Sequence record: OZ346222.1
Length of the DNA stretch: 64,000 nt
Strand: one strand, 5' to 3'
DNA from: a phage
In this document: positions 1 to 64,000 of the stretch, in pieces
Layout of the letters: every line of letters starts with the position of its first letter
How positions within the stretch are numbered: position 1 is the first letter of the stretch
Made by a program: the position numbers and the translations under genes
The notes under the pieces: model-generated
Told to the model about the DNA's origin: nothing
What the model saw: the letters and a program-made list of their open reading frames with translations, nothing else
Databases searched by the model: none

Positions 1-218
1 TGCCAGACCCGGAGTGCCGTGATTCTGATGTTGACTATTACGGATTTAGACAGATCACTGATGTGCATGTTTACCACAACGGTGAAGAGGTGGACTTCCA
101 CCAACTGCCAAACGATATTCGCCACTCAATTTACAAACGTGCAGCCCGTGAACTAGAGTCCTATCTGGATGCAGCGACGACAGCAGCTGCATTTGCCGAA
201 GAAGTGGGAGGTTTCTGA
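1..218 (+). CDS. hypothetical protein, C-terminal fragment (5' end outside window)
   Basis: Open frame from window edge to TGA at 216-218; stop overlaps next start (ATGA). Confidence 0.35.
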   Translation, partial: PDPECRDSDVDYYGFRQITDVHVYHNGEEVDFHQLPNDIRHSIYKRAARELESYLDAATTAAAFAEEVGGF

Positions 219-616
219 TGATTACAGGTGTGAAGATTCTCCAATACCACTTAACCAAATTGGAAGATGCTGAAAAAGAGCTTGCAGAAGTTCTGAATAG
301 TGGATATACTTTGCTATCATGCGCCTGCTCAGACACCTACGTTGTGTGGACACTTATCCGGAAGGAAGAGCCTGCAGGGATCTTGGTGCCAAACCCTAAG
401 ATTATTAGTGAGGTGGATGACTATTCCCAGGACGGCCTGCCAGAAGGCTGGGAAGTATGGGAAGGTGGTGAAAACCCTGCACCAGGTAAGTGGGTAAAAT
501 ATAAACTACGTAGTGGTGCACAGTACGCTGACTACTCTGATGACCTAGACTGGAGTCATTCTTCACCAGGATCGTCTGCAAGTTCATATGATATCGTTGC
601 TTTTCAGGAAGAATAA
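218..616 (+). CDS. hypothetical protein (132 aa)
   Basis: ORF in rightward gene array; start overlaps upstream stop; no recognised motif. Confidence 0.45.
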   Translation: MITGVKILQYHLTKLEDAEKELAEVLNSGYTLLSCACSDTYVVWTLIRKEEPAGILVPNPKIISEVDDYSQDGLPEGWEVWEGGENPAPGKWVKYKLRSGAQYADYSDDLDWSHSSPGSSASSYDIVAFQEE

Positions 617-628
617 GGAGATAGTGTT

Positions 629-1111
629 ATGTCAGCTTTTATGTGGAAAGTAGGTTACGCAGCTCCTGAAATGTGTGAGGCTTGCTTTGTGAAAATAGGC
701 CGCGAGGATATCGACAAAGTGATCCTTAAGTTTCGTGATGTGGCTGTGATCGGCAACCGAGTGCTTAAGCACTTAAAGAATTTGAAGCTCACCAAAAAGA
801 AATTCTTCGGGCTTTTCGAAGAGAAAGTTGATGCTTGGACCCATTGCATTCAGGAAGCTAAATCTCACTACAGCGCTATCGTTACCCCAGAACGGGTAGC
901 CAAGATGGAAGGATTCATCAACAGCACAGAGTTTGAGTGCCTGAAAGCTGCACTTGATAGTTATCCGAAATGCCTCAAGCACTTGGACAAGTATGTAGAA
1001 AAGGATGGGGAAATGTACCTAACCCTGGACGCATATTATGAGATGCAAGAAATTTTAAATTTAGATTTGACATTGGTATCCACCGAGTATACAATAGGTA
1101 TCCGGGTTTAA
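629..1111 (+). CDS. hypothetical protein (160 aa)
   Basis: ORF with AAGGAG RBS upstream; followed by hairpin/T-run terminator. Confidence 0.5.
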   Translation: MSAFMWKVGYAAPEMCEACFVKIGREDIDKVILKFRDVAVIGNRVLKHLKNLKLTKKKFFGLFEEKVDAWTHCIQEAKSHYSAIVTPERVAKMEGFINSTEFECLKAALDSYPKCLKHLDKYVEKDGEMYLTLDAYYEMQEILNLDLTLVSTEYTIGIRV

Positions 1112-1117
1112 CACTAG

Positions 1118-1145
1118 GCCCTGCCCGAAAGGGTGGGGCTTTTTG
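1118..1145 (+). terminator. rho-independent terminator (GAAA tetraloop hairpin + T-run)
   Basis: GCCCTGCCC-GAAA-GGGTGGGGC stem-loop followed by TTTTT; identical element at 11516. Confidence 0.6.
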
Positions 1146-1927
1146 CATTAGGAGACAGCAAATTGAAATTTATCTACAAAGAACACTACCACAAAGGTGT
1201 TGTGTGGAGCCTGTTTGACGGATCTGGTGGTGCAGTCATTGACTGGGCAAAAGCTGGGTATCTGTGCCTGTGCTTTAATGCAGAAGGTGCTGATCACGGC
1301 AGTTATGCAGAGGTGATAACCGATCATCCCAACATTCACTATGTGGATTATTGGATTGACCCATGGTTCCCTCAGGAAACTTTTTGCATGTACCCAGCTC
1401 CAGACTTTATTCTTGCATTTCCTCCGTGCACGCATTTAGCGGTATCAGGTGCTGCACATTTTAAGAAAAAGCTGGCTAAGGATCCTTTGATCCAAATTAA
1501 TGCTGTAAAGGATGCTCGGGTTGCGGAAGAGTTGGGAGAGATTTACGATTGCCCGTGGCATGTAGAGAATCCTGTAGGGGTTATGTCCACACTGTGGCGA
1601 AAACCTGATTACCGTTTTCATCCTTCGGATTATGGTGGGTATTTACCGGAGGATGATGTAAACCCCTGGTTTCCTGAATTTATAGCTCCACGTGATGCCT
1701 ATCCAAAAATAACTTGCGGCTGGATAGGCAATGGATTTATAATCCCGGCCACAAAACCTGTCCCGCAAATAGTTGACGCGGTTAGCGGGTATTCCATGCA
1801 ACACGCCAAGCTGGGTGGAAAGAGTGCAAGAACGAAGATGATCCGAAGCCTCACGCCACGTGGCTGGGCAAAAGCCGTATTCTTAGCAAACGAGCCTGTA
1901 GTAAGGAGCAGAATTAATGGGAAGTAA
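1133..1927 (+). CDS. DNA (cytosine-5) methyltransferase-like protein
   Basis: C5-MTase-like motifs: LFDGSGG (motif I), FPPCTHLAVSG (PC motif IV), VENPVG (ENV motif VI); only 264 aa; true start may lie downstream since 5' end overlaps terminator. Confidence 0.55.
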   Translation: MGLFALGDSKLKFIYKEHYHKGVVWSLFDGSGGAVIDWAKAGYLCLCFNAEGADHGSYAEVITDHPNIHYVDYWIDPWFPQETFCMYPAPDFILAFPPCTHLAVSGAAHFKKKLAKDPLIQINAVKDARVAEELGEIYDCPWHVENPVGVMSTLWRKPDYRFHPSDYGGYLPEDDVNPWFPEFIAPRDAYPKITCGWIGNGFIIPATKPVPQIVDAVSGYSMQHAKLGGKSARTKMIRSLTPRGWAKAVFLANEPVVRSRINGK

Positions 1928-3995
1928 ATTTATGGCATCTGCATACAACCGTTTCGGTGAGCCAAACCCGAAAGCAACTAAGTATAAAAGTGGGGGAAGT
2001 GTGAAACGAGACTATCGTGATGAAAAAGAGGTTGAAACTGTAGAGACTGTTTTAGAAAATACTAAAATCGTCCCTGTCCCACAACAAAATATCGGTCTGA
2101 TGGCTGCACAATATTTTGGTGTGCGATCAGCATTATCCCAAGAAGATGGTGTGACAGTCACTGCAACATATTTCCCATATTACGACCGCTACGGAAATCT
2201 GTCCGGTTTCAAAAAGCGTGACTGGACGATTCCTAAAGAGCAAAGAGGCCATTTCTCCGTTGTTGGCATAGTAAAGGCTAACTCTCAGATGTTTGGTCAA
2301 AAGCTGTGTGCATCTTCCAACAACCGTAAGCAGATTAACGTTTGTGAGGGAGAAGGTGATGTTATTGCAGCATGGCAGGCTGCATATCAGATACAAGTAA
2401 AAGGGATTCTCACCAACGCTAAAGCCCCGGCAAAGGTGAAACAGTGGGCTAAAGAGGTCCAGGACGGGATCGATGCAGTTATCAACGGTGGCGATCTGGC
2501 AGGAAAACCATGCCTGCCTTTTGTTGGAATTAACTGTGGATGTGCAAACGCAGTAGATACTTTTGCAAACAATGAGAAGTTTATCCGTAGCTATGGAACA
2601 GTTGTGCTGGCAATGGATAACGATGCAGCTAACGAGGTAGAGAAGCAAAAACACGTCATTAAAGGTGTTGAGGCCACGCACAATATCGCAGCATTTTTGA
2701 TGGCTGATAACGTTTACCACGTAGAATACCCTGGTGAAGTAAATGACCCTGACGGGGTAAAAGATATCCGTGACATGCTGAAGGCTAAAAAGCTGGAAGA
2801 TATTGTCAACATGTTCCGGCACCCTGTTAAATATGTGCCTGATGCTGTGTCGGATTTAGAAGACTTCTCTATCGAGTCTTTGCGGAAAAAGACTTCCAAC
2901 GGGGTAGATATCAGCGCAGAGTTCCCAAAACTGCAAAAAATGCTAAAAGGCTTGCACAAAGGGACACTCGTAATGCTTACAGGGCCATCAGGGGGCGGTA
3001 AAACAACTGTAGCTAAAAAACTGGAACATTGTATTGCAAGATACCTAATGGACCCGACATGCCCGAAGGCTGATGACTATGAAGAGGATGATCGTCTATG
3101 TATGATCCATCTTGAGGAGGACCCGGAGGAAGCAATTAACTCCTTGTATGCAAACCAGTTAGGGTTTGATGTTAAAGAGTTTGTTGAAGATCCTAGCCAG
3201 TTTTTAACTGATCAAGAACACGCAGAGATTCACCAATCATGGGCAAAAGCTGGAAAAATCAAAGTGTTCAAACATTTCGGATCTATTCCGGTGGACGAGT
3301 TGATTACCAAGCTTAAGCAAATGGTTTGCCTGTACCATTGCCGTTATATTGTGCTGGATCACCTGTCCATGGTAATTTCAGGGCTTAATGTTAAGGATGA
3401 GCGAAAAGAACTGGACATGGCTATGACTCAGCTGGCTGCGTTTTGTAAGCAGTTTAACGTGTTTATCTTAGTGATCGCTCACCTCAAACGTACAGAGATT
3501 GTGCCTCCTAAGGACAAGGATGGTAACCCGTTACCTTTCTGGTATCCTGTGCGAAAAGAGAATTTGCGAGGATCGGCGGGGCTTGAACAGTTGAGTTGGG
3601 TAGTCATAGGTGTCGAGGCCGAAGAAATGGTGGATCGTTCTCGTGGACGTGTCCGTCTGGTAGGTCTTAAAAACCGTCCAGCAAAAACTTTAGGTATTGC
3701 TGACACTTTGGTTATGGACCCGCACACAGGTAAGTTCCATGATGCCAGTAATTGGTACTGGGACAAAGAAATGCAAATGTTTACAGACGGAGAAGGTGGG
3801 GAGGTTGTTTGGAGACCTCAGGCTATGTTTGAGGATCAGGAGCATGCAGTTGTAGAAACACCTATGGGCAAGGTTGTGGCTGATAAGGTTGTAACTCCTA
3901 CTGTTAAGCCTGTTGACACGCAGGAAGACCTCCAGTACGATGATCCATCCTCTGACCCGGTCCCTGGTTTTGAGGATGATGAAACGCCTTTTTAA
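1917..3995 (+). CDS. DNA primase/helicase (TOPRIM primase + DnaB-like helicase, T7 gp4-like)
   Basis: TOPRIM-like CEGEGD and MDNDAA motifs; Walker A GPSGGGKTT; Walker B IVLDHLS; acidic C-terminus ending DDETPF. Confidence 0.8.
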   Translation: MGSKFMASAYNRFGEPNPKATKYKSGGSVKRDYRDEKEVETVETVLENTKIVPVPQQNIGLMAAQYFGVRSALSQEDGVTVTATYFPYYDRYGNLSGFKKRDWTIPKEQRGHFSVVGIVKANSQMFGQKLCASSNNRKQINVCEGEGDVIAAWQAAYQIQVKGILTNAKAPAKVKQWAKEVQDGIDAVINGGDLAGKPCLPFVGINCGCANAVDTFANNEKFIRSYGTVVLAMDNDAANEVEKQKHVIKGVEATHNIAAFLMADNVYHVEYPGEVNDPDGVKDIRDMLKAKKLEDIVNMFRHPVKYVPDAVSDLEDFSIESLRKKTSNGVDISAEFPKLQKMLKGLHKGTLVMLTGPSGGGKTTVAKKLEHCIARYLMDPTCPKADDYEEDDRLCMIHLEEDPEEAINSLYANQLGFDVKEFVEDPSQFLTDQEHAEIHQSWAKAGKIKVFKHFGSIPVDELITKLKQMVCLYHCRYIVLDHLSMVISGLNVKDERKELDMAMTQLAAFCKQFNVFILVIAHLKRTEIVPPKDKDGNPLPFWYPVRKENLRGSAGLEQLSWVVIGVEAEEMVDRSRGRVRLVGLKNRPAKTLGIADTLVMDPHTGKFHDASNWYWDKEMQMFTDGEGGEVVWRPQAMFEDQEHAVVETPMGKVVADKVVTPTVKPVDTQEDLQYDDPSSDPVPGFEDDETPF

Positions 3996-4053
3996 TGTTT
4001 AACAAAGAGTGGGAGGGGTAGTACAACCGCCTCCCCTTTAAGGAGAACTGTAT

Positions 4054-6447
4054 ATGAGTATGTGGTCTTTCGATTTTGAGTCATCCGGTTTGCTGGAAGA
4101 CCCAGATCTTTATTATCACTGCGGTCTGTTTAAAGAGCTGAATAAGAACCGTTTTATGCTGTTCCTTCCTCTAAATGACCGCACACACTACTCCGAGGAG
4201 GATATAGAAAAGGCTAAGAACTTCATTCTGTCAAAGAAAACTCTTTATAAAGATTTTGAAGTTCGCATAGCAGATTTTTCGGAGTTGGAAGGTTGGCTTA
4301 CAGGCAATTCTGACTGGTCACCAACAGCTTTGAACTGCCATAACTGCTACAGTTATGACTTTATGCTAATGGAAAGATTATCCGGTATTCATTTTGATAT
4401 GTTCCGTGATCCTAAATGCATGGGGACTATCAACGACCACCAGGTTAACCTGTTTGATACGTTGGCTATGAGCCGAATCTTGTGGCCTGATCGCCCTTTA
4501 CCAAAAGGTTGTCCGGACGCTGTATTCAACCCGGTTACTAAGAAAATGCAACCTGTTGGTCCTCACGGCCTTATGGCATGGGGCTACGCCCTTGGTAACC
4601 AGAAAGTTCAAATTGATGACTGGCGCGATCTTCCGTTGTGGAAGTATGTGGATCGTGTATTCGAGGACGTTATCATCCAGGAGCTGCTCTGGAAAGAGCT
4701 GGTAGCGGAATCAAAAGGTGTATTCTACGGCAAATCTGACATGCAGAACTTTATGTACGATCCAGCCAAAGAGAAGCCGAAAGGGTTCAAGAAGATCACC
4801 TGGAAGAACGCATTACGTCGAGGCATGCTGCAGCACTTCCTGATGGAGCTGCAGGCCCGTCAGGGTGTATACTTCGACATAGATGGAGCTATTGCTTTAC
4901 GTGACCGTTGCGATGCGTGGATGAAAGAAATCGCTGATCGTGTTGAACCACAACTACCTTTAAAAGAGCTGTCAATGTCTCAGCGGCCCAAGTTCCCTGA
5001 AAAGCCGTTTAACCAAGACGGGACAATCTCTAATAATGGTTGGAAATGGTTAAAAGATAAGCTTGGCTATCCTGTAGACATGAGTGCTTTAGAGTTCAAA
5101 GCCCCGCCTAAGCGAGCATTTACCTCTACAGGAGATGTCAGCAAGATGGGGATAAAATGGTGTGAAGAGATGGGCTGCAAAGACCCCGATAAGATGGCTG
5201 ATTTCTTGAGAGGCTATATTAAGGGCACCTCCACACCACAACCCTTACCTAAAGAGCTGATGGATCAGGCAATAAGTGATCTGCAGCAGAAGCGAATGCC
5301 TGACTGCAAGATACCTATGAAAATCAGCAATCAGGACGACATCAAGCGATACCTAATCAGTGCTGGTTGGCTCCCAACAATGTGGAGAACTAAAGATGTA
5401 ACTAAAGACAGCAAGAAGAAAGCTTTACCTGATGCAGATGTTGATGCACGAGTATATGCATATATGGACGAGCTTTTGGAGTCAGAGTATTGTGACCTAA
5501 TTATCAACTTCTGGAACAAAACTGATGCTAAGTTCCAGACAACCGTGCACAAGTTCCGAAGCTTTCCTAACTCCGAAAGGATTAAAAAGGAAGTATTCGG
5601 GAAAATACGTAGAAAAGCCAGGGCACTTATTACTTCTCCGCAACTGAAAGATACGTTTGGACACCTATGCCCAAATCTTGAAAAATTGAACGGAGAGATG
5701 GCTAAAGATATCGTCTTGTGGTTATCATTGCGAAACCGCAGATCGGTCCTTGATCCAATCAAGGAGGATAAGGTTGATACTGGTCTTCTTAATCACCCAC
5801 GTTTGAAGATTGACCATAAGCTTCCTGCTAAAAGCTCTGGATTAACAAACACTTCCAGACAGAAACACAGTATTTGTGCAAACATGCCTAAACCATCTCC
5901 TAAAGTGGTTATGGGTAAAGAGATGCGTAGTCTGTGGGGTGTTCCTCCGGGATACTTTGAGATCGGTATTGACGGGTCCAACTTAGAGCAGCTTATCGGG
6001 GCTTGGGGTGCCTTTGAGTTCGACAACGGCCTGTATTATGATGTTGTAAGTAACGGAGACGCACACCAAAACAATGCTGAGGCATATACAAAAGTGGCAG
6101 GCAGAGAGGTGTCCCGTAACGACGGTAAACCTATCACGTATGGGGTTATGTACGGGGCACAAAAAGATAAAGTTGCAGATATGTTGGACATCTCCCCAGA
6201 GTTGGGACAAAGGGTAATCGATGCACTCTGGGATGCCAACCCAGGTCTTAAGGGGCGCAAAGAGGATCTGGAGAAATTCTGGGAAGCAACAGGTAAGAAG
6301 TTTATCTACTCTTTTGATGGTCATGCTATCTGGACCCGATCTAAACACTCTTTACTTAATGCATACCAACAAAATGGCGGTGCATCGTTGTGTGACTTAG
6401 TTGGAATACTCATGCACCACCAGATGGTGAAGCGTGGGTGGTACGAT
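4054..6447 (+). CDS. DNA polymerase, family A (exon 1: 3'-5' exonuclease and polymerase motifs A and B)
   Basis: Exo I FDFESSG; motif A-like IDGSNLEQL; motif B-like KPITYGVMYGA; uninterrupted ORF runs to TAA at 6481-6483 but lacks the conserved C-terminal region; 3' boundary set at proposed 5' splice site. Confidence 0.75.
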
Positions 6448-6753
6448 GAAGGTGTTCGTCGTATTATTTATTACCATAAATAACATTGTGGCTTCATAGA
6501 GTAATCTATGTCGAATAACCTCTTTAACTGCGGGAAGCCTAAACCTTATGGCAAGGTAATCCGCAACGAAGCGCTCAAAAGAGCGAACGCTCAGAGGCCA
6601 TTCCGAAAGGAAGTAGACCAGCAAGTGCGGTCGAAATGGGAGGATTCCTGTGGTTGCTTATCATAGGAATATGAGATGGTCCGATCCTACGTGAAAACGT
6701 ATGGCTATGCACGTAATGGTGCGGGGTAGCTTAACGACCTACCTGAACTATTG
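6448..6753 (+). other. putative group I self-splicing intron (about 306 nt, no ORF) in DNA polymerase gene
   Basis: Four in-frame stops between two same-frame polymerase ORFs; P-like CTGCGGGAAG (6527-6537), Q-like AATCCGCAACG (6558-6568), R-like GTAGACCAGCAAG (6613-6625), S-like ATGAGATGGTCCGA (6671-6684) with R/S covariation; exon UACGAU (6442-6447) can pair with intron GUCGUA (6458-6463) giving U.G at splice site; G at 6753. Confidence 0.5.
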
Positions 6754-7107
6754 GATGAGTACCAACTTCAAGTGCCTGACACACCGAAGTATAAGACTGT
6801 GTACACCTTCGACACAATTGAAGAACTGGAAGCATTTAAGGCAGAGCAGGAAGCCAAACTTCATGTGTTCGACGGTCATAAGTACAAAAAGGCACGCAAG
6901 GATGAGGACGGAAACGAAGTGGTTGACAGAGACGGAAACACGGTGTACGATCCTATCCTGAACGATGACGGAAAGCTTGAACTTATCTGGAGCCCTGTGG
7001 GTGAAATGGTGGTACATTGCTTCTGGCAAGCTTCTAAAATGATGGGAGTCCCGTTCCAGATCACAGGTGAATACTTGTGTGGTCGTAATTGGGGTGATTG
7101 TCACTAA
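6754..7107 (+). CDS. DNA polymerase, family A (exon 2: C-terminal region)
   Basis: Same frame as exon 1; ends NWGDCH, closely resembling the T7 gp5 C-terminus NWAICH; begins DEYQLQV, which after splicing would give WYD-DEYQ (motif C-like). Confidence 0.55.
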   Translation, partial: DEYQLQVPDTPKYKTVYTFDTIEELEAFKAEQEAKLHVFDGHKYKKARKDEDGNEVVDRDGNTVYDPILNDDGKLELIWSPVGEMVVHCFWQASKMMGVPFQITGEYLCGRNWGDCH

Positions 7108-7156
7108 TGTAAACTATCAACACATGGAAGTGTTGTTGAGCAAAGAGGAGACTTTT

Positions 7157-7441
7157 ATGGTAGTAGAACCAACAAAAACATTTACATCCATGACTATCCC
7201 TGTTATTATGCAGGTGGAGTGTGTTCAGGTATCTCAAGTGTGGCCTGGCACCAAAATCCCAACAGGGCCTGATTTCTTTCAGGTTGGGAAAGTGTACAAT
7301 GTCTGGAAGGCACCAGATTGTTACCCTTTCATTAAAGATGACCGTGGGATGCTGTGGTATCTTGGAAATGACTTGACACTGCACCTTGGGAATGCTATTA
7401 TTGCAGTATTCAGACTTAACAAGAAGGAGACCGATCAATGA
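7157..7441 (+). CDS. hypothetical protein (94 aa)
   Basis: ATG with GAGGAG RBS; ORF-track start at 7067 probably too far upstream. Confidence 0.45.
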   Translation: MVVEPTKTFTSMTIPVIMQVECVQVSQVWPGTKIPTGPDFFQVGKVYNVWKAPDCYPFIKDDRGMLWYLGNDLTLHLGNAIIAVFRLNKKETDQ

Positions 7442-7665
7442 CGACTTTGGTTAAAGCCACCTTTGTAGAAGAAAAGATGACAGACATGTCATTCTTTAAA
7501 GAAGGAAAGACCTACGAGGTTTATTACGATAAAGCTCGTGCAAACAAAATGATTAAAGACGAGGAAGGGGTTGACTGGTATATCTCTCACCTGGCAAACG
7601 GTGAGTATCATATCTACGGAACCACTTTGCTTGCCAAGTTTGTAGTTGTTGAAGAGGACCTATGA
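7438..7665 (+). CDS. hypothetical protein (75 aa)
   Basis: ATGA start/stop overlap with upstream gene. Confidence 0.45.
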   Translation: MTTLVKATFVEEKMTDMSFFKEGKTYEVYYDKARANKMIKDEEGVDWYISHLANGEYHIYGTTLLAKFVVVEEDL

Positions 7666-7856
7666 AAGTAAAGTATCTTGCTGAAGGTATGAATAGGTAT
7701 TTTACCCTTGGTGAAGAATATTGGCCCTTTACAAACAACGGCGATGTCTACGTGAAAGATAATTTCGGCACGCCGTGGTTTCTGCACTCTAATGGGCTGG
7801 GATACTCCATTTACTGCGGTGCAGTGAACAACACAACTCTTGCAGAGTTCGTTTAG
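7662..7856 (+). CDS. hypothetical protein (64 aa)
   Basis: ATGA overlap; in gene array. Confidence 0.4.
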   Translation: MKVKYLAEGMNRYFTLGEEYWPFTNNGDVYVKDNFGTPWFLHSNGLGYSIYCGAVNNTTLAEFV

Positions 7857-7866
7857 AGGAGGTAGG

Positions 7867-8238
7867 ATGTTAGTAAAAGGTACCCACACAGTCAAACAAC
7901 GTATTGAAGTTGAGATTGATGATTGTGAGCTGAAGCATATTTTACGGTCATGCTCCAACGTTTTGCTCCTTAGTATTCTTCAGGAGCGAGCGGAGAACGA
8001 GTTCTTAAATGCATTGGCAGGCCGTCCCGGTGACTTCTGTGTGCGTAAGCGTGGTGACAACAAGTCGTGGTTGTGGGAGATCGATGCCGACTGGGATTAC
8101 CACAAAAATGAGGGTATAGATGAGCCTATTCGTGAACTGACGGACAAAGAGATTCAGATGTACAATGAAGTTTGTCATTGGGCAACACGCCAACAAATTT
8201 ACCTAGACCCTGTGTGGCTGATTGAAAATAGTCGTTGA
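7867..8238 (+). CDS. hypothetical protein (123 aa)
   Basis: ATG 5 nt after GAGGAGGTAGG RBS. Confidence 0.5.
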   Translation: MLVKGTHTVKQRIEVEIDDCELKHILRSCSNVLLLSILQERAENEFLNALAGRPGDFCVRKRGDNKSWLWEIDADWDYHKNEGIDEPIRELTDKEIQMYNEVCHWATRQQIYLDPVWLIENSR

Positions 8239-8263
8239 CAAGAAGTAAGGTTAGATGTAAGAT
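8235..8263 (+). promoter_or_regulatory. sigma70-type promoter
   Basis: TTGACA, 17-bp spacer, TAAGAT. Confidence 0.5.
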
Positions 8264-8314
8264 ACTCCTCACAAACAGAGTATTGATTGTTAAATAATTA
8301 AGGAGACCTCTAAG

Positions 8315-8569
8315 ATGAAAATCATGTTGAAACCAGAATGCGTTGCAAACGACCGAGCTTTTAAAGATTGCACACTTGGCGCTACTTATGAAGCAGAGTT
8401 TTGTGAGAACCCTTTGGTAAAAGCCCTTTTGGAAGAAGGGGCCCCTCTATCACAAGAAGAGCTTGATGAGCTGGAAAACTCAGCACAGTGCCTTACCTTT
8501 AAAGATGATGAAGGAGACTCTGTCTGGTGCACTGTTAACGAAGTAGTTTTTGTAAAAACTGAACATTAA
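8315..8569 (+). CDS. hypothetical protein (84 aa), paralog of 8633..8893
   Basis: AAGGAG RBS; shares AF(K/R)DCT and DD(E/N)GD.V(W/F)CT motifs with next gene. Confidence 0.5.
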   Translation: MKIMLKPECVANDRAFKDCTLGATYEAEFCENPLVKALLEEGAPLSQEELDELENSAQCLTFKDDEGDSVWCTVNEVVFVKTEH

Positions 8570-8572
8570 TAC

Positions 8573-8601
8573 TTGACAACAGCGATAGGACCTAATACAA
8601 T
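8573..8601 (+). promoter_or_regulatory. sigma70-type promoter
   Basis: TTGACA, 17-bp spacer, TACAAT. Confidence 0.5.
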
Positions 8602-8632
8602 GGTCCTATCAAAACGAAAGGGGACCACAGCA

Positions 8633-8893
8633 ATGACCAAACAATATCAACGAATTAAAGCCAAGGTTAAGCCAGACTATCTAGAGAAGGACTCTGCTTT
8701 TCGGGACTGCACAGCTGACAAAGTTTACACAGGGGCCGTCCTGTTGAACGATAAACTTGAAGTAGATGTGCTGGGTAAAGAGGCCGTTATCGAGGATGAC
8801 AACGGTGACTGTGTTTTCTGCACCACACGAGAGCTAGAAGTCTTAGAATATTTCGGTGAAATCTTCAACTCCTTAGACGACGAGGAAGCGTGA
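8633..8893 (+). CDS. hypothetical protein (86 aa), paralog of 8315..8569
   Basis: ATG downstream of promoter; ORF-track start at 8573 coincides with the -35 hexamer. Confidence 0.5.
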   Translation: MTKQYQRIKAKVKPDYLEKDSAFRDCTADKVYTGAVLLNDKLEVDVLGKEAVIEDDNGDCVFCTTRELEVLEYFGEIFNSLDDEEA

Positions 8894-9282
8894 TGAAAAA
8901 TATTTGGGATATCGATATCTTTGAAGCCTCTAAGCTTGACGGTGCTGATGGAGTGATTATGGTGTCTGATGGCAAGGCAACACTAACTTCCGGAGATATC
9001 ATCTATGCCTTGGACGAGCTGGCGCTTCTGAAATCTACCGGTAACACTTTGGAGGAGCGTCTTCAAGGATTCGCTTTCAAAGAAGGTACAAATACAGCCA
9101 TGATGTGCACCACACGGACAGTCCAGGTTGGTAACGGTGTCTATATGATTATTGCTGTGTGTCCTAAATTCAGCAACGTCAACAAAGATGATGCTGACGC
9201 GGTCAACGATGTGGTTGTTCTCTTCGTGGGTGACGCTATGGCAGATCTGATGAATGCAGGAGAAGCAGCAAATGAAGACTGA
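8890..9282 (+). CDS. hypothetical protein (130 aa)
   Basis: ATGA overlap; in gene array. Confidence 0.45.
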   Translation: MMKNIWDIDIFEASKLDGADGVIMVSDGKATLTSGDIIYALDELALLKSTGNTLEERLQGFAFKEGTNTAMMCTTRTVQVGNGVYMIIAVCPKFSNVNKDDADAVNDVVVLFVGDAMADLMNAGEAANED

Positions 9283-9574
9283 AAACATCACCCCAGCAGG
9301 GTTCTTAAAAGTATACCGTGAACTGCTATATACTACAGAGGACAGTGTTCTAGAGTATCCAGAATATCTTTTGCTGTATAAGTATCTGCAGGAGGCTGGT
9401 GAAAATCTGCCAGTTAGTGCAGAAGGTGGTCCAAACTGGATATACAGCGCATGGAGAAAGGTTGACATTCTCCCAAACCCAGGTAAAGATATGGTAGTTT
9501 GGCAGCTTATCAACAACATCGGGATTCCAATCTTTGATGAAGCTGTTAAAATCTATTTTGAACTTGACGATTAA
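9272..9574 (+). CDS. hypothetical protein (100 aa)
   Basis: ATG with AGGAGA RBS; overlaps upstream stop. Confidence 0.45.
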   Translation: MKTENITPAGFLKVYRELLYTTEDSVLEYPEYLLLYKYLQEAGENLPVSAEGGPNWIYSAWRKVDILPNPGKDMVVWQLINNIGIPIFDEAVKIYFELDD

Positions 9575-9591
9575 TATCAGGAGACCTTAAG

Positions 9592-9837
9592 ATGACTGAA
9601 GCAGTTGCTCGCGCAGGACAGAAAGTACGTTGTGTTGAAGTAGGTTTTGGTGGCAAAGGGTGTCAAAACTTGACTCAAGGCAAGGAATATGCTGTTATCT
9701 CTGGTGGTGGCGACGAAAGTATTGTGTTCGAGGGTCACATCCTGGATGCTGAAAACTTTGAAATCTTTGACGACGATGGGGATCCGATCACCTGCCTGCT
9801 GGACGGGAATTGGGGAACTTTCGAAGTGATTGGCTAA
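9592..9837 (+). CDS. hypothetical protein (81 aa)
   Basis: RBS CAGGAGA upstream. Confidence 0.45.
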   Translation: MTEAVARAGQKVRCVEVGFGGKGCQNLTQGKEYAVISGGGDESIVFEGHILDAENFEIFDDDGDPITCLLDGNWGTFEVIG

Positions 9838-9920
9838 CAAATACCTATTGTAATTTACAGAAGGGGATGCTAAAATAGTGTCTCCTTCTATGTTGTTCAA
9901 ATAAAATCGGAGATTCCATA

Positions 9921-10289
9921 ATGGAACAAATGAACGATCAAGAGTCGGTTGCGATGAACGAGCAAGAACAACCTCAAGAATTTTTCTTAGGGTTAAGTAA
10001 AGATCAAGTGTCTCTTTTGCTAGTGCTTTCTTCTTTCATGGGAAGACTTCAGGAGCTCACACAACAACCGGAGGCTGAACAATTATTTCAGGCTCTGCGT
10101 GAAGAAGAAAAATATCGTCGTTTGGACTATGCCTTAGGTTGGGTAGCTCAACAACGAGATATGCTGATGGCCCTCTCTGGGACCACAAGTTTTGCAATGG
10201 GCCTGTTGGCTCAAGTTCAGGACAAATTAATTCAAGCAGGGTTTGCACACACGGCAAACACTAACGAAGAACAAGGAGACAAAGAATGA
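9921..10289 (+). CDS. hypothetical protein (122 aa)
   Basis: RBS GGAGA upstream; stop overlaps SSB-like gene start. Confidence 0.45.
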   Translation: MEQMNDQESVAMNEQEQPQEFFLGLSKDQVSLLLVLSSFMGRLQELTQQPEAEQLFQALREEEKYRRLDYALGWVAQQRDMLMALSGTTSFAMGLLAQVQDKLIQAGFAHTANTNEEQGDKE

Positions 10290-11500
10290 GCGTTATTCAA
10301 CAATTCGCTAACCCGATGAATCCGCGTGAAACTGTTTTACTGGCTCACGGCATGATTAAACGCGTCAGCATCAAGCCTATCAAAGGTGCTGATCCTACAA
10401 CAGGTATTAAAACCACTGTGTGGCAAGGTAAGAAAATTGAATCCAGCCACACCATCTCTTTACTGATTTCTGAACTGGATTCCTCTGATAACCTACTTCA
10501 AGGTGGTGAAGAAGTTTGGATCAGTATGGGCGATAAGCTGCTTAAACCGGGTCATCAAGACTCTGTCTCTGTTAAAATTGATGACAAGTGGGAAACCGTA
10601 ACGCCAGGATGGATCGTAAATATTCCTTTGAAGGCAAACGAGCATAACGGTAAGACCTATTACAAAGGCTCACTGGCTAAGATGGTTAAGCTGGGTGTAG
10701 GAGAGGCTCCAGCAGCGACTCAGCAGCAAAAACAGCAACAAGGTGTACAATCACAAGGCCAGAAGCAGAATGCCAATCAGGACGTTTTACGCATCTATGG
10801 CGATGTGACTCAGATTGTTGGCAACGTGGTTACTGTCAATGACCACAAGATTGGCGAAGGTGCTATGGTTGTCACCGATGAGCAGCTTAAAGATCTGGTG
10901 GTAGGTGGTCGTGTTGCAGCCATTGTTGACAAAGACACCGGAAACATTATCAGTGGTTTCAAAGCCTACCCCCCTAAGGCAGAGAACGGCACTCAAGGCT
11001 CCGGTGGCAAGCGTAAATCCTCTTACGACCCTATCGGTGTGGAAACGGGGCATAGCATCAATGCGTTGCAGATCATCCTGGATCGCGGGTTTAAGGTAGA
11101 CGACCCACTGGGCGTGGCTAAAACACTGCACGTAGTCACCATTGAGCTTAAGAAAGAGTATGCTCAGGCCACCAACCGAACTGAAGATGAAGTAGGTGCC
11201 AGTGTCGGTAATGCGGTGTTGAACGCTTGTCGCCGTATTGACAAGAAAACGAAAGTTGATGATTTTGCAGCGGCAATTACTGCAGAAGCAAAAGATGTCT
11301 TGACTAATCTGGCTGAGCCGTTGTACGATTGGATCAAGAACGGTGCTGGGTCAACTGACCATCAAGAACCTCAGGCTACCAAACAGGAAGCAGCTCCACA
11401 GCAAAACACTGTAGACGCTCCTCCTGTAAATGATGAGGAAGATGACCCAATGGATCAGAATCCAGCACAGTACTCCTTTGATGATGACATCCCTTTTTAA
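10286..11500 (+). CDS. single-stranded DNA-binding protein-like, with host-SSB-type C-terminal tail
   Basis: C-terminus FDDDIPF matches the E. coli SSB tip; Gln-rich internal linker; adjacent to replication genes; OB fold not verifiable by eye. Confidence 0.55.
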   Translation: MSVIQQFANPMNPRETVLLAHGMIKRVSIKPIKGADPTTGIKTTVWQGKKIESSHTISLLISELDSSDNLLQGGEEVWISMGDKLLKPGHQDSVSVKIDDKWETVTPGWIVNIPLKANEHNGKTYYKGSLAKMVKLGVGEAPAATQQQKQQQGVQSQGQKQNANQDVLRIYGDVTQIVGNVVTVNDHKIGEGAMVVTDEQLKDLVVGGRVAAIVDKDTGNIISGFKAYPPKAENGTQGSGGKRKSSYDPIGVETGHSINALQIILDRGFKVDDPLGVAKTLHVVTIELKKEYAQATNRTEDEVGASVGNAVLNACRRIDKKTKVDDFAAAITAEAKDVLTNLAEPLYDWIKNGAGSTDHQEPQATKQEAAPQQNTVDAPPVNDEEDDPMDQNPAQYSFDDDIPF

Positions 11501-11515
11501 CAATTAGTTAACATA

Positions 11516-11545
11516 GCCCTGCCCGAAAGGGTGGGGCATTTTTAT
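11516..11545 (+). terminator. rho-independent terminator
   Basis: Same GAAA-tetraloop hairpin as at 1118, followed by T-run. Confidence 0.6.
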
Positions 11546-11562
11546 ATAAGGAGATCTGAAAA

Positions 11563-11979
11563 ATGACATTAGAAGATATCATTGTTAAACCTGAGAACTA
11601 TGACCAATACAACCTGTCAACTCAATCTGTAGACCTTGGATGCGCCACGGTCAGTGCGTGGCCGGTTAACGGAAAAGAGCTAGATAAATGCTTAGAAGCT
11701 CACATGTCTATTAACAAGTTTCTGGATGAAAATACTCACTGGCTTGAGGGTGCAGGAGTATATGCTTCATGGTTGGAGAGTATGGGATTCGACTACCAAT
11801 CTGAAGAAGGGTGGTGGAGCTATTTAGCTATCTGTCCAGAGACGCTACAATGCTTCATGAAATACTCTGAAGATTTAGAGTACCGGGCGGTGGTTGATAG
11901 TGCTATTGCCCGTTATAGCCGTAAACCTTTTTCCCACGACATTAAAACTGTGGAAGAGTTTGTTGAAGTTTTCTGTTGA
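11563..11979 (+). CDS. hypothetical protein (138 aa)
   Basis: AAGGAGA RBS. Confidence 0.5.
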   Translation: MTLEDIIVKPENYDQYNLSTQSVDLGCATVSAWPVNGKELDKCLEAHMSINKFLDENTHWLEGAGVYASWLESMGFDYQSEEGWWSYLAICPETLQCFMKYSEDLEYRAVVDSAIARYSRKPFSHDIKTVEEFVEVFC

Positions 11980-12004
11980 CACAGGTTGAAAGGTGTGCAA
12001 TTAT
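11976..12004 (+). promoter_or_regulatory. possible sigma70-type promoter
   Basis: TTGACA overlapping stop codon; weak -10 (AATTAT). Confidence 0.3.
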
Positions 12005-12075
12005 AACTTCATATGACTGGAGGACGTGATGAACGAAGAAAACTGGGATGTATAACTAACAGGAGGCCACTGCCC

Positions 12076-12273
12076 ATGATTTATCGAATCCGTGTAAGAG
12101 AAGATGCACCAGGCTGTTACTTTGACTGGCGTGGGTGGTGGTTTCTCCACCCAATGGATGGACTCACAGATAGAATGCTGGATGCTGCCCTTTATACAGA
12201 TACCGACATAGAGTATAATCTCTATCTGAAGGACGGTATAGATAACGGCCTGTTTGAAGCAATTCCTGTGTAA
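12076..12273 (+). CDS. hypothetical protein (65 aa)
   Basis: ATG 9 nt after AGGAGG; ORF-track start at 12013 likely too far upstream. Confidence 0.45.
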   Translation: MIYRIRVREDAPGCYFDWRGWWFLHPMDGLTDRMLDAALYTDTDIEYNLYLKDGIDNGLFEAIPV

Positions 12274-12341
12274 GAGACTGTGATAGCTATGTTTTATGAT
12301 CTTCCTGTAGCGCCACCACCTGTTGAACCCGGAGAACTAAG

Positions 12342-12767
12342 ATGATCTATGAAATGCCAAAACTGATTCGTGACGATGCCCAAAACGCTCACACCATTAT
12401 TATGGGCAAACGCATGGATATTATTTGTCATAAAGATTTCTGGGAAGGAAGTTACTTCACAGAGTATTTTGGTAAACTGGATAATGGTCTGCTGATCCAG
12501 TTCTACACCGATGCGGAAAACAACATTCCCTGGGAGTTCGAAACTGAAGATATTCATAAACTTTTCACCTTCCTCGATATTAAGGTTAAGGCCAAGTTTG
12601 AAGAGGGTGAGTGCGACGATTGTGGATTTTATGAGGTAACAGATTTCTATCTTCCAAGTGGTAAGAACCTTTACTATGAAAGCCACTTCGGTAACTCAAA
12701 TATGCCACAGTGCTGGACTGAGTTTTTTGAAATTGTGGAAGAGGAGCTGGCATATCGTGATTATTGA
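12342..12767 (+). CDS. hypothetical protein (141 aa)
   Basis: RBS GGAGAA; immediately upstream of macrodomain gene. Confidence 0.5.
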   Translation: MIYEMPKLIRDDAQNAHTIIMGKRMDIICHKDFWEGSYFTEYFGKLDNGLLIQFYTDAENNIPWEFETEDIHKLFTFLDIKVKAKFEEGECDDCGFYEVTDFYLPSGKNLYYESHFGNSNMPQCWTEFFEIVEEELAYRDY

Positions 12768-13215
12768 TACTGTAGAGGGAGATTTAATCTCCCTTTTTAA
12801 GAGCGGTGCTGGTCACCTGATCCACGGTTGTAACTGCTTCCACACAATGGGTAAGGGTGTAGCAAAACAGATTGCCCGTGAGTTCCCTCAAGCATTGGAA
12901 GCTGATAAAATGACTATGCACGGTTGCCTAAGTAAACTGGGCGCGTTCTCCCGCTGGGAGCACTTATCTCCGAGAGGTATTGTCTACGGAATAAATCTGT
13001 ATACTCAGTTCTACCCAGGGCCTAATGCTGAATATTTCTCAATACTGAAAGGCTTTGAGCGAGTCAATGAAGTATTTGAGGGGTCGATTTTACCATTCTA
13101 CATCCCTAAGATCGGGTGCGGCATAGGTGGTTTGAAGTGGGAACATGTAGAGGACATTATTAACCTTGCCACTTTTGATATAGATATTATCGTGGTGGAG
13201 TACAAAGAGTGTTGA
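12757..13215 (+). CDS. macrodomain protein, TARG1-like (putative ADP-ribose hydrolase)
   Basis: GDL, HGCNCFHTMGKGVAKQI and IGCGIGGLKWE segments resemble TARG1/C6orf130-type macrodomains; proposed GTG start after GAGGAG. Confidence 0.55.
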   Translation: MIIDTVEGDLISLFKSGAGHLIHGCNCFHTMGKGVAKQIAREFPQALEADKMTMHGCLSKLGAFSRWEHLSPRGIVYGINLYTQFYPGPNAEYFSILKGFERVNEVFEGSILPFYIPKIGCGIGGLKWEHVEDIINLATFDIDIIVVEYKEC

Positions 13216-13240
13216 CAGCTATATTTTAAGATGGTATAGT
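13212..13240 (+). promoter_or_regulatory. sigma70-type promoter
   Basis: TTGACA, 17-bp spacer, TATAGT. Confidence 0.5.
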
Positions 13241-13269
13241 CGCCACAACGATTAAGACAGAGGAGCACT

Positions 13270-13464
13270 ATGGAGACTAAAATCTTAATTCTAGCTGTGA
13301 TAGATACAACAGAAGGAGCCATGTTTGAATCTGCAGGAGGGTATTTCTACCTGCCCTATGGAAAAAGAACTTCCGAGCCGAGTAAAGATTCAATCCTTAA
13401 AGTGTTCCCGTGTGCTTTCTGGCTGGAGATCTTGGTAGAAGATTGCAGAGGACTAGGGAGATAA
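13270..13464 (+). CDS. hypothetical protein (64 aa)
   Basis: RBS AGAGGAG. Confidence 0.45.
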   Translation: METKILILAVIDTTEGAMFESAGGYFYLPYGKRTSEPSKDSILKVFPCAFWLEILVEDCRGLGR

Positions 13465-13466
13465 TT

Positions 13467-13661
13467 ATGAGAAACAAGAAAGAGCTTTACTCTGGTGAGT
13501 GGATAAACGATCAACAGGTAGGAGAGGTAACCTGCTTCCGGTGCTTTACTAGGTACAATCTTAAAACTGCACCAAAAAGTGTTCCAAAGACTGACGGTTA
13601 TTACATAAAAGAACCTCATTGCCCAAAATGCAAATGCCGATTATACTGGAGTAACCTGTAA
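13467..13661 (+). CDS. zinc-ribbon protein (64 aa)
   Basis: CFRC ... CPKCKC cysteine pairs; ATG after GGGAGATAA. Confidence 0.45.
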   Translation: MRNKKELYSGEWINDQQVGEVTCFRCFTRYNLKTAPKSVPKTDGYYIKEPHCPKCKCRLYWSNL

Positions 13662-13665
13662 AAGA

Positions 13666-13693
13666 TTGACATCTGAAAACTGCGGTGTATAAT
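13666..13693 (+). promoter_or_regulatory. sigma70-type promoter
   Basis: TTGACA, 16-bp spacer, TATAAT. Confidence 0.55.
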
Positions 13694-13724
13694 ATAAACA
13701 TAAACTAGCAGAGAGTGATATATT

Positions 13725-13916
13725 ATGGTAATTTTTAATCGAGACGGTATCATAGTTAGACAGCACCCATTCCTTGAATACTATCAAATTGAGCAATGGT
13801 GCTACGGGGATTGCAGTCACTCCTATGGGCAAAGTTGGGGATATCGCACAGTTTTTGAATCAACAGATCTTGATAAGGTAAGACAGAAAGTTTTAGAACT
13901 TATTAACAACAAGTGA
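13725..13916 (+). CDS. hypothetical protein (63 aa)
   Basis: Downstream of promoter. Confidence 0.4.
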   Translation: MVIFNRDGIIVRQHPFLEYYQIEQWCYGDCSHSYGQSWGYRTVFESTDLDKVRQKVLELINNK

Positions 13917-13923
13917 GTATGAT

Positions 13924-14259
13924 ATGGTAACATTAGAAAGACGTAAAGCTATCGCCGCCACACTGGCAGACATCTTTTGGGAGTGCAATTTAAAAGATAC
14001 CCGATATTGTGGCGCATCTGTAGATGCATTATTCCCACGGCCCACTATTGTTGCAATGGGAAACCTGTCAAACGTGGTGTATGGAGCATGGGACAAAGAA
14101 GGTGGATTTTATATCTGGCAACCTGACTACGGGACCTGGAAAGAGGTAAGGGGTGCGGATGACTTTGGGCCTGCAGTTGCCAAAACGATGGATGGCTGGA
14201 AAATCTATGTCGGTAACGACATGAAGCTGAAAGGCGAGATTGTTTACTGGTTACCTTAA
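13924..14259 (+). CDS. hypothetical protein (111 aa)
   Basis: In gene array. Confidence 0.45.
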   Translation: MVTLERRKAIAATLADIFWECNLKDTRYCGASVDALFPRPTIVAMGNLSNVVYGAWDKEGGFYIWQPDYGTWKEVRGADDFGPAVAKTMDGWKIYVGNDMKLKGEIVYWLP

Positions 14260-14280
14260 TAAAACGCAGGAGATAAAGTT

Positions 14281-14526
14281 ATGAACAAAGGGTGGACATT
14301 TGTAGACGGCGTTAAAAACATGCCTCTAGGAAAGTATATTGTAGCCATGGCAGATGAGAATGGCAAGGTGGATTTCGGAGTTTGCGAGGTTGTTCTTGCA
14401 GGATCTGGTGACTATGCTCACAAAACTGGGATAATTAACGGTCATTTCTACTTTGATTACAACCCTGTTGTGGCGTATATGGCTATGCCAGAGTTCGAGC
14501 TCCCAAAGGAGGGTGCGGATGTTTAA
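14281..14526 (+). CDS. hypothetical protein (81 aa)
   Basis: RBS GCAGGAGA. Confidence 0.45.
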   Translation: MNKGWTFVDGVKNMPLGKYIVAMADENGKVDFGVCEVVLAGSGDYAHKTGIINGHFYFDYNPVVAYMAMPEFELPKEGADV

Positions 14527-14716
14527 GCTTAAATCTGCATGGAACATCGCTGTGGGGGACGAGATCCGCATCCCAGGTGGAAAGACCATTATGAAGATAT
14601 CTCGTATCGAGTACGAAGGTGATCGTGTATTTCATATCTTTGCAGAAGATGGTCGAGAAATTTATATACAGGCAGGCTCTCACATCTATATTCGTAAGAA
14701 AGGGGACGACAAATGA
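14519..14716 (+). CDS. hypothetical protein (65 aa)
   Basis: ATG after GGAGGGTG; overlaps upstream stop. Confidence 0.4.
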   Translation: MFKLKSAWNIAVGDEIRIPGGKTIMKISRIEYEGDRVFHIFAEDGREIYIQAGSHIYIRKKGDDK

Positions 14717-15042
14717 CAGAGATCATCATTTCAACTGCAGGGTATGTGTTCCTGACAATCATTGCACTGACCATTCTGGTGGTGGTATATGGAATTGTTA
14801 TTCTCCCTATTCTTGAGACAATTAGTTTGTGTCGGTGTTGGAGAAAGGCTTACGGTCCACAGCCGTGGAAGGACTGGCCCCACCTGGTGCACATAGCGTT
14901 CTCTTATGCTTATGATCACGCCAGCAGTGCATGCATAACCGGGTATCACGCCCACAACTGGAGCTGGGAAGGGTTGAGGAAATGGAATGTTACAAAGACC
15001 ATACCTCTGCGCATGTACAAACCTAAAAACAAAGACAGCTGA
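14713..15042 (+). CDS. membrane protein (109 aa)
   Basis: N-terminal hydrophobic segments; ATGA overlap. Confidence 0.45.
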   Translation: MTEIIISTAGYVFLTIIALTILVVVYGIVILPILETISLCRCWRKAYGPQPWKDWPHLVHIAFSYAYDHASSACITGYHAHNWSWEGLRKWNVTKTIPLRMYKPKNKDS

Positions 15043-15071
15043 TACTTGAAAATCCCTGGCATATCAAGTGT

Positions 15072-15110
15072 AAGGAGGATTTCTAAAATGGATTTCCTCC
15101 TTTTGATATT
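15072..15110 (+). terminator. rho-independent terminator
   Basis: AAGGAGGA ... TCCTCCTT hairpin followed by T-rich run. Confidence 0.5.
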
Positions 15111-15355
15111 TCACCGGGCCAGATATTTTAAAATTCTTAGAAAATCAGAAAATGGATCGAAAACTAAAATGGATTTTTCAAGACAGGCACGATAAGATGT
15201 GCTGCTCATTCTATCGTTCGCACCGTACTTTAAGTCACTATTCCAGATTTTTCCGCACATACTCTCACCCTTCTACCAGAACTTTCCCAGCTTACCTCTG
15301 ACCTTTTATAACAATAAGTCCATTATTATCAGAAAGTTTCGGCACATCTCTTTCG

Positions 15356-15550
15356 GTACTCGATCTGTTTTTCATTTCAAAGACCTGATTTTCTGAAAAT
15401 TTTTCTCGATAAATTTCTTAGTACTCGATCTGTTTTTCATTTCAAAGACCTGATTTTCTGAAAATTTTTCTCGATAAATTTCTTAGTACTCGATCTGTTT
15501 TTCGTTTTCTGAATCGGATTTTCTGGAAATCGTTCCAGCTCTCGACCTGA
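15356..15550 (+). repeat. tandem direct repeat, about 65-bp unit, 2 perfect copies plus 1 degenerate
   Basis: GTACTCGATCTGTTTTTCATTTCAAAGACCTGATTTTCTGAAAATTTTTCTCGATAAATTTCTTA repeated head-to-tail; within a 1.1-kb ORF-poor island. Confidence 0.8.
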
Positions 15551-15744
15551 AATTTTTGGGGACGAAATCGATTTTTCGTTTTCAGAAATGGATTTTTAAA
15601 ATTTCTATATGGGAATATTTTATGGGATACTGTTTTATAGGAAATTGTTACGGAGGGTAATTAGCATGCTAATTAAATTTATTAAATGCGAGGAGTTCTC
15701 ATTTAGAATTTTGAATGATAATCATTCTCGTTTGCAGAATAACG

Positions 15745-15915
15745 GGCAGGCCCGGTGATTGTCTCCCGGCCCCTACTGCCCCGGCTTGTTATTATAGTAT
15801 CACACAGGACAAAGAAAGCAAGGATTTTTTGCATAAATTTTTAAATGATAATGATAACCGTTCTCATTTTATGCAGCGCCCATCCCCGGTGGTTGTCTCC
15901 CCCGTCACCGGTGCC
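15745..15915 (+). repeat. GC-rich dispersed repeat pair (GGCAGGCCnGGTGATTGTCTCCC-like)
   Basis: Two related copies about 150 bp apart, each preceded by GATAAT ... TGCAG; inverted copy at 25520-25545. Confidence 0.5.
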
Positions 15916-16123
15916 TGCCGTCCTTTCGATAGGTATATCGTGCCACCTGGCGGGGCCGCTGTCAACACTTTTCAAAAAATTTTTCTAACCTGATGCGCTA
16001 ACCGCTGCAACCTGGCGGGGTCAGCCTGGCAGGACCTAACTGACCGGGTAGGAGAGAATGAAGGCTTGTAAACCTGGTGGGCCTATGCTACAGGATAGGT
16101 AACAATTGAAGAGGAGGTACAAA

Positions 16124-16297
16124 AATGAAAGGTAATATGATCCCCCTAGAAAATGTAGCTATTAATGACGCTGAGGCTATCGCCCTGGTTGAAAAGGCTA
16201 TGGCGGGAGCGTTGGAACATAAAGAAGAGTACGAAAAATGGTGGTTAACCTGGCGGGGGCGGCAGGTGGATTCTATCATAAAAATAATTTAAAATAG
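16124..16297 (+). CDS. hypothetical small protein (about 57 aa)
   Basis: ATG 5 nt after GAGGAGGT; below ORF-track threshold; hand translated. Confidence 0.35.
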
Positions 16298-16300
16298 TCG

Positions 16301-16328
16301 TTGACAACAAGGTTAATCATGGTATTAT
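16301..16328 (+). promoter_or_regulatory. sigma70-type promoter
   Basis: TTGACA, 16-bp spacer, TATTAT. Confidence 0.5.
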
Positions 16329-16378
16329 TACCCTACAAGGTGAACAACACCGCACTAACCAGTAAAGAGGATAAATTT

Positions 16379-16576
16379 ATGAACGCATACGGGATCAAAG
16401 TACGTCGCAACACTCGCCAGGTGGTCACCAATCAAGTGATTTGCCGGGTGGATGTAACCATCAACAACGGGCAAGGCCTTTATAAATTTCGTCGCGGTCA
16501 TAGCTATACCCTGCAACAGCTTAATCGTTGCGCCCTGACAAAAGGTCAGATCAACCATTGGTTTAATAAAAAATAA
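16379..16576 (+). CDS. hypothetical protein (65 aa)
   Basis: ATG after GAGGATAAA; ORF-track start at 16301 coincides with the -35. Confidence 0.45.
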   Translation: MNAYGIKVRRNTRQVVTNQVICRVDVTINNGQGLYKFRRGHSYTLQQLNRCALTKGQINHWFNKK

Positions 16577-16579
16577 GTA

Positions 16580-16608
16580 TTGACATACAGTCCGACACCA
16601 AATACACT
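16580..16608 (+). promoter_or_regulatory. sigma70-type promoter
   Basis: TTGACA, 17-bp spacer, TACACT. Confidence 0.5.
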
Positions 16609-16640
16609 AAAAGCACAAAAGACACTAAGAGGATAAAATC

Positions 16641-17039
16641 ATGAAAACCACTACCTTTAATTTTGATAATGCAGACTTTTCTTTTTCTGATGTCAAGAAC
16701 TGCCGCCGTGATCGTGGATTTTACAAGGCTTATAATCTGGTGGGCCTGGACGATGACAATAATTTGCACGAAGTAGCTGAGATCCGGTATTATGCCGCCG
16801 CCAGCGGTAACACTAACTACTGCGTTTTTTGGATACACGACAACAAGAACAATAAGTACGGTTATACTGGTGGCAAGGCGAGCGGTCACGGTTACGATAA
16901 AGCTAATGCAGCACTTGAGAGCGCATTAAATGCTATGGGGATCACTGCCAACGGCTGGATCTATGAAGAAGAGTTTTTGTCGGCACTTGCTGACCACCTG
17001 GGCTATAAAAAGCACATTGTAACATGCGCCCACGAATAA
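16641..17039 (+). CDS. hypothetical protein (132 aa)
   Basis: RBS AAGAGGATAAAATC-ATG. Confidence 0.5.
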   Translation: MKTTTFNFDNADFSFSDVKNCRRDRGFYKAYNLVGLDDDNNLHEVAEIRYYAAASGNTNYCVFWIHDNKNNKYGYTGGKASGHGYDKANAALESALNAMGITANGWIYEEEFLSALADHLGYKKHIVTCAHE

Positions 17040-17045
17040 AAATTG

Positions 17046-17073
17046 TTGACACGCTGCAAAATTCAAGTAAACT
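17046..17073 (+). promoter_or_regulatory. sigma70-type promoter
   Basis: TTGACA, 16-bp spacer, TAAACT; followed by 5' leader hairpin. Confidence 0.5.
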
Positions 17074-17121
17074 AGTCACAAAAGGCGGGAATGTTTCCCG
17101 CCAACACAAAGGAAAAAGATC

Positions 17122-17526
17122 ATGAATAAGAACGTACGCCGCATCATGAACGAACTGGCAAACGATGAAAAAATTATTGACATGCATTTGATCAACATTT
17201 GCCGCCGTTGTGTAACATACAACAACCGCGCCGCAAAAGCGCGTGAGATGAACGCAAAAGGCACCTTAAAGCCATTCCAGGTGGTGGTAAAGGCCATTAA
17301 AGATGTAACTAATACGGCAAACCAGGTACAGGGGAACACCAACGAGAGTACCAATATTGATCCGGCTTACATCATGAAACGGATCCGGACCTGCAAGAAC
17401 AAAGAGCAAGTGTATAATGTCATAGACTGGTTGGATTCTATGGGCGATGTGGTGTACAATAGATTCTCGGCAGCTATTGAGATCCAGCTTGACAGGTTAG
17501 ACGGTAAAGTACTTAAAACTTACTAA
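17122..17526 (+). CDS. hypothetical protein (134 aa)
   Basis: Conserved leader/RBS ACAAAGGAAAAAGATC-ATG. Confidence 0.5.
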   Translation: MNKNVRRIMNELANDEKIIDMHLINICRRCVTYNNRAAKAREMNAKGTLKPFQVVVKAIKDVTNTANQVQGNTNESTNIDPAYIMKRIRTCKNKEQVYNVIDWLDSMGDVVYNRFSAAIEIQLDRLDGKVLKTY

Positions 17527-17533
17527 ATTTATT

Positions 17534-17572
17534 TTTAGATGGCCTTGACTCCAGGGCCATCAATAAAGTAAA
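17534..17572 (+). repeat. promoter-like stem-loop repeat element, copy 1
   Basis: GATGGCC-TTGACTCCAG-GGCCATC hairpin with TTGACT in loop and TAAA(G/T)T about 17 bp downstream; T-run precedes hairpin. Confidence 0.6.
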
Positions 17573-17606
17573 TTAATCTCAGCTAAGCGAAAAAGGGGGC
17601 TTTAAG

Positions 17607-17726
17607 ATGAGCACTACACGCCAATACACAAAGGTAACTATTATCGCCTGCGTTGTCGGTTACATCCTGGCGCAAATGTTAATGAGTAGCGCTAACAGTT
17701 TTGCAAAATTTTTCTTAAATTTTTAA
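17607..17726 (+). CDS. small membrane peptide (39 aa)
   Basis: ATG after AAAAGGGGG; hydrophobic core; below ORF-track threshold. Confidence 0.35.
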   Translation: MSTTRQYTKVTIIACVVGYILAQMLMSSANSFAKFFLNF

Positions 17727-17754
17727 TTGACAAGCTAACTTAGATTGATATACT
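17727..17754 (+). promoter_or_regulatory. sigma70-type promoter
   Basis: TTGACA, 16-bp spacer, TATACT. Confidence 0.5.
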
Positions 17755-17805
17755 TAAACACGTAAACGGGAAAACTTCCCAGAACACACAAAAGGAGAAA
17801 ACACC

Positions 17806-18147
17806 ATGACTACTATGGCCGCCGCAGAAAAAGCTATTCAGATCGCCGCACTGAAAAAACAGATCGCAGACCTTGAGAACAAGATCGATAACTTTGAAAT
17901 CGACGAGGACAAGTACGACGAAAACTATGATGAATGGTTAGACGAGATCTACGGCGAAATTATGATCGGAAACATTTCTTTTCTTCCGTCGCGTATCCTC
18001 AAGGAGCTAGATCCTATCGCTTACCGCTGCGGATTTAGCGACTACATCGACAGCCTGGATATTGAGGACGATGAAGAATACCAGGAATTACAGACAGAGT
18101 TAGAAGAAGCAAAAGAAGAGCTTGCAGAACTGGAAGAAAACGAGTAA
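17806..18147 (+). CDS. hypothetical acidic coiled-coil protein (113 aa)
   Basis: Conserved leader/RBS; Glu/Leu-rich C-terminus. Confidence 0.5.
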   Translation: MTTMAAAEKAIQIAALKKQIADLENKIDNFEIDEDKYDENYDEWLDEIYGEIMIGNISFLPSRILKELDPIAYRCGFSDYIDSLDIEDDEEYQELQTELEEAKEELAELEENE

Positions 18148-18154
18148 GATTATT

Positions 18155-18193
18155 TTTAGATGGCCTTGACTCCAGGGCCATCAATAAAGTAAA
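18155..18193 (+). repeat. promoter-like stem-loop repeat element, copy 2
   Basis: Near-identical to 17534-17572. Confidence 0.6.
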
Positions 18194-18236
18194 CTTTATA
18201 CTGTTAACACTGAACTAATGCATAGGAGTTAAAACC

Positions 18237-18482
18237 ATGGCAGCACTAATCACCAAATATTATGCCCCTACCAACACCAAAAGCGCCCGTATCATGGTAA
18301 AAGGCTTCGGACGTAAAAAGGTGTACACCTGGGATTATGCCTTAGACACGGAAGACAACTACACCAACGCGATGACCGATTTTATTAATGATCTGAACAC
18401 GCGGATCTTGACAAATTATAAAATTACCGATATTGCCTATATAGGGGAAGGCGGGATCTGTTTTGTCGGTATCGTCAAATAA
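18237..18482 (+). CDS. hypothetical protein (81 aa)
   Basis: RBS TAGGAG. Confidence 0.45.
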   Translation: MAALITKYYAPTNTKSARIMVKGFGRKKVYTWDYALDTEDNYTNAMTDFINDLNTRILTNYKITDIAYIGEGGICFVGIVK

Positions 18483-18485
18483 GCT

Positions 18486-18530
18486 GTTTTTTCGGTGGTC
18501 CTGGTAGCAGGGCCATCTATAAAGATAGTT
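18486..18530 (+). repeat. promoter-like stem-loop repeat element, divergent copy 3
   Basis: GGTCCTG ... CAGGGCC hairpin with G.U, followed by ATCTATAAAG. Confidence 0.4.
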
Positions 18531-18557
18531 TATCAATACAATGAAAGGAGAAAGTAC

Positions 18558-18911
18558 ATGATCAGCGGGGCAAGTTTTATTATTGGCGCTATTGCTACGG
18601 CTTTAATTGTAAACAAGATCCAATCTAAAAACGAAAAAGATAGCAACGCCCTTACAGAATACCCGTTTTGGGTATTCAACGACAATGAAGACTATATTAT
18701 CAAGTACAAGAATGAGAAGGGCGACCAGGTAACACCGCGACCGATCCCGGCTTACAAGATGCAAGAAACACTATACCGCCTAAAGGCTGGAGGCGCAAAA
18801 ATCGTAGACTTTTGGGGATACGATCACACAGATCAGGAAGTTATAAAGCGCCGTATCCGGGCTATTCAGGCCAATATTGAAGTTAGCAAGGGGGGAATAT
18901 ATGAAGATTAA
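18558..18911 (+). CDS. membrane-anchored protein (117 aa)
   Basis: ATG after AAAGGAGAAAG; N-terminal TM helix. Confidence 0.45.
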   Translation: MISGASFIIGAIATALIVNKIQSKNEKDSNALTEYPFWVFNDNEDYIIKYKNEKGDQVTPRPIPAYKMQETLYRLKAGGAKIVDFWGYDHTDQEVIKRRIRAIQANIEVSKGGIYED

Positions 18912-19098
18912 TTTTGAGAAGATTGTAAAGCGATCTCATGCTTCCGAAGAGCTGCCGGAACGCCGCCAGCGCAACAATAAACTGAATAAGCCAAAAAGAT
19001 TTGGGAAGATCTGGCGGAATCATTATGATCGCAAATTACCGGGCCTGCTTTTGGAACGTGAACGACAGGCGGAACGATACCGCCACAAAGGCAAATAA
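18901..19098 (+). CDS. hypothetical basic protein (65 aa)
   Basis: ATG after AAGGGGGGAA; overlaps upstream stop. Confidence 0.4.
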   Translation: MKINFEKIVKRSHASEELPERRQRNNKLNKPKRFGKIWRNHYDRKLPGLLLERERQAERYRHKGK

Positions 19099-19106
19099 CA
19101 ACCAAC

Positions 19107-19135
19107 GCCCCGCCATTGTGCGGGGCTTTTTATTT
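19107..19135 (+). terminator. rho-independent terminator
   Basis: GCCCCGC ... GCGGGGC hairpin followed by TTTTTATTT. Confidence 0.65.
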
Positions 19136-19256
19136 CTATCCTACGAATAGCGCCCCTGGTTGGCCCTGTAAGCGCCAAAAAGGCCCCACCTATGCAATCG
19201 CCCACCTTTAACCTGAAAACATCGCTTAGGGCCGTTTTATGGCGTTAAAAATATCA

Positions 19257-19307
19257 TTGACAGTGATTTTATTTAAAGCTTGACATCTTAAACAGGTTAG
19301 CTATACT
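19257..19307 (+). promoter_or_regulatory. sigma70-type promoter with tandem -35 hexamers
   Basis: TTGACA at 19257 and 19280; 16-bp spacer; TATACT. Confidence 0.5.
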
Positions 19308-19341
19308 AACCACATCAAAGAGAGAGAAAGGAGTAAACGCC

Positions 19342-19602
19342 ATGCGTAAATTAAAAAATTTTGATAAAGTTGATGTTGTCCTGAATAATTTTTACTACTG
19401 CAACAACAAGGCCATTTGGTGGCGTGATAGTTCCACCGATAAAGTCAAGGCGCGCTTTCTCCAGGGGCACTGGCAAGGCCGCCCAGTGATTAAAATCATG
19501 GGGCAATTGGTAGCGTTTAAAAATTGCCGCCGTGTTGATGACGTTGAAGAGATCTTGAATATTTTACGCCACAATAATTTAAAAAATAGTGTTGACAAGT
19601 AA
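19342..19602 (+). CDS. hypothetical protein (86 aa)
   Basis: RBS AAAGGAG. Confidence 0.5.
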   Translation: MRKLKNFDKVDVVLNNFYYCNNKAIWWRDSSTDKVKARFLQGHWQGRPVIKIMGQLVAFKNCRRVDDVEEILNILRHNNLKNSVDK

Positions 19603-19619
19603 ATCTCAATAAGTATACT
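19592..19619 (+). promoter_or_regulatory. sigma70-type promoter
   Basis: TTGACA, 16-bp spacer, TATACT; followed by GCGGGAAGTTTTCCCGC leader hairpin. Confidence 0.5.
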
Positions 19620-19676
19620 TAAGCACACAGGCGGGAAGTTTTCCCGCCACTAACAAAGAAAATAGGAGAAAATATC

Positions 19677-20300
19677 ATGACCACCGTTAACATTACCACA
19701 GGTTGCAATTTATCTTTCGACGTGCTGACCGACGAACAAAAAGAAAAAGCTGTTGAAATGGTCCGCGAAAGAGAAGAACACAGCGGGGATAACTTTTTTG
19801 CAGAAAGTGTAATTGAATACTATAAAGAATATGTTTTTCCAGAGTACGGGCTTGAAGATACCAAGGTACAGTGGTCCGGCTTTTGGTGTCAAGGCGACGG
19901 CGCATCAATTAGCGCTGAAAATGTAAACTTAGAAAAATTCTTGCGTAAGGTTAAAGCGCTTACAAAATTTCGCTCAATTAGACACTTGTTCGGCACAATG
20001 CACGATGGCGAACTATCAGCCAGCGTTGAACGTATCCCGTTTAGCCATTATCATCACGAAAACACAATAGGCGGGTGCATCGATACCAACTGGCTAGACC
20101 TGACCACCAAGCAAGAGGATAAAATTGAAGAGCTGGAAGAGCTGATCACCGAGACGGTACGGGAGCTATCCCGCAAGGTTTACGTAGACCTGGAGCAGGC
20201 CTATCTTGAACAATTCACTACCGAAAACCTGATCGGCCTTATCGAGGCCAATGATTGGCGGTTTGATGTGGATGAGTATGGCGAGATGACTTTTTCATAA
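19677..20300 (+). CDS. hypothetical protein (207 aa)
   Basis: Conserved leader/RBS. Confidence 0.5.
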   Translation: MTTVNITTGCNLSFDVLTDEQKEKAVEMVREREEHSGDNFFAESVIEYYKEYVFPEYGLEDTKVQWSGFWCQGDGASISAENVNLEKFLRKVKALTKFRSIRHLFGTMHDGELSASVERIPFSHYHHENTIGGCIDTNWLDLTTKQEDKIEELEELITETVRELSRKVYVDLEQAYLEQFTTENLIGLIEANDWRFDVDEYGEMTFS

Positions 20301-20308
20301 ATAAAGTG

Positions 20309-20336
20309 TTGCAATAACCTAAAAACCTGCTATATT
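20309..20336 (+). promoter_or_regulatory. sigma70-type promoter
   Basis: TTGCAA, 16-bp spacer, TATATT. Confidence 0.45.
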
Positions 20337-20389
20337 AAAACTCAAGGGGCAAGACGTTTGCCCCCACACAAAACAAAGAGGAAAACATC

Positions 20390-20770
20390 ATGAAAAACAC
20401 TACTAAAGCTATTGACACCGTTATGTTTAACCTGGTTACCTTTCGCGAGGATATGAAAGATCTTCCACGTGAAACAGTGTGCGATCACATTGAAAACTAT
20501 CGCAAACTAATCAAAGAGTTGCCTTTAAAACGTGACCAGTATGCGGCTAACGCCATGCTTAATGCCATGATCAAAAAGATGATTCAGTGTGATTTAACTC
20601 TGGCCTATGACTATGCGGGTGGTCGTTTTGCAGTATACAATCAGCCCGTGCCCGGTATGGGCACCACCGAAGAATTGCACGCGCTCAATCTAAAACAAGA
20701 CGTATGGGATAACATGCCCCGCGTGGTGGTGTGGGCAGAAAGCGGAAAGATTTACGGCGATAATTTTTAA
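20390..20770 (+). CDS. hypothetical protein (126 aa)
   Basis: Conserved leader hairpin plus RBS. Confidence 0.5.
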   Translation: MKNTTKAIDTVMFNLVTFREDMKDLPRETVCDHIENYRKLIKELPLKRDQYAANAMLNAMIKKMIQCDLTLAYDYAGGRFAVYNQPVPGMGTTEELHALNLKQDVWDNMPRVVVWAESGKIYGDNF

Positions 20771-20780
20771 TCAGGTAACA

Positions 20781-20806
20781 GGCGGCATATTTGCCGCCTT
20801 ATTGTT
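20781..20806 (+). terminator. rho-independent terminator
   Basis: GGCGGCA ... TGCCGCC hairpin followed by T-rich run. Confidence 0.55.
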
Positions 20807-20834
20807 AAACAGAGTTGCAAAAGAGGTACATAGA

Positions 20835-21206
20835 ATGGAATTTATTATTTTGGCTGTAGTAGTTGCCTTGTTCAACGCCTGGATCGCTGGCAAGATGGGT
20901 AGATCCGCCTTTTTATGGTTTATTATATCTATTTTCCTGGGGGTGGTTGCAACTATTGTACTTGTTATCCTTGCAATTGTTGACAAGGGGAATAATAGAA
21001 AGGGTAAAGTATTTTCAGACCTGTACGACGCTCAAACGTTTGTCAACGCCTATTATAGTGATCTTCCAGTCTCCCTACGCTGCAGCCTGGCACAACAAGT
21101 TTTCGATGAGGCTAAAACCAGAGATCAAGCCCATGAGATATGTTTAACTGAGGCGGATCGCCTATTTGAGAGGAATAGAAAATATGTGGGCCAACCGTTT
21201 AAATAA
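20835..21206 (+). CDS. membrane protein (123 aa, two predicted TM helices)
   Basis: ATG after AAAGAGG; hydrophobic N-terminal half. Confidence 0.45.
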   Translation: MEFIILAVVVALFNAWIAGKMGRSAFLWFIISIFLGVVATIVLVILAIVDKGNNRKGKVFSDLYDAQTFVNAYYSDLPVSLRCSLAQQVFDEAKTRDQAHEICLTEADRLFERNRKYVGQPFK

Positions 21207-21429
21207 TGCCACGTTAATTAATCCCTTTAGTGAAGATTTGAAGCCAGCCGCCTGGCGTGATGGATTCAATAACGAACGCTTTATTTTCAAGCCTGATCTT
21301 GAGGAATTTTATAACAATGGATCGAACAACAGCGGAGATAATTTTTCTTGGGATGTGCGTGGTGATGGTACTCCTGGGGGCCATTGTAAACCACGTCACT
21401 ACTACCAGGAGGAAAGAGGGAGACGATGA
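21184..21429 (+). CDS. hypothetical protein (81 aa)
   Basis: ATG after GAGGAA; alternative overlapping frame (21257..21442) also open. Confidence 0.3.
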   Translation: MWANRLNNATLINPFSEDLKPAAWRDGFNNERFIFKPDLEEFYNNGSNNSGDNFSWDVRGDGTPGGHCKPRHYYQEERGRR

Positions 21430-21549
21430 CAACCAAGGATAAGCCCCGTACCGATAAGGCGCGCCGGGTTATGGTATGGCTTGAGATCATCGCCCTTGAA
21501 ATATTGCTAGGCGTAGGGATGTACTTTATCGCTGTAAGTAACTAAGAGC

Positions 21550-21578
21550 GGCCCCCGATCATGGGGGCCTATCTTTTA
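21550..21578 (+). terminator. rho-independent terminator
   Basis: GGCCCCCGATCATGGGGGCC hairpin followed by TATCTTTT. Confidence 0.6.
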
Positions 21579-21599
21579 AAAAATTTTTCTTCCGGGGTG

Positions 21600-21627
21600 T
21601 TGCAATCCGGTCCGGAATGTGGATAAT
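21600..21627 (+). promoter_or_regulatory. sigma70-type promoter
   Basis: TTGCAA, 16-bp spacer, GATAAT; similar to element at 22763. Confidence 0.45.
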
Positions 21628-21683
21628 AACAATCAACGGGGAGCTAATCCCCACCACCACAAAAACCAGAAAGGAGAAACAAA

Positions 21684-21884
21684 ATGAGCAACAATATCCG
21701 CGTTATTAACTTCAAAAAAGAAGAAAAAATTGCCGTGCTGATTGACGGTCAAGAAATCTTCAAGGGCGACTATGAAGATCATCAAACGGCGATTAGTATC
21801 ACTCGCGTGATTGGTTATCATAATTTCTACCCCCAAGGCGCTGAGGCAGCAGTTAAACGAATCAAAGAGATTGTAGGCCTGTAA
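21684..21884 (+). CDS. hypothetical protein (66 aa)
   Basis: Conserved leader/RBS. Confidence 0.45.
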   Translation: MSNNIRVINFKKEEKIAVLIDGQEIFKGDYEDHQTAISITRVIGYHNFYPQGAEAAVKRIKEIVGL

Positions 21885-21891
21885 AATTTAT

Positions 21892-21931
21892 TTTTAGATG
21901 GCCTTGACTTCAGGGCCATCGATAAAGTAAA
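21892..21931 (+). repeat. promoter-like stem-loop repeat element, copy 4
   Basis: GATGGCC-TTGACTTCAG-GGCCATC; near-identical to copies 1 and 2. Confidence 0.6.
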
Positions 21932-21977
21932 TTTAAACCCTGTTAAAATACCACGCAGTTAACAAGGAGTGATAGAC

Positions 21978-22277
21978 ATGTTTATCCAGGCTAATAATCT
22001 TTATTTCTTTGATGGTCAGATCGTAGATGGTGTGGAAGTGGAGATCACCGGGTGCCCTGGCGGTCAGGCTATGACTTTTCGGAATAATGCCTTTGATGAT
22101 TCTCATATCGTTATGAGAATGGAAGTTACGAAGCTGGACGACAAGAAAACACTTATTGACTATTCTGTGAAAGATCATCCAGACTACCGCATGATCCATG
22201 GTGATTTGTGCATTGTTGACCGTGACAAGGTGGGCGGCATTGTGATCGCTATTGTGAACGATGTTTTCTCAAACTAA
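21978..22277 (+). CDS. hypothetical protein (99 aa)
   Basis: ATG 8 nt after AAGGAG. Confidence 0.45.
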   Translation: MFIQANNLYFFDGQIVDGVEVEITGCPGGQAMTFRNNAFDDSHIVMRMEVTKLDDKKTLIDYSVKDHPDYRMIHGDLCIVDRDKVGGIVIAIVNDVFSN

Positions 22278-22294
22278 TTTCAGCAGGCGATTTT

Positions 22295-22645
22295 ATGAAA
22301 GTCAAACTATATTACCTTAATGAGCTTAACCCCCTTGCCCAGGTCCGCGCCCTAGCTAATACCTTGATTTGTGAGAAATCTGTATATTGTGTTGAGCTTA
22401 ACGCCATGCGTGAACGTCTCAAAGGTGGTTACTTTGACATCCATGCTGCAATCAACGGCCTGAATATGGAATTTATACGCTTACGTAACAGCCGCCGGAA
22501 TCTGGCAAGAATGGAACAAGATCCGGCCCACCTTCGTAAGCTGGTTATTGAAAATCATCTGATGTTTAATGCCGAGGGTGATTATTACCATTTTCACCGC
22601 AAACGCTGGTACCGTGGCGGCAATACAGGCAAGAATGCAAAATAA
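22295..22645 (+). CDS. hypothetical protein (116 aa)
   Basis: In gene array; followed by hairpins. Confidence 0.45.
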   Translation: MKVKLYYLNELNPLAQVRALANTLICEKSVYCVELNAMRERLKGGYFDIHAAINGLNMEFIRLRNSRRNLARMEQDPAHLRKLVIENHLMFNAEGDYYHFHRKRWYRGGNTGKNAK

Positions 22646-22680
22646 GGCCCCTAGCAGGGCCTGCAGCAATATAATCACAT

Positions 22681-22714
22681 AAAGGCCATGCGGTTGCATG
22701 GCCTTTATTATTTT
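22681..22714 (+). terminator. rho-independent terminator
   Basis: AAGGCCATGC-GGTT-GCATGGCCTT hairpin followed by T-rich run. Confidence 0.6.
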
Positions 22715-22762
22715 GGCGTTACAACGGCATACGGGGCGCTTAAAAAATTTTTAAAGAAGTAC

Positions 22763-22790
22763 TTGCATCATTCCCGACAATATGGATAAT
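22763..22790 (+). promoter_or_regulatory. sigma70-type promoter
   Basis: TTGCAT, 16-bp spacer, GATAAT. Confidence 0.45.
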
Positions 22791-22847
22791 AAGAGTTGTC
22801 GAGGGGGAGGCCCCCAATCGTTGACCAGATAGATAGGAGTTAAAATC

Positions 22848-23132
22848 ATGGCTATTGTTACCGCTGGCGATGTAGTAGAAATGGAAGCAAAATACTTAAA
22901 AGCGGGTATGCACATCCTACGGAATGATCAAGAGCTATTATTAACGATGGTTGACTATAATCACGGCCAGGATTATCCAAGCATCGACTACTTTTTTGAG
23001 TATGTTGATGAAGAGTTGAAAGAGGATGAGGCCTATTGCGGTGAGTTCTGCAACTTCTTTTGTCCTGATGAGGTTGTAAAGGTTATTTATCAACCTGGCG
23101 TAGCTTTCCCGCTGCACGCTATCAATAAATAA
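22848..23132 (+). CDS. hypothetical protein (94 aa)
   Basis: RBS TAGGAG. Confidence 0.5.
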   Translation: MAIVTAGDVVEMEAKYLKAGMHILRNDQELLLTMVDYNHGQDYPSIDYFFEYVDEELKEDEAYCGEFCNFFCPDEVVKVIYQPGVAFPLHAINK

Positions 23133-23187
23133 ACCTGGCGGGGCCGAAAAGGCCCCCAATTATGAAAATAAAGAGAGGCAAATCATC

Positions 23188-23421
23188 ATGATGGAACAAA
23201 TTAAACGCGCCGAGGCTATTAATGGCAACGTGATCTATTTTGTCAGCAAAAACGAAAAAGGCGTACCATATGCGGCAGTAATAGTACAACCTGACGGCGA
23301 TTATTGGTTTACTGTGTACGGCGCTTATTCTTTTGGGCGTCCAGTGCATGATAAAATTTTGAAAGTAGCGAACCCTACCGGGAAGAATATCACAGCAGAA
23401 AAATTTTTTGAAAATAGTTGA
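23188..23421 (+). CDS. hypothetical protein (77 aa)
   Basis: RBS AGAGAGG. Confidence 0.45.
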   Translation: MMEQIKRAEAINGNVIYFVSKNEKGVPYAAVIVQPDGDYWFTVYGAYSFGRPVHDKILKVANPTGKNITAEKFFENS

Positions 23422-23445
23422 CATGACCATATAAGACTGTAATAT
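23418..23445 (+). promoter_or_regulatory. sigma70-type promoter
   Basis: TTGACA overlapping stop codon; 16-bp spacer; TAATAT. Confidence 0.5.
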
Positions 23446-23496
23446 ATAAATCAAAGGGGGCAACGAACCCCACCAACTACAAAGAGGATAAAAATC

Positions 23497-23676
23497 ATGG
23501 CTATTATTGCAAAGACTGAGATCATAGGCTTAGATTCTATTCTCCTCGCATATGAGGAAGCTATAGAAATGTATGTGGTTTCCTATGGTGAGTATATCCG
23601 TGAATATAAATCTATTGATCTGGCTTTTGAATGTTATATCCGCCAGGTTAATAAAGCGTACGATGATTATCGTTAA
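23497..23676 (+). CDS. hypothetical small protein (59 aa)
   Basis: Conserved leader/RBS; below ORF-track threshold. Confidence 0.4.
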   Translation: MAIIAKTEIIGLDSILLAYEEAIEMYVVSYGEYIREYKSIDLAFECYIRQVNKAYDDYR

Positions 23677-23682
23677 AATAGT

Positions 23683-23711
23683 TTGACAACAGCCATCTTA
23701 CAAAGCATAAT
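23683..23711 (+). promoter_or_regulatory. sigma70-type promoter
   Basis: TTGACA, 17-bp spacer, CATAAT. Confidence 0.5.
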
Positions 23712-23763
23712 ACATAAGGCGGTGGAATGGTCCGCCACCTGGAACAAAGAAGAGGTAAACACC

Positions 23764-24009
23764 ATGAAAAGCAATAAAGGTTATAACGGTTACAAAAACA
23801 AAACTCATTGGAATGTAAGCCTTTGGATTAATAACGATGAGTCATTGTACCGGTTGGCCCAAGGCTTTATTAACGCCAATGCTAATCGTAATGATGCGGC
23901 GCGGGATATGATGCTTTTTCTGGAGCTAACCGGACAAGATAAGACCCTGGACGGCTTCAAGTACAGCACTACGGCGATCCGTGCCGCGATGGTTGGAATG
24001 AAACACTAA
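23764..24009 (+). CDS. hypothetical protein (81 aa)
   Basis: ATG after conserved AGAGGTAAACACC leader. Confidence 0.45.
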   Translation: MKSNKGYNGYKNKTHWNVSLWINNDESLYRLAQGFINANANRNDAARDMMLFLELTGQDKTLDGFKYSTTAIRAAMVGMKH

Positions 24010-24086
24010 AAGCACATAGCTGCCTTACCCTGGGGCTGTGGTAGCGGCCCCATGAATAAGGTTACTAACAGAAGAGAATAAACACC

Positions 24087-24191
24087 ATGAAACAGAAATT
24101 AATCGATGCAGTGATCTTGGTTATTGCCCTGGGTATTGGCCTGATTGCAACCATGTCTAATATGATCTTGTCTTCCAACGGTATCGGGTGA
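24087..24191 (+). CDS. small membrane peptide (34 aa)
   Basis: ATG after AGAGAATAAACACC; single hydrophobic helix; hand translated. Confidence 0.3.
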   Translation: MKQKLIDAVILVIALGIGLIATMSNMILSSNGIG

Positions 24192-24200
24192 GGTTGGCAA

Positions 24201-24416
24201 ATGATCACTAACAAAACAGGCAAAACGGAATTTTTACGCAACTTACAGATCGGCAAGCCTGAGATCTGGTACTGCACTAAAACACCGCGTGACGAAATGA
24301 AAGACTTCACCGCCACGCTGCAACGGGTAAAGATATCTATCACGCAGAAAAAGGCCTTACTAGTGGTGGAAGGGGAGATCCCCCAAACCGTTGTTATAGT
24401 TGATCGTACAGCATAG
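24201..24416 (+). CDS. hypothetical protein (71 aa)
   Basis: RBS GGTGAGG. Confidence 0.4.
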   Translation: MITNKTGKTEFLRNLQIGKPEIWYCTKTPRDEMKDFTATLQRVKISITQKKALLVVEGEIPQTVVIVDRTA

Positions 24417-24507
24417 TTTAATTTATACAGATACCTGAAAATTAACCAACAAAGCATAAACAGGCGGTTACCGCCGCCTTAAACGTAGCAGAAAGAGGAT
24501 AGGCACA

Positions 24508-24792
24508 ATGAAAAAGATGATCGCAGTGGTTACCCTGGTTGTTGGACTTAATGCGCCTGTAATGGCTAAAGAGCTGGCAAAAGAGGTTAATCTAACGGAT
24601 ATTCATGCCGTCAATCAAATCGGGGTTACTTATCGCTTATGCCTTGCCGCTAAAACTTTTAAGGACGGCACAACAGAGTACTACGGATTCGAGGGTATCC
24701 GGTGCGGTGAGCTTGCTCGCGACCTTAAGGAAGATCCAGACCTGGAGGATCTGCCCATAACCGTGAACGGGAAAACTTACGTGAACCGTTAA
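24508..24792 (+). CDS. secreted/periplasmic protein (94 aa, N-terminal signal peptide)
   Basis: MKKMIAVVTLVVGLNAPVMA signal-like N-terminus; AGAGGATAGG RBS. Confidence 0.45.
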   Translation: MKKMIAVVTLVVGLNAPVMAKELAKEVNLTDIHAVNQIGVTYRLCLAAKTFKDGTTEYYGFEGIRCGELARDLKEDPDLEDLPITVNGKTYVNR

Positions 24793-24794
24793 CC

Positions 24795-24929
24795 ATGAGA
24801 AAGATAATTATTACCATGGGGATCGTGGCGGCAATGTTGGCGATCTTTCCCTTTATGGTTAGGTATGTGCTGATTAATGTTGTCCTGGTAGTCAGCGATC
24901 TGGTGTTATATATTAACTCATTGTTTTAG
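24795..24929 (+). CDS. small membrane peptide (44 aa)
   Basis: Hydrophobic throughout; hand translated. Confidence 0.3.
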   Translation: MRKIIITMGIVAAMLAIFPFMVRYVLINVVLVVSDLVLYINSLF

Positions 24930-24937
24930 GCGCGATA

Positions 24938-25129
24938 ATGACAGCGGAAGAAGTTAAAAAAGTACTGGCGGTACTGCGTTATCATAATCATTGCAAGGTG
25001 AAGAATGATCCTGATTATCTTGATTCATCCCTTGAAGAGGATACACTACAAGCCATAAGCAACATGCAAGAATTGCTTAAGCGTATGACAGAGAAAAACC
25101 GACCGGACTACATAGGGGGTAAAATATGA
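24938..25129 (+). CDS. hypothetical protein (63 aa)
   Basis: In gene array. Confidence 0.4.
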   Translation: MTAEEVKKVLAVLRYHNHCKVKNDPDYLDSSLEEDTLQAISNMQELLKRMTEKNRPDYIGGKI

Positions 25130-25437
25130 TCGCTATTACGCCAACCGTTTTAGATTGGTATCGGCAACGCATAGCGCCTCCGCTGGCTATCTTCAAAGAT
25201 GCGGAAGCAAAACAACGCCGGATCTCAATACATGAGATCATCAACCTTAACGCTGGAGGCACACCATACCGCCCAGGACCTGGCCGTGAGATGGACAATA
25301 CATTGGCGATCCTGAAGATACGCCGTAAACGGTCCTCCCTTACGCTGGATTCATTACACACAATGCAGTCTCCGTTCCAGGTGACTGGGAAACGGATCGC
25401 CAGGTCCTGGACAAAGGCCAATGACCGGACCGTATAA
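25126..25437 (+). CDS. hypothetical protein (103 aa)
   Basis: ATGA overlap with upstream gene. Confidence 0.4.
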   Translation: MIAITPTVLDWYRQRIAPPLAIFKDAEAKQRRISIHEIINLNAGGTPYRPGPGREMDNTLAILKIRRKRSSLTLDSLHTMQSPFQVTGKRIARSWTKANDRTV

Positions 25438-25572
25438 ATAAAAAGTGTTTTGGTACTGATTTTGGGGTTGACTTGTTCGGCCCCTTTTGCTATTCTTATT
25501 AAACGGGCGGCACTTGGGAACAGGGGGAGACAATCACCAGGCCTGCCTGTCATATAAGAACTATAAAAACCG

Positions 25573-25601
25573 TTGACATCTGCCAGGGGGTGGGGTAACA
25601 T
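25573..25601 (+). promoter_or_regulatory. sigma70-type promoter
   Basis: TTGACA, 17-bp spacer, TAACAT; followed by leader hairpin. Confidence 0.5.
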
Positions 25602-25655
25602 TTATCTTGAAGGGGCAAAGGTGCCCACACAACAACCAGAAGAGAGGAAAACACT

Positions 25656-25928
25656 ATGTCAAGCTGGATTAATCAAGAAGTCGAATCACGTTTTAATGCT
25701 ATTTGGGATCTCATCGAAAAAGAAGACGGCACATCAAGCCCCTACCTCAACAATTTGGAATTCCATTTTGTGGAAGCGATGAACGCAGAACATGATCACG
25801 AAGGTGGTGCGGACGAGTTCGCTAAAGGGTATGGCTTCAACAATGCCAACGAAATGATCGAGGCGGTTGTACTCCAGGCTGAGGAAGATTATCAATTAAA
25901 AACGCTTGAATTCTGCCGCCGCAAGTAA
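25656..25928 (+). CDS. hypothetical acidic protein (90 aa)
   Basis: Conserved leader/RBS. Confidence 0.5.
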   Translation: MSSWINQEVESRFNAIWDLIEKEDGTSSPYLNNLEFHFVEAMNAEHDHEGGADEFAKGYGFNNANEMIEAVVLQAEEDYQLKTLEFCRRK

Positions 25929-25988
25929 TAAGATAATGACACGGGCCGGGAGGCCCACTAATCAGAACCACACAAAGAGGTAAACATC

Positions 25989-26252
25989 ATGAAACGTCTT
26001 GATCAGCTTAAACTAGTTCAGTACATGGCCTACAAAGTTCTTGAAGTCCAAAAAGGTAGCAAAAAAGAGGTTTGCGAGAAAGCGTACAAGATCTTTACCC
26101 GTAAAAAAGATGATTGGATGTTACGCCAGACCAAAAAAGCCGATATCTTGGGGTACCTGGAAGAAGAGATCCGACTTGAAGAGCAAGAAGAGATCCGCCG
26201 CAGTGAGGCAGATTATCAGGCAGCCTGGGAAAACTGGATGAGCAACAAATAA
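25989..26252 (+). CDS. hypothetical protein (87 aa)
   Basis: Conserved leader/RBS. Confidence 0.5.
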   Translation: MKRLDQLKLVQYMAYKVLEVQKGSKKEVCEKAYKIFTRKKDDWMLRQTKKADILGYLEEEIRLEEQEEIRRSEADYQAAWENWMSNK

Positions 26253-26319
26253 TACAACAAGTTGCACGATCAGGGGGCAATAAAGCCCCTTGATCACATA
26301 AAAATTATGCTATCCTTGG

Positions 26320-26348
26320 TTGACAAGGATCGGCAGTTTTGCTATATT
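26320..26348 (+). promoter_or_regulatory. sigma70-type promoter
   Basis: TTGACA, 17-bp spacer, TATATT. Confidence 0.5.
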
Positions 26349-26396
26349 CTTTTTGAAGGGAAGTTGTAAGAAAATTAACTAAGAGGTAAAAACACC

Positions 26397-26816
26397 ATGA
26401 ACATTAAATCTAATAATCCGGCATATAGCTTTGATAACGCTTTTTGTCACGGTCCGGCGGCGAAAGGATTCGAAATCGATGGTAAACTAATTATTGTCAA
26501 TGTTGACGGGGAAGAGGTTGCAGTATATCCGGTGGCAGACGTAAAAAGCCGTTTACAATGCCGCATGGATGTTACCGCCTATCAGCTTGATCCGGTCCGC
26601 ATAGTTGCCCTGGTCCTGGAAGAAGAAATTAAAGCCATGCACCATAGCAACAGATTTATTGGTGACGCGCAGGATAATATGAAAGTATGCCGCCATAAAG
26701 TTAATGAAGTGCTTAAAGAGTACGGCTATAAAGATCTTATGATCAAACGTGAGGAAAAATTCCGCTACCGTAACGACCTGGCAAATCGGATTTTTGAAAT
26801 ATACGAATCATTATAA
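26397..26816 (+). CDS. hypothetical protein (139 aa)
   Basis: RBS AAGAGG; last gene of rightward block. Confidence 0.5.
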   Translation: MNIKSNNPAYSFDNAFCHGPAAKGFEIDGKLIIVNVDGEEVAVYPVADVKSRLQCRMDVTAYQLDPVRIVALVLEEEIKAMHHSNRFIGDAQDNMKVCRHKVNEVLKEYGYKDLMIKREEKFRYRNDLANRIFEIYESL

Positions 26817-26834
26817 TTTTTTAACTGAATTATC

Positions 26835-26860
26835 AAGGGGCTTAGGCCCCTTTCTTTTTG
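26835..26860 (+). terminator. rho-independent terminator
   Basis: AAGGGGC-TTAG-GCCCCTT hairpin followed by TCTTTTT. Confidence 0.6.
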
Positions 26861-27477
26861 TCTGCTCTTCCCCCTACCATAAACGGCCCTACCTGGCAAG
26901 TGGAATAATTGACGAGCCATCAATCCCACACACTGTACAAATATACATGTAAAATAACTATTGCATAACCTTTCATTGTGTGGTAGCGGTGCTATTTTTT
27001 ACCTGTTTTCCTTCCAAAATTGCACGTAATGCAGCTATTGCACAAAATTTAACCTGATGCACATCTCCAATATCCTGTCAACAACTAAAAATCTTTATAA
27101 GTCATACACTTACACAGCATCGAAAGCGTGTTCTACGCGAAAAATCGAGTATAACTATAGCCGCCAGATCTCAGAATTCACGTACGCACGCCATTCTATA
27201 GCCTGCAAAGTATTTATTCCAACCACAGAATAACGGAATAGTCAATACCTGAATAAAATAATTATTCGTTTAAACTGCATAACATAAATCAGCTCAGGTG
27301 TCAACATTTTTCGTAAACAGTCTGAAATTGTCACTGTGAGTTATCATAAACAGAGAAATCTTTAGTCGTATAATGTTTACTGTACGTTACTATACTGACT
27401 GGAATCATTAGATGACTAATAGAAAGATAAGAAATAATTAACAATACAATTATTTTACCTGTAACAATAAGACAACT

Positions 27478-27726
27478 ATGCAAACGAATGGCATGGCGCG
27501 ACGGAGTCGCGACATAATATAAAAGCAGTAACCATCACCCCCGTGATGGTTTGTCTGCAATCTATTAATCAGATCATAGTTGCCTTGTATTCAGTTAATC
27601 ATGACATAATAAGCAAGGCAACTATAGATCTGCTAATAGTTGCCCTGCTTTTATATTATGTCATATATTATTAACTTGTTAATTGTTAACTTGCTAATTG
27701 TTTTCATGCAAACGAATGTCATGGCT
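27478..27726. repeat. palindrome-rich module flanked by 21-bp direct repeats
   Basis: ATGCAAACGAATG(G/T)CATGGC at 27478 and 27706; perfect 18-bp inverted repeat GACATAATATAAAAGCAG / CTGCTTTTATATTATGTC (27510/27645); 12-bp inverted repeat CATAGTTGCCTTG / CAAGGCAACTATG; several short hairpins. Confidence 0.75.
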
Positions 27727-27734
27727 TATCCTAT

Positions 27735-27805
27735 CTGTGTAAACAGTTAAGGTGTAAACTATCCAGGCGTAAACAGTCTATGCGGGAACAATCTATACGT
27801 GAACA
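27735..27805. repeat. iteron-like array of GT(A/G)AACAG octamers
   Basis: GTAAACAG / GTAAACTA / GTAAACAG / GTGAACAG spaced 10-20 bp; further copies near 27313, 28078, 28790. Confidence 0.6.
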
Positions 27806-28357
27806 GTGAAACATGAAATAATAACAGTCGTTATTGTGTCGAAAGTGTATAAGGTGTCAGACAAGTTTTTCTCCTCTTTGTCAAGTGCTGCATGAAAAAT
27901 TTACAAGCTTGTATGGTAGCATTTTTGCGGCCCTGTTTACATTCAGCGATGTATGTATAATCCTTGTTGTGTGGGCGTTTAGACGTCTAGACGGTCAGAA
28001 GTCTGCAGGTTAATACCTAATCTATCGGCTGCTAACTATATCCCACACAAATAGTAAGAAATATAATTGTTATGTGCGTAAACAGTAACTCATGTTATCA
28101 ATCCCTGTATGTATCGCCAGTGGTGCGCATAATGGGTATTATGTTAAATTGCCCGTAATGATAACTATTCTCACAATGATAGGTATTCTCATTCACTCCC
28201 ACAAGATAGGTTGCAAATGTTGTGCCACTGTGTGAACGGCCTAACCTATTAATTTGCCTCACTGCCTCGATATTTGAGAATTGTTATAAGAATGAGAAGT
28301 ATTCCCATTTCGTCCGCCTGGCAGCACTCCAGTCGCTACCGCTCATGACAGGGCAGA

Positions 28358-29610
28358 ACTAGACCCTCTTCAGATATTTCTGGCTGACTCTTCAGGTCTG
28401 TGTGGGAAAAGCCAACCTCTCCGGCGGCGGGGAGGGGGTCAATTAAAAAAAATTACGTGGTGCATGAAGCGCTCTTCAGGTAAGGCATGTGTTATGGGAT
28501 GAAACCCTCTTCAGGCAATGATATTTGTGGGTGTGATATTTGCTGGAAAGCCAGATATGACGGGACTCCTGGCGGGGCAGGGGTAGTACAGACAGGGAAA
28601 ATATGGGGGATGTAGTTGGGGAAATTGATCAGACAGGTAGAGTATGGAATATGTTACAAGTATGTTAAATAGGGAGGATGAATATCTGCAGGATTTGTGT
28701 GTAAAATCAAAGACTTAAGTGGTGTTGTGGTATTTTCTATAAATAATTCAAGTTTAATAGGTAATATTTGTCTCTATCCACTTTGTGTGGTAAACAGATT
28801 CAGATGAAATTGGTTTACAAGTGTATACATAATATACAAATTAAAGATACAAGAAACCCCCCTCCCCCTTCGGCTACCATTCACCTTTTCCTCTGACTGG
28901 TACTTAAACACTTATTCAGACTCTTCAGGTTATCACCCATATATCATATGGCAGTGACTGGTGTCCTCCGGCCCCTCTTTCGTCACCCGTCCGCTTCGCC
29001 ATGCTAATGCCATAGCCAATGGTTCGGTTGTTCACTCTGTTCACTCAGGTGTATCTCCATACCCCTTCAAACCGAAGAGAACAGAAAACCCGAATTACTC
29101 GGTAAAAGAAAAGAGAAGAACTTAATTTTATCAGGATAGGCAAGAATGTCAAGGCATGACTGCTCACTAAACAAGCAAACAGTCATGTGTGGAAGGTAAG
29201 TGATTGTGGTGGTGGGAAATTTAGTTGAAAGATGTGTTATAGGTGCGCTTCCAGCACTTTGGCCGGGCAGCTAATTGTGTGTCAGTCCAGCGGTTCATCC
29301 TCTACTTCACTGAAATCAATGTTCATGGTCTCCTCCCAACCATCGATCTCAGCACAAGAGTGGAGTTCTTTAGGGTTTACTCCCAAAGCCTCAGCAACAG
29401 AGTCTATATTTAACACCTCTGGCAGGTATGATTCATCGAATTCAAGGTAAATCAGGCCACGAGTGTTGTCAGCTCCACCAAATATCTCTATCTTCATGAA
29501 ATCTCCTCTGGAAATGAGAGTGTGAACAGGGTTTTATACGTTCTAATGCACAGGAATTATACACGTTTGCCTCTTCAGGCCATGCTTTAGCATGAGGAAC
29601 CTGTGTGGGC
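28358..29610. repeat. dispersed CTCTTCAG(G) motifs, often followed by TGTGTGGG
   Basis: Six copies on the same strand (about 28358, 28388, 28465, 28505, 28918, 29567) within a G/T-rich non-coding stretch. Confidence 0.6.
29282..29497 (-). CDS. hypothetical acidic protein (71 aa)
   Basis: Last gene of leftward block; begins MKIEI like several paralogs. Confidence 0.45.
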   Translation of the reverse strand: MKIEIFGGADNTRGLIYLEFDESYLPEVLNIDSVAEALGVNPKELHSCAEIDGWEETMNIDFSEVEDEPLD

Positions 29611-29618
29611 TCGGTGCT

Positions 29619-29831
29619 TCATAGTCTACCACCTCTGAACTCTTCGTGCTCAGGCATAATAGAGAACCAGATATCTACGATGTCCTCCCACGTCAGGTCA
29701 TCAGCCTCAGGATCTGTCTGGGACGAAGATGAAGAGTCCTCAGAATCTAAGTTTTCCTCTTTAACTGGCTCATCCAAGGGACATATGGTCACTCCTTCGG
29801 ATGTCTCTTCAGATGCATGTGTGTTGATCAT
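29619..29831 (-). CDS. hypothetical highly acidic protein (70 aa)
   Basis: Asp/Glu/Ser-rich. Confidence 0.4.
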   Translation of the reverse strand: MINTHASEETSEGVTICPLDEPVKEENLDSEDSSSSSQTDPEADDLTWEDIVDIWFSIMPEHEEFRGGRL

Positions 29832-30191
29832 GTTCCCCCCGTGAGTATTCCGGCAACAGCCGCTATGGAAGTAATGATCATCAGGATCACCACTAAAACT
29901 TCAGACAATGTTCTCATTGTGTATTCCATATTCTCCAAACTGTGTGTGGATACTATCACGGGAGCGGTAATGTGTCAACAGCAACGCCGCGAGGGTTTGG
30001 TTAAAATCCGAGCGTATGGTGATTTGGGTCAAAACGGACGTGCGTTCTCGCTACGCTCGAAAGAGAGACTTGTTTGTAGAAAGCTCTTAAACGCTCTGTA
30101 ACGAGATTATCTGTCCAAGGTATGCAATCGTGCACCAGATAAAGAAAAGGACGCCACAGAGCGTCCTAGGTGTCTTAAATTTGATATTTTG

Positions 30192-30491
30192 CTATACCCA
30201 TGAGGGCTTATCAAGGTTGGAGTAGCTGAAAGGTGTCAAAAGGTGACTGTCAAAATCCCTCAAACTATCCAAATCTTTTTCCTCGTCCTGACACCATCTG
30301 TGCCTACATTTATTGTTGTAGTGCATAGAATGCATAGCGTTCTGCAACTTAACAGGTACAAGTGATTCAGGAGTAGATAGTATTGTTGGGTATGCCAGAA
30401 TCACCTCAAACAGTGGAAACACATCGAAACTAAAGTCTATCTCTGCAGAGGTTGATGGCATATAGGAGTATTTAGCCGCCTTTGTAGACAT
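30192..30491 (-). CDS. hypothetical protein (99 aa)
   Basis: ATG after GAGGTGG; upstream stop overlaps RBS. Confidence 0.45.
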   Translation of the reverse strand: MSTKAAKYSYMPSTSAEIDFSFDVFPLFEVILAYPTILSTPESLVPVKLQNAMHSMHYNNKCRHRWCQDEEKDLDSLRDFDSHLLTPFSYSNLDKPSWV

Positions 30492-30499
30492 AATCCACC

Positions 30500-30673
30500 T
30501 CACACAGGTTTGATAATACCTTTACCGAATAATTCTTCGTATCTAATCTTATCCGGATCCCACTCTTGGATAATTTCGAAGACAATATCCAACCCAGGGA
30601 TAATCACTTCTCCAGTGTCAAGTTTGGCAAGAACAAAACCAGAAGGCTGAATGGTTTCCCAGTTGTGCTTCAT
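30500..30673 (-). CDS. hypothetical protein (57 aa), or 3' part of a frameshifted gene
   Basis: Open frame overlapping 30618..30827 by 56 nt in another frame. Confidence 0.3.
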   Translation of the reverse strand: MKHNWETIQPSGFVLAKLDTGEVIIPGLDIVFEIIQEWDPDKIRYEELFGKGIIKPV

Positions 30674-30827
30674 TGGAATAGAAGACCTCGAAAATATCGC
30701 CGACCTTTATCTGTTGATCAAGATGTTCAAGATTCTCTTTCATATAGACGCAGCGGATTTTTCGTGCAGGCCAGAGACCACCTGCATCACGTTCATTTAG
30801 CTCTTTTACAGTAATCGGTATACCCAT
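30618..30827 (-). CDS. hypothetical protein (69 aa), or 5' part of a frameshifted gene
   Basis: ATG after terminator/promoter region. Confidence 0.4.
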   Translation of the reverse strand: MGIPITVKELNERDAGGLWPARKIRCVYMKENLEHLDQQIKVGDIFEVFYSNEAQLGNHSAFWFCSCQT

Positions 30828-30848
30828 CTCAAATCTCCTTCATAGATA

Positions 30849-30880
30849 GTAAAAAGAGGGGCCCAAGCCCCCCTCTTTGT
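30849..30880 (-). terminator. rho-independent terminator (leftward)
   Basis: GC-rich hairpin (AAAGAGGGG ... CCCCTCTTT) followed by T-run on minus strand. Confidence 0.5.
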
Positions 30881-30882
30881 CA

Positions 30883-31188
30883 TTATTCTACAGAGCGTTT
30901 GAACAGAATGTCTGCCTCAGACATGTGCTCAACCTCTTCTTCGATTTTAGCGCGACGTTTTTCAGCCTCATAGCGAATATCGAACTCGGTAGCCACCAGA
31001 GATTTGATGAATTTAGGAGAATACAGGTGATCCTGCTTCTCAACGAGAATGATATCCTTAATGGCATCTTTCAGATCTTTAATCTGAAGTTGGAGTTCTA
31101 CCAGTTCTTCGATTGTTTTGCGAAGGCGATCACGCTCTGCAGTGTCAGAAGGAAGAGAGGTGAACAGTTCAACTTTAGATTTAGCCAT
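30883..31188 (-). CDS. hypothetical coiled-coil protein (101 aa)
   Basis: Heptad-like charged sequence. Confidence 0.45.
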   Translation of the reverse strand: MAKSKVELFTSLPSDTAERDRLRKTIEELVELQLQIKDLKDAIKDIILVEKQDHLYSPKFIKSLVATEFDIRYEAEKRRAKIEEEVEHMSEADILFKRSVE

Positions 31189-31216
31189 AGTAAGAGTCTC
31201 CTTATGTTGTTTTAAA

Positions 31217-31468
31217 TTAACGTTCTACAAAAATACCGTTCAGTTCAATAACCAGGAATTTCTGGTCTTCACTATCGTCTCGTGCCAGCACCTCACAGAC
31301 GTATCGGTCATCCCCATCATCATCGCAGTCAAATACAAGACTGAGGACTTTATCATGGTAAACCTTCGCCACTACCGCCTCGTAAGTATTGCCGATTGTG
31401 AATCCAAGATAATCTCCGATGCATTTGACAACAACATGGTCTCCAGCATTTAAGTCAATCTTCGTCAT
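31217..31468 (-). CDS. hypothetical protein (83 aa)
   Basis: ATG after AAGGAGCG; ORF-track start likely too far upstream. Confidence 0.45.
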   Translation of the reverse strand: MTKIDLNAGDHVVVKCIGDYLGFTIGNTYEAVVAKVYHDKVLSLVFDCDDDGDDRYVCEVLARDDSEDQKFLVIELNGIFVER

Positions 31469-31623
31469 TACTGCGCTCCTTGGGTAATAATACTGTATGT
31501 AAAACTTTAACCAGAGATGTGAATAACGCCCCAAAACACACCGATAGCGCTAAAACAGACAAGGCCATCATTAAAGCTTCAGTAAAATCAGTCATTCCTC
31601 ACCTCTTGTTAGTCACTGTACTA

Positions 31624-31887
31624 TCATTTATCCTTGTCGTCAAGAACTTTTTTAAATCTTTCAGGGATATCTCCCGTTCTTAGATAGTTCATGACCTCGC
31701 AAGGTTCCCACTTGAATTTCTTACAGAGCAGGGCGGCTGAGATTGTTTCATTGCGAAAAGAAAGGATATTAATATCCCACTCTGAGAACCCCAACTTCCG
31801 AAGGGTAGCTACAGAAATCCTCACCGCAACCCAGCAGCAAAAACATGCAACAAACGCCACTGCTACAACCCACATCAGGATGTTCAT
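31624..31887 (-). CDS. membrane-anchored protein (87 aa)
   Basis: N-terminal TM helix. Confidence 0.45.
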   Translation of the reverse strand: MNILMWVVAVAFVACFCCWVAVRISVATLRKLGFSEWDINILSFRNETISAALLCKKFKWEPCEVMNYLRTGDIPERFKKVLDDKDK

Positions 31888-31976
31888 ATAAGCACCTTAC
31901 TGAAATACAAGACACAGTGTTAAGGTTACTGACCAGCAAATAATTAACAGTGCCGTTGCAACCTTTGCAAGATTTA

Positions 31977-32264
31977 TCATAGTGCCTCTAAGATTTCATA
32001 TCCTTCGGGTCGGAATACAAGCCACTCCGTGGCTCCGTTTGGTCGATACGCTTTATACAGAACAACCTGGTCTCGGCACATGCACATGGCTACATAGTTT
32101 TCATCCACACCTGCAGCCTGCATTGCATCTTCTTCTCCGGCAACTGCTTTGCTTACAACTTCCTTGGTAGGCAGGTGTGCGATCAGCTCGTCACCATCAT
32201 TAATTCCAAAATGGCTGAGTTCGCCGTTGGTATCTTTAATCTTAATCTTAACCAGATCTTTCAT
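31977..32264 (-). CDS. hypothetical protein (95 aa)
   Basis: Stop/start overlap with neighbours. Confidence 0.45.
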   Translation of the reverse strand: MKDLVKIKIKDTNGELSHFGINDGDELIAHLPTKEVVSKAVAGEEDAMQAAGVDENYVAMCMCRDQVVLYKAYRPNGATEWLVFRPEGYEILEAL

Positions 32265-32593
32265 TAGTCTTCCCCCAGGTTCAAAGGTCCTAAGATTTCA
32301 TATGCCAGATTAGAAGTTACAAGAGGGTCTTCTGCGTCTTTAGTATTATACCACCCGTGAATAACCAGAGTCCCACTTTGTTTCATGTCCAACTGGAACT
32401 CTTCTGCCGTTTCCTCATCCAGCTCCAAGATTTCCATAAGGTATTTGATGTTAGGGAGGTATGCAGCTGTTACAGTCCCCTCTACCAGACCTTCAGGCCA
32501 ACCTACATCTGGATGACAAGTAGGAACCAGGTTGGTCAGCTTAATGGTGTACGCTTTTTCTGCACGAGCCTTCAGTAACGGGTCAATCTTCAT
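32264..32593 (-). CDS. hypothetical protein (109 aa)
   Basis: Stop/start overlap with neighbours. Confidence 0.45.
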   Translation of the reverse strand: MKIDPLLKARAEKAYTIKLTNLVPTCHPDVGWPEGLVEGTVTAAYLPNIKYLMEILELDEETAEEFQLDMKQSGTLVIHGWYNTKDAEDPLVTSNLAYEILGPLNLGED

Positions 32594-32943
32594 TATTCGT
32601 CCTCCTCTTCGGTACCTGCTTCCAGTAATAAGTTAAGAATATCTTCTGCACAAGGTTCATAGAACTCTTGGCCTTCATTATCGATGATTTTGTAGTCATC
32701 TCCACGAATAATCAGGGGATCACTATCAAAATTATCGAGACCTTTAACAACGACAACACGATCGATTGCCATCATTGTAAGAACTTTATCGACATCTTCC
32801 TCTGCTACACCATACTGCAGCAGAATGTCTTTGGTAGGAGGAACAGCATCCACCACAACGCCGTTACCAAAACCTTCTGGAAGTTTAGCTAAAATATCTT
32901 CCGGAACCACATTCACATCAAAACCGGTAATTTCTACTTTCAT
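32593..32943 (-). CDS. small acidic protein (116 aa), family B paralog
   Basis: MKVEITG N-terminus; acidic C-terminus. Confidence 0.5.
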   Translation of the reverse strand: MKVEITGFDVNVVPEDILAKLPEGFGNGVVVDAVPPTKDILLQYGVAEEDVDKVLTMMAIDRVVVVKGLDNFDSDPLIIRGDDYKIIDNEGQEFYEPCAEDILNLLLEAGTEEEDE

Positions 32944-33204
32944 TTACAGCACCTCTTCGTCAACTACTTCATAAAAATGGCCTGGGATTGCAATAGCGTT
33001 CTCACCTTCACCTACAAACACAGTTCCGTCAAGAATCAACATCATAAGAATTTCTGTAATATCCTCTTCCGGAACGTTGCCAAAACCTTTAATCAGCTCG
33101 TAGGTTGGAATATTTACCTCTAAGATGTCACCATCTTTAGAACGGAAATCAACACCGTCCTGAATCTCTGCCGTTTCAAGGTTTTTCAATTTAATCTTCA
33201 TCAA
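32944..33204 (-). CDS. small acidic protein (86 aa), family B paralog
   Basis: MKIKL N-terminus; ends FYEVVDEEVL. Confidence 0.5.
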   Translation of the reverse strand: MMKIKLKNLETAEIQDGVDFRSKDGDILEVNIPTYELIKGFGNVPEEDITEILMMLILDGTVFVGEGENAIAIPGHFYEVVDEEVL

Positions 33205-33280
33205 TCGGTCCCCTGTCTTGTTAAGATGAAGGTATTATTTCACACAGGGTTGGCGTTGTCAACACCTGTGTGCAAGAAAA

Positions 33281-33676
33281 TTACTGAAACAGTGCGGATA
33301 AATTACCTTCTGGTGGGAACTTATCTGCCAAAAACGGTGTTAGCACAGTAGCCTTCTGAAGATCTGGGGTCCACTCGTTGTTCAGAACATCCCAGTAGTA
33401 CGCAATGTTGCTGTGTGGGTGCCGCATTACGAACTTTTTCCCTTCGTAGTCATCTGAAACCTCTACAGAAGAAATAACAACAGAATCTTCAAGGGTTTCT
33501 TCATAGAAAGATCCACCTTCAAATTTCCAACGAGATGCAAGAGCCCCTGCCTTGAACGCTGCAGATAACGGACTGTCGGCAAGAACATACATTTCTTGCA
33601 CTCTGTCGCTGCGATCTTTGCTTCTTACGTTGTATACAGTATCTGAGCTATACTCAACACGGTATAGTCTTACCAT
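33281..33676 (-). CDS. hypothetical protein (131 aa), family C paralog
   Basis: Shares V..HP.S...YW...WTP...LTPFL pattern with 35482..35880. Confidence 0.5.
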   Translation of the reverse strand: MVRLYRVEYSSDTVYNVRSKDRSDRVQEMYVLADSPLSAAFKAGALASRWKFEGGSFYEETLEDSVVISSVEVSDDYEGKKFVMRHPHSNIAYYWDVLNNEWTPDLQKATVLTPFLADKFPPEGNLSALFQ

Positions 33677-34008
33677 TACCGCACCTCCTCAATAACTTCC
33701 ACATCTGAACCCACCACAAATGCAAAAGGACAGGTTTCATGAAAGACATCCGGATCTCCGCCAAGCTTGCTAACAATTTCTCCACCACTAATAAACACAA
33801 GCTCACCGATATTCATCAGATTGCTGAAATAGTATCCATAATGATTAAAGAATGCAGCAGGGTCAGGTAGACTAGTAGCCTCAAGTTCTACATCGGTTGA
33901 GATTACTTTCTTATCATAACCTCTCGCCTTCTGAGATGCAAGATCCGCAGAATCTTCAGGCGACCTGAGATGCACAGGAATTGTTTCACCAATAAAGCGT
34001 ACTTTCAT
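33676..34008 (-). CDS. small acidic protein (110 aa), family A-like paralog
   Basis: MKVRF start; ends VEVIEE; ORF-track start is an upstream TTG. Confidence 0.45.
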   Translation of the reverse strand: MKVRFIGETIPVHLRSPEDSADLASQKARGYDKKVISTDVELEATSLPDPAAFFNHYGYYFSNLMNIGELVFISGGEIVSKLGGDPDVFHETCPFAFVVGSDVEVIEEVR

Positions 34009-34012
34009 ATTA

Positions 34013-34276
34013 TCACCCAACAACCATAGCTTCAAAAGGGGTCATGAACGAATAAACGGCATCATCATCTGCTTCAGGGAATGCTCCCAAAGACTTCATG
34101 TCTGAGCCCTTGACAAATACAAGGTTTTGATCAAAAGCTTCTTGGGGATCAATCCGATACATATTTCGTAGAATATCGCTTACCTCCTCATCAAGAGGTG
34201 AGTATGCTGTGCACGTTTTTCCGATCAAGCTTTGAGAATCAGGGTATCCACCTGAAGTTTTAAAATAAACAATCAT
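34013..34276 (-). CDS. small acidic protein (87 aa), family A paralog
   Basis: GYPDSQSLIGK and VFVKGSDMKSLGAF align with 39795..40028. Confidence 0.5.
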   Translation of the reverse strand: MIVYFKTSGGYPDSQSLIGKTCTAYSPLDEEVSDILRNMYRIDPQEAFDQNLVFVKGSDMKSLGAFPEADDDAVYSFMTPFEAMVVG

Positions 34277-34366
34277 ATAGTATCACCTCTGGTAAGAGAT
34301 GGGATTCCTTTCCCACAAATAATTACAAACCTTCCTTATCGAGGAAGTATGCTAATCCAAGCAGGA

Positions 34367-34636
34367 TTATTCCTCTACAATCTCATACACATCAGGAGTT
34401 ACAATCAACTCTTCTCCGTTACCCGGTGCAATAAACACCACCAAACCTTCAGGTGTGTGCTTTTTAGCCATCTCGATAACATCTTCCCGCAGGGCTGGCT
34501 CCATCAGATCAAAACCTTCACCCAGGGCATCACGAACCACCTTCATATAGTCCACTGGTTGTGCTTCAACAATCATGCCTTCAACCAGACCACAATTTTT
34601 GTCTGCCAGCTCAGTTTTGAATAATTTAATTTTCAT
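34367..34636 (-). CDS. small acidic protein (89 aa), family B paralog
   Basis: MKIKLF N-terminus; ends VYEIVEE. Confidence 0.5.
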   Translation of the reverse strand: MKIKLFKTELADKNCGLVEGMIVEAQPVDYMKVVRDALGEGFDLMEPALREDVIEMAKKHTPEGLVVFIAPGNGEELIVTPDVYEIVEE

Positions 34637-34773
34637 TTAGAGGTCTCCTCAATTATTTGATATTAATAGCCGTAACCTAACACATTAACTACAACTGCGA
34701 TTGCAAACATAATTTCAAAGCATGCAATCTCTACATTTGGGACTAATTTCTTGATCACACCCATTGTAGCACC

Positions 34774-35091
34774 TCATTCTCTAAAGTCAATCTTTACTTT
34801 GCCTTTCCCCTTACCTTTCTTTCCACCGCATTTAGCCAGTTGACGTGCTGCAACATCTACCATACGGTCAGTTGCCTCGTAAGCATCACTGCCTTTAGCT
34901 TTGGCAATAACTTCTTTTCCAGAATTGTCAAAAATGAACGCCATAACTTCCTGGTGATCATTTTCAACTTTTACACTCACACGTGCATAGTTGGCAGAGG
35001 GATGCAAACGCTCCAGCTTAGACATTTTGTGGGAAATGAAAGACACCATACCTTCAGTGATTTCTACGTTGCCAGTGATTTCAATTTGCAT
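34774..35091 (-). CDS. hpf: ribosome hibernation promoting factor (HPF/YfiA family) homolog
   Basis: MQIEITGNVEITEGM ... RVSVKVEN ... AKAKGSDAYEATD ... RQLAK closely parallels E. coli HPF (MQLNITGNNVEITEAL ...); lysine-rich tail. Confidence 0.7.
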   Translation of the reverse strand: MQIEITGNVEITEGMVSFISHKMSKLERLHPSANYARVSVKVENDHQEVMAFIFDNSGKEVIAKAKGSDAYEATDRMVDVAARQLAKCGGKKGKGKGKVKIDFRE

Positions 35092-35173
35092 AACGTGTTC
35101 CTTTTAAAGAAGAGGGAACCAAACCCTCTTTGAAAACAATGATACTAAATCTGAAGCGTTGTGTCAACAGTTT

Positions 35174-35464
35174 TTACAGATTGTTGTCGATAGTTTTTAA
35201 AATATCCACAGCAAGATCTGCCATTTTTCGAACATACTCTGCAAACTCAACAGGATCCTTGATCAAAGAATTCACAGGGTCGTACCCTAGAGCGTTCAAA
35301 ATGGCTGCAGCATCTACAACCTTCTCATCATTTGCGAAGATCTCTCCATCAAACTTGTAGGTCCATTTTGAGTCAATCTTGGCAGGGAATGATTGGTCAA
35401 CGCTTGTTACACCATCCTTTTTAAACGCTCCGGTGTTATCAGTGTCTAGAACTAAATCCATCAT
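35174..35464 (-). CDS. hypothetical protein (96 aa)
   Basis: In leftward gene array. Confidence 0.45.
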   Translation of the reverse strand: MMDLVLDTDNTGAFKKDGVTSVDQSFPAKIDSKWTYKFDGEIFANDEKVVDAAAILNALGYDPVNSLIKDPVEFAEYVRKMADLAVDILKTIDNNL

Positions 35465-35481
35465 GTTAGTACCTCACCGTT

Positions 35482-35880
35482 TCAGTTTAGCTTTTCTTCA
35501 ACAACCCCATAGCTCGGGACAGAGTCAAGAGCTTTCTGGTTTAAAAGTGGTGTAGCAGAATCTGCAAACGGTGTCCAAGTTTTTGTTCTGGCGTTCCAGT
35601 AATGCTTCACTCTGGAATCTGGATGCACTATAACAAAAACTTTTTCACTTGTCAACACATTAATTTCTTCCACACCCCTGCTGATAATTTCTCCGTCATA
35701 TCCCCCGGTCTGGTATCCTTCGTACCAGGTTCTTGCATAGGCATAGCCAGCCTGCCAGCATGCAGCCTCCTCCGAGGTGGAGACTACGTAGAAGTCTTTC
35801 TCAAATTCTGGGATACGCCCTTGCTTTACGCTCCAAGCTCCGCGAATTTTCATTGTAACTTTGAATAGTTTATTTTTCAC
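35482..35880 (-). CDS. hypothetical protein (132 aa), family C paralog
   Basis: Paralog of 33281..33676. Confidence 0.5.
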   Translation of the reverse strand: MKNKLFKVTMKIRGAWSVKQGRIPEFEKDFYVVSTSEEAACWQAGYAYARTWYEGYQTGGYDGEIISRGVEEINVLTSEKVFVIVHPDSRVKHYWNARTKTWTPFADSATPLLNQKALDSVPSYGVVEEKLN

Positions 35881-35892
35881 AACGGTTACCCA

Positions 35893-36147
35893 TCACAGTT
35901 CTACAATATCTGCATCTGACCCTGCCCCAAAGGCATAATAGGACTCTTCCCCGAAATAATATTCCGGTGCACCAGCAGCGATCAGGTCTGATCCCAAAAT
36001 GAATACCACGTTGTGGCCTACATAGCTGTGATTTTGCCGCACAGGATCATCCCACGGCAACCCTTCGAAGTATACCGCAGGGACGACCTTTCCTTTCAGG
36101 AAGGATTGCCCCAAGTAGACGTTAGAATCAAGAATTTTAACCTTCAT
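35893..36147 (-). CDS. small acidic protein (84 aa), family A paralog
   Basis: MKVKILDS and DLIAAGA motifs. Confidence 0.5.
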   Translation of the reverse strand: MKVKILDSNVYLGQSFLKGKVVPAVYFEGLPWDDPVRQNHSYVGHNVVFILGSDLIAAGAPEYYFGEESYYAFGAGSDADIVEL

Positions 36148-36364
36148 GATCGTCCTCCACTATCTCTACATCCTCACCTAGGGCAAAGTTGTAGGTCCAC
36201 TGACTGTCAAAGCATTCCTGAGATGCACCAGCGGCAATAAGATCTGCCCCTTTTATTTTTAAAAGGTCAGGGTAATCTTCGTTAGGGACAGCAGTAAACA
36301 CTTTCCCTACTAAAGGCTCCTGACCAATATAGAAGCTTGAATCTAAAACTTTAACTTTCATCAA
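36137..36364 (-). CDS. small acidic protein (75 aa), family A paralog
   Basis: MKVKVLDS and DLIAAGA motifs; ends VEIVEDDHEG. Confidence 0.5.
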   Translation of the reverse strand: MMKVKVLDSSFYIGQEPLVGKVFTAVPNEDYPDLLKIKGADLIAAGASQECFDSQWTYNFALGEDVEIVEDDHEG

Positions 36365-36648
36365 CGGTCTCCATCAGGTGGTTGTGGGACGTAAACACTG
36401 TTACGAATATCGTCCGCAGTATAGTAATAAGTGTCTCCAACCCTATCTCTGGCTGCAATGTACTCTGCTATACCAATAAGTGCCATTGATTTGGTGGCGT
36501 ATCTTCCCCACTCGTTAGCTCCCCAGTAGAATTTAGACCAGTAGGGAATAATACCGAACAAATATACCTTTTGACGAACTTCCCAGTAAGTGCCTTTTCC
36601 GACAAGTTTAAACTCTACTTCACTACTGTTAATCTTTTTCATTATCAA
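36361..36648 (-). CDS. hypothetical protein (95 aa)
   Basis: Overlapping stop/start. Confidence 0.45.
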   Translation of the reverse strand: MIMKKINSSEVEFKLVGKGTYWEVRQKVYLFGIIPYWSKFYWGANEWGRYATKSMALIGIAEYIAARDRVGDTYYYTADDIRNSVYVPQPPDGDR

Positions 36649-36941
36649 TCTCCCTCTACCGTGGTCGGATTGTCAGTAAGAAATTGAGCATTGGCTGGAG
36701 GCACGCCTGACATTTTCCACACAACCATAAGTTTGTAACCAGGAACTCTATTAAGTGCAGATCGAGTAGAGTTTGTGCACGTATACTTTCGCTTTCCAAA
36801 CCCGTTCTCCATCATAATCCAGTACCCAGTATCTTTGTCACCAGGTATCGGTAGACCACCTTCATCAACCCACTGAATGGACCACGGCACGATGGCTACA
36901 GCTTTATATTTAAACTTTTTAAACCACTCAAAAAGTTTCAT
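36645..36941 (-). CDS. hypothetical protein (98 aa)
   Basis: Overlapping stop/start. Confidence 0.45.
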   Translation of the reverse strand: MKLFEWFKKFKYKAVAIVPWSIQWVDEGGLPIPGDKDTGYWIMMENGFGKRKYTCTNSTRSALNRVPGYKLMVVWKMSGVPPANAQFLTDNPTTVEGD

Positions 36942-37036
36942 AATTCAGCCTCGCATAGACATAATCACTATAAACAGGCAAACAATGAATCCGAATGCCA
37001 CGCCACCCATAAACGTTAATATTGATGCAATCATAG

Positions 37037-37234
37037 TCAATCAGCCTCGCTTGGCAACTCTTCTACCTTAACATGCCGAAAAGTGTTACCGTAATGGTTG
37101 ATCCATGACATCAGCTCGCTTTCTTGCTCTTCCTCTGGGATGAACTCTCGAATGCTGACAAGTTTTAAGAAAACCCAATCACAATCTGCACCCATTCTAC
37201 CAGACAGGCAATAGTGCTTCATAAAACCCCCCAC
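37037..37234 (-). CDS. hypothetical protein (65 aa)
   Basis: In gene array. Confidence 0.4.
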   Translation of the reverse strand: MGGFMKHYCLSGRMGADCDWVFLKLVSIREFIPEEEQESELMSWINHYGNTFRHVKVEELPSEAD

Positions 37235-37239
37235 CTGGT

Positions 37240-37434
37240 TTAGAATATTGCTTCTTCCATTGCACCTGAGAGCAACAAAGAGGTGATCTGGCTAACATTC
37301 ATCTCAGACTCTACTTCCTCCCCTTTGAAAGGTTCGCGGCAGAATAGGACTGTTTCAGGACTTTTACTTCGAACAATATAATACAAATCATTCAATGTGT
37401 TGTAGTAATAAGTGTTAAAACGTAAGTTTTTCAT
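37240..37434 (-). CDS. hypothetical protein (64 aa)
   Basis: In gene array. Confidence 0.4.
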   Translation of the reverse strand: MKNLRFNTYYYNTLNDLYYIVRSKSPETVLFCREPFKGEEVESEMNVSQITSLLLSGAMEEAIF

Positions 37435-37718
37435 TTTCTAGTCCCCTTCTTAGATTTTTGTGTAGAAACGCTTTCTGCAATACGAGACAAACGTTCTTCT
37501 GAAGCCTTGCCTATTCCAGGTTTTTTGAGTGGGTTATCTTTATGACCACAATCCAATTGGATATTGGATACCTCTCCAACCTTGTAAGTCAATTCTAGCA
37601 AAAGGTTGTCGTCCTTGTCAAATGTTCTTACGATAAATTTTTTATCGTTCTCCTGAACTTCGTATCGGGTACCCGCAGTATACAGCATGGTGCCATCCGC
37701 ATAGGATATCCAGATCAT
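37431..37718 (-). CDS. hypothetical basic protein (95 aa)
   Basis: Overlapping stop/start. Confidence 0.45.
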   Translation of the reverse strand: MIWISYADGTMLYTAGTRYEVQENDKKFIVRTFDKDDNLLLELTYKVGEVSNIQLDCGHKDNPLKKPGIGKASEERLSRIAESVSTQKSKKGTRK

Positions 37719-38062
37719 TGAACCTCCTTCTGCTGCAACAGCATTAACTCTTTGTTGGAGATTTTTACTGCTGTTTTTATTGTTCCATCTTCACGAAACC
37801 ACGACCAGAACTCTACAGTGTCACCACTATCAAGTAAAGCATGCCCATGGTAAAAATCTTTGTCCTTAGACAGTTTCTCATCTATATCTGCATCAACACA
37901 TTCGTGATCCATAGCATTTTGCCTGAACGCATCGGTTATGCCAATGCACGCCTTGCTCTCAAGACTGGTATATCCGATATCTTTTAATTCAGTTTCCCAA
38001 GTCCAGTACCCTATAAAAGCTAAAACAGCTACCCACAGTAATAACGTTTTAATCTTTGGCAT
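37715..38062 (-). CDS. membrane/secreted protein (115 aa)
   Basis: N-terminal hydrophobic helix LLLWVAVLAFIGYW. Confidence 0.45.
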   Translation of the reverse strand: MPKIKTLLLWVAVLAFIGYWTWETELKDIGYTSLESKACIGITDAFRQNAMDHECVDADIDEKLSKDKDFYHGHALLDSGDTVEFWSWFREDGTIKTAVKISNKELMLLQQKEVQ

Positions 38063-38124
38063 TCTCTCTACCTCTTTCTTAGTTTATTTCACTATGGCAC
38101 ATCCTTTGTGCCATATCTCAACTA

Positions 38125-38283
38125 CTACTTAAATAGTAGTTCAAAATAGTGCAAAATTAACAGAAGTTGAACTACACCTAGTGCAACGGCGAGTATGTTA
38201 ATCTTAGAATCGAAAAACTTCTTAACTTTTACTCTAAAAGGTTCCTTAATGTCCTTTACGATCCTATCTATAGATGACCTCAT
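38125..38283 (-). CDS. small C-terminally anchored membrane protein (about 52 aa)
   Basis: Internal ATG chosen to limit overlap with upstream gene; uncertain. Confidence 0.3.
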   Translation of the reverse strand: MRSSIDRIVKDIKEPFRVKVKKFFDSKINILAVALGVVQLLLILHYFELLFK

Positions 38284-38596
38284 ATCTCTGATTACCATCC
38301 TGAACATTAAAGACGGATGCTCCCCCCATCTCTGTAACGGAATCAAAAACATACTCTCTTCGGTCATAAGGGCCGCCAGCTCTGCGTATTAACCTCTCCA
38401 CAGAGACTTCGAACGTCACACCTGTAACGTAATCATCTATAACAAGTCGTGACGGGTCTTTACCTTTACTATCAAGAGGTATCAAAGTTATCTTTCCAGA
38501 TTTTGTTAAAATTTCCCCTTTTTCAAGCAAGGTGTACCAATGCTCTCTGCCAAGACTGTTGAGGCACGTTTTTACATATTTAACAAACATCGTCAC
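38264..38596 (-). CDS. hypothetical protein (110 aa)
   Basis: In gene array. Confidence 0.45.
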   Translation of the reverse strand: MTMFVKYVKTCLNSLGREHWYTLLEKGEILTKSGKITLIPLDSKGKDPSRLVIDDYVTGVTFEVSVERLIRRAGGPYDRREYVFDSVTEMGGASVFNVQDGNQRYEVIYR

Positions 38597-38796
38597 CCCT
38601 CATCGCACGTCTGATATAACCACTCTATAAAATCTTGATACCATTCGCCCTCTGAGCGCTCCGTAGGCCAATAATCTTCACCCTCTCGTGCATTAAAATC
38701 TGAGTATTCAACTTTCCACTCCTTTACCAGCTCGTGGAGAAGGTTTTCAGCCTGCTCTAAAGATTTATTTTTTACCATTGCTGTCTCCTTTTTCAA
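38593..38796 (-). CDS. hypothetical protein (67 aa)
   Basis: RBS AAGGAGACAGC. Confidence 0.45.
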   Translation of the reverse strand: MKKETAMVKNKSLEQAENLLHELVKEWKVEYSDFNAREGEDYWPTERSEGEWYQDFIEWLYQTCDEG

Positions 38797-38861
38797 GATA
38801 GTTATACATCAGAACTGCACCACCTAAGATGGCTACCAGTAACAATACCCCAGATAGCATC

Positions 38862-39014
38862 TCAATAAACATGGCTTGAAACACTGGAAGGCCTCCCTAA
38901 ATTAACGCACCATTTTAAATACATGCTCTTTTCCCATAAAGGTGCCTGGCTAAGATCTGCGTAGAACGCAATCTCTTTAAGAACAGTATAAACAGTTTTA
39001 GGTGCGGTCTCCAT
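38862..39014 (-). CDS. hypothetical small protein (about 50 aa)
   Basis: ATG after AAGGAGGGTAGGG; uncertain. Confidence 0.3.
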   Translation of the reverse strand: METAPKTVYTVLKEIAFYADLSQAPLWEKSMYLKWCVNLGRPSSVSSHVY

Positions 39015-39234
39015 CCCTACCCTCCTTTTTCTCCTTCCTGATATTCTTGTAGTAATCAACTAGGCACATTATTACGATGAAGATAACAACAGGCCAAAAA
39101 GGTGCAGCAGTGATGATGGTGATAAAATCATCAAACTTCACCCTTCGTCTGGACACGATGCATACACCTGTCAAGAATACCGCTGTTATAACGGACATTA
39201 CCAGGTAACCTATTAGCACAACATTTATACTCAT
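38998..39234 (-). CDS. membrane protein (78 aa, two TM helices)
   Basis: Hydrophobic segments; basic C-terminus. Confidence 0.45.
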   Translation of the reverse strand: MSINVVLIGYLVMSVITAVFLTGVCIVSRRRVKFDDFITIITAAPFWPVVIFIVIMCLVDYYKNIRKEKKEGRDGDRT

Positions 39235-39264
39235 TGGTCCTCCCTTTGTAGGTTAAATTGTATA

Positions 39265-39798
39265 CTACAAATGGTCGCTGAGGGTGTCAAGAAAATTATC
39301 CCGTTCTTTCTCAGAGTTTTCATGTGTGTAGCTGAAAAACATATCGAGAATAACCTTATTGATATATTCCAGCTCCTCTGTGTTCAGATGCTTAGCAGGA
39401 TCTACAATGACATCCCAAATATCATACAGACCACACTCATGATACCCATAACGCCACTCAATTGTCAAGCTGAGCGGCAAATCTTTACCTTCACAAACAA
39501 CCTTCCATCTACATATGTTGGTATCTGGTCGTACCTGTGCACGGTACACCTGCACAAAATCCAATTTGAATTTGAGGTACTCGTCATACAATTTAAGCAC
39601 AAAGCTCTCGATTTGTGGAGACACTTTTGCAGCAAACTGTGCGTATTTGTACTTGCACTGGATGATCTTTCTGCGTTTTGCAGTTAAATTTTTTGCCGCC
39701 AGTTGTTCTTCAGTGTATCTCCACCTACGATCAACAAACGCAACAGGGTCTTTGTCCCCATAGAGGTCTTCCCAGTTAATCAGAAGCATACCTGTCAC
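39265..39798 (-). CDS. hypothetical protein (177 aa)
   Basis: In gene array. Confidence 0.5.
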   Translation of the reverse strand: MTGMLLINWEDLYGDKDPVAFVDRRWRYTEEQLAAKNLTAKRRKIIQCKYKYAQFAAKVSPQIESFVLKLYDEYLKFKLDFVQVYRAQVRPDTNICRWKVVCEGKDLPLSLTIEWRYGYHECGLYDIWDVIVDPAKHLNTEELEYINKVILDMFFSYTHENSEKERDNFLDTLSDHL

Positions 39799-40028
39799 TC
39801 CTCCACAACTTCAAGGCCTTTACCGCCTCGCTCTGGCAGATTACTTAAAGATAGGTAATACATATAATCAGGAGAGATCCTGCCAGACTCTGCACCTGCA
39901 GCTAGTAAATCCTTCCCTTTAACCAGGACAACATTCTCGTTTGCAGATAGCCGTTTTGCTTCCACAATTTTACCAACACAGTCAACCAAGGAAGGGTACC
40001 CTAAATCTGTAAGAAATTTAACTTTCAT
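39795..40028 (-). CDS. small acidic protein (77 aa), family A paralog
   Basis: MKVKFLTD and DLLAAGA motifs; ends LEVVEE. Confidence 0.5.
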   Translation of the reverse strand: MKVKFLTDLGYPSLVDCVGKIVEAKRLSANENVVLVKGKDLLAAGAESGRISPDYMYYLSLSNLPERGGKGLEVVEE

Positions 40029-40065
40029 GCTACCTCCTACCTACCGTCCCTGGTAAGATAAATTA

Positions 40066-40464
40066 TTACTGAACAGAGCGCGGTGCTGGGAAGGATAACT
40101 CTTCTAAAGAGAAGATTTCATTTCCTACCACCCAAGTTGCTGGGTCATCTGGATCAACAGGTTGGATAATCATTACCTCATCCGCCTCGCACACACGTTT
40201 CCCACCCATAGTAGCGTCAGCCACTAACATACGCGGCTCTTCAGAAATGCACAGGTAGCCACCTCGGCCCACTGTTCCTTCCACGGGATCCTGCCCTTTG
40301 ACCACAATGAATACCTTCTCTCCTGTGGAGATATTACTTTTCACACTAACAGTTTGACCAACTTTAGATGTACCGATCTTGGTGGCTTCAAACATTAAAT
40401 CCCGAATTACTGTTGCATAGTTGCCGGACACTTTCTTACCTTCTTTAGTAATCTCAATCTTCAT
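40066..40464 (-). CDS. hypothetical protein (132 aa)
   Basis: Begins MKIEIT. Confidence 0.45.
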   Translation of the reverse strand: MKIEITKEGKKVSGNYATVIRDLMFEATKIGTSKVGQTVSVKSNISTGEKVFIVVKGQDPVEGTVGRGGYLCISEEPRMLVADATMGGKRVCEADEVMIIQPVDPDDPATWVVGNEIFSLEELSFPAPRSVQ

Positions 40465-40736
40465 AATCTAGGCTCCTTAAATGAATCTATGTAATCAATT
40501 AAATCCCAAGCATCGCGATGGGCTGTCAGAGGGTATACTTCTCCGAGAGGGATCATAGCAATAAGTCTATCAAAAACCCAGTCTGGACGCAACATTTTAT
40601 GGTGATATTCCCACTCACCTTCCACAGATTTTTTCTGAGTGATCAGGATCTCTGTGTAGTGTTTCGCCTGTCTTGAGTAGATTGAAAATGACTTGTACAT
40701 AAATGACCCCCTCTTGTTGAAAACAACAATACACAA
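40461..40736 (-). CDS. hypothetical protein (91 aa)
   Basis: Overlapping stop/start. Confidence 0.45.
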   Translation of the reverse strand: MCIVVFNKRGSFMYKSFSIYSRQAKHYTEILITQKKSVEGEWEYHHKMLRPDWVFDRLIAMIPLGEVYPLTAHRDAWDLIDYIDSFKEPRL

Positions 40737-41051
40737 CTACCAGGTTACTGTCAAGTAGGCAACCGTATTATTTTTCTCTGGGGAGATGCCAACAACATCT
40801 ACCTGCAGACCTCCTGCCCTTAAATCTCCAACAATGTGCGGGAAGTAATCTGAGAGATGCGAGGGTAGATTTATCGAAAATCCGCACCCCAGAAAGCCTG
40901 CTAACGCTTTATTTTGTATCTCCCCTACAATCGCATCATAAATGGAGTTAAGCTCGTCAGGGAGTGTTACAGGGCGTTTTAGCGCTAGCTGGTGTAATTT
41001 GTCCTTAGCACTCATTTTCATTTCAGGTCTACCTCTGGGGGTGCCAACCAC
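40737..41051 (-). CDS. hypothetical protein (104 aa)
   Basis: In gene array. Confidence 0.45.
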   Translation of the reverse strand: MVGTPRGRPEMKMSAKDKLHQLALKRPVTLPDELNSIYDAIVGEIQNKALAGFLGCGFSINLPSHLSDYFPHIVGDLRAGGLQVDVVGISPEKNNTVAYLTVTW

Positions 41052-41551
41052 ATAAACGGCGGCAAGTCTAAACGGTTTTTCTTATCCCACACAAAATATG
41101 CATATGCTTGCCCGTCAGTTCTGCCGTTTGATTGAAATGATGGACGCTTAGATATTGTGATCACAGTAGTAGGTGCATTATCAAGCCACCATTCAAATCT
41201 GGCTTTGCTTTCCAGAAAATTAAGACGCAAAAGCATAATAACTACGTCAGCATCTTTCAACGCCTTGTCTACAAACTCACGAGCCAGGCTGTATGGTGGG
41301 TTGGTGATAATACAGTCAACATGGTTGTATTCTGTATTCAGATAGTCAACACCTTCTTGTATTTCTCCCCATGCAGATCCTAACGGCATACGGGAGTAGA
41401 ACACACCTGAGGCACTATTCCTGCAAGGCTCTAAGTAGGTCCAGTCTTCTGGGAACGGAATAAGGTCATACAGCCCTTCTGCACACCACTCCGGTGTCAC
41501 ATACTCATCGTAGGCGTTACGTTGTTCATCAGGTTTTCTAGCACAAGTCAT
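41018..41551 (-). CDS. DNA amino-methyltransferase (N6-adenine/N4-cytosine type), small
   Basis: Motif IV IITNPPYS. Confidence 0.55.
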   Translation of the reverse strand: MTCARKPDEQRNAYDEYVTPEWCAEGLYDLIPFPEDWTYLEPCRNSASGVFYSRMPLGSAWGEIQEGVDYLNTEYNHVDCIITNPPYSLAREFVDKALKDADVVIMLLRLNFLESKARFEWWLDNAPTTVITISKRPSFQSNGRTDGQAYAYFVWDKKNRLDLPPFMWLAPPEVDLK

Positions 41552-41564
41552 GCAAATCTCCAGA

Positions 41565-41592
41565 TCATAAAAGCCCTCCGAAGAGGGCTTTA
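41565..41592 (-). terminator. rho-independent terminator/attenuator (leftward)
   Basis: AAAGCCCTC-TTCGG-AGGGCTTT hairpin followed by T-run on minus strand, between protease and MTase genes. Confidence 0.5.
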
Positions 41593-41602
41593 GAATTAAT
41601 GT

Positions 41603-42652
41603 TTAAGCTTCTTCGACAATTCCTGCACCCAGGATTTTTTCATTGAGCTCTTTTGCTGTTTTAATAATATTGTCCACCAGACGCTTGCGAGTCTTATCTT
41701 TCACCTTAACCTCTTCACCGCCGTTCAGAGTAGTCTTCAATTGAGACAGAATATCCTGAAGTTCAACGACAGAGAATCTCTGCAGATCTTCTGAAGTAAT
41801 CTCACTCAGGGCAATTCTGACGGTCTCGCCACTTTCCATCTGCAGATTCAGGAACACAGTGTGAACATCACCTTTCGAACCACCCGCTTTTGCAGATTCA
41901 ACAGCATGAACTAACTCATCTAAAGATGTGCACTGGTGAATCTCCGGAAGACCTGCTTCACCTAACACGCCTTCTTCATCACCTTTTGCCAGAAGCTTTT
42001 TCGGTTTTTGTCCGTTCTGGATGCGTTGTATGTTGCCTTCATCCAGAATAATAGCTCCAGTGCGTGCTGCCAGCTCTTCTCCGTCCAACCACACTTCGCC
42101 ACCAGCTGTGATGGATGCGATCTCATCTTCTGTCAGCACCCCACCGTAGTATTTTTCGATCAGGCGTTCAAAACGTTTTTTCCAGTAGCTGACCTGAGTA
42201 TTCATGTTCACACCGTTACCATAAGTGCCACCTTGATAGTAGTGGAACATAAACTCTGTGTCCGGAGCCACAGTACGTTCTTTACAACCAAGCCATAAGA
42301 TTGTTCCAGCAGAGCAGCACATCCCTTCAGCATGTGCAACAACGCTTGCCTGAGACTCTCGGAATGCCTGCAGATAAGCCATTGCAATGTGCACGCAACC
42401 CCCAGGGCTATTGATGATCACCCGAATGCTTTCTTCCGGCTGAGCCATACGGATCGTCTGCAGACGAGACATATGATCTTGTAAGTCTTCCAAATCGTCG
42501 ATATAAAGAACGTGGTCAACAACAGGTGTTGGGTAGCTGTATGTTTCCATGATACCGCCCGGCATACCAAACATTTTATTACTCATAGGTTCGAAACCGT
42601 TCTGTTTTTCTTTCATGCCGTGCACCATGGTTCTGCGAGGTGTTAAATTCAT
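41603..42652 (-). CDS. ClpP/S14-family serine protease-like protein with C-terminal extension
   Basis: INSPGGCVHIAMA (ClpP INSPGG-like), GMCCSAG (catalytic Ser context), FMFHYYQ (His motif); about 150-aa C-terminal domain. Confidence 0.6.
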   Translation of the reverse strand: MNLTPRRTMVHGMKEKQNGFEPMSNKMFGMPGGIMETYSYPTPVVDHVLYIDDLEDLQDHMSRLQTIRMAQPEESIRVIINSPGGCVHIAMAYLQAFRESQASVVAHAEGMCCSAGTILWLGCKERTVAPDTEFMFHYYQGGTYGNGVNMNTQVSYWKKRFERLIEKYYGGVLTEDEIASITAGGEVWLDGEELAARTGAIILDEGNIQRIQNGQKPKKLLAKGDEEGVLGEAGLPEIHQCTSLDELVHAVESAKAGGSKGDVHTVFLNLQMESGETVRIALSEITSEDLQRFSVVELQDILSQLKTTLNGGEEVKVKDKTRKRLVDNIIKTAKELNEKILGAGIVEEA

Positions 42653-42712
42653 GAGAAATCCTTAATATTGGAAGTTGAAAGCTATTTATTTAAACCTGAT
42701 TCACATTTACCT

Positions 42713-43024
42713 TTATTTAGCAATCACTATGGAATACTTACGATTGTCAGAAGCATCACAACTCAATGATTGCCAGTCTACCACATACCACGTATCATTG
42801 TCAACAATTACTTTATCGCCTGTTCTGTAGCAAGTGCTGCTTTCAATAATTCGAGACTCGATAAAGAATCTGTGTCGGCGCTCACGTAGCAACGCTAAGT
42901 TAATTATATTACCACCGCTGTCCTTGGTCCACACATTCTTGGATCCCTTATTTGCCAAAATTGTCTCGCCGTTATAGACAAACAGGCAGTATATTTTATT
43001 CAGTTTCTCTTGTATTGTAGCCAT
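42713..43024 (-). CDS. hypothetical protein (103 aa)
   Basis: In gene array. Confidence 0.45.
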   Translation of the reverse strand: MATIQEKLNKIYCLFVYNGETILANKGSKNVWTKDSGGNIINLALLRERRHRFFIESRIIESSTCYRTGDKVIVDNDTWYVVDWQSLSCDASDNRKYSIVIAK

Positions 43025-43125
43025 ACTGTCCTTCTCTCTGTTTTGTCCGATAATAATATCTAAAGCTTACCTATTTGTCAACAACTGTTTTAGATATTTA
43101 AGGGTGGAATAACCACCCTTCTGTA

Positions 43126-43914
43126 TTACTCGGAAACAGGGGTCCAAATATGATTTGCACGATCCTCAATAAGATTGAGTGCGATCTGACGACCCAACCC
43201 AGAACGAACGACATCGTCTGGACTATCAAAGCTGATCATTCCAACCTCAGGATCTGGATGACGAGTAAAGAAATCCGTCACCCATGCAAGGCCAGATTTA
43301 CCAGGGATGTCACGTTGGCTATTATCACCCATAATTACAAGGGTGGCTTGATCAGAGATCCTTGTGATAATTGACAACATTTCTTCAGGGTTAGTTTGCT
43401 GTGCCTCGTCAATCAGGACAAAGCATCGCTCATCGAAACTACGACCACGAATGCTTTCAACTTCACAAATCTCGATACGGCTGTTCTGACCGTCTCCCAG
43501 CATTGCGGCAAAAGCACCTTTGCCAACACGACGACAAATCGTGTCCATCATGCTTCGAAGATAGGGCCACAGTTTCTGCATTGCATTTCCAGGTTTAAAT
43601 CCTGAAGTCTTTCCTGTCTGAACGTAAGGACGTGCAACAATAATCTTATCAATCTCGTTCTTACGCAGAAGATCACCTGCATATGCAGATGCCATGAATG
43701 TCTTACCGGATCCAAACACACCGTTTACAATAATAATCTTACGTGACCCTAGATAATCAAGATACTTTTGCTGCTTCTTATTCATTGGTCGGAGAGCTGG
43801 AGCGGTGTGCTCTCTTTCGTCAGCAAATTTCTCAGCAGCCTTACGCAGGCGATCAGATTTGCGAGCCTCTCTAGCTTCATCACGCATGCGTTTTGTTTCT
43901 TTAGCTCGACCCAT
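43126..43914 (-). CDS. phoH: PhoH-like ATPase
   Basis: Walker A GVFGSGKTFMA; RPYVQTGKTSGFKPG and LIDEAQQT segments typical of PhoH. Confidence 0.75.
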   Translation of the reverse strand: MGRAKETKRMRDEAREARKSDRLRKAAEKFADEREHTAPALRPMNKKQQKYLDYLGSRKIIIVNGVFGSGKTFMASAYAGDLLRKNEIDKIIVARPYVQTGKTSGFKPGNAMQKLWPYLRSMMDTICRRVGKGAFAAMLGDGQNSRIEICEVESIRGRSFDERCFVLIDEAQQTNPEEMLSIITRISDQATLVIMGDNSQRDIPGKSGLAWVTDFFTRHPDPEVGMISFDSPDDVVRSGLGRQIALNLIEDRANHIWTPVSE

Positions 43915-43952
43915 GTTGGGACTCCTTTCAGATTGAGATGTGCCAAGTACTT

Positions 43953-44303
43953 TTACTGCAACAGTTTTTCAATAGCCGCTTCCATGCTGCTTGCAACAGC
44001 CTGAACTCGGATATTCATCTCTTCTTGGTGGATCAGCTCCTTAAGCTCTTTAATGGTAAATTCTTTAGAGAAACCTTCCACCATAATCTTGTGCAAGGCT
44101 TCTTGCGTGTCTACTTGCAAGAACTTTTCCAGTTTGTTGGCAGAGGCTTCTAAATCAGCCCGAATACGAGGGTCATCTGTGCGATTCAGCATTAGGCGTA
44201 AGCCATCAAGATTAGTAGAAATAGCATCTGCATGTTGAGTAACTAACCGTGGCAAAATGAGATCTACAAACTTATTAGCCAAATCGATACGTTCTTGTGT
44301 CAC
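43953..44303 (-). CDS. hypothetical helical protein (116 aa)
   Basis: GTG start in ORF track. Confidence 0.4.
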   Translation of the reverse strand: MTQERIDLANKFVDLILPRLVTQHADAISTNLDGLRLMLNRTDDPRIRADLEASANKLEKFLQVDTQEALHKIMVEGFSKEFTIKELKELIHQEEMNIRVQAVASSMEAAIEKLLQ

Positions 44304-44413
44304 TGTTGCACCCCCTCTTCATCTTCATGATGTTTCTTTTCACGCTTGTGTTTTTTCTTAAGCTCAAGCGCAATCTCTTTCTTGTACGCCTTCTTCAAGG
44401 CTTTTTTAGCCAT
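44300..44413 (-). CDS. small lysine-rich basic protein (37 aa)
   Basis: ATG 5 nt after GGAGGTG; MAKKALKKAYKKEIALELKKKHKREKK. Confidence 0.35.
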   Translation of the reverse strand: MAKKALKKAYKKEIALELKKKHKREKKHHEDEEGVQQ

Positions 44414-44475
44414 TTGGCACCTCCTCTGCTTTCATTACGGCAATTATAACCAACTCAACAAAGCTTTGTCAACAA

Positions 44476-44949
44476 CTAGTCTACCTGAACCCAACCGCCT
44501 GATACTTTTTTAAACATTCTTTGGTTATCACTGCCTCGGAACGGTTTCTTGGTTGGTAAATCTTTTACATACTTACCGTCAATGATGATATCAGCCAGTT
44601 TAAGAACATCACTAGAGATATGGTCAAATGTGAACCCAGTATATACAAGAATAGTTTTCTTGTCACCAAATTTTTCCTTAATTTTCTCCATCAGGCTAAT
44701 AATATCTGGCTCATTATAGTATGCTAAGGGTTCTCCACCCAGTAGAGAGATACCGCACACAGACGGGTTATCTAAATCTGACAAGATTTTTTGCAAGTCT
44801 TCTTCAGTGAACTTCCTCCCCTTATCTTTTGACCAAAATGCCTGATTAAAGCAACCAGGGCAATCGTGTGGGCACCCAGATACCCACAAGGCAGTTCTAA
44901 TACCTGGTCCTTCGGTGTAAGATATTTCTGTGTATCCAGCAATGTTCAT
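44476..44949 (-). CDS. nrdG: anaerobic ribonucleotide reductase activating protein (radical SAM)
   Basis: CPHDCPGC (CxxxCxxC) cluster; adjacent to nrdD. Confidence 0.8.
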   Translation of the reverse strand: MNIAGYTEISYTEGPGIRTALWVSGCPHDCPGCFNQAFWSKDKGRKFTEEDLQKILSDLDNPSVCGISLLGGEPLAYYNEPDIISLMEKIKEKFGDKKTILVYTGFTFDHISSDVLKLADIIIDGKYVKDLPTKKPFRGSDNQRMFKKVSGGWVQVD

Positions 44950-45062
44950 AGATACTCCGCATCACATTTAGGGCAATGCCAAATAAAATCGTCTAGTGCC
45001 TTGCACCAACGAAGATTACAACTACAGCCGCACTTGCAAATTTTATAAATACCTGATGACAT
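44946..45062 (-). CDS. small cysteine-rich protein (38 aa) between nrdD and nrdG
   Basis: ATG 5 nt after AGGAGGTG; CKCGCSC ... CPKC; stop overlaps nrdG start. Confidence 0.4.
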   Translation of the reverse strand: MSSGIYKICKCGCSCNLRWCKALDDFIWHCPKCDAEYL

Positions 45063-45125
45063 ACTGCACCTCCTAGCTCACTGTGTGTCAATAATATGCC
45101 ACATCCTTGTGGCTTTTGTCAAGAA

Positions 45126-47249
45126 TCAGCAACCACAACTTCCGTAGTGCTTAACTCGCTCGATAACTTCCGCTTGCTTACCTTTATTGTAAGGACGGGA
45201 GTTAGGACTGGAAAGGTATCCAGACACACGTCGAATTACACTGATCGTTCCCTCTTCATGGTTTCCACACTCTGGGCATACAAAGCCTTTAGCTGTTGCA
45301 CTGAACTCACCAGAGAAACCACACTTGAGACATTTATCCACAGGTTGGTTAATACCAAAATACATAATGTGTTTATACCCGAAGTCAACAAGAGCCTCTA
45401 AAGCATCCAGGTTGTTTTTCAGGTTAGGTGTTTCTACGTATCCGATGTTGCCACCAGAGGAGATCATAGCAAAACCTTCCTCATACTCCCACTTATCAAA
45501 AGGAGAGCTATTTATCCATACTGGCTGATGGAAACTGTTGGTGAGATATTCATGCTCGTGCTTCAACACTTCCGGATATTCACGATCCAGACAGGTTGCA
45601 GCTTTATAGCATAGACTCTCAGAAGGAGTGCCGTACAAGCTAAATGCTAGTCTACTTTCCTTCTTGTATCGCTCACAAGCATCTCTCATGTGCTGAAGGA
45701 TTCCAAGAGCTAAAGCCTTGTCACCCTCTCTGCCCAAAATCTGACAGGTTTCATACACACCGATATACCCAATACTGATGGAAGCGTACCCGTCATAGAA
45801 GAGTTTATCAATACTCTCTTCAGGATCCAGGCGAGCAAGAGCGCCTTCACACCACATGATGGGGTTCTGCCCTGCCTTTGTTCCTTTTAGACGATTAACC
45901 CTTACAAGGTGAGCCTCGTATGCAAGATCCAAGTATTCGTCAAGAACTGCAAAGAAATCAACACCTTCCGTCTTAGCTTTTGCCGCAATCATTGGCAGGT
46001 TAAGGCTAACAACGCCTAAGTTAAATCTGCCAAGGTATTTCTCCTCGCCTGTTTCCAAGTCATTGTATTTGCTAAGAAAACTCCTGCAACCCATGCTAGT
46101 TACTTTGCCATCTGTCGAGCCTGTCACTTTTCTATTTAGTGGTACAGATACGAAGTCAGGATAGATACGTTCTGCACAGCATTCCAGAGCTAATCGTTTC
46201 AAATCATAGTTAGGATCCCCAGGGTTCATGTTGACACCCTCTTCCAGGAAGAACAGCACTTTAGGGAACACAGGTGTGATACGTTCTTCACCAAGACCCA
46301 TTTTGTGGACTTTCAGGTAGTTTTTGGTAATCATTCTACCAAAGACCGAGGTATCCAGTCCTAAACTCAATGTGATGAATGGAGTTTGCCCGTTGACAGA
46401 AGTTAACGTGTTGATTTGATAGAGCAAAGTCTGCATGCTGTCAAATACGTCTTTATCTGTCATTTGCATTGCAACAGTTTCAGCATCCGGCAACCAATGT
46501 TCCTGGCAAAATTTAAGGTTCTTCTCATAGGTTGCTTCAGCATACTGTGCCAGATAATGATCAATATGGCTCATAGTCTGACCACCATATTGAGCACTAG
46601 CTACCGCACTAGAGATTTGGCTAAGGATTGTTGTTGCAACCCCTATTGACTTCGGCTTACTGACATGGGCGTTACCAATGTTGAATCCGTTTTCCAACAT
46701 ATCTGGATAATTTACCAAACAACAGTTTGTTAACGGACTGATCAAGTAGTCAAGATCATGCACATGGATGAATCCTTTATTGTGCTCTTCGGAGACACGG
46801 TCTGGCAGGATCTGTGTTGATGCAAGGTGTTTGCTAAGAATACCTGCAAGCAGGTCGCGATGAGTGTGTACATGATTAGTAGGCTTATTTGCGTTTTCTT
46901 TTGTAAATTCATCACAAGTTCGATCCAAGAAGCCACTAATATCTGCAAGCAGTTTTCCACCTGCCTCTCTGTTATTATCTCTTGTCTGTCTATACTGGAT
47001 GTATTCTCTGGCTGCACATTTTAAACCCATATCCATAAGAGCATCTTCAACAAGGATATGGATATTTTTTACAGAGATCGTGCACTGGTCGGTTGGTAGA
47101 TTGTTAGCAACAACTTCATTAACCGCGCAGGCGATCCGGTAAGCTTCTTCTTCAGTATGTCCAGACTCAAGTAAGGCGGACTCTGCCGCCTTGATCACCT
47201 TAATTCCGTTATAGAACTCTTCTCTACCGTCCCGTTTTACAACTTTCAC
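45126..47249 (-). CDS. nrdD: anaerobic ribonucleoside-triphosphate reductase (class III)
   Basis: 707 aa; C-terminal glycyl-radical motif RVSGYL and Cys-rich zinc ribbon. Confidence 0.85.
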   Translation of the reverse strand: MKVVKRDGREEFYNGIKVIKAAESALLESGHTEEEAYRIACAVNEVVANNLPTDQCTISVKNIHILVEDALMDMGLKCAAREYIQYRQTRDNNREAGGKLLADISGFLDRTCDEFTKENANKPTNHVHTHRDLLAGILSKHLASTQILPDRVSEEHNKGFIHVHDLDYLISPLTNCCLVNYPDMLENGFNIGNAHVSKPKSIGVATTILSQISSAVASAQYGGQTMSHIDHYLAQYAEATYEKNLKFCQEHWLPDAETVAMQMTDKDVFDSMQTLLYQINTLTSVNGQTPFITLSLGLDTSVFGRMITKNYLKVHKMGLGEERITPVFPKVLFFLEEGVNMNPGDPNYDLKRLALECCAERIYPDFVSVPLNRKVTGSTDGKVTSMGCRSFLSKYNDLETGEEKYLGRFNLGVVSLNLPMIAAKAKTEGVDFFAVLDEYLDLAYEAHLVRVNRLKGTKAGQNPIMWCEGALARLDPEESIDKLFYDGYASISIGYIGVYETCQILGREGDKALALGILQHMRDACERYKKESRLAFSLYGTPSESLCYKAATCLDREYPEVLKHEHEYLTNSFHQPVWINSSPFDKWEYEEGFAMISSGGNIGYVETPNLKNNLDALEALVDFGYKHIMYFGINQPVDKCLKCGFSGEFSATAKGFVCPECGNHEEGTISVIRRVSGYLSSPNSRPYNKGKQAEVIERVKHYGSCGC

Positions 47250-47524
47250 TTTTTCTCTCCAAAACCATTCTTAACAAAAGAGATGAAATCGTCGGCACCG
47301 CCTATATGGACACTGTCAAGATCGCTTTCTAAGAAGATCTGTGGCAACGTTCTGGGGACAATTGGACTGCACTTCTCAATAAGCTCTTCTTTTGTGTAGC
47401 CCTCGCCAAGTGTCTTATATACAAAAGGCAGACCTTTGCTGATTGCAAATTCTTTTGCTCTGACACAATGTGGGCAGTTATCCTTACCGTAAATGATGAT
47501 GAAAAAAGATTTTTCGCAGCTCAT
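47246..47524 (-). CDS. glutaredoxin/NrdH-like redoxin
   Basis: CPHC active-site motif; 92 aa; between nrdB and nrdD. Confidence 0.75.
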   Translation of the reverse strand: MSCEKSFFIIIYGKDNCPHCVRAKEFAISKGLPFVYKTLGEGYTKEELIEKCSPIVPRTLPQIFLESDLDSVHIGGADDFISFVKNGFGEKK

Positions 47525-47527
47525 ATA

Positions 47528-48676
47528 TTAAAACTCCCAAATTTCTTCTTCAGCGTCGTTAACAGTTGTGTTGACGCGGTAGTCAGTGTTCGACATTTCT
47601 TGGTTCGCCGTCTGTTGTAATGAAGGTTTCATCCACACCTGCATAAACGGTAGCGGGTCCTTTGTTGGCGGCACAAAGTCTTTGTCGATGTCGTAGTAAT
47701 CATAAATCGGTGAGCAGTTATAGTCAACCCACTCTTTAAGCAACGGTGAGTTAAGACCTATAATCGCTCTTCCTTCGCTGAAAATATAGTCACTCCAACC
47801 GTACTCTTTGGTTCGTACTTCATCAAGAATCTCTTTTAACTCCCCCTTTATCTCAAGGAAGCTTTTCTCCCATGCGGGATCATTAAGCAAGATATCAATG
47901 ATGGCAAAATCACCTTTCGAATGTAGCATTTCGTCAAGCATGATTTTTTGAACAAGCTGCGCCACCTGAACAAAGATACCCTGTTCAGCTACTGCGAAAG
48001 TGCATGCAAAACTTGCAATAAACTCAATACTTTCCAGAGCTAAAAGCGCAAAAAGCGCTCTAAGAATGCATTTCCGCACAATATCTTCTTCAACACTAGA
48101 AGGATCCAGGCGGTATTTTGCACCAATAACCTCAAGCTCTTGCATGTATTTGACAATAACGCCGGATCTGCTCAGAACGTTTTGGTTTTCCTGAATCTCT
48201 TCTATAATCTCACGGGCATTGGGGAGGCATTGTCTAACAATCTCTGAGTAAGTTAGTGCGTGAAGAACTTCAATCTCTGACTGTTTCATCAATAGAGTGA
48301 AAAGCTCACTATTAGTGATGAATGGTGAAAAGAGGCAGATGATCGATCTTGCCGCAACGCTATCAGCCTCCCATTGCCACATCAAGGTCTGCACCATCAC
48401 GTCATAAGTTGACTTTGAGCATGTTACAAAATCTGAAATAGATTGCGACAAATCCACTTCATCCTCTGCCCAATCTTGCTCTTTTTGTTTTTTGTATAGT
48501 TCAAACAGTTGTGGATATTTTTTGTTGATAGAGTCGTACATACCCATTTGCTGTCCCAGAAACAGCGGATAGTCACCAGTTTTATGAGCGGTGTTCTCAG
48601 CATTAAATACAGCCATTATTCTACCTCTAAAATGGGGCCGAAGCCCCTTTAAAATTATAGTGCACAGCTTTCGCAA
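47528..48676 (-). CDS. nrdB: ribonucleotide reductase class Ia small subunit
   Basis: Di-iron ligand motif EVLHALTYSEI; 382 aa; adjacent to nrdA. Confidence 0.8.
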   Translation of the reverse strand: MRKLCTIILKGLRPHFRGRIMAVFNAENTAHKTGDYPLFLGQQMGMYDSINKKYPQLFELYKKQKEQDWAEDEVDLSQSISDFVTCSKSTYDVMVQTLMWQWEADSVAARSIICLFSPFITNSELFTLLMKQSEIEVLHALTYSEIVRQCLPNAREIIEEIQENQNVLSRSGVIVKYMQELEVIGAKYRLDPSSVEEDIVRKCILRALFALLALESIEFIASFACTFAVAEQGIFVQVAQLVQKIMLDEMLHSKGDFAIIDILLNDPAWEKSFLEIKGELKEILDEVRTKEYGWSDYIFSEGRAIIGLNSPLLKEWVDYNCSPIYDYYDIDKDFVPPTKDPLPFMQVWMKPSLQQTANQEMSNTDYRVNTTVNDAEEEIWEF

Positions 48677-50970
48677 TACGGATCTTCAACTGAACTATCT
48701 GCAATCAAAGGATAGTTCTTTCTGGTTTCATCTTCAGCCTGTTTCTTGGCATGAAGTTCCTCTGCCAAGGAGTCACCAGCACCAACCCTAGAGTTTAAAT
48801 AATACCATGTCTTCATCCCGAATTTAGTGGCACGGATAAGGTACCCTAACTGCTCCTTCATTGAAATTTTACCATCTTTCAACTTGGTGTAGTCTATGTA
48901 TAAATCCGCGCTGATTGCCTGACCTGTGAATTTTTGAATCACGGCATACATATCGATCATGTCGTTAGTATCAACGTCCCAAGCCGAGGTGTAATACTCT
49001 TTCAACTCATCATAGTCAGGAACGATAAACAGCACCTGCCCTTGTGGCGACTTTTTAAAGATAATGTGCTCACGGACAGGATAAACCCCGTTAGTGGTGT
49101 TTGTTGCCAGCGAAGAGCTTTCATTAGGCATATATGCTTCAAGAACGCTATTACGTAGCCCACCATTCTCAATGATTTCTTTACGTAACCCTTCCCAATC
49201 CTGTTTAAGAGAAGGATCTTTCACCACGCTATCGACCTCTTTGTTATAGGTGTCGATTGGTAACCAACCTTCTGGATATTTTGTTTTATGCATCCACTCG
49301 CAGACACCACGCTCTTTTGCCAACCGTAAACTTGCCTTATGCAAGCTGTAGCTGTGAAGTTCTGCAAGATCGTGAACGAGCTGTTTACTTTCAGGAGACC
49401 CGTAAGTAACCTTGTGGCTGGCAATAAAATGTGCAACATTGGTAAGGCCAACCCCGATGGATCTGCGTTTTTTAACTGTGCTTTCCATATTTTCATACGG
49501 ATATGTCATGATTTCCATAACATTGTCAATCATAAGCACCGTATAGTATGCAACATCCTCATACTCCTCTGGAGTAACCCTCCCAGCTACAAGAGATGAC
49601 AGGAAGCACAATGCAACCTCTCCATCATCAGCATCGTACTTGAAGATATTACGCATATCTGAATAGCCTTTTGTCGGGAGGGCTATTTCTGCACACAGGT
49701 TGCTTGAATAGATCACATCTTTAAAAGGTGTATGTCTATTCATCTCATCTGTCCAGTATACGTACAGCCTTCCCACCTCAGTGCGCTGCGTGATCAGTTC
49801 AACAGCAAGATCTCTAGCTCGGATCCATGTTTTAGGAATACTGTCATCTTTAGCAATACGATCAACCTCTGCATCAAACTCCTCCATAGACATGGTGAAG
49901 ATACCCTCATGCAGTTGAGGCGCGTGCTTATAAGAAACAAGCATCCAATCTAAATTCTTAGCCACACGGTTGATAAACGACCTATTAATACCGATGGAGT
50001 AGTCCATGGTGTTGATTCTTTTTGAAGCAACAGTCATAGGGTTTCTCAAACGGATTAGCTCATCAATCTGCGGGTCCAGTGCAAGGAATGATACTGTTGC
50101 AGAACCACCACGTGATTGTTGTCTGTTCTCCTTAACCCCAGCATCAATACCTCGATAATATGGAATCTTACCCATATGTTTAATAGTGTTACCACGAACA
50201 CCATCGCCTGCAGATCTTGAGGATAAGTAGTAGCCGATACCTGCTTGGTTAACCGTCATTGTGTACGCAACTTCACGTGCCACACCAATAGATTTTGCTG
50301 TATCGTCAGCTTTTATTACACAACAAGATGCATACCCTGTCTTACCTGTGCGCAGCCCGTTTAAGTACGGTGTTGGGGCATTGATCTTTAAGTCGGACAG
50401 ATAAGTGTATAATTTTACAACATCGTTGATACGACGTTCTTTCGGCATATTCTTCATGACAGCCATTGCTATCCCCATAAACATCATCTGGGGAGATTCA
50501 AACAAGGTGTCTTTAAGAGTATCCTTGATCCCGTATTTGTCGCGAAACTGTTTAAGGACTGCATAGCCATAACCGAGATCTTTACTGTGGTCAATAACAG
50601 CGTCTAAAGTGTTTAGCTCGGTAAAGCTATAACCCATATCCTCCCAATAACCTTTCTCAACCATGTCATTGTAAAATGATGGTAAGGAAGGGATCTTTGT
50701 AAACCCTCCAAAAGCCTCTTTATAGATCTGACCAATAAGAACACGACCAGCCATACGGGAATGTGCTTCGTCTTTACGGCTAACACAAGAGTCTATAATA
50801 GCTTGGTTAACTTCTTTGGTTGTACATCCATCATACAACCGCTTGTAGGCATCCAGTGCAATATGTGACCAATTGCCGTTACCATCGTCACCGAAAATAG
50901 CTGCCTTATTTAAACGTTCTGGATCGAATGCCACTTCACATCCGTTGCTTTTAATTACCTTGGTGATCAA
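48655..50970 (-). CDS. nrdA: ribonucleotide reductase class Ia large subunit
   Basis: 771 aa; active-site NLCAEI; C-terminal CESCAL redox cysteines. Confidence 0.85.
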   Translation of the reverse strand: MITKVIKSNGCEVAFDPERLNKAAIFGDDGNGNWSHIALDAYKRLYDGCTTKEVNQAIIDSCVSRKDEAHSRMAGRVLIGQIYKEAFGGFTKIPSLPSFYNDMVEKGYWEDMGYSFTELNTLDAVIDHSKDLGYGYAVLKQFRDKYGIKDTLKDTLFESPQMMFMGIAMAVMKNMPKERRINDVVKLYTYLSDLKINAPTPYLNGLRTGKTGYASCCVIKADDTAKSIGVAREVAYTMTVNQAGIGYYLSSRSAGDGVRGNTIKHMGKIPYYRGIDAGVKENRQQSRGGSATVSFLALDPQIDELIRLRNPMTVASKRINTMDYSIGINRSFINRVAKNLDWMLVSYKHAPQLHEGIFTMSMEEFDAEVDRIAKDDSIPKTWIRARDLAVELITQRTEVGRLYVYWTDEMNRHTPFKDVIYSSNLCAEIALPTKGYSDMRNIFKYDADDGEVALCFLSSLVAGRVTPEEYEDVAYYTVLMIDNVMEIMTYPYENMESTVKKRRSIGVGLTNVAHFIASHKVTYGSPESKQLVHDLAELHSYSLHKASLRLAKERGVCEWMHKTKYPEGWLPIDTYNKEVDSVVKDPSLKQDWEGLRKEIIENGGLRNSVLEAYMPNESSSLATNTTNGVYPVREHIIFKKSPQGQVLFIVPDYDELKEYYTSAWDVDTNDMIDMYAVIQKFTGQAISADLYIDYTKLKDGKISMKEQLGYLIRATKFGMKTWYYLNSRVGAGDSLAEELHAKKQAEDETRKNYPLIADSSVEDPYCESCAL

Positions 50971-51275
50971 TTTGCTTCCTCCACTTCACTAACGTATTTA
51001 TCAAGGCAGGTATCAGTATCTTGCTGGATAAAAGTATCCTCTTCTACAGAGATATTTATAATTTTACCTGTATACTCGTCATAATAGACATCATCATACA
51101 TTTTAATATCGTTTGTCAGGCCATTGAACCAAAGCCAACCAACATACTCTGCCCGACTTGCAAAACCAAGATCCTTCCACTTGGAGTTATGACTCATCTT
51201 CACCACCTTAGCTTTCAATACCGAATAATTTTTCCAGGCGATGCAGATCTTCAAAATTGAAAGGTTCATCAACAA
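50967..51275 (-). CDS. hypothetical protein (102 aa)
   Basis: Overlapping stop/start. Confidence 0.4.
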   Translation of the reverse strand: MLMNLSILKICIAWKNYSVLKAKVVKMSHNSKWKDLGFASRAEYVGWLWFNGLTNDIKMYDDVYYDEYTGKIINISVEEDTFIQQDTDTCLDKYVSEVEEAN

Positions 51276-51708
51276 TATGAATATCTTCAGCCTTTTCAGA
51301 TTGTTTTGTATACTTTCTTACATTAACACGATCCTCTACGGGGATATCATACGGGAGATCTTGAACAAGCATTGCCTCACCAGGTGCTTTATCTACATCT
51401 AAAATATCTACACCGTTATACATTTGTGGGTATCTAAAGTCTGCACGCATGACACCAGCAAATACATCTGCCTTTCGATAATGTGTTGGCTTATTTTTGC
51501 ATCGAACGTTTTTTCCACGAAGAACATCAATACTTTTTAAATCAAACCCTACGGCAAAGAGTGCAGCTCGGAGACCGTTTCGTGTGCGAACGTTAAACCC
51601 GGGGACGGTAGATAGAAAATCTAAAGTAACTGAAATAAATGTCTTTTTAGGAATCATAACATTACTCATATCTGTCTCCATTTCTGGCTCACCAACAAAG
51701 TGAGCCAT
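51208..51708 (-). CDS. hypothetical protein (166 aa)
   Basis: In nucleotide-metabolism cluster; no motif recognised. Confidence 0.45.
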   Translation of the reverse strand: MAHFVGEPEMETDMSNVMIPKKTFISVTLDFLSTVPGFNVRTRNGLRAALFAVGFDLKSIDVLRGKNVRCKNKPTHYRKADVFAGVMRADFRYPQMYNGVDILDVDKAPGEAMLVQDLPYDIPVEDRVNVRKYTKQSEKAEDIHIVDEPFNFEDLHRLEKLFGIES

Positions 51709-51767
51709 TATTATAGATTATCTAATACTATTAGTCAACACAAAAGTTACCTATCGCTGTGATAGGA

Positions 51768-52751
51768 TTAACCTTTCACGAAGTGGTTATTAAGCAGTTG
51801 TCTGTGCTGAACCCACCCACAAAAGTTGGCAGACCAGAATTTACCATCACGGTCTTGATGGGTTACACCTTCCTGCCAAGTACTGATGTCTTGTGTGATT
51901 TCACATGAAGACAGGTAGTAGTTTAAACGTTCCATTGCGTTATCGTGATCCATAGGTGTTGCCTGGTGCTCGTAAGGGCTTGCATGAATACGATCCCCAC
52001 CAATCAATTTTTTAGCCACACTATCTGCCTTTTCAAACGTGCTGTCAATATTTCGATAAGATACTTGTGCACAGCAACTAGCACTGATAGACAGAGCTTC
52101 TTTAGTATCGAGAATGCAGAGCTTTCCTTCTGTGTCACGTACAGCGTAGTTAAACTCTCCGTCCAAATAAACGTGCTCTACATATGGGGTGTGCCATTGA
52201 CCCGGTTTAAGGATTTCAGGAGTGCTATTCTCAAGAGCCTCCCACATACAATTAGCTAACATCTGAATCGTAGGATCCGCATCGTGCCAGCAACGGAGGT
52301 GGAAAAAATTATTCCACTCGGTGCTTGTTACAACTGTTTTCATGCGCTGGAACGGCTCCACTAAGCGGTTACATACTTGCTTATGGTAACCAGCAAGGGC
52401 GAACTTCTCTGCATGCCAAGCGGCGTTTTTTGCAGCTTCTTTCCAAAACTCTTCAGGAGTTAGCTCCATGTCAGTGTACTCTACACGGATCTTTTGATCG
52501 TGTTCCCCACCATCTTCCATTCCTCGCTTATTTACACCGAAGCGAACTGGCATTGCCGGATTCTCCACAATCTGTTGCAGCATCTTGCCGACAGGTACTG
52601 CACGGGAAGACATGGCGTTTCGGCTGAACACTCGGTGCGTCATAAGCTCTGAGTGAATAATTCGAGGATACTCTAGTTCAAAAGTGGTGATACGCTTACC
52701 TTTCTCGGAAATGCTGTCAGCAATAATCTTTGCAGTGCACAGTTTTAGCAT
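51768..52751 (-). CDS. thyX: ThyX-like flavin-dependent thymidylate synthase family protein
   Basis: THRVFSRNAMSSR resembles the ThyX RHR-x7-S signature with R to T at first position; 327 aa. Confidence 0.55.
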   Translation of the reverse strand: MLKLCTAKIIADSISEKGKRITTFELEYPRIIHSELMTHRVFSRNAMSSRAVPVGKMLQQIVENPAMPVRFGVNKRGMEDGGEHDQKIRVEYTDMELTPEEFWKEAAKNAAWHAEKFALAGYHKQVCNRLVEPFQRMKTVVTSTEWNNFFHLRCWHDADPTIQMLANCMWEALENSTPEILKPGQWHTPYVEHVYLDGEFNYAVRDTEGKLCILDTKEALSISASCCAQVSYRNIDSTFEKADSVAKKLIGGDRIHASPYEHQATPMDHDNAMERLNYYLSSCEITQDISTWQEGVTHQDRDGKFWSANFCGWVQHRQLLNNHFVKG

Positions 52752-52951
52752 TATTTAGCTCTCCTTGTTTTAATTTTGGAAATTTCGTCTGGGTTTATGT
52801 TGGCCTTAAATGCAAGGTATCTGTTGAACATGTCAGAGCACATATCTTGGGTGATCCTAGAGGCATACACTAGCTTACCTCCTAGATCATACACCTCTAG
52901 CCAGTCACCGTATCTGACTACAGGATCGCCACCTTTAGAACATCTGCCCAT
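52751..52951 (-). CDS. hypothetical protein (66 aa)
   Basis: Overlapping stop/start. Confidence 0.4.
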   Translation of the reverse strand: MGRCSKGGDPVVRYGDWLEVYDLGGKLVYASRITQDMCSDMFNRYLAFKANINPDEISKIKTRRAK

Positions 52952-52952
52952 T

Positions 52953-53546
52953 TCAAATACCTTCTAAAAATTTTCCTATTTTATACCAGCTATTAGCGGT
53001 ATAGTCAACACTGACCTTTAACTCCTCGAATTGCTCATAAGGCGTATCTTTTAGGATTTTAATAACTTCAGGTCGTGAAGCGAATTGGTTCAGGTATTCA
53101 TGCCTGTCGTCAATTATAACATCTACAGCCACATTCCCTTTGAAATGTGTGGCGTAGAAGCCGTGGCCCTGGGTGTGATCGTCCAGATCCATAAAATCAC
53201 TGGTCCAACGCTTTAAGAACCTTGATTTAGATGCAAGGTGACCTTTCTTGCATACCGAGATAAATGCAAGCTTGTGACCACGAGCCACCAAATCTTTCAT
53301 AACCTCAATAGCCCCCTCTTCAGGCTTAAGGAAGTCGTAGAGGAACGGATCACTCCAGAAATCAAAAGGTCCTATGATGTTTTCTTTGGGACGATCAGGC
53401 CAATACTTTGACAGATCGTAATACATTAGCCCATTAGAAGGTTTAGCTACTGTCTTACTGGCTGGACCATACAAACGCTCCAACCACTCCCACCATGCTG
53501 TTCCTGAATCTACCAGTGTCAAATCTACATCAATTCCGATTAACAT
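52953..53546 (-). CDS. HAD-superfamily hydrolase, putative 5'(3')-deoxyribonucleotidase
   Basis: N-terminal IGIDVDLTLVD (HAD DxDxT motif); within nucleotide-metabolism cluster. Confidence 0.5.
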   Translation of the reverse strand: MLIGIDVDLTLVDSGTAWWEWLERLYGPASKTVAKPSNGLMYYDLSKYWPDRPKENIIGPFDFWSDPFLYDFLKPEEGAIEVMKDLVARGHKLAFISVCKKGHLASKSRFLKRWTSDFMDLDDHTQGHGFYATHFKGNVAVDVIIDDRHEYLNQFASRPEVIKILKDTPYEQFEELKVSVDYTANSWYKIGKFLEGI

Positions 53547-54157
53547 TCTTCTTGGGCCTCTTTAGCATCAATATACTTGAACACAATCTCCGATGCACAC
53601 TCCCAAGGTGCACCTTCAGGGTTTACAACATCAAACTCAACCCCTTTTATTCCGTTCTTTTCCAGACTTAGATAGGTTCTGGAATCATTTCCCCAGTCAT
53701 ATCCTACACGGTGAATACGGAACAACAACAGATCTCCACCTGTGCTGTATGCGTACTCGCTAAGGCATGCCAGCTCCTCTTTGAATCCACCATCGGAGTA
53801 AACAACAGCCCCTTTACCTTCAGGGAAATCTTTCTTCAAAGATGCGACTGCGGCTTTACCGAAAGCATCTTCACCAAAGATAGGTTTAATCAGATTTTCA
53901 CTACAATGGATCATCCATTCTCGCGGAGAAACATGCTTGCCGTCTATCATTAAGAAAGGGCAAGGCTCTTCTTTGTAGTGGCGGTCATAAAGTGCATTCC
54001 AGAGTTGAGGAGTTACACCAGCTGCCTTAATTGCCACACTGAAGAGCATCTCCTTAACCTCACGGTGGTGTGAGTTAGGAATAGCTTCCAACAAGAGATC
54101 TGCAATGTGATCCTTACCACTGCTAGGTGGGGCGTTAAGAACAATAATATCCATCAA
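53540..54157 (-). CDS. putative deoxynucleoside monophosphate kinase (P-loop)
   Basis: LNAPPSSGKDHIADLL resembles the T4 gp1 P-loop (RSGKDTTADF). Confidence 0.5.
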   Translation of the reverse strand: MMDIIVLNAPPSSGKDHIADLLLEAIPNSHHREVKEMLFSVAIKAAGVTPQLWNALYDRHYKEEPCPFLMIDGKHVSPREWMIHCSENLIKPIFGEDAFGKAAVASLKKDFPEGKGAVVYSDGGFKEELACLSEYAYSTGGDLLLFRIHRVGYDWGNDSRTYLSLEKNGIKGVEFDVVNPEGAPWECASEIVFKYIDAKEAQEEC

Positions 54158-54357
54158 AAACCTCCGTGGTATTCTTCAACTGCATCAATAATACTTTTAC
54201 ACTTATCTACCAGCTCGTTAGCCACTACAGCATCGTCTTCCCAAACAGCTTCCTCAATCTGATCAAGCAATGATCGCATCTTACCCATCATTTCTGGGAT
54301 AAAGTTTTCTGAAAAGCTGTCTGGAATTGTTAACTTTAGTGTCATTGTGGTCTCCAA
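54154..54357 (-). CDS. hypothetical protein (67 aa)
   Basis: Overlapping stop/start. Confidence 0.4.
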   Translation of the reverse strand: METTMTLKLTIPDSFSENFIPEMMGKMRSLLDQIEEAVWEDDAVVANELVDKCKSIIDAVEEYHGGF

Positions 54358-54372
54358 TCATACTATGCGTTA

Positions 54373-54831
54373 TTAGAAGTTTGTTTTTACACGTCCCTTC
54401 TCATCAACCTCGTTGTTAGCTAAAAGCGTTACAAAGTCTGTGAAACGAACATGAAGAACCCTTTTCTTATCAAGGTATCCTAAAGCCACCCCTGAGAAAT
54501 TTAGCATCAAAGGGGCTAAAGAAGCTCTGGCACTGAAATGCTGTTGTTCTACCCTTCCAACACCCTTAGTGTAGGATGGGTTAAGATTGTAAGTTCTGAA
54601 TCCCAGTTTTGTTGGAGCTTTAGAATTAAAAACGACTTTATAGCGTTTCTTACTCAACTTATGCTCCAGGATAAGCATTCCCTTATCACCTTTGATAAGT
54701 TGAAAATCTGTAAAGTGCTCTTTTAAGACGAAAGGTAGTGCCAGTCCCATCGCCTGTCCTCTTTGTACCGCTGTCTCACCAAAAGCTTTTGCATCAGTAA
54801 GTTCTTTGGTCAAGTCTATGCTTTTGATCAT
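54373..54831 (-). CDS. hypothetical protein (152 aa)
   Basis: In gene array. Confidence 0.45.
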   Translation of the reverse strand: MIKSIDLTKELTDAKAFGETAVQRGQAMGLALPFVLKEHFTDFQLIKGDKGMLILEHKLSKKRYKVVFNSKAPTKLGFRTYNLNPSYTKGVGRVEQQHFSARASLAPLMLNFSGVALGYLDKKRVLHVRFTDFVTLLANNEVDEKGRVKTNF

Positions 54832-55642
54832 ACCTGGTCTCCAAAATGTATTGTAGTTCTTTCTTACCTATACTCTTCATTCCAGCAGTCTTACCTGCTT
54901 CTTCTTGAAAAGAAGAATAGCATTCAGCAAACACTCTGTCAACACCGTTAACTAAAGATTTTATGAAATATGTTGATTCTTCAGATTTTGGGTCATCATC
55001 CCCCAATACTTTTCCAGCATTATACCCAACACGTCTTACACAGAAGTCGTAGTCATCTGGTGTGCTAAAAGAAAATAACTTATTCTCTCCAATCTCTACA
55101 GGATCCCTATTGCACGCCTTTTTCTCCCAAATTTGGAAAACACATGGCACGTCATAAGGTTTGCCATTAAGTAAAAACGAATTCTTAGGGCACCTTTCGC
55201 TGTAGACAAGGTGCATCGACATGTCCAGTTTGTTTGCAAAAAATATTTTTTCAAATGTCCGTGGCAAGATGAAGGCTATAGCCCCTCCAAGCTCTAGCAA
55301 TGATGCACAATGGTTAAAGAATTTGCAAGCTAAGGATGAATTCTTGCCAAATGGTGGGTTACCTATGAAGACATCTGCCTTGGGATGCACCTCCAAGAAG
55401 TTTGCCTGAATGCACGGTGTTGGTCCTTCAAATTCAGGATCTGGTACTAAATCGTACGACAGTATCTCTGAAAATAGTTTTGAAAAAGAACCCCTTCCAG
55501 CAGAAGGCTCAACGTATGCACAATTCCCATACTTATCTTTTACTTTACCAACAAGATATTCTGCATACTCAGGGTTTGTGTAGTATTTGTCGTTGGACTC
55601 TTTCTTGCTCAAAGTGCCTCCAAAAGGAAAAGGGAGGCGCAA
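54794..55642 (-). CDS. DNA N6-adenine methyltransferase-like
   Basis: Motif I VEPSAGRGSF; motif IV FIGNPPFG. Confidence 0.65.
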   Translation of the reverse strand: MRLPFPFGGTLSKKESNDKYYTNPEYAEYLVGKVKDKYGNCAYVEPSAGRGSFSKLFSEILSYDLVPDPEFEGPTPCIQANFLEVHPKADVFIGNPPFGKNSSLACKFFNHCASLLELGGAIAFILPRTFEKIFFANKLDMSMHLVYSERCPKNSFLLNGKPYDVPCVFQIWEKKACNRDPVEIGENKLFSFSTPDDYDFCVRRVGYNAGKVLGDDDPKSEESTYFIKSLVNGVDRVFAECYSSFQEEAGKTAGMKSIGKKELQYILETRYDQKHRLDQRTY

Positions 55643-55657
55643 GCCTCCCTATAATTG

Positions 55658-56641
55658 TTAGATTATCTGAATCAGGGTATTTTTCATTTCTTCTCTGGTG
55701 CGGATGTTGTTACGGTCACGAACAACAGATCCACAACCTTCGCAGCGGTATGTTTTAAATGCACTCAGTTGAGTATACGCCAAAGCTTCTTCCTCGTGAA
55801 GGTGTTCTCCACCACAGCGTGGGCAACGAACTTTTGGCTCCTCATCCTGGTAGTACAATGACATGTTGGGGTGCTGCTTAGCAAACGGGCGAGCCAGCAA
55901 ATACAGGCCTTCCAGAGATAGGATATCGCCAACATTGTACTCCCGCATCTGTTTAAACGCCTCAAGATCACCGTGAACACACTTGATCCACATTTCAAAT
56001 GTGTGGTCAATCAGTTTCTGTCGGGCAAGTTGGAAGTATTTGCATGCATACTCCAAAGTGTTTGCATTCAAACGGAATGCCTTCTTGATCATTTTAAGGG
56101 TGTCAACCTCTTTGTAGGGGCTTGTTGGAGGCAATCCGTGAAATGCAAATCGTTGGTTGGCCCACCCACAGTCAAAACCTGAATTGTGGGCTACTGCGAC
56201 ATCACATTTATCCAGATAATACCACAAATCCTGAATCAATTCGAGATCATTGTGAATATCCTCATCCCACATTTTGTAATCAGGAAGAGCGCAGTCAACC
56301 ACACTAGGACTGTCTAACCACTTACCTGCGAAAGTTAGCATGTAGGGCATAATTTCAATACCGCAGGTTTGAATGTTGGTCTTATAGTGCCCAAAGAACC
56401 AGCCGTTTGTTGGAGATGTCTCTGTATCATACACCCAAACTTTAGCACCTTTGTGCTCTTCAAGGAAGCGCTCCGTTGCTTCTCCTACAATCTCTGACAT
56501 ATTCTCTTGTGCACGTTTAAGCTGTAGTCGGATCCAGCTCTCACGTGACTCACGGCCTAAAAATTCACGAGCAATTTGTCTATTAGTGTATCCCTGTTGC
56601 TTTAGTGTTAAAATTTGCTCAAGAGTTAACTTTGTCATCAT
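55658..56641 (-). CDS. DnaQ-like 3'-5' exonuclease with N-terminal HTH and C-terminal zinc ribbon
   Basis: Exo I VYDTETS; Exo II AHNSGFD; CPRCGG ... CEGCG. Confidence 0.55.
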   Translation of the reverse strand: MMTKLTLEQILTLKQQGYTNRQIAREFLGRESRESWIRLQLKRAQENMSEIVGEATERFLEEHKGAKVWVYDTETSPTNGWFFGHYKTNIQTCGIEIMPYMLTFAGKWLDSPSVVDCALPDYKMWDEDIHNDLELIQDLWYYLDKCDVAVAHNSGFDCGWANQRFAFHGLPPTSPYKEVDTLKMIKKAFRLNANTLEYACKYFQLARQKLIDHTFEMWIKCVHGDLEAFKQMREYNVGDILSLEGLYLLARPFAKQHPNMSLYYQDEEPKVRCPRCGGEHLHEEEALAYTQLSAFKTYRCEGCGSVVRDRNNIRTREEMKNTLIQII

Positions 56642-56653
56642 CGTTAAGATTCC

Positions 56654-56875
56654 TTAGTAAAACTGAAGAATGTCTTTTAAAGCGAAGTCACGATATTCGC
56701 CCTTGTCTACATCGAAGGCACGCATCAACCACTGCTCTTCTTTATGATACTCTGTAGAGCCAAACCATAAATTAGGCTCAGTAACGCAGCGATCTGCAAC
56801 AACACCTTTCCAGTTACGGTATTTCATCCTGATCAGAACTGAATCGCAAGGATTGAATACCTTTTTCATCCCCAT
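56654..56875 (-). CDS. hypothetical protein (73 aa)
   Basis: In gene array. Confidence 0.4.
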   Translation of the reverse strand: MGMKKVFNPCDSVLIRMKYRNWKGVVADRCVTEPNLWFGSTEYHKEEQWLMRAFDVDKGEYRDFALKDILQFY

Positions 56876-57419
56876 AGAAATCTCTCTCCTCAGTTTTCTT
56901 TATAAACTCCTGCATGTAGAACTCAATAGCCTCATGCTTGGTGCACTCCGGATTAATGACAAGATTGAGATCTGATTCTGCTCGTGCAATGATCGTAGCT
57001 TTAGAGCATCTCCTCAAGAACTTTGTCATATCATCTCTGTAGTTTTTGTGGAGCGGGAAGTCGCTGTAGTCTTTCTCCAAATAGTCAGCCATCCGGCGCA
57101 ACGCCTCTGATAAACTGCAATCTGTATACTCGTTACAGTATTTCATCCAGTATTTAAGCACATACCCCTCAAAGGTATTAGTGCATTGGGACAAAACACC
57201 CCTGCAACGACCAGTCAGATGGTCATGATCCAAACAAGGCTTACGAAGTGGCTCGCACAAGATAGGATCAAGACCATCCTGCTCCTCTGACAATTCTTTT
57301 CGAAAGTTGGCTATGTCCTTAGAATCTTTTAACCACCCGTTATGAACGGGGGCTTTGACAGCTTTCTTTCTTATTTTACGCTTTGCGATAATCCCTCCAG
57401 ATGCGCCCTGCCTATCCAA
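56814..57419 (-). CDS. endonuclease VII-like junction-resolving nuclease
   Basis: LDHDHLTGRCRGVLSQCTN matches the endonuclease VII family signature; start uncertain due to overlaps. Confidence 0.5.
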   Translation of the reverse strand: MDRQGASGGIIAKRKIRKKAVKAPVHNGWLKDSKDIANFRKELSEEQDGLDPILCEPLRKPCLDHDHLTGRCRGVLSQCTNTFEGYVLKYWMKYCNEYTDCSLSEALRRMADYLEKDYSDFPLHKNYRDDMTKFLRRCSKATIIARAESDLNLVINPECTKHEAIEFYMQEFIKKTEERDFYGDEKGIQSLRFSSDQDEIP

Positions 57420-58000
57420 TAAGCATCTGCGAGATCGGCCTTACCTTGTACCAAATTGATCCCATCTAGGAACCCAGGTTCAGATACTTCGCAGGCCTTA
57501 ACCATCAACTTTTTATCCATCGTAACAGGTTTCTTCACAGTATGCTCTTTACCTGTCTTTTTGTCAAGCTTTTTCTTCTCCTCGAAAGCAAGTTCCTCAG
57601 GAAGATGACCACGAGCAAACTTTTTGGCAGTTGTTGGTGTCACTGTGTGGACCTTAAACAGGCCGTCATTTTCACAATCCGCTAAGGCATCCCAAAGCAT
57701 AACTTCAAGACCGTAAAACAACCCAGCCAGTTCACGTGTGGCATCCCCGCGTGATCCAAAGGAAAGCCCTTCCATAACTACAGTGTCAACGCCGTGCGTG
57801 TGGATATAATATCTGACCTGTTTGCAGATCCAGTCAATACGCTCAGCAGCTGTTGCAAAAGAAACCGTCCCTGGTTTCTTCTCTTTTGCAGATGAGCTTT
57901 GAGTTCGTAACACAACCTTATGAACAGGCTTTCCATCGTCCCATACAACGCAAGCTGTGTGTGTCAACGACTGGTCTATGGATAATAGACGCTCTCTCAT
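57371..58000 (-). CDS. RuvC-like Holliday junction resolvase
   Basis: N-terminal LLSIDQSLTHTACVV and VVMEGLSFGSRGD resemble RuvC-family catalytic segments. Confidence 0.45.
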   Translation of the reverse strand: MRERLLSIDQSLTHTACVVWDDGKPVHKVVLRTQSSSAKEKKPGTVSFATAAERIDWICKQVRYYIHTHGVDTVVMEGLSFGSRGDATRELAGLFYGLEVMLWDALADCENDGLFKVHTVTPTTAKKFARGHLPEELAFEEKKKLDKKTGKEHTVKKPVTMDKKLMVKACEVSEPGFLDGINLVQGKADLADAYWIGRAHLEGLSQSVK

Positions 58001-58332
58001 GCTTCCTCATCCTCCTCTCCTTCATCAGGAGCATAAGCCTTATCTTTGAACAATACGAGAGAGCAAAGCTTAACATCTGTTTCCACACTGGTGAACATGC
58101 ATAACCGCTCGCCCTCAATCAGCTCACAATCCTCTTTTAAAACAGCAGACCATACACGGTCATCTGCGTAATCATCCGTGTACAGGATGTATGAAATGGT
58201 GTCATCTTCATACAACCGCCACATACCTGTGGCAACAACGAATGTATTTTTTGTTTTAAGTGTCCCTGTTGTGTGATCATCCTCAAAAACAGCTTCCATA
58301 ATTGCGTTATCTACAGAATTTTTAGTCATCAA
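57997..58332 (-). CDS. hypothetical acidic protein (111 aa)
   Basis: Overlapping stop/start. Confidence 0.45.
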   Translation of the reverse strand: MMTKNSVDNAIMEAVFEDDHTTGTLKTKNTFVVATGMWRLYEDDTISYILYTDDYADDRVWSAVLKEDCELIEGERLCMFTSVETDVKLCSLVLFKDKAYAPDEGEEDEEA

Positions 58333-59468
58333 ATTGCTCCAACATTTCTAAGAACGTTAACAAGTTTTGTTTGATCATTGAATGTTCGCTTCATATACAA
58401 ACAGTCAAAAATTATACTCATCCATTGACCTACGGAGATTCTACGATCAATACCATTGAAGTCAGTATACTTAACAACACCTTTCGGGAACCACTTCTTG
58501 TACTGATCAATAATAGCCACCCACATCTCCTTTGGAGTGCTGCACTGAGACAGTAGGTAGAATGCTGAGGCATCTCCGAACTTACCCTTACCGATAAGTC
58601 CTTGATACGGCTTGATGTTGTCAGCAGAGTCACCACACAGCATTTGGTATCCGAAGAACAGCATTCCGTAACCACCAACCTCTCCATTAGGCTTCATGAA
58701 GATGTTCCCCATACCGTTATCGATCAGCATAGGGGTTTCCCTTACAAAATCTCCCTTATCGTTTCGCATGGGATCGAACACAAGCCCCGGTAGTGTTCTT
58801 TGGTCCTTATCAATAGAGATAATAAACTTGTTGAACTTACCTGTTTTTTGGTAGTGGTTCCAACCTTCAAATTGCTGGATAGCTAACCAGTCATCAGCCT
58901 CGATACCGTTGATCACTTGAGCATTATACTGCTTTTGGAGATACTGTCTTGCATCTCCAAGCAGCAGTGGTCGAAGAGTATTGTTACGGTTGGCTTTGTA
59001 TCTTTCCGGCATTGGAAGATCTAGTCTGAAGTTACCTGTGCCTCCCAACACCCCGACACATCGCTCTTCCGGAATACCAAGATAGTTAAGAACTGCATTT
59101 GCCTTACATTTTATTGTGTGCAAGCAGTTCTCTACAGGGTCAGGTGTTTGGATATCCAAGACATCAAAATCTTCACGTGTCCACGGAATAAACTCCTTAC
59201 CAGACTTTTTACATGCGGCTTCACGGTTGGTATTCTCAGCTTTTAGCCAACCACCAACGGTGTTCTTCTGCCGCCCCCAGAACTCTGTTCGTGTTTTAAA
59301 CATCTTCTTACGTCCGGAGGCTTTGTGTGTTACCTCAATTGTCCTTTTTTCACAACTTGCTGCAGCTTGATATGCAACCTGATCGAAGTCATAATAAACT
59401 ATAGCGTCAGGTTCAAGAAGATCAGCCAGACAATCTATGGACTCAATAAGTGGATATTCTCTACTCAA
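58329..59468 (-). CDS. 5'-3' exonuclease / flap endonuclease (FEN family)
   Basis: GIEADDWLA (GxEADD motif), ISIDKDQ, GDSADNIKP. Confidence 0.7.
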   Translation of the reverse strand: MSREYPLIESIDCLADLLEPDAIVYYDFDQVAYQAAASCEKRTIEVTHKASGRKKMFKTRTEFWGRQKNTVGGWLKAENTNREAACKKSGKEFIPWTREDFDVLDIQTPDPVENCLHTIKCKANAVLNYLGIPEERCVGVLGGTGNFRLDLPMPERYKANRNNTLRPLLLGDARQYLQKQYNAQVINGIEADDWLAIQQFEGWNHYQKTGKFNKFIISIDKDQRTLPGLVFDPMRNDKGDFVRETPMLIDNGMGNIFMKPNGEVGGYGMLFFGYQMLCGDSADNIKPYQGLIGKGKFGDASAFYLLSQCSTPKEMWVAIIDQYKKWFPKGVVKYTDFNGIDRRISVGQWMSIIFDCLYMKRTFNDQTKLVNVLRNVGAI

Positions 59469-59769
59469 AGACCCTCCTGTTAGTTATTCTGCAAGATGGT
59501 TGGATGCTGTAATGGAATGCATCATCACTCTCTGCAATAAGTGACTCAACATCCCAATACTTTTCAAAAAGGAACGGATTAGACCCCCAGTGGTGGGTTA
59601 TTTTCATCAAGGAGTCTGGTATCATATAACCACAGATCTTAATTACATCGCCAGGTTGAATTGTGTTTTCATGAAGGTTGCTTGCCTTCTTCAGAATCAT
59701 ACCTTTATGATTCTCGTTTGCATACAACTGGACAATATCTTTATCTTCAACAATAAAAATTTTAAGCAT
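59461..59769 (-). CDS. hypothetical protein (102 aa)
   Basis: Overlapping stop/start. Confidence 0.45.
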   Translation of the reverse strand: MLKIFIVEDKDIVQLYANENHKGMILKKASNLHENTIQPGDVIKICGYMIPDSLMKITHHWGSNPFLFEKYWDVESLIAESDDAFHYSIQPSCRITNRRVFE

Positions 59770-59828
59770 ACCTAGTTCTCCTAGTTTATAGATATCTGAC
59801 CGATAATATCAGATTAATAACACTTTTG

Positions 59829-60122
59829 TCAAGACTTTTTAGTCTTTCTTGGAGAGCTTTTTGTTGATCTTTTCCTTTTGTGGTAGATTCCAAGTGCAGC
59901 GTTTTCTTGGGCGCACGTTTTAACAGTTCTCAGACAAGAGCTTTCAGCTTTAGGCAGGTTTAACTCCCACCAACCAAGCCAGTAAAGTTCTGATTCAGAC
60001 AACTGCTCAGATTCAGCCTTCCGATACAAGGCTTGCATACCCCTGATGATATCGTCCAGAGGTGTATCGAATACAAAAGCTGTCTTATCGAATTTCTCTT
60101 TTACAGATCTCTTAGCCATCAA
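59829..60122 (-). CDS. hypothetical basic protein (97 aa)
   Basis: In gene array. Confidence 0.4.
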   Translation of the reverse strand: MMAKRSVKEKFDKTAFVFDTPLDDIIRGMQALYRKAESEQLSESELYWLGWWELNLPKAESSCLRTVKTCAQENAALGIYHKRKRSTKSSPRKTKKS

Positions 60123-60576
60123 GGTAACCCTCTATCCACGAAAAGTCAGTCTTCCATTCTGGAACTTTACTAAGCTCGCGCCACTCTGCAAAGCAGTCTC
60201 GGTAATACGCCTCTGCCATACCTCTGGTGATCTTATTCACCTTAGCCAACTGATTAACTGCCTGAGCATACTTTCCACGGATATTTGCTAATCCAGGATG
60301 TACCGATGTGTGACAATCTGGGCACAACGCTATCAGTCCGACAAGCCGGATCACTCCCTCTTCGAAAGTGTAAAGTTCATGACACTCCACTGGATGTTTG
60401 CTGCCTTTACCGCCGCACACCTCGCAAGTGTAGTTTGCCTCTCTGTAGCACTTCTTACGGATCTTATCCCACTCACTCTTCTTCACAGCGTTTCGGAGGT
60501 TATTATACCAAGCTGTTTCTGGGATCAGTTGCACAATAAGCCTGCGTTCAGACCTCATTAAACGTCCGTCTTCCAC
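60112..60576 (-). CDS. HNH endonuclease-like protein
   Basis: CEVCGG ... ECHE ... LCPDCHTSVH (CxxC ... LCxxCHxxxH). Confidence 0.45.
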   Translation of the reverse strand: MEDGRLMRSERRLIVQLIPETAWYNNLRNAVKKSEWDKIRKKCYREANYTCEVCGGKGSKHPVECHELYTFEEGVIRLVGLIALCPDCHTSVHPGLANIRGKYAQAVNQLAKVNKITRGMAEAYYRDCFAEWRELSKVPEWKTDFSWIEGYLDG

Positions 60577-60585
60577 GTATCCCCC

Positions 60586-60792
60586 TTATTCAAAGAAATG
60601 GGTGCGAGGGCAGGAACCTGCCTCGCCTTGTTTCACAAGCTCGTAGAGCTCACCTTGGCTTGTCTCATAAAGGCAAATACGTTTACCATTGTCCCGATAC
60701 ACATCGACAAGATACGCTGTTTCACCTGCAAACACGACACCACAGGCCAGACATGCTGCCATGAACAAAATTGCCAACAGAAAATCTTTCAT
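60586..60792 (-). CDS. small secreted protein/lipoprotein (about 68 aa)
   Basis: MKDFLLAILFMAACLACGVVFA signal-like N-terminus with possible lipobox; immediately downstream of endolysin. Confidence 0.4.
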   Translation of the reverse strand: MKDFLLAILFMAACLACGVVFAGETAYLVDVYRDNGKRICLYETSQGELYELVKQGEAGSCPRTHFFE

Positions 60793-60855
60793 GGTTAAAC
60801 ACTCCATAACATTTTATGAGGTAACAATACCACGTCCGTGTGGTTATGTCAATGA

Positions 60856-61326
60856 TCAATCCAGGACAATGCCGCCTGCCTTTTTAAACACCTCGATCAA
60901 CTTCTCGATCTTCTGTTCATGCTGACCATATCCAGCGCCGGGTAACGAAGCCCAGCGGGAACGGCATTTGCGGATAGCTTCGTGGATACGCCCTTCGTCA
61001 ATGTCGGCGAGAGCCTTGCACTCACGGATCAGTTGCAACGCAATCTTGTCCTGACTGGCAGGGCCAAAATCTGGTAATCCTAGCTGTTTCATGTAGTGTT
61101 TAGCAAACTTCTCCAAAACCTGGTAACGACCAGCAGCGGAGGAGGTAAGTTTAGCATTTAGCTTAACGTAAACACCTGGATGCTTGCTGTAATCGCTGAA
61201 CAGCTTGCCGCCGACTATGACATCGTACCCCCGATCCTTGGTAGGTTGTCTACCATTATCTGTTCCTTCCGAATATGCGATCATATCCAAGAAAGCTTTT
61301 CGTTGAACATTTTTATCAAGTTTCAT
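60856..61326 (-). CDS. endolysin, lambda R-type lytic transglycosylase
   Basis: QRKAFLDMIAYSEGTDNGRQ ... GYDVIVGG ... AGRYQ ... WASLPGAGYGQHE closely parallels phage lambda R; start set at internal Met (156 aa). Confidence 0.85.
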   Translation of the reverse strand: MKLDKNVQRKAFLDMIAYSEGTDNGRQPTKDRGYDVIVGGKLFSDYSKHPGVYVKLNAKLTSSAAGRYQVLEKFAKHYMKQLGLPDFGPASQDKIALQLIRECKALADIDEGRIHEAIRKCRSRWASLPGAGYGQHEQKIEKLIEVFKKAGGIVLD

Positions 61327-61449
61327 TTTCATACTCTCCAGTTTGCTCATAACTAACCCGATCAACAACACTGCATAGTGTGGTTATGTAGGTGCCAATT
61401 GAAAAACCATCATTCAATTGGCTACCGTTACCTACTAAACCATCCTACA

Positions 61450-62733
61450 TCATTCCAGAACCTCCCAAGTATCTGGGTTAACATTTCGGACGCAGATACC
61501 GACAGGGAATTGGTAGTTGTTGTCTTCTGTCCTTGCTTGATATTTGAAGGTGACAAACTTGCCGATCATTTCCTGCATCCTGTCATAGCTACGCTCCTCG
61601 TGCGTGCCTTTCATCTTCATTTTAACAACAACACCTTCCTTGTCAACACAGATAAGAACACCTTCATCATTCTTATCTTTCTCAACGTCAATAACTTTCA
61701 CCTCTGCGTCGTTGAACTTTTTCCATTTCAATGCTTCAGATGTTCGCTGACCATACTCATATTTACCACAGAAGTTACGCATAATGGTACCTTCATATCC
61801 TTCAGACATAAATATACCAACAGACTCTTCGCACCGATCAACCGTATATGCAAGCTCTGCATCAACAACCTTAATATGATCAAGCATCAAAGAAGTAATA
61901 GCACCGTTTGCCTCCATAAGATCCTTACAGCGACCAGACTCTGTTTCAGGATCCCACCACACCTTATCGCTAGGAATATCGAAAATATGATACTCTAAGT
62001 CGTAGCTGCAGTACCCTTCGTAACGCAAATCATCACGAACAGGCTCAACATCAACAGGAATGTCCACCTTGTTGAAGTTTTTGTATGTTGCTAAACCTGC
62101 TTTAATCGCAGCCTGACGGCGTTTTTTATCTGCCTTGTAGTCTTTATCGATCTCGGCCTGAATTTCTTCCTGTGTGCGCCACCGTTTAGCAAGAGACACT
62201 ATTTTCTGCAGAGGTAGACCATGAATATAGAGCTCTCCGTCGAGCTGTTTAATCCCGGTGGTTAGGTGGAAAGAGCGAAGTTGCTCCAGAAGCTTTCCTT
62301 GAATAGGGTAGGACTTATTACCACGGGAAATAAATTTAGGCTCACCATTCTGGAAAACAACAAGTAGACGAAGGCCATCTAACTTACGCAAGATCCAGCA
62401 AGGTAATTTAAGTGCCTTGCCACGCTTCAGGTAGTCATGCACCAACATGGGTAAAAGATCAACACCTTGCTCACAATCTTCCATACTCTCCACGTACCCG
62501 AGTCGGACCTGTTTTTCCCACTTACTGATCGCTTCCAGCTCGGCCTGTTGCTCAGCTGTAGTTTCATTGGCGCGACCCACGTTCTTAGGTGTGCAGATCG
62601 TCTCTTTGTATTGCAGTTTACCATCAAGCTTGCCAAACTCTACGATAACCTTATCACCATCCGTGAATACTTTCCACTGTTGGTAGCTGCCATCTTTGTT
62701 CAGTGCGTACAGTGTTGTTTTGATTTGATGCAT
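61450..62733 (-). CDS. ATP-dependent DNA ligase
   Basis: Adenylation motif I KLDGLR; 427 aa. Confidence 0.75.
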   Translation of the reverse strand: MHQIKTTLYALNKDGSYQQWKVFTDGDKVIVEFGKLDGKLQYKETICTPKNVGRANETTAEQQAELEAISKWEKQVRLGYVESMEDCEQGVDLLPMLVHDYLKRGKALKLPCWILRKLDGLRLLVVFQNGEPKFISRGNKSYPIQGKLLEQLRSFHLTTGIKQLDGELYIHGLPLQKIVSLAKRWRTQEEIQAEIDKDYKADKKRRQAAIKAGLATYKNFNKVDIPVDVEPVRDDLRYEGYCSYDLEYHIFDIPSDKVWWDPETESGRCKDLMEANGAITSLMLDHIKVVDAELAYTVDRCEESVGIFMSEGYEGTIMRNFCGKYEYGQRTSEALKWKKFNDAEVKVIDVEKDKNDEGVLICVDKEGVVVKMKMKGTHEERSYDRMQEMIGKFVTFKYQARTEDNNYQFPVGICVRNVNPDTWEVLE

Positions 62734-63002
62734 TACTCGGCCTCTTCCTTAAAAATTTTAAACATCTCTTCTTTACTCATTACCAACCAGTCCCCCATAA
62801 AATCAACAAGCCAATCACCCTGGTACAAGACTAGGTTACCAAACGGCTCTACAAGCTCACACATGCGACGAAGATCTCTGGTCCGAACAGGTGACGATGT
62901 AAACACACCTGTATCAATCCACCGTTGCAGATCAGATACTGATGAAGAGCTTCCGTCAAACTGGTGTGCTTCTACAGGTTTAGCAAGATTAAATAACGGC
63001 AT
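62733..63002 (-). CDS. hypothetical protein (89 aa)
   Basis: Overlapping stop/start. Confidence 0.45.
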   Translation of the reverse strand: MPLFNLAKPVEAHQFDGSSSSVSDLQRWIDTGVFTSSPVRTRDLRRMCELVEPFGNLVLYQGDWLVDFMGDWLVMSKEEMFKIFKEEAE

Positions 63003-63327
63003 TGCAGTCCTCCTTATCTAATAGATCTTTTATTGGGTAAACAAGCAGGTGTGGATCGTAATAATTTATAGTTTTATTCTGCCACACTATGAACTTAATT
63101 ACAACTAAATTTACCACATCTTTATCTCCATGTAGTCCAACACACAGATTTGTCCATATTTTGTGGTTGAATACTTTGCTGTCGATGTAGATCTTAGTGT
63201 CAAACTTATCCTCTATCCTGCCTATAAGTTTAACCAACTCTTTCATCTGATCCCCAAACACAGCATCGTTTTCAAGATCTCTAGAGTGCTTGTACATAAC
63301 TATCTGCCTCACTTGCATACTTTCCAC
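62989..63327 (-). CDS. hypothetical protein (112 aa)
   Basis: In gene array. Confidence 0.45.
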   Translation of the reverse strand: MESMQVRQIVMYKHSRDLENDAVFGDQMKELVKLIGRIEDKFDTKIYIDSKVFNHKIWTNLCVGLHGDKDVVNLVVIKFIVWQNKTINYYDPHLLVYPIKDLLDKEDCNAVI

Positions 63328-63360
63328 AACAAGTAAAGCCGGGTAATCCCGGCCATGTTG

Positions 63361-63999
63361 TTAAATATACTCTGCTACATCCTTGAAGCTCGAAGGCTTC
63401 ATGATCTTACCTTTACTGTCAAGGAATATGATAACTTTATTACCGTTGTAGAATTCTTCCTTAGCAACAAAACCTTCATATCGACCATCAAAGCGTCGCT
63501 CAAGATCTTTAATCTCCAACTCTATGAGTTGTTCAGCAGGCATATCTGCACTGGCACCGTGTGAATACCGTAGATGGTTGACCCGTGCAAACTTGCTGTC
63601 ATTCGATTTGAGAACCTTACGCATCATCCCGCACACATCGCCGCGAAGCTGGAACAGCAAAGCTGTTGACAACTCCGCTAAACGGTAAGCTGACGCTCTT
63701 TGCTTGGATGTGTTTTTCGCAGCGATCAGTGTGTCATAGAACTCACCGATCTTGAACTTAAGACCTCGTGGATTATCAAACAGGTTTGACCACTTTTCGT
63801 GATTGTCATTAACAAGATAAGCTGCATAACTTGTGACAACGTGAAGATCGCAGGCCTCCTTTAGCAGGTGATCTCCACCATCACCTTTCTCCAGCTCTTC
63901 CAAAACTTCATTGAACTCTTCCTCAATGAAGCTAAGCTGTAATTCGAATGGTGTGTATGATTTTTTCACTTTAGCTGCCACACGGTTCCAGTTTTCCAC
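63361..63999 (-). CDS. MazG-like nucleotide pyrophosphohydrolase domain protein
   Basis: N-terminal FIEEEFNEVLEELEKGD ... LLKEACDLHVV resembles MazG EExxE/ExxD metal-binding helices; start at window edge. Confidence 0.4.
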   Translation of the reverse strand: MENWNRVAAKVKKSYTPFELQLSFIEEEFNEVLEELEKGDGGDHLLKEACDLHVVTSYAAYLVNDNHEKWSNLFDNPRGLKFKIGEFYDTLIAAKNTSKQRASAYRLAELSTALLFQLRGDVCGMMRKVLKSNDSKFARVNHLRYSHGASADMPAEQLIELEIKDLERRFDGRYEGFVAKEEFYNGNKVIIFLDSKGKIMKPSSFKDVAEYI

Positions 64000-64000
64000 C

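Follow-up and report, generated by a model that had tools for sequence, protein, structure and literature searches.

Why do short words recur on one strand next to the genome end of an rV5-like phage? The stretch of DNA analyzed here (the window) comprises 64,000 nt of sequence record OZ346222.1 and is part of a Vequintavirus (rV5-like) genome. Phages of this type are widely isolated and are included in therapy and biocontrol cocktails. The words are found within a ~2-kb "non-coding box" where two gene arms converge, which is already known from the rV5 genome paper and has been unexplained since. Genes flanking the box are related to replication and include a DnaB-like helicase, a family A DNA polymerase, ribonucleotide reductases and a ligase. 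The label "FtsK DNA translocase" given in some records to the ORF at 25989..26252 is without Pfam support, and a host origin of positions 28319-29281 was rejected, with no match among 5,426 E. coli genomes. The box can now be given virion ends (by homology), a sequence for the cut site, candidate boxes for recognition and an array of conserved, oriented motifs.

The first 459 nt of the HdK5 record are the same as its last 459 nt, and both map to window positions 28318->27860. Terminal repeats of 459 bp were reported for Gotham (PMC7471380), and its GenBank record annotates a repeat_region at 1-459. CM1 contains a perfect 523-bp tandem duplication, the end of which corresponds to window position 28318. 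By homology to these phages, virion DNA of the window phage would end at 27860 and 28318. Three features of the repeat are needed below:

27860..28318, unstranded: direct terminal repeat (DTR) of virion DNA, 459 bp, placed by homology to HdK5 and Gotham
28122..28149, + strand: dif-like XerC/XerD core in the DTR, GGTGCGCATAA-TGGGTA-TTATGTTAAAT, by match to E. coli dif
28269..28275, + strand: GATATTT box A inside the DTR, its G 49 nt before the last DTR base

The distance of 49 nt from box A to the DTR end is the same in the window/HdK5, in KPP-1 and in Hena1, representing three genera with independently determined ends. A second box, B, lies 54-98 nt outside the DTR and is kept in position in all genera; in Seunavirus it takes the fused form CTCTTCAGGATATTT.

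A first-pass annotation made from the letters alone had pointed to six same-strand copies of CTCTTCAG. All six are present on the + strand (28366, 28388, 28472, 28507, 28921 and 29571), 0-8 nt from where it had put them, and a seventh + strand copy was found at 29805:

28366..28379, + strand: copy 1 (CTCTTCAG) joined with GATATTT box B (28373-28379), 48-61 bp beyond the DTR
28388..28406, + strand: copy 2, CTCTTCAGG-TC-TGTGTGGG, 9-mer invariant in 19 genomes
28464..28541, + strand: copies 3 (28472-28480) and 4 (28507-28515), a 35-bp tandem unit of repeat family D13
28853..29118, - strand: almost invariant 266-nt non-coding block with copy 5 (28921-28929) and a C-run (28857-28868)
29556..29609, - strand: copy 6 (29571-29579), intergenic, upstream of the ORF 29497..29282, 9-mer invariant
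29805..29812, + strand: copy 7, inside the - strand ORF 29619..29831, 4 of 9 columns invariant

Twelve copies of CTCTTCAG were seen in the whole window vs 2.30 expected, a number not reached in any of 100 shuffles. Seven of these are on the + strand within 28366-29812 (1454 bp), where 0.02 would be expected per strand, and five are full CTCTTCAGG 9-mers (28388, 28472, 28507, 28921 and 29571) in 1.3 kb vs 0.004 expected. The other + strand copies of CTCTTCAG in the window (40237, 45816, 52449 and 53316) are inside - strand ORFs, and the remaining 76 kb of one relative's genome contains only four CTCTTCAG/CTGAAGAG copies, each within a CDS. Non-coding copies of CTCTTCAGG are confined to the box; all others are coding. 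Copy 7 is probably coincidental.

All array copies share one orientation (+ strand). The first starts 48 bp outside the right DTR boundary, copies 1-4 are located 48-205 bp to the right of this boundary (28318/28319), and the farthest copies are up to 1.45 kb from the cut. Proximal copies are spaced by 22, 84 and 35 bp, without helical phasing. Local duplication accounts for the pairs 28366/28388 (22 bp, repeat family D15) and 28472/28507 (35 bp, family D13), and the copies are not six independent events. Two further GATATTT boxes, C (28520-28526) and D (28535-28541), come after copy 4. The string TGTG(T)GGG, described earlier as following several copies, occurs in its strict form only at 28399 (+25 nt from copy 28366 and +3 nt from copy 28388) and at 29602 (+23 nt from copy 29571). 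Copies 28472, 28507 and 29805 are followed only by looser GT-rich strings (TGTGTTATGGG, TTGTGGGTGTG and TGTGTGTTG), and no GT-rich string follows copy 28921. Read on the - strand, the motif unit is CCCACACA-N(2-25)-CCTGAAGAG.

Conservation in the genus was computed over 19 Vequintavirus genomes. Four of the CTCTTCAGG 9-mers are invariant, copy 4 among them, and one (copy 3) is invariant in 7 of 9 columns, while copies 28366 and 29805 are not conserved. For copy 1 the genus keeps only TTCAGATATTTCTGG, and most relatives read CC(T/C)NTTCAG at 28366. Across copies 2-4, 25 of the 27 columns are invariant vs a background of 70% (P = 0.005). In a comparison beyond the genus, Vequinta-, Seuna- and Mydovirus all had 3-7 + strand copies of CTTCAGG in the 1.8 kb next to the dif-like core on the side of its XerD arm (P from 1e-4 to 1e-11). 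The same strand has none on the other side of this core, and the word persists though the flanks in these three genera are too diverged for BLAST to recognize. Both Seunavirus and Mydovirus agree with the window in the strand of the motif and in its side relative to the repeat, with copies to ~1.5 kb from the cut (1.7-1.8 kb from the dif-like core). The motif is absent from Henunavirus and Certrevirus, which nevertheless keep the GATATTT boxes and the GTCCGTC context of the cut. A search for distant copies of the copy 2 17-mer, GGCTGACTCTTCAGGTC, gave 55 metagenome matches, two of them Vequintavirus and the rest chance, and two IMG/VR contigs. The first-pass annotation had named relatives as a check and lack of conservation in them as grounds against the motif; since the motif is non-random, strand-specific and conserved in relatives, these grounds do not apply.

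We tentatively favor the explanation that the CTCTTCAGG copies are candidate protein-binding sites in a genome-end processing region, similar to pac or cosB and interleaved with GATATTT boxes whose position is tied to the terminase cut. This reading is preferred because the words are real, conserved and confined to non-coding DNA beside the DTR. A sequence-specific DNA-binding protein may recognize the CTCTTCAGG copies and act on the DNA adjoining the terminal-repeat cut; the likeliest candidate would be the terminase small subunit or an accessory factor that binds the genome end. Copies and GATATTT boxes would jointly make up an extended recognition region positioning the packaging machinery, with the cut made after GTCCGYC at the right repeat edge. 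The distal copies 28921, in a probable non-coding transcript, and 29571, in a promoter, could be secondary sites or could have a role in transcription. Sites for a phage factor or packaging signals had been suggested from the first reading of the letters and are still the best candidates, since the array abuts the terminal-repeat cut site. The same reading had also considered DNA ends at the motifs themselves; homology puts the nearest virion end at 28318/28319 instead, 48 bp to the left.

Terminase recognition repeats beside a cut site are known from lambda cosB (R3-I1-R2-R1) and from the hexamer arrays of P1 pac. As in these systems, several copies of a short motif are found ~50-200 bp from the terminase cut, on one side, in non-coding DNA and conserved in relatives, and copies 1-4 form a repeated motif adjoining the cut, with the boundary placed by homology. 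A second box type, here GATATTT, flanks the cut like the P1 hexamers; box B shares bases with copy 1, and boxes C and D adjoin copy 4. Unlike lambda and P1, with their cohesive ends and headful cuts, the phage studied here makes direct terminal repeats, two of its copies are >0.6 kb away, and terminase binding is putative. Short repeat arrays also adjoin the terminal repetition of T7, where repeat function is unproven. As in T7, oriented short repeats occupy unique DNA adjoining a short DTR and a promoter reads towards the repeat. Unlike T7, copies are far fewer here, have another sequence, are on one side only and go with the host polymerase, and no concatemer-junction pause signal was identified in this comparison. 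Several findings count against a recognition array: Henuna- and Certrevirus share the cut site and boxes without the motif, copies reaching 1.45 kb here and ~1.5 kb in the sister genera are far for a terminase site, sister-genera copies are mostly in transcription signals, the spacing is not helically phased, and two of the four proximal copies come from local duplication. If the array is a packaging or end-recognition signal, it would provide a minimal cis region for engineering, rebooting or packaging DNA with these phages, and transduction behavior would be easier to predict.

The main rival is a transcription-linked signal of the leftward (- strand) arm, acting as a CC[UGAAGA]GG mini-hairpin or operator in RNA or the non-template strand. 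We regard it as possible, if a little more doubtful than protein recognition at the genome end. Such a signal could terminate, pause or block transcription before the terminal repeat, or a regulator could shut the last leftward promoters. It ranks as the main rival on account of the sister genera, in which the motif forms a terminator loop and lies in promoter spacers. Three phages, KPP-1, 4MG and GAP31, have the motif as the loop in a canonical intrinsic terminator, GGAGCC-UGAAGA-GGCUCC-UUUUCUUU; this cassette of theirs, in DNA GGAGCC-TGAAGA-GGCTCC-TTTTCTTT, is the only form of the motif with the stem and U-tract of a terminator. There the motif is also the spacer of TTGACC-TGAAGAGTC...-TATACT/TATGCT promoters. 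Most sister-genera copies are in transcription signals, flanking 3-6-bp inverted repeats occur at >=5 independent loci, and in each of the three genera the motif is oriented in the sense direction of the leftward arm. The early statement that the motifs match neither sigma70 promoters nor terminators is right only in part: copy 29571 falls within the -35/spacer segment of a TATAAT promoter on the - strand, and in Seuna- and Mydovirus the motif is a terminator loop and the spacer of TTGACC-N17-TATNCT promoters.

Within the window, three further elements bear on leftward transcription:

28540..28760, - strand: C-rich, G-poor, unstructured, rut-like tract for leftward transcripts, from composition and folding
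29125..29152, - strand: sigma70 promoter TTGACA-16-TGnTAAAAT reading left into the invariant block, by sequence match
28416..28438, + strand: GC-rich local hairpin with a G-run, the left arm of the inverted repeat discussed below, CCTCTCC/GGGGAGG pairing

The - strand RNA of the first tract (221 nt) has 30.8% C and 9.0% G and is mostly unpaired in both MFE and centroid predictions (folding z-score +0.10); GC skew at this tract is +0.34 to +0.45. A C-rich, G-poor, unstructured stretch of at least ~80 nt is the mark of rut sites, and 28540-28760 shows these features, consistent with a putative Rho-dependent terminator. Copies 4-1 are directly downstream of it, just where Rho-dependent release would be expected. 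The rV5 paper expected intrinsic terminators in the box and found none there. The promoter at 29152-29125 agrees with the consensus at 11 of 12 positions and also has the TG of an extended -10. In the genus its -10 and TG are invariant, the -35 is changed in one genome, and variation is mainly in the spacer; it is the only strong promoter in the motif region, is on the strand opposite to the motif copies and is without the motif. The block it reads into has 254 of 266 columns invariant (pi 0.0087 vs 0.048-0.139 in adjoining ORFs). Database records containing it show >=98% identity among the matches listed, with 119 of 119 at >=95% and no match outside the genus. Positions 28853-29118 probably represent a leftward, non-coding transcript.

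Copy 6, read on the - strand as CCCACACA-N22-CCTGAAGAG-N9-TATAAT, has a -10 at 29561-29556, 9 nt from the unit; the first base of this -10 is variable in the genus. As classes, a sigma70 promoter (hexamers 16-18 nt apart and fixed relative to the motif) and a new promoter type (motif at about -30 plus a -10) were both rejected, with only copy 6 fitting; -10 matches are marginal at copies 2 and 4 and missing at copies 3 and 5. The motif is missing from every canonical TTGAC-type promoter match in the window (~20 of these are on the - arm). These ~20 promoter matches and the many intergenic regions of the same arm without the motif argue for a signal specific to the repeat flank rather than a general transcription signal, and the other convergent arm has no counterpart. 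An intrinsic terminator, which needs a G+C-rich stem of >=5 bp followed by a U-tract, was rejected because the stems at the window copies measure 1-3 bp and the U-tract is missing; stem variants of copy 2 in the genus are not compensatory. The 17-mer of copy 2 is identical in Seunavirus GAP31, where it is part of the -35/spacer of a leftward promoter. What is conserved in copy 2 is the spacer-like core CCTGAAGAGTCAGCC, whereas the -35 hexamer is not kept (CAGACC here, TTGACC in GAP31); this pattern fits a protein site better than a promoter. We found no transcriptome of rV5-like phages in the literature.

The RNA hairpin of lambda nutL boxB is GCCCUGAAGAAGGGC, a GNRNA pentaloop closed by U-A. 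Like boxB, the - strand motif shares CCUGAAGA and forms, in sister genera, a hairpin loop in the sense strand of early transcripts. Unlike boxB, a hexaloop UGAAGA closed by C-G is found here with stems of 1-3 bp in the genus, several copies are at the distal operon end, and no boxA partner was found. A lambda-type nut/boxB site, which would have a 5-bp stem and a boxA before it and would closely follow an early promoter, was rejected on account of the hexaloop, short stems, operon-end location and copy number.

A lack of any present-day function is unlikely. The copies could be relics of a degenerate ancestral promoter/terminator cassette (TTGACCTGAAGAGTC; GGAGCCTGAAGAGGCTCC), locally duplicated and kept by slow divergence of the box. 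Two copy pairs are indeed local duplications, the ortholog of copy 2 in GAP31 and KPP-1 is a good promoter whose hexamers are degenerate here, copies 1 and 7 are variable, and the surrounding G-rich tract is already 70% invariant. However, the 9-mers are more conserved than these surroundings (P = 0.005), and the core persists across genera with unalignable flanks and with strict strand and side bias in three genera.

A broader proposal, which we consider quite improbable, is that the non-coding box is a genome-end control center in which virulent Vequintavirinae hijack host XerCD, with the CTCTTCAGG/GATATTT array as an accessory or control region. Both arms of the dif-like core are identical to E. 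coli dif (22 of 22 positions, 0 expected by chance), and the core is inside the DTR in every genus examined. Its XerD arm is kept at 11 of 11 positions in all eight phages compared; the XerC arm is slightly variable and the center varies among genera. Like chromosomal dif and plasmid cer/psi, it has an 11-bp XerC arm, a 6-bp center (6-8 bp in XerCD sites) and an 11-bp XerD arm, consistent with a putative recombination site. Unlike those, it is located in the terminal repeat of large virulent phages and its center is never the host's TGTATA. With a core in both DTR copies, the linear genome could be circularized by the host recombinase after its entry, or multimers arising in replication could be resolved, comparable to what Cre-lox is able to do in P1. 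The array, oriented and present only on the side of the XerD arm, would be a phage-specific region that could govern the reaction or pass the DNA on to terminase later in infection. No paper linking XerD to rV5-like phages was found. The site raises the question of whether large virulent phages use the host chromosome-dimer resolvase on their own terminal repeats. KOPS (GGGNAGGG) were considered for the G/C runs and rejected (9 vs 4.4 expected in the window) for wrong orientation: only 28860(-) is directed at the dif-like core, and 28429(+) and 28575(+) face the other way.

Replication-origin elements (iteron-like sites, R-loop priming beside the genome end by a G-rich leftward transcript from the 29152 promoter, or both) are very unlikely. 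A strong conserved promoter leading to a G-rich (32% G) non-coding RNA, replication genes flanking the box, and the skew changes noted in the rV5 paper would suit an origin. Against this, DnaA boxes are not enriched, the 9-mers are irregularly spaced, unlike iterons, and the skew changes coincide with the switch of transcription direction. The sole IHF consensus site (28705) is outside the array and not statistically notable.

The inverted repeat reported in the first-pass annotation exists (GGCGGGGAGGGGG at 28426-28438 and CCCCCCTCCCCC at 28857-28868, complementary over 10-11 nt and ~420 bp apart), and its function as a long-range helix is unlikely: the C arm is invariant, while the G arm is indel-variable and pairs locally, which leaves no covariation. 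This local pairing joins CCTCTCC (28416-28422) to GGGGAGG (28429-28435), and a comparable hairpin is found in other genera; the G-run is variable in the genus, with 30-70-nt insertions in 6 of 19 genomes. That + strand promoters or small-RNA starts lie at the motifs, with the G/C runs closing a ~430-nt helix, is highly improbable despite the G-rich + strand at 28369-28760 and the complementary runs, given no consistent -10/-35 at a fixed distance from the motifs, folding z-scores of +0.87 (+ strand) and +0.10 (- strand), no Rfam match and the variable G arm. Folding of 28830-29120 and 28360-28770 on both strands was no better than shuffles (z-scores -0.4 to +0.9). Alifold of 13 distinct genus sequences gave no compensatory pairs, with variation too low for a decisive test. 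A CsrB-like sponge RNA was rejected for the GGA-rich + strand tract, as the motif is without GGA in the genus and the tract is unstructured. Rfam gave no match in 27200-29700 at E up to 5; in the whole window, its sole match at the gathering threshold was a group I intron at 6468-6703.

The cluster of same-strand motifs that the first-pass annotation had described at 28358-29610 was confirmed by a sequence scan. CTCTTCAG occurs 12 times in the window compared with 2.3 expected, seven + strand copies fall within 1454 bp compared with 0.02 expected per strand, and five full CTCTTCAGG 9-mers lie within 1.3 kb compared with 0.004 expected. The features discussed here are the following.

27860-28318: direct terminal repeat of virion DNA, 459 bp, placed by homology
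28122-28149, + strand: dif-like XerC/XerD site GGTGCGCATAA-TGGGTA-TTATGTTAAAT, the cross-genus 30-mer, inside the terminal repeat
28269, 28373, 28520 and 28535, + strand: GATATTT boxes A, B, C and D, also found in relatives' loci L021 and L022-L027
28366, 28388, 28472, 28507, 28921, 29571 and 29805, all + strand: motif CTCTTCAG, copies 1 to 7
29152-29125, - strand: near-consensus sigma70 promoter TTGACA-16-TGnTAAAAT

Since + strand genes end near 27233 (last clear terminator at 26835-26852) and - strand genes start at 29282, the array lies in the convergent "non-coding" box of the rV5 map, where bidirectional terminators were expected between genes 163 and 164 and none was found (PMC3606486). 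Genes for replication and nucleotide metabolism are present on both arms (DnaB-like helicase, family A DNA polymerase, NrdD, NrdA/B and ligase). The 2.1 kb around the array is matched at 80-99% identity by 122 phage records, all rV5-like members of the genus Vequintavirus. Elsewhere in the window every CTCTTCAG copy is within an ORF, where CT-GAA-GAG or CCT-GAA-G are ordinary codons, and in the other 76 kb of phage HdK5 the 8-mer occurs on either strand only four times, always in annotated coding sequence; non-coding copies are therefore unique to the box. The downstream TGTG(T)GGG was upheld in part: the strict form follows the motif only at 28399 and 29602, looser GT-rich strings follow the remaining copies, and 28921 has none. 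TGTGTGG itself exceeds expectation across the whole window (27 copies compared with 8.7, 11 of them between 25625 and 29949) and is not specific to CTCTTCAGG copies.

A motif search across relatives showed conservation both within and beyond the genus. In an alignment of 19 Vequintavirus sequences, the copies at 28388, 28507, 28921 and 29571 are invariant and 28472 is invariant in seven of nine columns, while 28366 keeps TTCAGA alone (CTCTTCAG in 2/19 sequences) and the coding copy at 29805 is variable. Over copies 2-4, 25 of 27 columns are invariant compared with a local background of 70% (P = 0.005). BLAST of the box against KPP-1, PVP-SE1, 4MG, GAP31 and pEp_SNUABM_01 found almost no similarity, the exceptions being the 30-mer within the repeat and, in GAP31, also an exact match to the 17-mer GGCTGACTCTTCAGGTC of copy 2. 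In Vequinta-, Mydo- and Seunavirus the + strand nevertheless has three to seven CTTCAGG words in the 1.8 kb right of the 30-mer (P 1e-4 to 1e-11) and none to its left, and Henunavirus and Certrevirus lack the word altogether. Positional orthologues of copies 1 and 2 were found in Seunavirus.

The virion ends of this isolate can be placed by homology at 27860 and 28318, because homologous repeats or record ends are found in HdK5, Gotham, bov25_3, YN3 and CM1. The HdK5 record carries an identical 459 nt at its start and end, mapping to window 28318 down to 27860. For phage Gotham, terminal repeats of 459 bp and packaging from a fixed start have been reported (PMC7471380), and its GenBank repeat_region 1-459 is the same DNA. 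Judged by the position of the dif-like core, the bov25_3 and YN3 records also begin at 28318. In Shigella phage CM1 (L011, 2023-3068) 523 bp are perfectly duplicated in tandem up to this boundary, and phage I29 (L012, 2353-3492) has window 28102-28646 twice, with a perfect palindrome of 120 nt where the copies join; both cases probably reflect misassembly at physical ends or else genuine rearrangement. Other genera share this layout, in which a repeat of about 0.5 kb lies in a non-coding box between convergent arms. The repeat of the Mydovirus KPP-1 measures 514 bp (PMC9862379), with the KP12 and DP records broken at the same base, and that of Hena1 (Henunavirus) is annotated at 1-519. Within Vequintavirus, the flanks at 27660-27859 on the left (pi 0.38) and 28319-28368 on the right (pi 0.24) are hypervariable, and the repeat is conserved, with a pi of 0.06.

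The most unexpected item of the analysis is the dif-like site, located 210 bp left of the motif array. Its two arms of 11 bp each match E. coli dif exactly. Across eight phages of five genera (Vequinta-, Seuna-, Mydo-, Henuna- and Certrevirus) the XerD arm is conserved at 11/11 and the XerC arm has 0-2 changes; the six central base pairs are specific to each genus and in no case the host TGTATA. Matches to the core were found in 197 phage records, the full-length matches listed all being of Vequintavirinae type, and it falls within the annotated terminal repeats of Gotham and Hena1. This suggests that host XerCD acts on phage terminal repeats, for cyclisation or multimer resolution; our literature search found no paper linking Xer to rV5-like phages. 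Any functional link of this site to the CTCTTCAGG array is speculative. Inside the repeat, AATGA(T/G)ANNTATTC(T/C)CA occurs just to the right of the XerD arm in three direct copies (28157-28191, 28291-28307) and one inverted (28275-28287), which are annotated as 'repeat_region' in Danish phage records; AATGAT/GAATGA words recur close to the core in other genera. Another word, GTAAACAG, occurs seven times in the window compared with 2.4 expected, six of these in the non-coding box (27313-28797), mostly on the + strand and left of or within the repeat.

The GATATTT word has a conserved position in every genus examined. Box A lies within the repeat, which ends exactly 49 nt after the G of the box in the window and HdK5, in KPP-1 and in Hena1, three genera whose ends were determined independently (from identical ends of a record, by PhageTerm and from annotation). 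At the right boundary the sequence is GTCCG(C/T)C followed by T, with box B 54-98 nt beyond it. The boxes are candidates for elements of terminase recognition and cutting. In the window the first motif lies 48 bp beyond the boundary, copy 1 overlaps box B (CTCTTCAGATATTT) and boxes C and D come after copy 4; Seunavirus has a fused form, CTCTTCAGGATATTT. Since the array is interleaved with cut-locked elements, one-sided and unique genome-wide, we tentatively rank first its reading as a pac/cosB-like protein-binding array, for which lambda cosB, P1 pac and T7 end repeats are the general comparisons; the motif was also compared with lambda boxB. Against this count the absence of the motif from two genera that retain the cut site, the distance of some copies (more than 1 kb) and the occurrence of the motif in transcription signals of sister genera. 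Pectobacterium phage CB7 (L026, 3501-3528) and phiTE, reportedly headful packagers with circularly permuted genomes, each contain the dif-like core. In CB7, the only one of the two studied closely, GATATTT boxes and a non-coding box between convergent arms are present as well; these phages may have a short terminal repeat that was overlooked.

The sister-genus contexts bring in a second possible reading, ranked only slightly below the packaging array, in which the motif is tied to leftward transcription and could help to supply the "missing" terminator of the leftward arm and shield the repeat from transcription. On the - strand, the sense of leftward genes, the sister-genus motif reads CCTGAAG(A/T)G in three settings.

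Setting 1, - strand: loop of a canonical terminator, GGAGCC-TGAAGA-GGCTCC-TTTTCTTT
Setting 2, - strand: spacer start of good sigma70 promoters, TTGACC-TGAAGAGTC...-TATACT or TATGCT
Setting 3, - strand: other short hairpins

A CA-rich string (CCACACAA), corresponding to TGTGTGG on the opposite strand, usually stands before the motif. Only copy 6 of the window resembles this arrangement (ATGGCC-TGAAGAGGCAAACGTG-TATAAT, upstream of ORF 29497..29282). The earlier statement that the motifs match no sigma70 promoter or terminator holds in part, failing for copy 6 and for the sister-genus terminator loops and promoter spacers. Window copies have stems of 1-3 bp, variants in the copy 2 stem are non-compensatory, and no U-tract follows any copy. 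In favor of a terminator, the - strand RNA of 28540-28760 (31% C, 9% G) is predicted to lack structure, as is characteristic of a Rho-utilisation tract, with copies 4 to 1 directly downstream; against it, the motif is used nowhere else on the leftward arm and is missing from all other TTGAC-type promoter matches of the window (about 20 on the - arm). A mirror-image C-rich, G-poor tract lies at 28853-29118 on the + strand (32% C, 17% G), and each convergent transcript would meet its own rut-like stretch; this pair could be the bidirectional terminator 'missing' from the rV5 map.

That the copies are functionless relics is doubtful, and replication-origin elements are unlikely, DnaA boxes not being enriched. 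The originally proposed small-RNA starts, combined with a long helix, are very improbable. Of the G-rich inverted repeat bracketing about 430 bp, the complementarity is real, over 10-11 nt between the G-run 28426-28438 and the C-run 28857-28868. The left arm belongs to a local GC hairpin, CCTCTCC...GGGGAGG; the G-run is variable (GGGGAGGG or GGGCAGGG), with 30-70-nt insertions in 6/19 genomes, and the C-run, as the edge of a conserved block, is invariant. No covariation of the runs was found across the 19 genomes, so a functional 430-nt helix is unlikely. The FtsK-orienting word GGGNAGGG, matched by both runs, was rejected, with weak enrichment and mixed orientations.

Copy 5 sits within this conserved block of 266 nt (28853-29118), which is probably a conserved leftward non-coding transcript. 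In the 29152-29125 promoter the -10 and TG are invariant in the genus, the -35 is changed in one genome and variation is mostly in the spacer. Near-invariant DNA extends from the predicted start at about 29118 to a G-run and U-stretch at about 28856, with 254/266 columns invariant and a pi of 0.0087 compared with 0.048-0.139 in adjacent ORFs. Identity is at least 98% among the records listed and at least 95% in all 119, with no matches outside Vequintavirus. The block has no convincing ORF, Rfam match or folding signal, its variation being too low for a covariation test.

Two further observations concern the + strand. Rfam places a group I intron (RF00028, 64.7 bits) at 6468-6703, immediately after the family A DNA polymerase ORF 4054..6483, and this gene is therefore probably split. 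A cassette TTTTAGATGGCC-TTGACT-(C/T)CAGGGCCATC-...-TAAAnT occurs at 17545, 18166 and 21904, with the -35 hexamer placed in a GGCC hairpin loop, so that terminator and promoter overlap.

Follow-up and report, generated by a model that had tools for sequence, protein, structure and literature searches.

What is the function of a long run of very small genes packed against one end of a coliphage genome? The run considered here lies in a 64-kb stretch of DNA (64,000 nucleotides of record OZ346222.1, referred to as the window) that was found to be approximately 98.7% identical to phage JohannBauhin. Judged from its sequence, the source phage is a Vequintavirus (rV5-like coliphage).

Layout and predicted transcription signals of the array

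The minus-strand ORFs of the array run unbroken in the ORF list from position 41051 down to 29282 and encode proteins of 44-177 aa. Neighbouring ORFs overlap or abut at 12 or more junctions, among them 40461/40464, 39795/39798, 37715/37718, 36361/36364, 33676, 32593 and 32264. The counterpart stretch in JohannBauhin contains 42 annotated CDS (bas53_0131-0172), and the array is annotated in more than 100 genomes. The leftward, packed run of about 40 small genes reported in a preliminary description of this DNA is real, amounting to approximately 42 genes, and each coordinate given there was the low end of a genuine ORF. The array is flanked by an N6-adenine methyltransferase gene on one side and by a 2.5-kb non-coding terminal region on the other, and it is transcribed leftward, toward the physical genome end, which it adjoins. 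The features are listed in Table 1, where ORFs are named by the letter g and their high coordinate (e.g., g36364).

Six predicted sigma-70-like sites on the coding strand match 11 of 12 consensus positions, and four of the six lie in intergenic gaps. At the corresponding places in phage Gotham, seven promoters (PhagePromoter) and two terminators were predicted independently. The run had been taken for a single operon; the presence of approximately seven predicted promoters and two strong predicted internal hairpin terminators on the coding strand indicates that it is not.

Table 1. Positions in the window of the array, its gene families and predicted transcription signals
Feature	Position	Strand	Basis or remark
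Whole array, ~42 small genes	29282..41051	-	Orthologues of bas53_0131-0172 / bas54_0135-0169
First array gene (= bas54_0169)	40737..41021	-	Very few K-12 insertions
Family A g40028, fifth member, solitary, 77 aa (= bas54_0166)	39795..40028	-	phrog_5009, hhalign
Variable block, 6-7 genes, 1.95 kb	36645..38596	-	In window and JohannBauhin; missing from Bas54/MaxBurger
Family A g36364, 74 aa (= bas54_0159), cassette 1 gene 1	36137..36361	-	Predicted SH3-like small beta-barrel
Family A g36147, 84 aa (= bas54_0158), cassette 1 gene 2	35893..36147	-	hhalign, phrog_5009
Family C g35880, 132 aa from GTG start (= bas54_0157), cassette 1 gene 3	35482..35880	-	phrog_7379, hhalign
Ribosome hibernation factor homologue (S30AE/HPF)	34774..35091	-	PF02482 match
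Family B g34636, 89 aa (= bas54_0153), just upstream of cassette 2	34367..34636	-	Leave-one-out E 2e-3, first of 676 ORFs
Family A g34276, divergent, 87 aa (= bas54_0152), cassette 2 gene 1	34013..34276	-	hhalign, leave-one-out
Family A g34035, divergent, 110 aa, long insertion (= bas54_0151), cassette 2 gene 2	33676..34008	-	hhalign, leave-one-out
Family C g33676, 131 aa (= bas54_0150), cassette 2 gene 3	33281..33676	-	BLASTP, hhalign, phrog_7379
Family B, four contiguous genes	31977..33201 (32944-33201, 32593-32943, 32264-32593, 31977-32264)	-	Leave-one-out E 5e-8 to 2e-4
bas54_0140 orthologue, 99% identity, outside A/B/C	30192..30491	-	Reported counter to DS-28
Predicted sigma-70-like promoter, TTGACA-17-AATAAT, extended -10	33234..33262	-	Gap between cassette 2 and B run
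Further predicted promoters	35139-35167, 34763-34790, 37030-37057, 40726-40754, 29950-29978	-	Sigma-70-like
Bidirectional GC-rich terminator-like hairpin within array	30853..30878	.	ARNold terminator at Gotham counterpart
Second internal terminator-like hairpin	30148..30167	-	Also predicted at Gotham counterpart

Three paralogous families and two A-A-C cassettes

Twelve array genes, about a third, fall in three paralogous families. Family A had been proposed from the ORFs at 35893, 36137, 39795, 34013 and possibly 33676, family B from those at 32593, 32944 and 34367, and family C from those at 33281 and 35482; all three families held up under formal statistics (hhalign, BLASTP or leave-one-out profiles). 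In family A, g36364 and g36147 aligned with E 2.6e-14 by BLASTP and 5e-23 by hhalign, and hhalign gave 4e-14 for g40028 against g36364, 8e-7 for g34035 against g36147 and 3e-6 to 9e-6 for g34276 against A members. Each of the five A proteins, when left out, ranked first among the 676 window ORFs with the profile built from the others (E 1e-20 to 5e-6), including the divergent g34276 and g34035 (4.7e-6 and 3.7e-6, respectively). The two C proteins aligned over approximately 110 columns with E 4.5e-8 by BLASTP and 8.5e-8 by hhalign, and the long GTG start of g35880 is backed by N-terminal conservation with its paralogue and by the annotation in Gotham. In family B the pairwise statistics were weak (best 5e-4). 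Leave-one-out profiles recovered five proteins of 85-116 aa (ORFs 34636, 33204, 32943, 32593 and 32264), with E values between 5e-8 and 2e-3 compared to 0.6-2 for the runner-up ORF, and this indicates that family B is real and larger than the three members first claimed. The probability of a run of at least four adjacent B genes is approximately 0.002.

Members of A, B and C gave no curated family match in Pfam, NCBIfam and PDB sequence searches. In PHROGs, g40028, g36364 and g36147 matched phrog_5009 with E 8e-36, 1e-38 and 5e-32, respectively, g34276 matched it with E 1.2e-4 only and g34035 did not match this profile, while g35880 and g33676 matched phrog_7379 over 131 of 131 profile positions each (E 1.5e-73 and 2.4e-66, respectively). 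Part of the paralogy was thus already implicit in PHROGs, since three A genes share one PHROG and both C genes another. Both entries are listed there as of unknown function, the two divergent A genes and the five B genes are put in separate single-lineage PHROGs, and no record is made of the wider families, of the gene order in the cassettes or of the link to a phenotype. New in this analysis are the A-A-C cassettes, the predicted A fold, the recurrence of A elsewhere and the strong purifying selection.

The cassettes are formed by g36364(A)-g36147(A)-g35880(C) and by g34276(A)-g34035(A)-g33676(C), and the chance of both C genes following an A-A pair is approximately 6e-5. The two A proteins of cassette 1 are 50% identical to each other, far closer than to the A proteins of cassette 2, and a one-step duplication of the triplet is therefore not cleanly supported. 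Across 118-119 Vequintavirus genomes each paralogue is at least 95% identical, while paralogous copies are mutually just 27-50% identical, and dN/dS was found to be 0.07, 0.09 and 0.09 for A, B and C, respectively. These findings show that the three families are under strong purifying selection. They also indicate that the duplicates are old and fixed, contrary to a local expansion understood as a recent arms-race event.

The paralogues had also been called acidic. This applies to A and B (pI 4.05-5.4), the B proteins having a pI of approximately 4.05-4.7 and a net charge of -7 to -21 with the four contiguous ones very acidic; for C the values are mixed (7.8 and 4.9). The median pI of the array region was 4.87 compared to 5.88 for the other long window ORFs.

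The absence of an obvious known fold, part of the same description, does not extend to family A, for which an SH3/KOW-like small beta-barrel was predicted with confidence (pLDDT 90.8); an orthologue of g34276 in BFVD gave a TM of 0.81. A Foldseek search of the model against the PDB returned nothing significant (best E 0.27), and sequence identity to SH3, KOW/Spt5-NusG, PsaE and ribosomal L24 small beta-barrels was just 4-26%. The resemblance is likely one of fold class and implies neither homology nor a particular ligand. Between strands 3 and 4, family A has an alpha-helix of its own that bears the conserved motif G-x-D-L-I-x-A-G-A. The family C model had a pLDDT of 50.

The A domain, approximately 70 residues long and acidic, occurs widely in phages and in lambdoid prophages, habitually in pairs that are either tandem genes or fused repeats. 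An independent overlapping A-A tandem occurs on a podophage-like contig (L006), and two to three fused A domains occur in five proteins (P0099, P0100, P0128, P0151 and P0160). In E. coli lambdoid prophages, a 75-aa A homologue (P0030, 309 member sequences) occupies the moron/accessory slot, within a run of small ORFs without known function that has the Q antiterminator (PF03589) on one side and the holin on the other. Accessory cargo is classically found in this interval from the Q antiterminator to the lysis cassette. There, in a temperate phage, the A gene is present in one copy without a C or B partner, and its expression would be late, from pR', unlike that from early host-type promoters. 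Family C was found only in Vequintavirus, and a search beyond the genus for an A-C fusion or a C-like neighbour of A found none. In the array, the solitary A gene g40028 lies directly upstream of a 174-aa gene labelled 'putative glycosidase'.

Transposon-sequencing phenotypes and the function of the array

Transposon sequencing of the near-identical phage Bas54 was reported in the HIDEN-SEQ preprint of 2025 (10.1101/2025.11.20.689424), and the mapping of Bas54 genes to the window was confirmed at 95-100% identity. On E. coli K-12, bas54_0135-0168 were all classed as Non-essential or Intermediate (10.1101/2025.11.20.689424, Extended Data Table 8). The sole array gene poor in insertions even on K-12 was bas54_0169, with a mean count of 1.8 compared to approximately 100-800 for its neighbours. 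On the clinical strain CFE311, the three genes of cassette 2 were significantly depleted, with log2FC of -6.77, -6.17 and -7.16 for bas54_0150, 0151 and 0152, respectively, and zero reads over 59 TA sites. The C gene of cassette 1, bas54_0157, was also significantly depleted (log2FC -2.14, q reported as 0). No B member was significantly depleted: the value for bas54_0153 (-2.78) was not significant, and the four contiguous B genes were not depleted. The cassette 1 A genes 0158 and 0159 and the solitary A gene 0166 had no phenotype on CFE311 (10.1101/2025.11.20.689424). The depletion of cassette 2 and bas54_0157 stands in a supplementary table, and the preprint authors are silent on it. Deletions were made only of 0063 and 0140 and, from CFE311, only the defence systems DS-28 and Gao_Tmn were cloned; bas54_0140 was reported to be necessary to overcome DS-28 (10.1101/2025.11.20.689424).

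It is very improbable that the array is inert filler, i.e., selfish, hitch-hiking or mis-called small ORFs contributing nothing to fitness. The dispensability on K-12, the lack of the 1.95-kb block in Bas54 and the +1 indels that split two array genes by frameshift in the window would agree with it, but the dN/dS values of 0.07-0.17, the conservation of the paralogues across approximately 119 genomes, the confident A fold prediction and the strong depletion of several genes on CFE311 do not. The selection and transposon-sequencing data already largely refute this reading.

The depletion in cassette 2 could be polarity on its last gene, C, since the three genes are adjacent, tightly packed and co-directional, and since gene 0153 upstream of them was partly depleted, in line with a gradient of polarity. 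Only family C would then matter on CFE311, with A in an unrelated role (e.g., nucleic-acid-binding or regulatory) and its adjacency to C historical. Both C paralogues were depleted and the cassette 1 A genes were not, and C has no A-like partner beyond the genus while A is widespread without C. However, the A-A-C order occurs twice, and insertions in 0158 and 0159 left fitness intact and did not phenocopy 0157, although that C gene lies downstream of them. The preprint authors also argue against general polarity, insertions upstream of essential genes being generally tolerated (10.1101/2025.11.20.689424). On these two arguments the depletion of cassette 2 is probably not purely polar, and we consider a role for C alone unlikely.

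The CFE311 requirement could also reflect any host difference and not immunity. A general host takeover, in which the small proteins bind and redirect RNA polymerase, ribosome, nucleoid and proteases early and the need on CFE311 arises from differences in target alleles or physiology, seems slightly less unlikely than a role for C alone. The array has a ribosome hibernation factor homologue (PF02482 with E 1.8e-12 and 48.3 bits, above the cut-off of 23.7, over profile positions 1-83 of 88) and a gene of a 'transcriptional regulator' PHROG, ClpP-like and PhoH-like genes adjoin it, and frequent ligands of SH3/KOW-like barrels are nucleic acids or the machineries of transcription and translation. 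Its predicted host-type promoters and position beside the genome end recall the early takeover regions of T5 and T7. In contrast, complete dispensability on K-12 is unusual for factors that target conserved core machinery, the phenotype is strain-specific, and a specific defence system has already been matched to one array gene.

We give about an even chance to a reading in which the array is a set of terminal accessory genes, read from several sigma-70-like promoters, dispensable on laboratory E. coli and including factors that only certain wild hosts make necessary. Each A-A-C cassette would be one functional unit of three proteins acting together, the paired A barrels serving as a binding or adaptor module that works with C. 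The cassette would neutralise a barrier that strains like CFE311 possess and K-12 lacks, an anti-phage defence being the most likely one, and the B proteins may be further decoys or inhibitors. The host-takeover or anti-defence role first suggested for the paralogues is partly supported: it agrees with their lack of a curated family match, the K-12 dispensability, the action of bas54_0140 against DS-28 and the depletion of two A and both C genes on CFE311; against it, the validated gene lies outside A, B and C, and no B gene was significantly depleted. In a more specific version, which we regard as doubtful, to the same degree as the role for C alone, an A heterodimer serves as a recognition module and recruits or regulates C to inactivate a defence of uropathogenic E. 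coli, and the duplicates provide two specificities. If true, A would be a general, reusable paired-barrel scaffold of phage inhibitors, one that occurs in prophage moron slots too.

Comparison with known anti-defence systems

In Acr-Aca loci, small inhibitor genes are followed by a conserved HTH regulator gene (aca). The array gene g31188 matched phrog_639, the 'transcriptional regulator' PHROG, with E 1e-21; the Pfam search gave no HTH match for it and a weak GapR-like match only (E 0.04), and intervening genes set it apart from families A, B and C.

The B proteins resemble the DNA mimics Ocr and ArdA in being small and strongly acidic, but acidity alone fits: no member of A, B or C matched Ocr (PF08684), ArdA (PF07275) or any other Pfam family at E up to 1, nor was there a PDB sequence match. 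Vequintaviruses were found to be exceptionally susceptible to restriction-modification in the BASEL study (PMC8594841), which argues that the acidic proteins are not effective general anti-restriction DNA mimics.

The accessory and anti-defence clusters of large virulent phages, such as the early regions of T4 and other T-even phages that the HIDEN-SEQ study also probed, are likewise dense runs of small genes of unknown function with host-type promoters, dispensable in laboratory hosts, and single genes in them become essential against particular defence systems, as bas54_0140 does here against DS-28. As a gene set for counter-defence or host adaptation, the array is testable and has precedents. 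Its genes had no sequence relationship to named T4 anti-defence proteins (no Pfam, NCBIfam or PHROG function match) and, unlike in the T-even clusters, a third of them belong to internal paralogous families, with the A-A-C order present twice.

The small-gene array and its paralogous families

When 12.5 kb around the array was used in a nucleotide search, 123 phage records were matched, the best being Escherichia phage JohannBauhin (Bas53, Vequintavirus) with 98.7% identity and 100% query coverage, and the window was therefore assigned to an rV5-like coliphage. Of the coliphages with a broad host range, rV5-like phages are some of those isolated most often, and therapy cocktails contain them; for approximately two thirds of their genes, no function is known. 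In the ORF list, minus-strand ORFs of 44-177 aa ran uninterrupted from 41051 down to 29282, with many stop and start codons overlapping or abutting. The JohannBauhin counterpart was found to contain 42 annotated CDS (bas53_0131-0172), all labelled 'hypothetical' save two, which are annotated as ribosome hibernation factor and 'putative glycosidase'. Both agree with the leftward run of about 40 packed small genes reported in the preliminary description, and each coordinate given there coincided with the lower boundary of a real ORF. GC skew was negative throughout, as expected for leftward coding. The rV5 genome paper counted '88 mainly small ORFs' in this genome part next to an ORF-free 2.6-kb stretch, and paralogues are unmentioned in it (PMC3606486).

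Twelve of the approximately 42 array genes fall into three families: A (g40028, g36364, g36147, g34276 and g34035), B (g34636, g33204, g32943, g32593 and g32264) and C (g35880 and g33676), with ORFs named by their high coordinate. In an all-against-all BLASTP comparison of 40 region proteins, E values were 2.6e-14 for g36364/g36147, 2.5e-6 for g40028/g36364, 4.5e-8 for g35880/g33676 and 1e-3 for g33204/g32943. All 780 pairs were also compared by hhalign, with orthologue alignments where available (median score 9.9, 99th percentile 26.7). The top eight pairs were all within A or within C (E 5e-23 to 9e-6; 8.5e-8 for the two C proteins), and the pairs from family B occupied ranks 9 to 39, with near full-length alignments but E values of just 5e-4 to 4e-2. 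Family B membership was settled by leave-one-out searches, in which a profile from four lineages was run against the 676 window ORFs and recovered the fifth member as top ORF each time (g34636, 2e-3; g33204, 2e-7; g32943, 5e-8; g32593, 2e-4; g32264, 3e-5), the runner-up having an E value of 0.6-2. The five A members were recovered with E values of 1e-20 to 5e-6. These findings show that paralogy holds by formal alignment statistics, with five members in A and two in C as first proposed; family B is also paralogous but has five members, two beyond the original claim.

PHROGs placed three A genes together in phrog_5009 and both C genes in phrog_7379, both listed as of unknown function, and split the remaining members. 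Searches of Pfam, NCBIfam and PDB sequences with A, B and C gave nothing above noise, and none was assigned to a well-known structural or housekeeping family. Families A and B both start MK[VI]K and end Y-x-[IV]-[IV]-E, and the best non-member matches of the A profiles were B members. An A-B superfamily was considered and rejected; because the profile-profile hhalign probability was only 7-19%, relatedness is not demonstrable and the two were kept separate.

Read as transcribed, the genes come in the order g36364(A)-g36147(A)-g35880(C), referred to as cassette 1, and, beyond two further genes plus a short ORF, g34636(B), cassette 2 (g34276(A)-g34035(A)-g33676(C)) and the B run g33204-g32943-g32593-g32264. 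Each C gene thus lies directly after an A-A pair, an arrangement with a frequency of approximately 6e-5 in random orderings of 42 genes; for a run of at least four B genes the frequency was approximately 0.002. Between cassettes, position-wise E values were 9e-6 for the first A genes, 8e-7 for the second A genes and 8.5e-8 for the C genes, a pattern of sequence similarity that would in part fit a duplicated unit of three genes. The two A genes of cassette 1, however, were 50% identical and far nearer to each other than to those of cassette 2, and one simple duplication therefore does not explain the history. The BASEL start of g35880 is the ATG at 35853 (123 aa); the alternative GTG at 35880 (132 aa) is favored because the N-terminus is conserved between the C paralogues (KLFKV vs RLYRV) and because of the Gotham annotation.

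Predicted fold, distribution and selection

A structure model of family A, built from g36364 and a 36-sequence alignment, had a pLDDT of 90.8 and a pTM of 0.79, with five strands and one short helix. Its predicted SH3/KOW-like fold suggests a binding module, with no ligand implied. Foldseek gave no significant match in the PDB, where the best matches were of the same fold class, and only uncharacterized small phage proteins among predicted viral structures. One of the latter, the g34276 orthologue, matched the model with a TM of 0.81, which independently supports g34276 as a family A member. For family C, the AlphaFold2 model (pLDDT 50.2, from an alignment of just two lineages) was judged unusable for a fold search. 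The statement that none of the families has an obvious known fold no longer holds for A, whose confident model likely belongs to a known fold class. No family had a sequence relative of solved structure in the PDB sequence search.

Among 5.8 billion proteins, the family A profile found 39 clusters, nearly all on contigs of approximately 135 kb, and the B and C profiles found 53 and 6 clusters, respectively. By tblastn against 50,697 phage records, A and C were confined to 118-119 Vequintavirus records, with each copy 85-100% identical. An exhaustive HMMER search with the A profile yielded 86 representatives at the 50% level, most of which stand alone at 63-80 aa. Five homologue clusters (P0099, P0100, P0128, P0151 and P0160) have chains with two or three A domains, and one distant homologue was fused to DUF3310. 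Two tandem A genes with overlapping stop and start were present on an unrelated podophage-like contig, and a homologue of 75 aa (309 member sequences) lay between the Q antiterminator and holin in E. coli lambdoid prophages. No A-C 'Rosetta stone' fusions were found, nor any C- or B-like neighbours beside the A homologues of other phages. With at least 86 clusters at 50% identity, the small barrel domain of family A is a candidate for a module used repeatedly in phage accessory proteins.

Pairwise dN/dS between the window and phage ECP2309 was 0.07 for A, 0.09 for B and 0.09 for C, compared to 0.17 for other genes. The A, B and C genes are real and constrained. The 'local expansion' is not a recent one: dN/dS is low and the copies are conserved across Vequintavirus, which makes them old duplicates.

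Insertion phenotypes on a clinical strain

Transposon-insertion sequencing data are available for Bas54 in the HIDEN-SEQ preprint (10.1101/2025.11.20.689424). Bas54, which is phage MaxBurger judged by locus tags, was placed on the window by BLASTP (95-100% identity). On K-12, all of bas54_0135 to 0168 were Non-essential or Intermediate (10.1101/2025.11.20.689424). Unlike the remaining array, bas54_0169, the first array gene, which overlaps the methyltransferase gene, was almost insertion-free even on K-12 (mean count 1.8) and may be nearly essential.

To overcome DS-28, a predicted defence system of the clinical E. coli strain CFE311, bas54_0140 and a MoxR ATPase encoded elsewhere were reported to be needed, and on CFE311 zero reads were recorded over the 59 TA sites of bas54_0150, 0151 and 0152 (10.1101/2025.11.20.689424). 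In the preprint resampling table of K-12 vs CFE311, all three cassette 2 genes and the C gene of cassette 1 were depleted (table below). Family A genes 0158, 0159 and 0166 and family B genes 0146-0149 were unaffected (10.1101/2025.11.20.689424). The preprint text is silent on bas54_0150-0152 and 0157; its deletions comprised only 0063 and 0140, and its cloning of CFE311 systems covered DS-28 and Gao_Tmn alone (10.1101/2025.11.20.689424).

Positions and insertion phenotypes of features in and around the array
Feature	Position in the window	Family	CFE311 log2FC	Adjusted p or basis
bas54_0150 (g33676)		C	-6.8	p reported 0
bas54_0151 (g34035)		A	-6.2	p reported 0
bas54_0152 (g34276)		A	-7.2	p reported 0
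bas54_0153 (g34636)		B	-2.8	not significant
bas54_0157 (g35880)		C	-2.1	p reported 0
bas54_0140	30192-30491			
bas54_0169	40737-41021			
bas54_0132-0134 orthologues	~25700-26760 (+)		-4.3, -5.2, -2.9	all significant
Strong terminator-like hairpin	30853-30878			consensus scan
Strong terminator-like hairpin	30148-30167			consensus scan
Gene-free stretch	~26760-29280			
Gotham terminal repeat	27832-28290			mapped from Gotham record
Dense inverted repeats	27430-27690			
Perfect 18-nt pair	27511-27528 / 27645-27662			
Sigma-70-like site	29152-29125 (minus)			
Genes absent from Bas54/MaxBurger	36645-38596			
Group I catalytic intron	6468-6703 (+)			Rfam RF00028

The A-A-C order seen twice, the depletion of every cassette 2 gene, the lack of polarity in cassette 1 and the habitual pairing of A domains would fit a cassette that works as one unit. 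The main alternative is that depletion of the cassette 2 A genes on CFE311 reflects polarity on the C gene. The proposal that the array is a host-takeover or anti-defence arsenal held in part. Dispensability on K-12, the result with DS-28 and the depletion, on CFE311, of insertions in four family members support a set of accessory genes that deal with problems posed by particular hosts. The acidic proteins are unlikely to act generally as DNA mimics against restriction, because vequintaviruses were exceptionally sensitive to restriction-modification in BASEL (PMC8594841).

The gene block was already annotated, its paralogy was partly implicit in PHROGs, and phage accessory or counter-defence arrays are an established kind, so that no new kind of system is revealed. 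What is new is the complete set of members in each family, the pair of cassettes, the predicted fold and broad distribution of the A domain, and the tie to an uncommented public phenotype. According to this public data set, growth on a uropathogenic clinical strain visibly depends on cassette 2 and on both C genes, which reduces an anonymous block of hypothetical genes to a short, concrete knock-out list.

The bas54_0132-0134 orthologues, across the non-coding region from the array, were also depleted on CFE311. Sheets Data S6 (labelled CFE303) and S7 of the preprint's Extended Data Table 8 contain the identical K-12 vs CFE311 resampling, with the same command line and values, so that the comparison covers a single clinical host, CFE311.

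Predicted transcription signals, genome end and sequence variants

A consensus scan of the array detected 46 promoter-like sites compared to 33.6 +/- 5.7 in shuffles, and 22 terminator-like sites compared to 11.6 +/- 3.2. All six promoter-like sites matching 11 of 12 positions were on the coding strand, and four were intergenic. PhagePromoter and ARNold predictions in the Gotham record fell at matching places, giving seven promoters and two internal terminators. The array is therefore predicted to be a multi-promoter array and not the single leftward operon originally described. No Vequintavirus transcriptome was found in the literature, and expression timing is inferred.

The Gotham record ends in a 459-bp terminal repeat, and the position to which it maps places the array next to the physical genome end, read toward that end. 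The repeat lies in a gene-free 2.5-kb stretch separating divergent gene blocks, which is the probable site of the genome terminus and of signals for packaging or replication. Dense inverted repeats, including a perfect 18-nt pair, and a strong sigma-70-like site pointing into the stretch were also observed. There were no transposon insertions in the equivalent non-coding region of Bas54 (10.1101/2025.11.20.689424).

Among the other array genes, the sole real Pfam match was HPF (PF02482, E 1.8e-12). PHROGs labelled g31188 'transcriptional regulator' and the gene at 38125-38596 'virion structural protein'. The BASEL 'putative glycosidase' (39265-39798, 174 aa) had no match in Pfam and belonged to phrog_13467, of unknown function, and an Rfam search of the array found no RNA family. 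Presence/absence variation occurs within the array, since six to seven small genes of the window and JohannBauhin are absent from Bas54/MaxBurger. Two array genes were split. The bas53_0163 orthologue (151 aa, labelled 'virion structural protein' by PHROGs) is divided between ORFs 38264-38596 and 38125-38367 by seven C at 38319-38325, compared to six in ECP2309; a homopolymer sequencing or slippage error is likely. The bas53_0137 orthologue (108 aa) is divided between ORFs 30618-30827 and 30500-30673 by a net +1 change at 30669-30671 (TT vs G in JohannBauhin and MaxBurger), outside any homopolymer, and may be a true pseudogene of the isolate.

Elsewhere in the window, a group I catalytic intron (64.7 bits, E 4e-14, full-length model) begins at the end of an 809-aa ORF (4054-6483). 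Finally, 18 'Campylobacter phage' records (MG0656xx series, host Campylobacter jejuni) shared 95-98% identity with this region of an E. coli Vequintavirus and are probably mislabelled or contaminated deposits.

Follow-up and report, generated by a model that had tools for sequence, protein, structure and literature searches.

The closest described systems are short HPF of Escherichia coli (YhbH; 2rql, 6h4n and 6h58), E. coli YfiA (RaiA or protein Y; 4v8i and 1n3g) and the HPF-like proteins of phages. YfiA opposes 100S dimers and HPF promotes them, a difference that the literature ascribes to the longer RaiA/YfiA tail, which is described as running up to the RMF site and obstructing it (PMC10502375; 2025 preprint). 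The phage protein studied here has the fold and domain boundaries of E. coli HPF, with the N-terminus aligned at residue 1, and it also shares family and fold with YfiA, including a C-terminal extension beyond the short-HPF length. On the other hand, its 105 residues lie between the 95 of HPF and the 113 of YfiA, and its overall pI is 9.0, compared to 6.5 for HPF and 5.95 for YfiA.

Among phages, the rV5 product ABI79209 and its Vequintavirus orthologs (PMC6375957, PMC6969025) represent the same gene and differ from it in nothing material. The annotation of the rV5 gene dates from 2008 (GenBank DQ832317). Mizuno et al. 2019 (Nat Commun) listed ABI79209 as a phage HPF, grouped it with gammaproteobacterial sequences and tested it experimentally (PMC6375957), and Mathieu et al. 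2020 (Nat Commun) noted hpf in five new rV5-like phages (PMC6969025); our literature search found no mechanistic study of the rV5 protein later than 2019. Since it has been annotated since the rV5 record and was published in 2019, the phage HPF gene is not new: it is already known and genus-typical in rV5-like phages. What the present analysis adds concerns selection, composition, a promoter-like site, the pattern of contact residues, the character of the tail and the failure to reach equivalog cutoffs. S30AE-fold proteins of ~110 aa also occur in the jumbo phages GAP32 (Cronobacter; K4F6Q6; also in PMC6375957) and PBECO4 (Escherichia; L7TII8), but they are only 20-23% identical to the vequintavirus protein and were missed by tblastn, which points to independent acquisition in the jumbo phages.

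Distribution and annotation of the gene

The stretch of DNA analysed here (the window, 64 kb) belongs to a Vequintavirus (rV5-like coliphage). Over the 4 kb around the HPF gene, identity to Escherichia phage JohannBauhin is 99.3%, and dozens of further rV5-like myoviruses of the genus Vequintavirus reach at least 98%. Eleven GenBank records, including those of the BASEL phages JohannBauhin, AlexBoehm, RudolfGeigy and WalterGehring, carry exactly the same protein (100% identity); identity to the rV5 protein is 99%, 118 records show at least 93%, and the ORF is intact in ~119 GenBank phage records. Existing names for the gene include "sigma 54 modulation factor" (rV5, DQ832317), "ribosome hibernation factor" (BASEL phages), "hpf" and, in RefSeq, "ribosome-associated translation inhibitor RaiA"; some records wrongly call it "ATP-dependent protease La".

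Several database entries around this gene are themselves irregular. In APCEc02, "sigma 54 modulation factor" was put on gene _082 and the true HPF homolog, _083, was left "hypothetical"; the mislabel then spread by similarity to the corresponding 89-aa neighbour in naam, nomo and others. This neighbour (34367..34636, minus strand) was considered as a second HPF copy and rejected, having no Pfam match and owing its label to the misplaced APCEc02 annotation. Eighteen "Campylobacter phage" records (MG0656xx) share 96-99% identity with E. coli vequintaviruses across the HPF region, which makes wrong host labels or contaminated samples the probable explanation. The phage records also include a 691-kb contig of Salmonella enterica (AGRM01000002.1), and an apparent "Salmonella phage" HPF match was discarded, the sequence being a bacterial contig wrongly placed among the phages.

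Family membership and predicted fold

The preliminary description took the product for an HPF/YfiA homolog and named an HMM search against this family as the check. Searched against PF02482 (Ribosomal_S30AE), the protein gave a significant match of 48.3 bits (E=1.8e-12; gathering cutoff 23.7) over profile positions 1-83 of 88, so the observation stands; TIGR00741 (HPF/YfiA family) was also matched, at 45.9 bits versus a cutoff of 40.9. Pairwise and fold evidence bear out the homology as well. A phmmer search of the PDB placed E. coli HPF first (2rql, 4v8h and 6h4n; E ~5e-12), with residues 1-89 aligned on 1-89. In direct comparison, the phage protein can be aligned over its whole length to E. 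coli HPF at 43% identity (E=1.7e-14) and matches YfiA at 25% identity (E=0.02), and it is thus much nearer to host HPF than to YfiA. The motifs singled out earlier are all in place: the MQ(I/L)xITG start is MQIEITG at residues 1-7 (MQLNITG in E. coli HPF), the VKVE core occupies residues 40-43 (LKVE in E. coli HPF), and RQL lies at residues 83-85.

Membership at a finer level is less regular. The score against NF007780, the gammaproteobacterial equivalog for short HPF, is 55.8 bits, below the 125-bit cutoff, and that against NF007654, the RaiA/YfiA equivalog, is 17.6 bits, below the 158-bit cutoff. Short HPFs have ~95 aa and a short basic helix end, whereas the phage protein has 105 aa and a Gly/Lys tail of ~17 residues; RaiA/YfiA proteins have a long acidic C-terminal tail, whereas the phage tail is basic and shorter; and long HPFs of the Gram-positive type have ~185 aa with a C-terminal dimerisation domain, whereas the phage protein has only 105 aa and no second Pfam domain. 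The RefSeq name "RaiA" is therefore poorly founded, given the low identity to YfiA, the NF007654 score and the basic, shorter tail. As a word-indexed search for homologs gave no more than five proteins, near-identical ones or members of the clade, all 1.84 billion cluster representatives were scanned exhaustively with HMMER; this yielded only 22 matches at E<=1e-3, the best of which, after one vequintavirus-type relative, are enterobacterial short HPFs of 38-45% identity. From its sequence, the protein is best regarded as a diverged short-HPF-type member of the HPF/YfiA family.

AlphaFold2 was run on an alignment of 21 family sequences, as single-sequence prediction gave a poor model (pLDDT 52). 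The alignment-based model has a mean pLDDT of 83 and a pTM of 0.73; it is confident for residues 1-90, with pLDDT ~90 over residues 1-80, and residues 91-105 fall below 50 and are predicted to be disordered. Its secondary structure elements are E2-7, H13-29, E33-43, E46-55, E60-67 and H70-92. In a Foldseek search of the PDB, the top 36 matches were all HPF, YfiA or pY, the best being E. coli HPF, both in its solution structure and bound to the hibernating ribosome, and V. cholerae HPF, ahead of YfiA/pY entries. Ribosome-bound E. coli HPF (6h4n_x) superposes with an rmsd of 1.1 Å over 92 columns (TM 0.90, 41% identity). Weaker matches include dsRNA-binding domains. Because the model derives from the family alignment, the agreement corroborates homology and is no independent proof of it.

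Residues at the ribosome interface

The list of ribosome-contact residues comes from a cryo-EM study of 2025 that surveyed Gram-negative ribosomes carrying HPF or YfiA and describes K80, R83, K87, K89 and K91 (E. coli numbering) as "strictly conserved" basic rRNA contacts of α2 (bioRxiv 10.1101/2025.10.07.680626). These contacts were mapped onto the phage protein through a 19-sequence alignment. The contacts at K23 (phage K22), K26 (K25), Q29 (now R28), E44 (E43), E60, D69, Y71, R83, K87 and K91 are kept, and those at K80, K89, T53 and H55 are lost, being replaced by V, G, F and F, respectively. Thus, three of the five basic contacts of α2 remain (R83, K87 and K91). P0004, a divergent ortholog, has no more than R83 and K87 in register, with K80 replaced by T and K89 by S. 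Clade-specific changes at positions conserved in the family comprise DMY to DAY, AAID to EATD, K80 to V/T, K89 to G/S and T53 to F/R. The extra lysines of the tail may compensate for the lost α2 lysines.

The β1-α1 loop varies within the genus by a single codon (codon 8, 35068..35070). It reads GNNVE in V18, Murica and nomo, like the loop of E. coli HPF, and GNVE in the window and the majority of the other phages.

The basic C-terminal tail

A Lys/Gly-rich tail had been noted from the letters alone, and KCGGKKGKGKGKVKIDFRE is indeed found at the C-terminus, where E. coli HPF has the compact helix end KHKDKLKQH. The coding sequence of the tail is an A/G-rich run of low complexity. Over residues 87-105 the net charge is +6, compared to +3 in HPF and -3 in YfiA, whose acidic tail is also longer. 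Among isolates, the tail varies in length and frame: the protein has 99 aa in Murica, 101 aa in APCEc02 and 103 aa in YN3, the last being short of two codons and the first two having frameshifted ends. An APCEc02-type end arises again independently in the metagenomic protein P0003, and the window allele ends in ...DFRE where rV5 ends in ...DFGE. The proximal basic Gly/Lys part is kept in all variants, and the tail is thus constrained in character, not in sequence.

Gene context and expression signals

The coordinates of the gene, its parts and its presumed signals are given in Table 1.

Table 1. Mapped features of the window
Feature	Coordinates	Strand	Evidence
Phage HPF/YfiA-family CDS	34774..35091	-	ORF list; ATG start, 105 codons and stop
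HPF domain-coding part	34828..35091	-	AlphaFold2 confidence; Foldseek match to 6h4n_x; dN/dS 0.03-0.09
Predicted disordered, strongly basic Gly/Lys-rich C-terminal tail, residues 89-105 (GGKKGKGKGKVKIDFRE)	34777..34827	-	Low pLDDT; net charge
Shine-Dalgarno-like AAGGA	35099..35103	-	7 nt before the ATG of the HPF gene; direct sequence reading
Sigma-70-type promoter-like site, TTGACA-17-TATCAT	35139..35167	-	Consensus scan, 11/12 matches; directly upstream of the HPF gene
Group I intron	6468..6703	+	Rfam RF00028, 64.7 bits versus gathering score 50

As the preliminary description had it, the gene lies within a long run of small genes on the same strand; its neighbours have no assigned function, and the block, which looks like an early region, corresponds to a part of the rV5 genome for which 88 ORFs, most of them small, have been described (PMC3606486). 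The Shine-Dalgarno-like motif is kept in V18, Aya and YN3. In the promoter-like site, the -35 block and its context, AAACTGTTGACAC, are invariant in four vequintaviruses and in the metagenomic ortholog of 64% identity. Judged by its consensus match alone, the site would fit early transcription by host RNA polymerase; further sigma-70-type sites are scattered through the small-gene block in the same scan. A 7-bp hairpin in the 5' UTR (35110..35130, minus strand) was rejected as a regulatory element, its stability being not above that of shuffled sequence (z = -0.83). Partner genes for RMF, YfiA, Sra and YqjD were sought in the 64-kb window by tblastn and none was found, nor were tRNA genes or any other translation gene found there, so the gene context lends no support to the mechanism favoured below.

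The genes flanking the HPF gene (33281..36364, minus strand) form paralogous sets. Products of 131 and 132 aa are related (E=1.4e-10), as are products of 75 and 84 aa (E=1.6e-15), with weaker links to products of 87 and 119 aa, and this suggests that a three-gene module may have been duplicated on either side of the HPF block. Directly downstream lies a 33-aa hydrophobic ORF (MGVIKKLVPNVEIACFEIMFAIAVVVNVLGYGY; 34663..34764, minus strand), conserved and annotated in most relatives; the HPF gene itself contains, at its 3' end, a promoter-like TTGACT-16-TACAAT with TG (34790..34763, minus strand).

Elsewhere in the window, the group I intron starts where an 809-aa DNA-polymerase-like ORF (4054..6483, plus strand) has its stop codon, and a possible second exon is the ORF downstream (6751..7107, plus strand). 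A stretch of ~2.3 kb (~26950..29230; GC 39.1%) contains no ORF of at least 60 aa on either strand and carries short tandem repeats of 15-18 bp (27667-27807 and 28157-28191). Its counterpart in rV5 has been described as "non-coding" (PMC3606486), and the stretch is a possible origin of replication or non-coding RNA region.

Selection and age of the gene

Codon-aligned Nei-Gojobori estimates over residues 1-88 gave dN/dS values of 0.03-0.09 among vequintaviruses; between the window and Aya, for example, dS is 0.59 and dN 0.024. The HPF domain is thus under strong purifying selection. P0004, the syntenic ortholog of 64% identity, is found in the same small-gene block on metagenomic contigs of 125-137 kb. 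Compared to the window, synonymous sites are saturated (pS ~0.8), and pN is 0.21 in the core and 0.46 in the tail. The low dN/dS, the presence in 119 phage records and the syntenic ortholog with saturated synonymous sites together indicate that the function of the protein is maintained. The gene has a GC content of 41.8% and a GC3 of 36.8%, like the surrounding phage DNA; the capture is old, not recent.

The published ribosome-binding experiment

In the experiment of Mizuno et al., rV5 HPF was expressed from pBAD24 in E. coli harvested at OD600 = 1, ribosomes were pelleted through 0.5 M NH4Cl, and the 70S and 100S fractions were analysed by mass spectrometry (PMC6375957). Peptides of the viral HPF were absent from the 70S/100S fractions and present in the crude extract, and the 100S peak showed no discernible change on expression (PMC6375957).

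The supplementary tables of that study (PMC6375957) contain two further points that are not discussed in the paper. First, host short HPF, which is the nearest homolog and whose binding to ribosomes is undisputed, is missing from all three ribosome preparations, and HPF and RMF are both in the crude extract. As the assay missed the genuine host HPF too, its negative result for the viral protein says little on binding. Second, host YfiA was found in the ribosome preparations of bS21-expressing cells (score 22.6) and bL12-expressing cells (score 137, ranked between S17 and S14), and it is missing from the 71-protein ribosome list of cells expressing viral HPF, in which S17 and S14 were detected. 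The crude extract of the latter cells contained YfiA, with a score of 188. From one unquantified sample per condition, this absence is compatible with viral HPF competing for the shared site and then washing off; a differing growth state could account for it instead. Since host YfiA survived the 0.5 M NH4Cl wash in two parallel samples, the viral protein, if it binds, would be less salt-resistant than YfiA.

Possible function of the phage protein

Based on the results presented above, we favour, with about as much doubt as confidence, the reading that the protein is an early-made short-HPF derivative that would occupy the decoding channel of vacant host ribosomes and act as a 70S-level competitor of host factors, not as a 100S promoter. 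rV5-like phages would have taken a short-HPF-type gene long ago from a gammaproteobacterial host, and the protein would be produced early, probably from a host-type sigma-70 promoter. It would bind at the HPF/YfiA site, that is, the tRNA/mRNA channel of the 30S in vacant 70S ribosomes, through the retained basic residues of α1 and α2 (K22, K25, R28, R83, K87 and K91). The added Gly/Lys tail may contribute non-specific rRNA affinity while specific anchoring is weakened; this tail leaves the same helix end as the YfiA tail and is longer than that of HPF. By competing with host decoding-site factors, in a YfiA-like or an anti-hibernation manner, the protein may keep idle ribosomes intact and available to the phage, and it would not promote 100S dimers. 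A tail longer than that of HPF, with a YfiA-like exit, and the loss of two α2 lysines are what point to a 70S-level competitor and not to a 100S promoter; in this respect, the phage protein would be YfiA-like in its proposed mode (70S-level binding without 100S promotion). The preliminary description had suggested direct manipulation of host ribosomes, for example their stabilisation, and this we likewise infer. Against this reading stand the failure to recover viral HPF in the 70S/100S fractions and the unchanged 100S peak (PMC6375957), as well as the loss of two of the five α2 contacts together with T53 and H55.

A related reading, which we consider unlikely, is that the protein is an anti-hibernation decoy with a fast off-rate, which would evict host YfiA and HPF from idle ribosomes and block the RMF site with its basic tail. 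Such a decoy would jointly explain the lost anchoring lysines, the absence of ribosome co-purification and the loss of host YfiA from ribosomes specifically when the viral protein is expressed. If this were true, the ribosomes of slow-growing or stationary hosts would be kept in, or returned to, a state immediately usable by the phage.

It is also rather improbable that the protein is a true functional equivalent of short HPF, forming 100S dimers with host RMF or silencing ribosomes, with host shut-off or ribosome storage as the outcome. Short HPF is the nearest relative in structure and sequence, R83, K87, K91 and the α1 lysines are retained, and the GNNVE loop of E. coli HPF is kept in some isolates. 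However, expression in E. coli brought no discernible change in 100S (PMC6375957), the NF007780 score is far under the equivalog cutoff, and the tail is ~10 residues longer than that of HPF, resembling the YfiA feature thought to be incompatible with RMF. In addition, early indiscriminate silencing of ribosomes would presumably block phage translation too.

We equally doubt that the HPF fold has been repurposed as an RNA-binding protein with a non-ribosomal target. The failure to recover viral HPF with ribosomes (PMC6375957) could be read in this way, but the genuine host HPF was also unrecovered in that assay. The clade-specific substitutions at otherwise conserved positions, the outlier status of the protein in its family (22 representatives in the exhaustive scan, the nearest cellular relative at most 45% identical) and the dsRNA-binding domains among the weaker fold matches would fit such a change of target; on the other hand, most of the contacts that were mapped have been kept and evolve under purifying selection, and no data suggest an alternative target. 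That the gene is a functionless passenger, a decaying remnant of captured host DNA, is hardly credible: the frameshift and length variants of the tail and the lack of a known phenotype might be taken to speak for it, but the intact ORF in 119 records, the conserved start, Shine-Dalgarno and promoter-like motifs and, above all, the selection data (low core dN/dS and retention across a split old enough to saturate synonymous sites) effectively refute it.

Ribosome-associated factors encoded by phages show that even the translation machinery is tuned by viruses. Phages of the rV5 type belong to the commonest coliphage isolates and are candidates for therapy, and how they handle hibernating ribosomes in slow-growing gut or biofilm hosts is of practical relevance.
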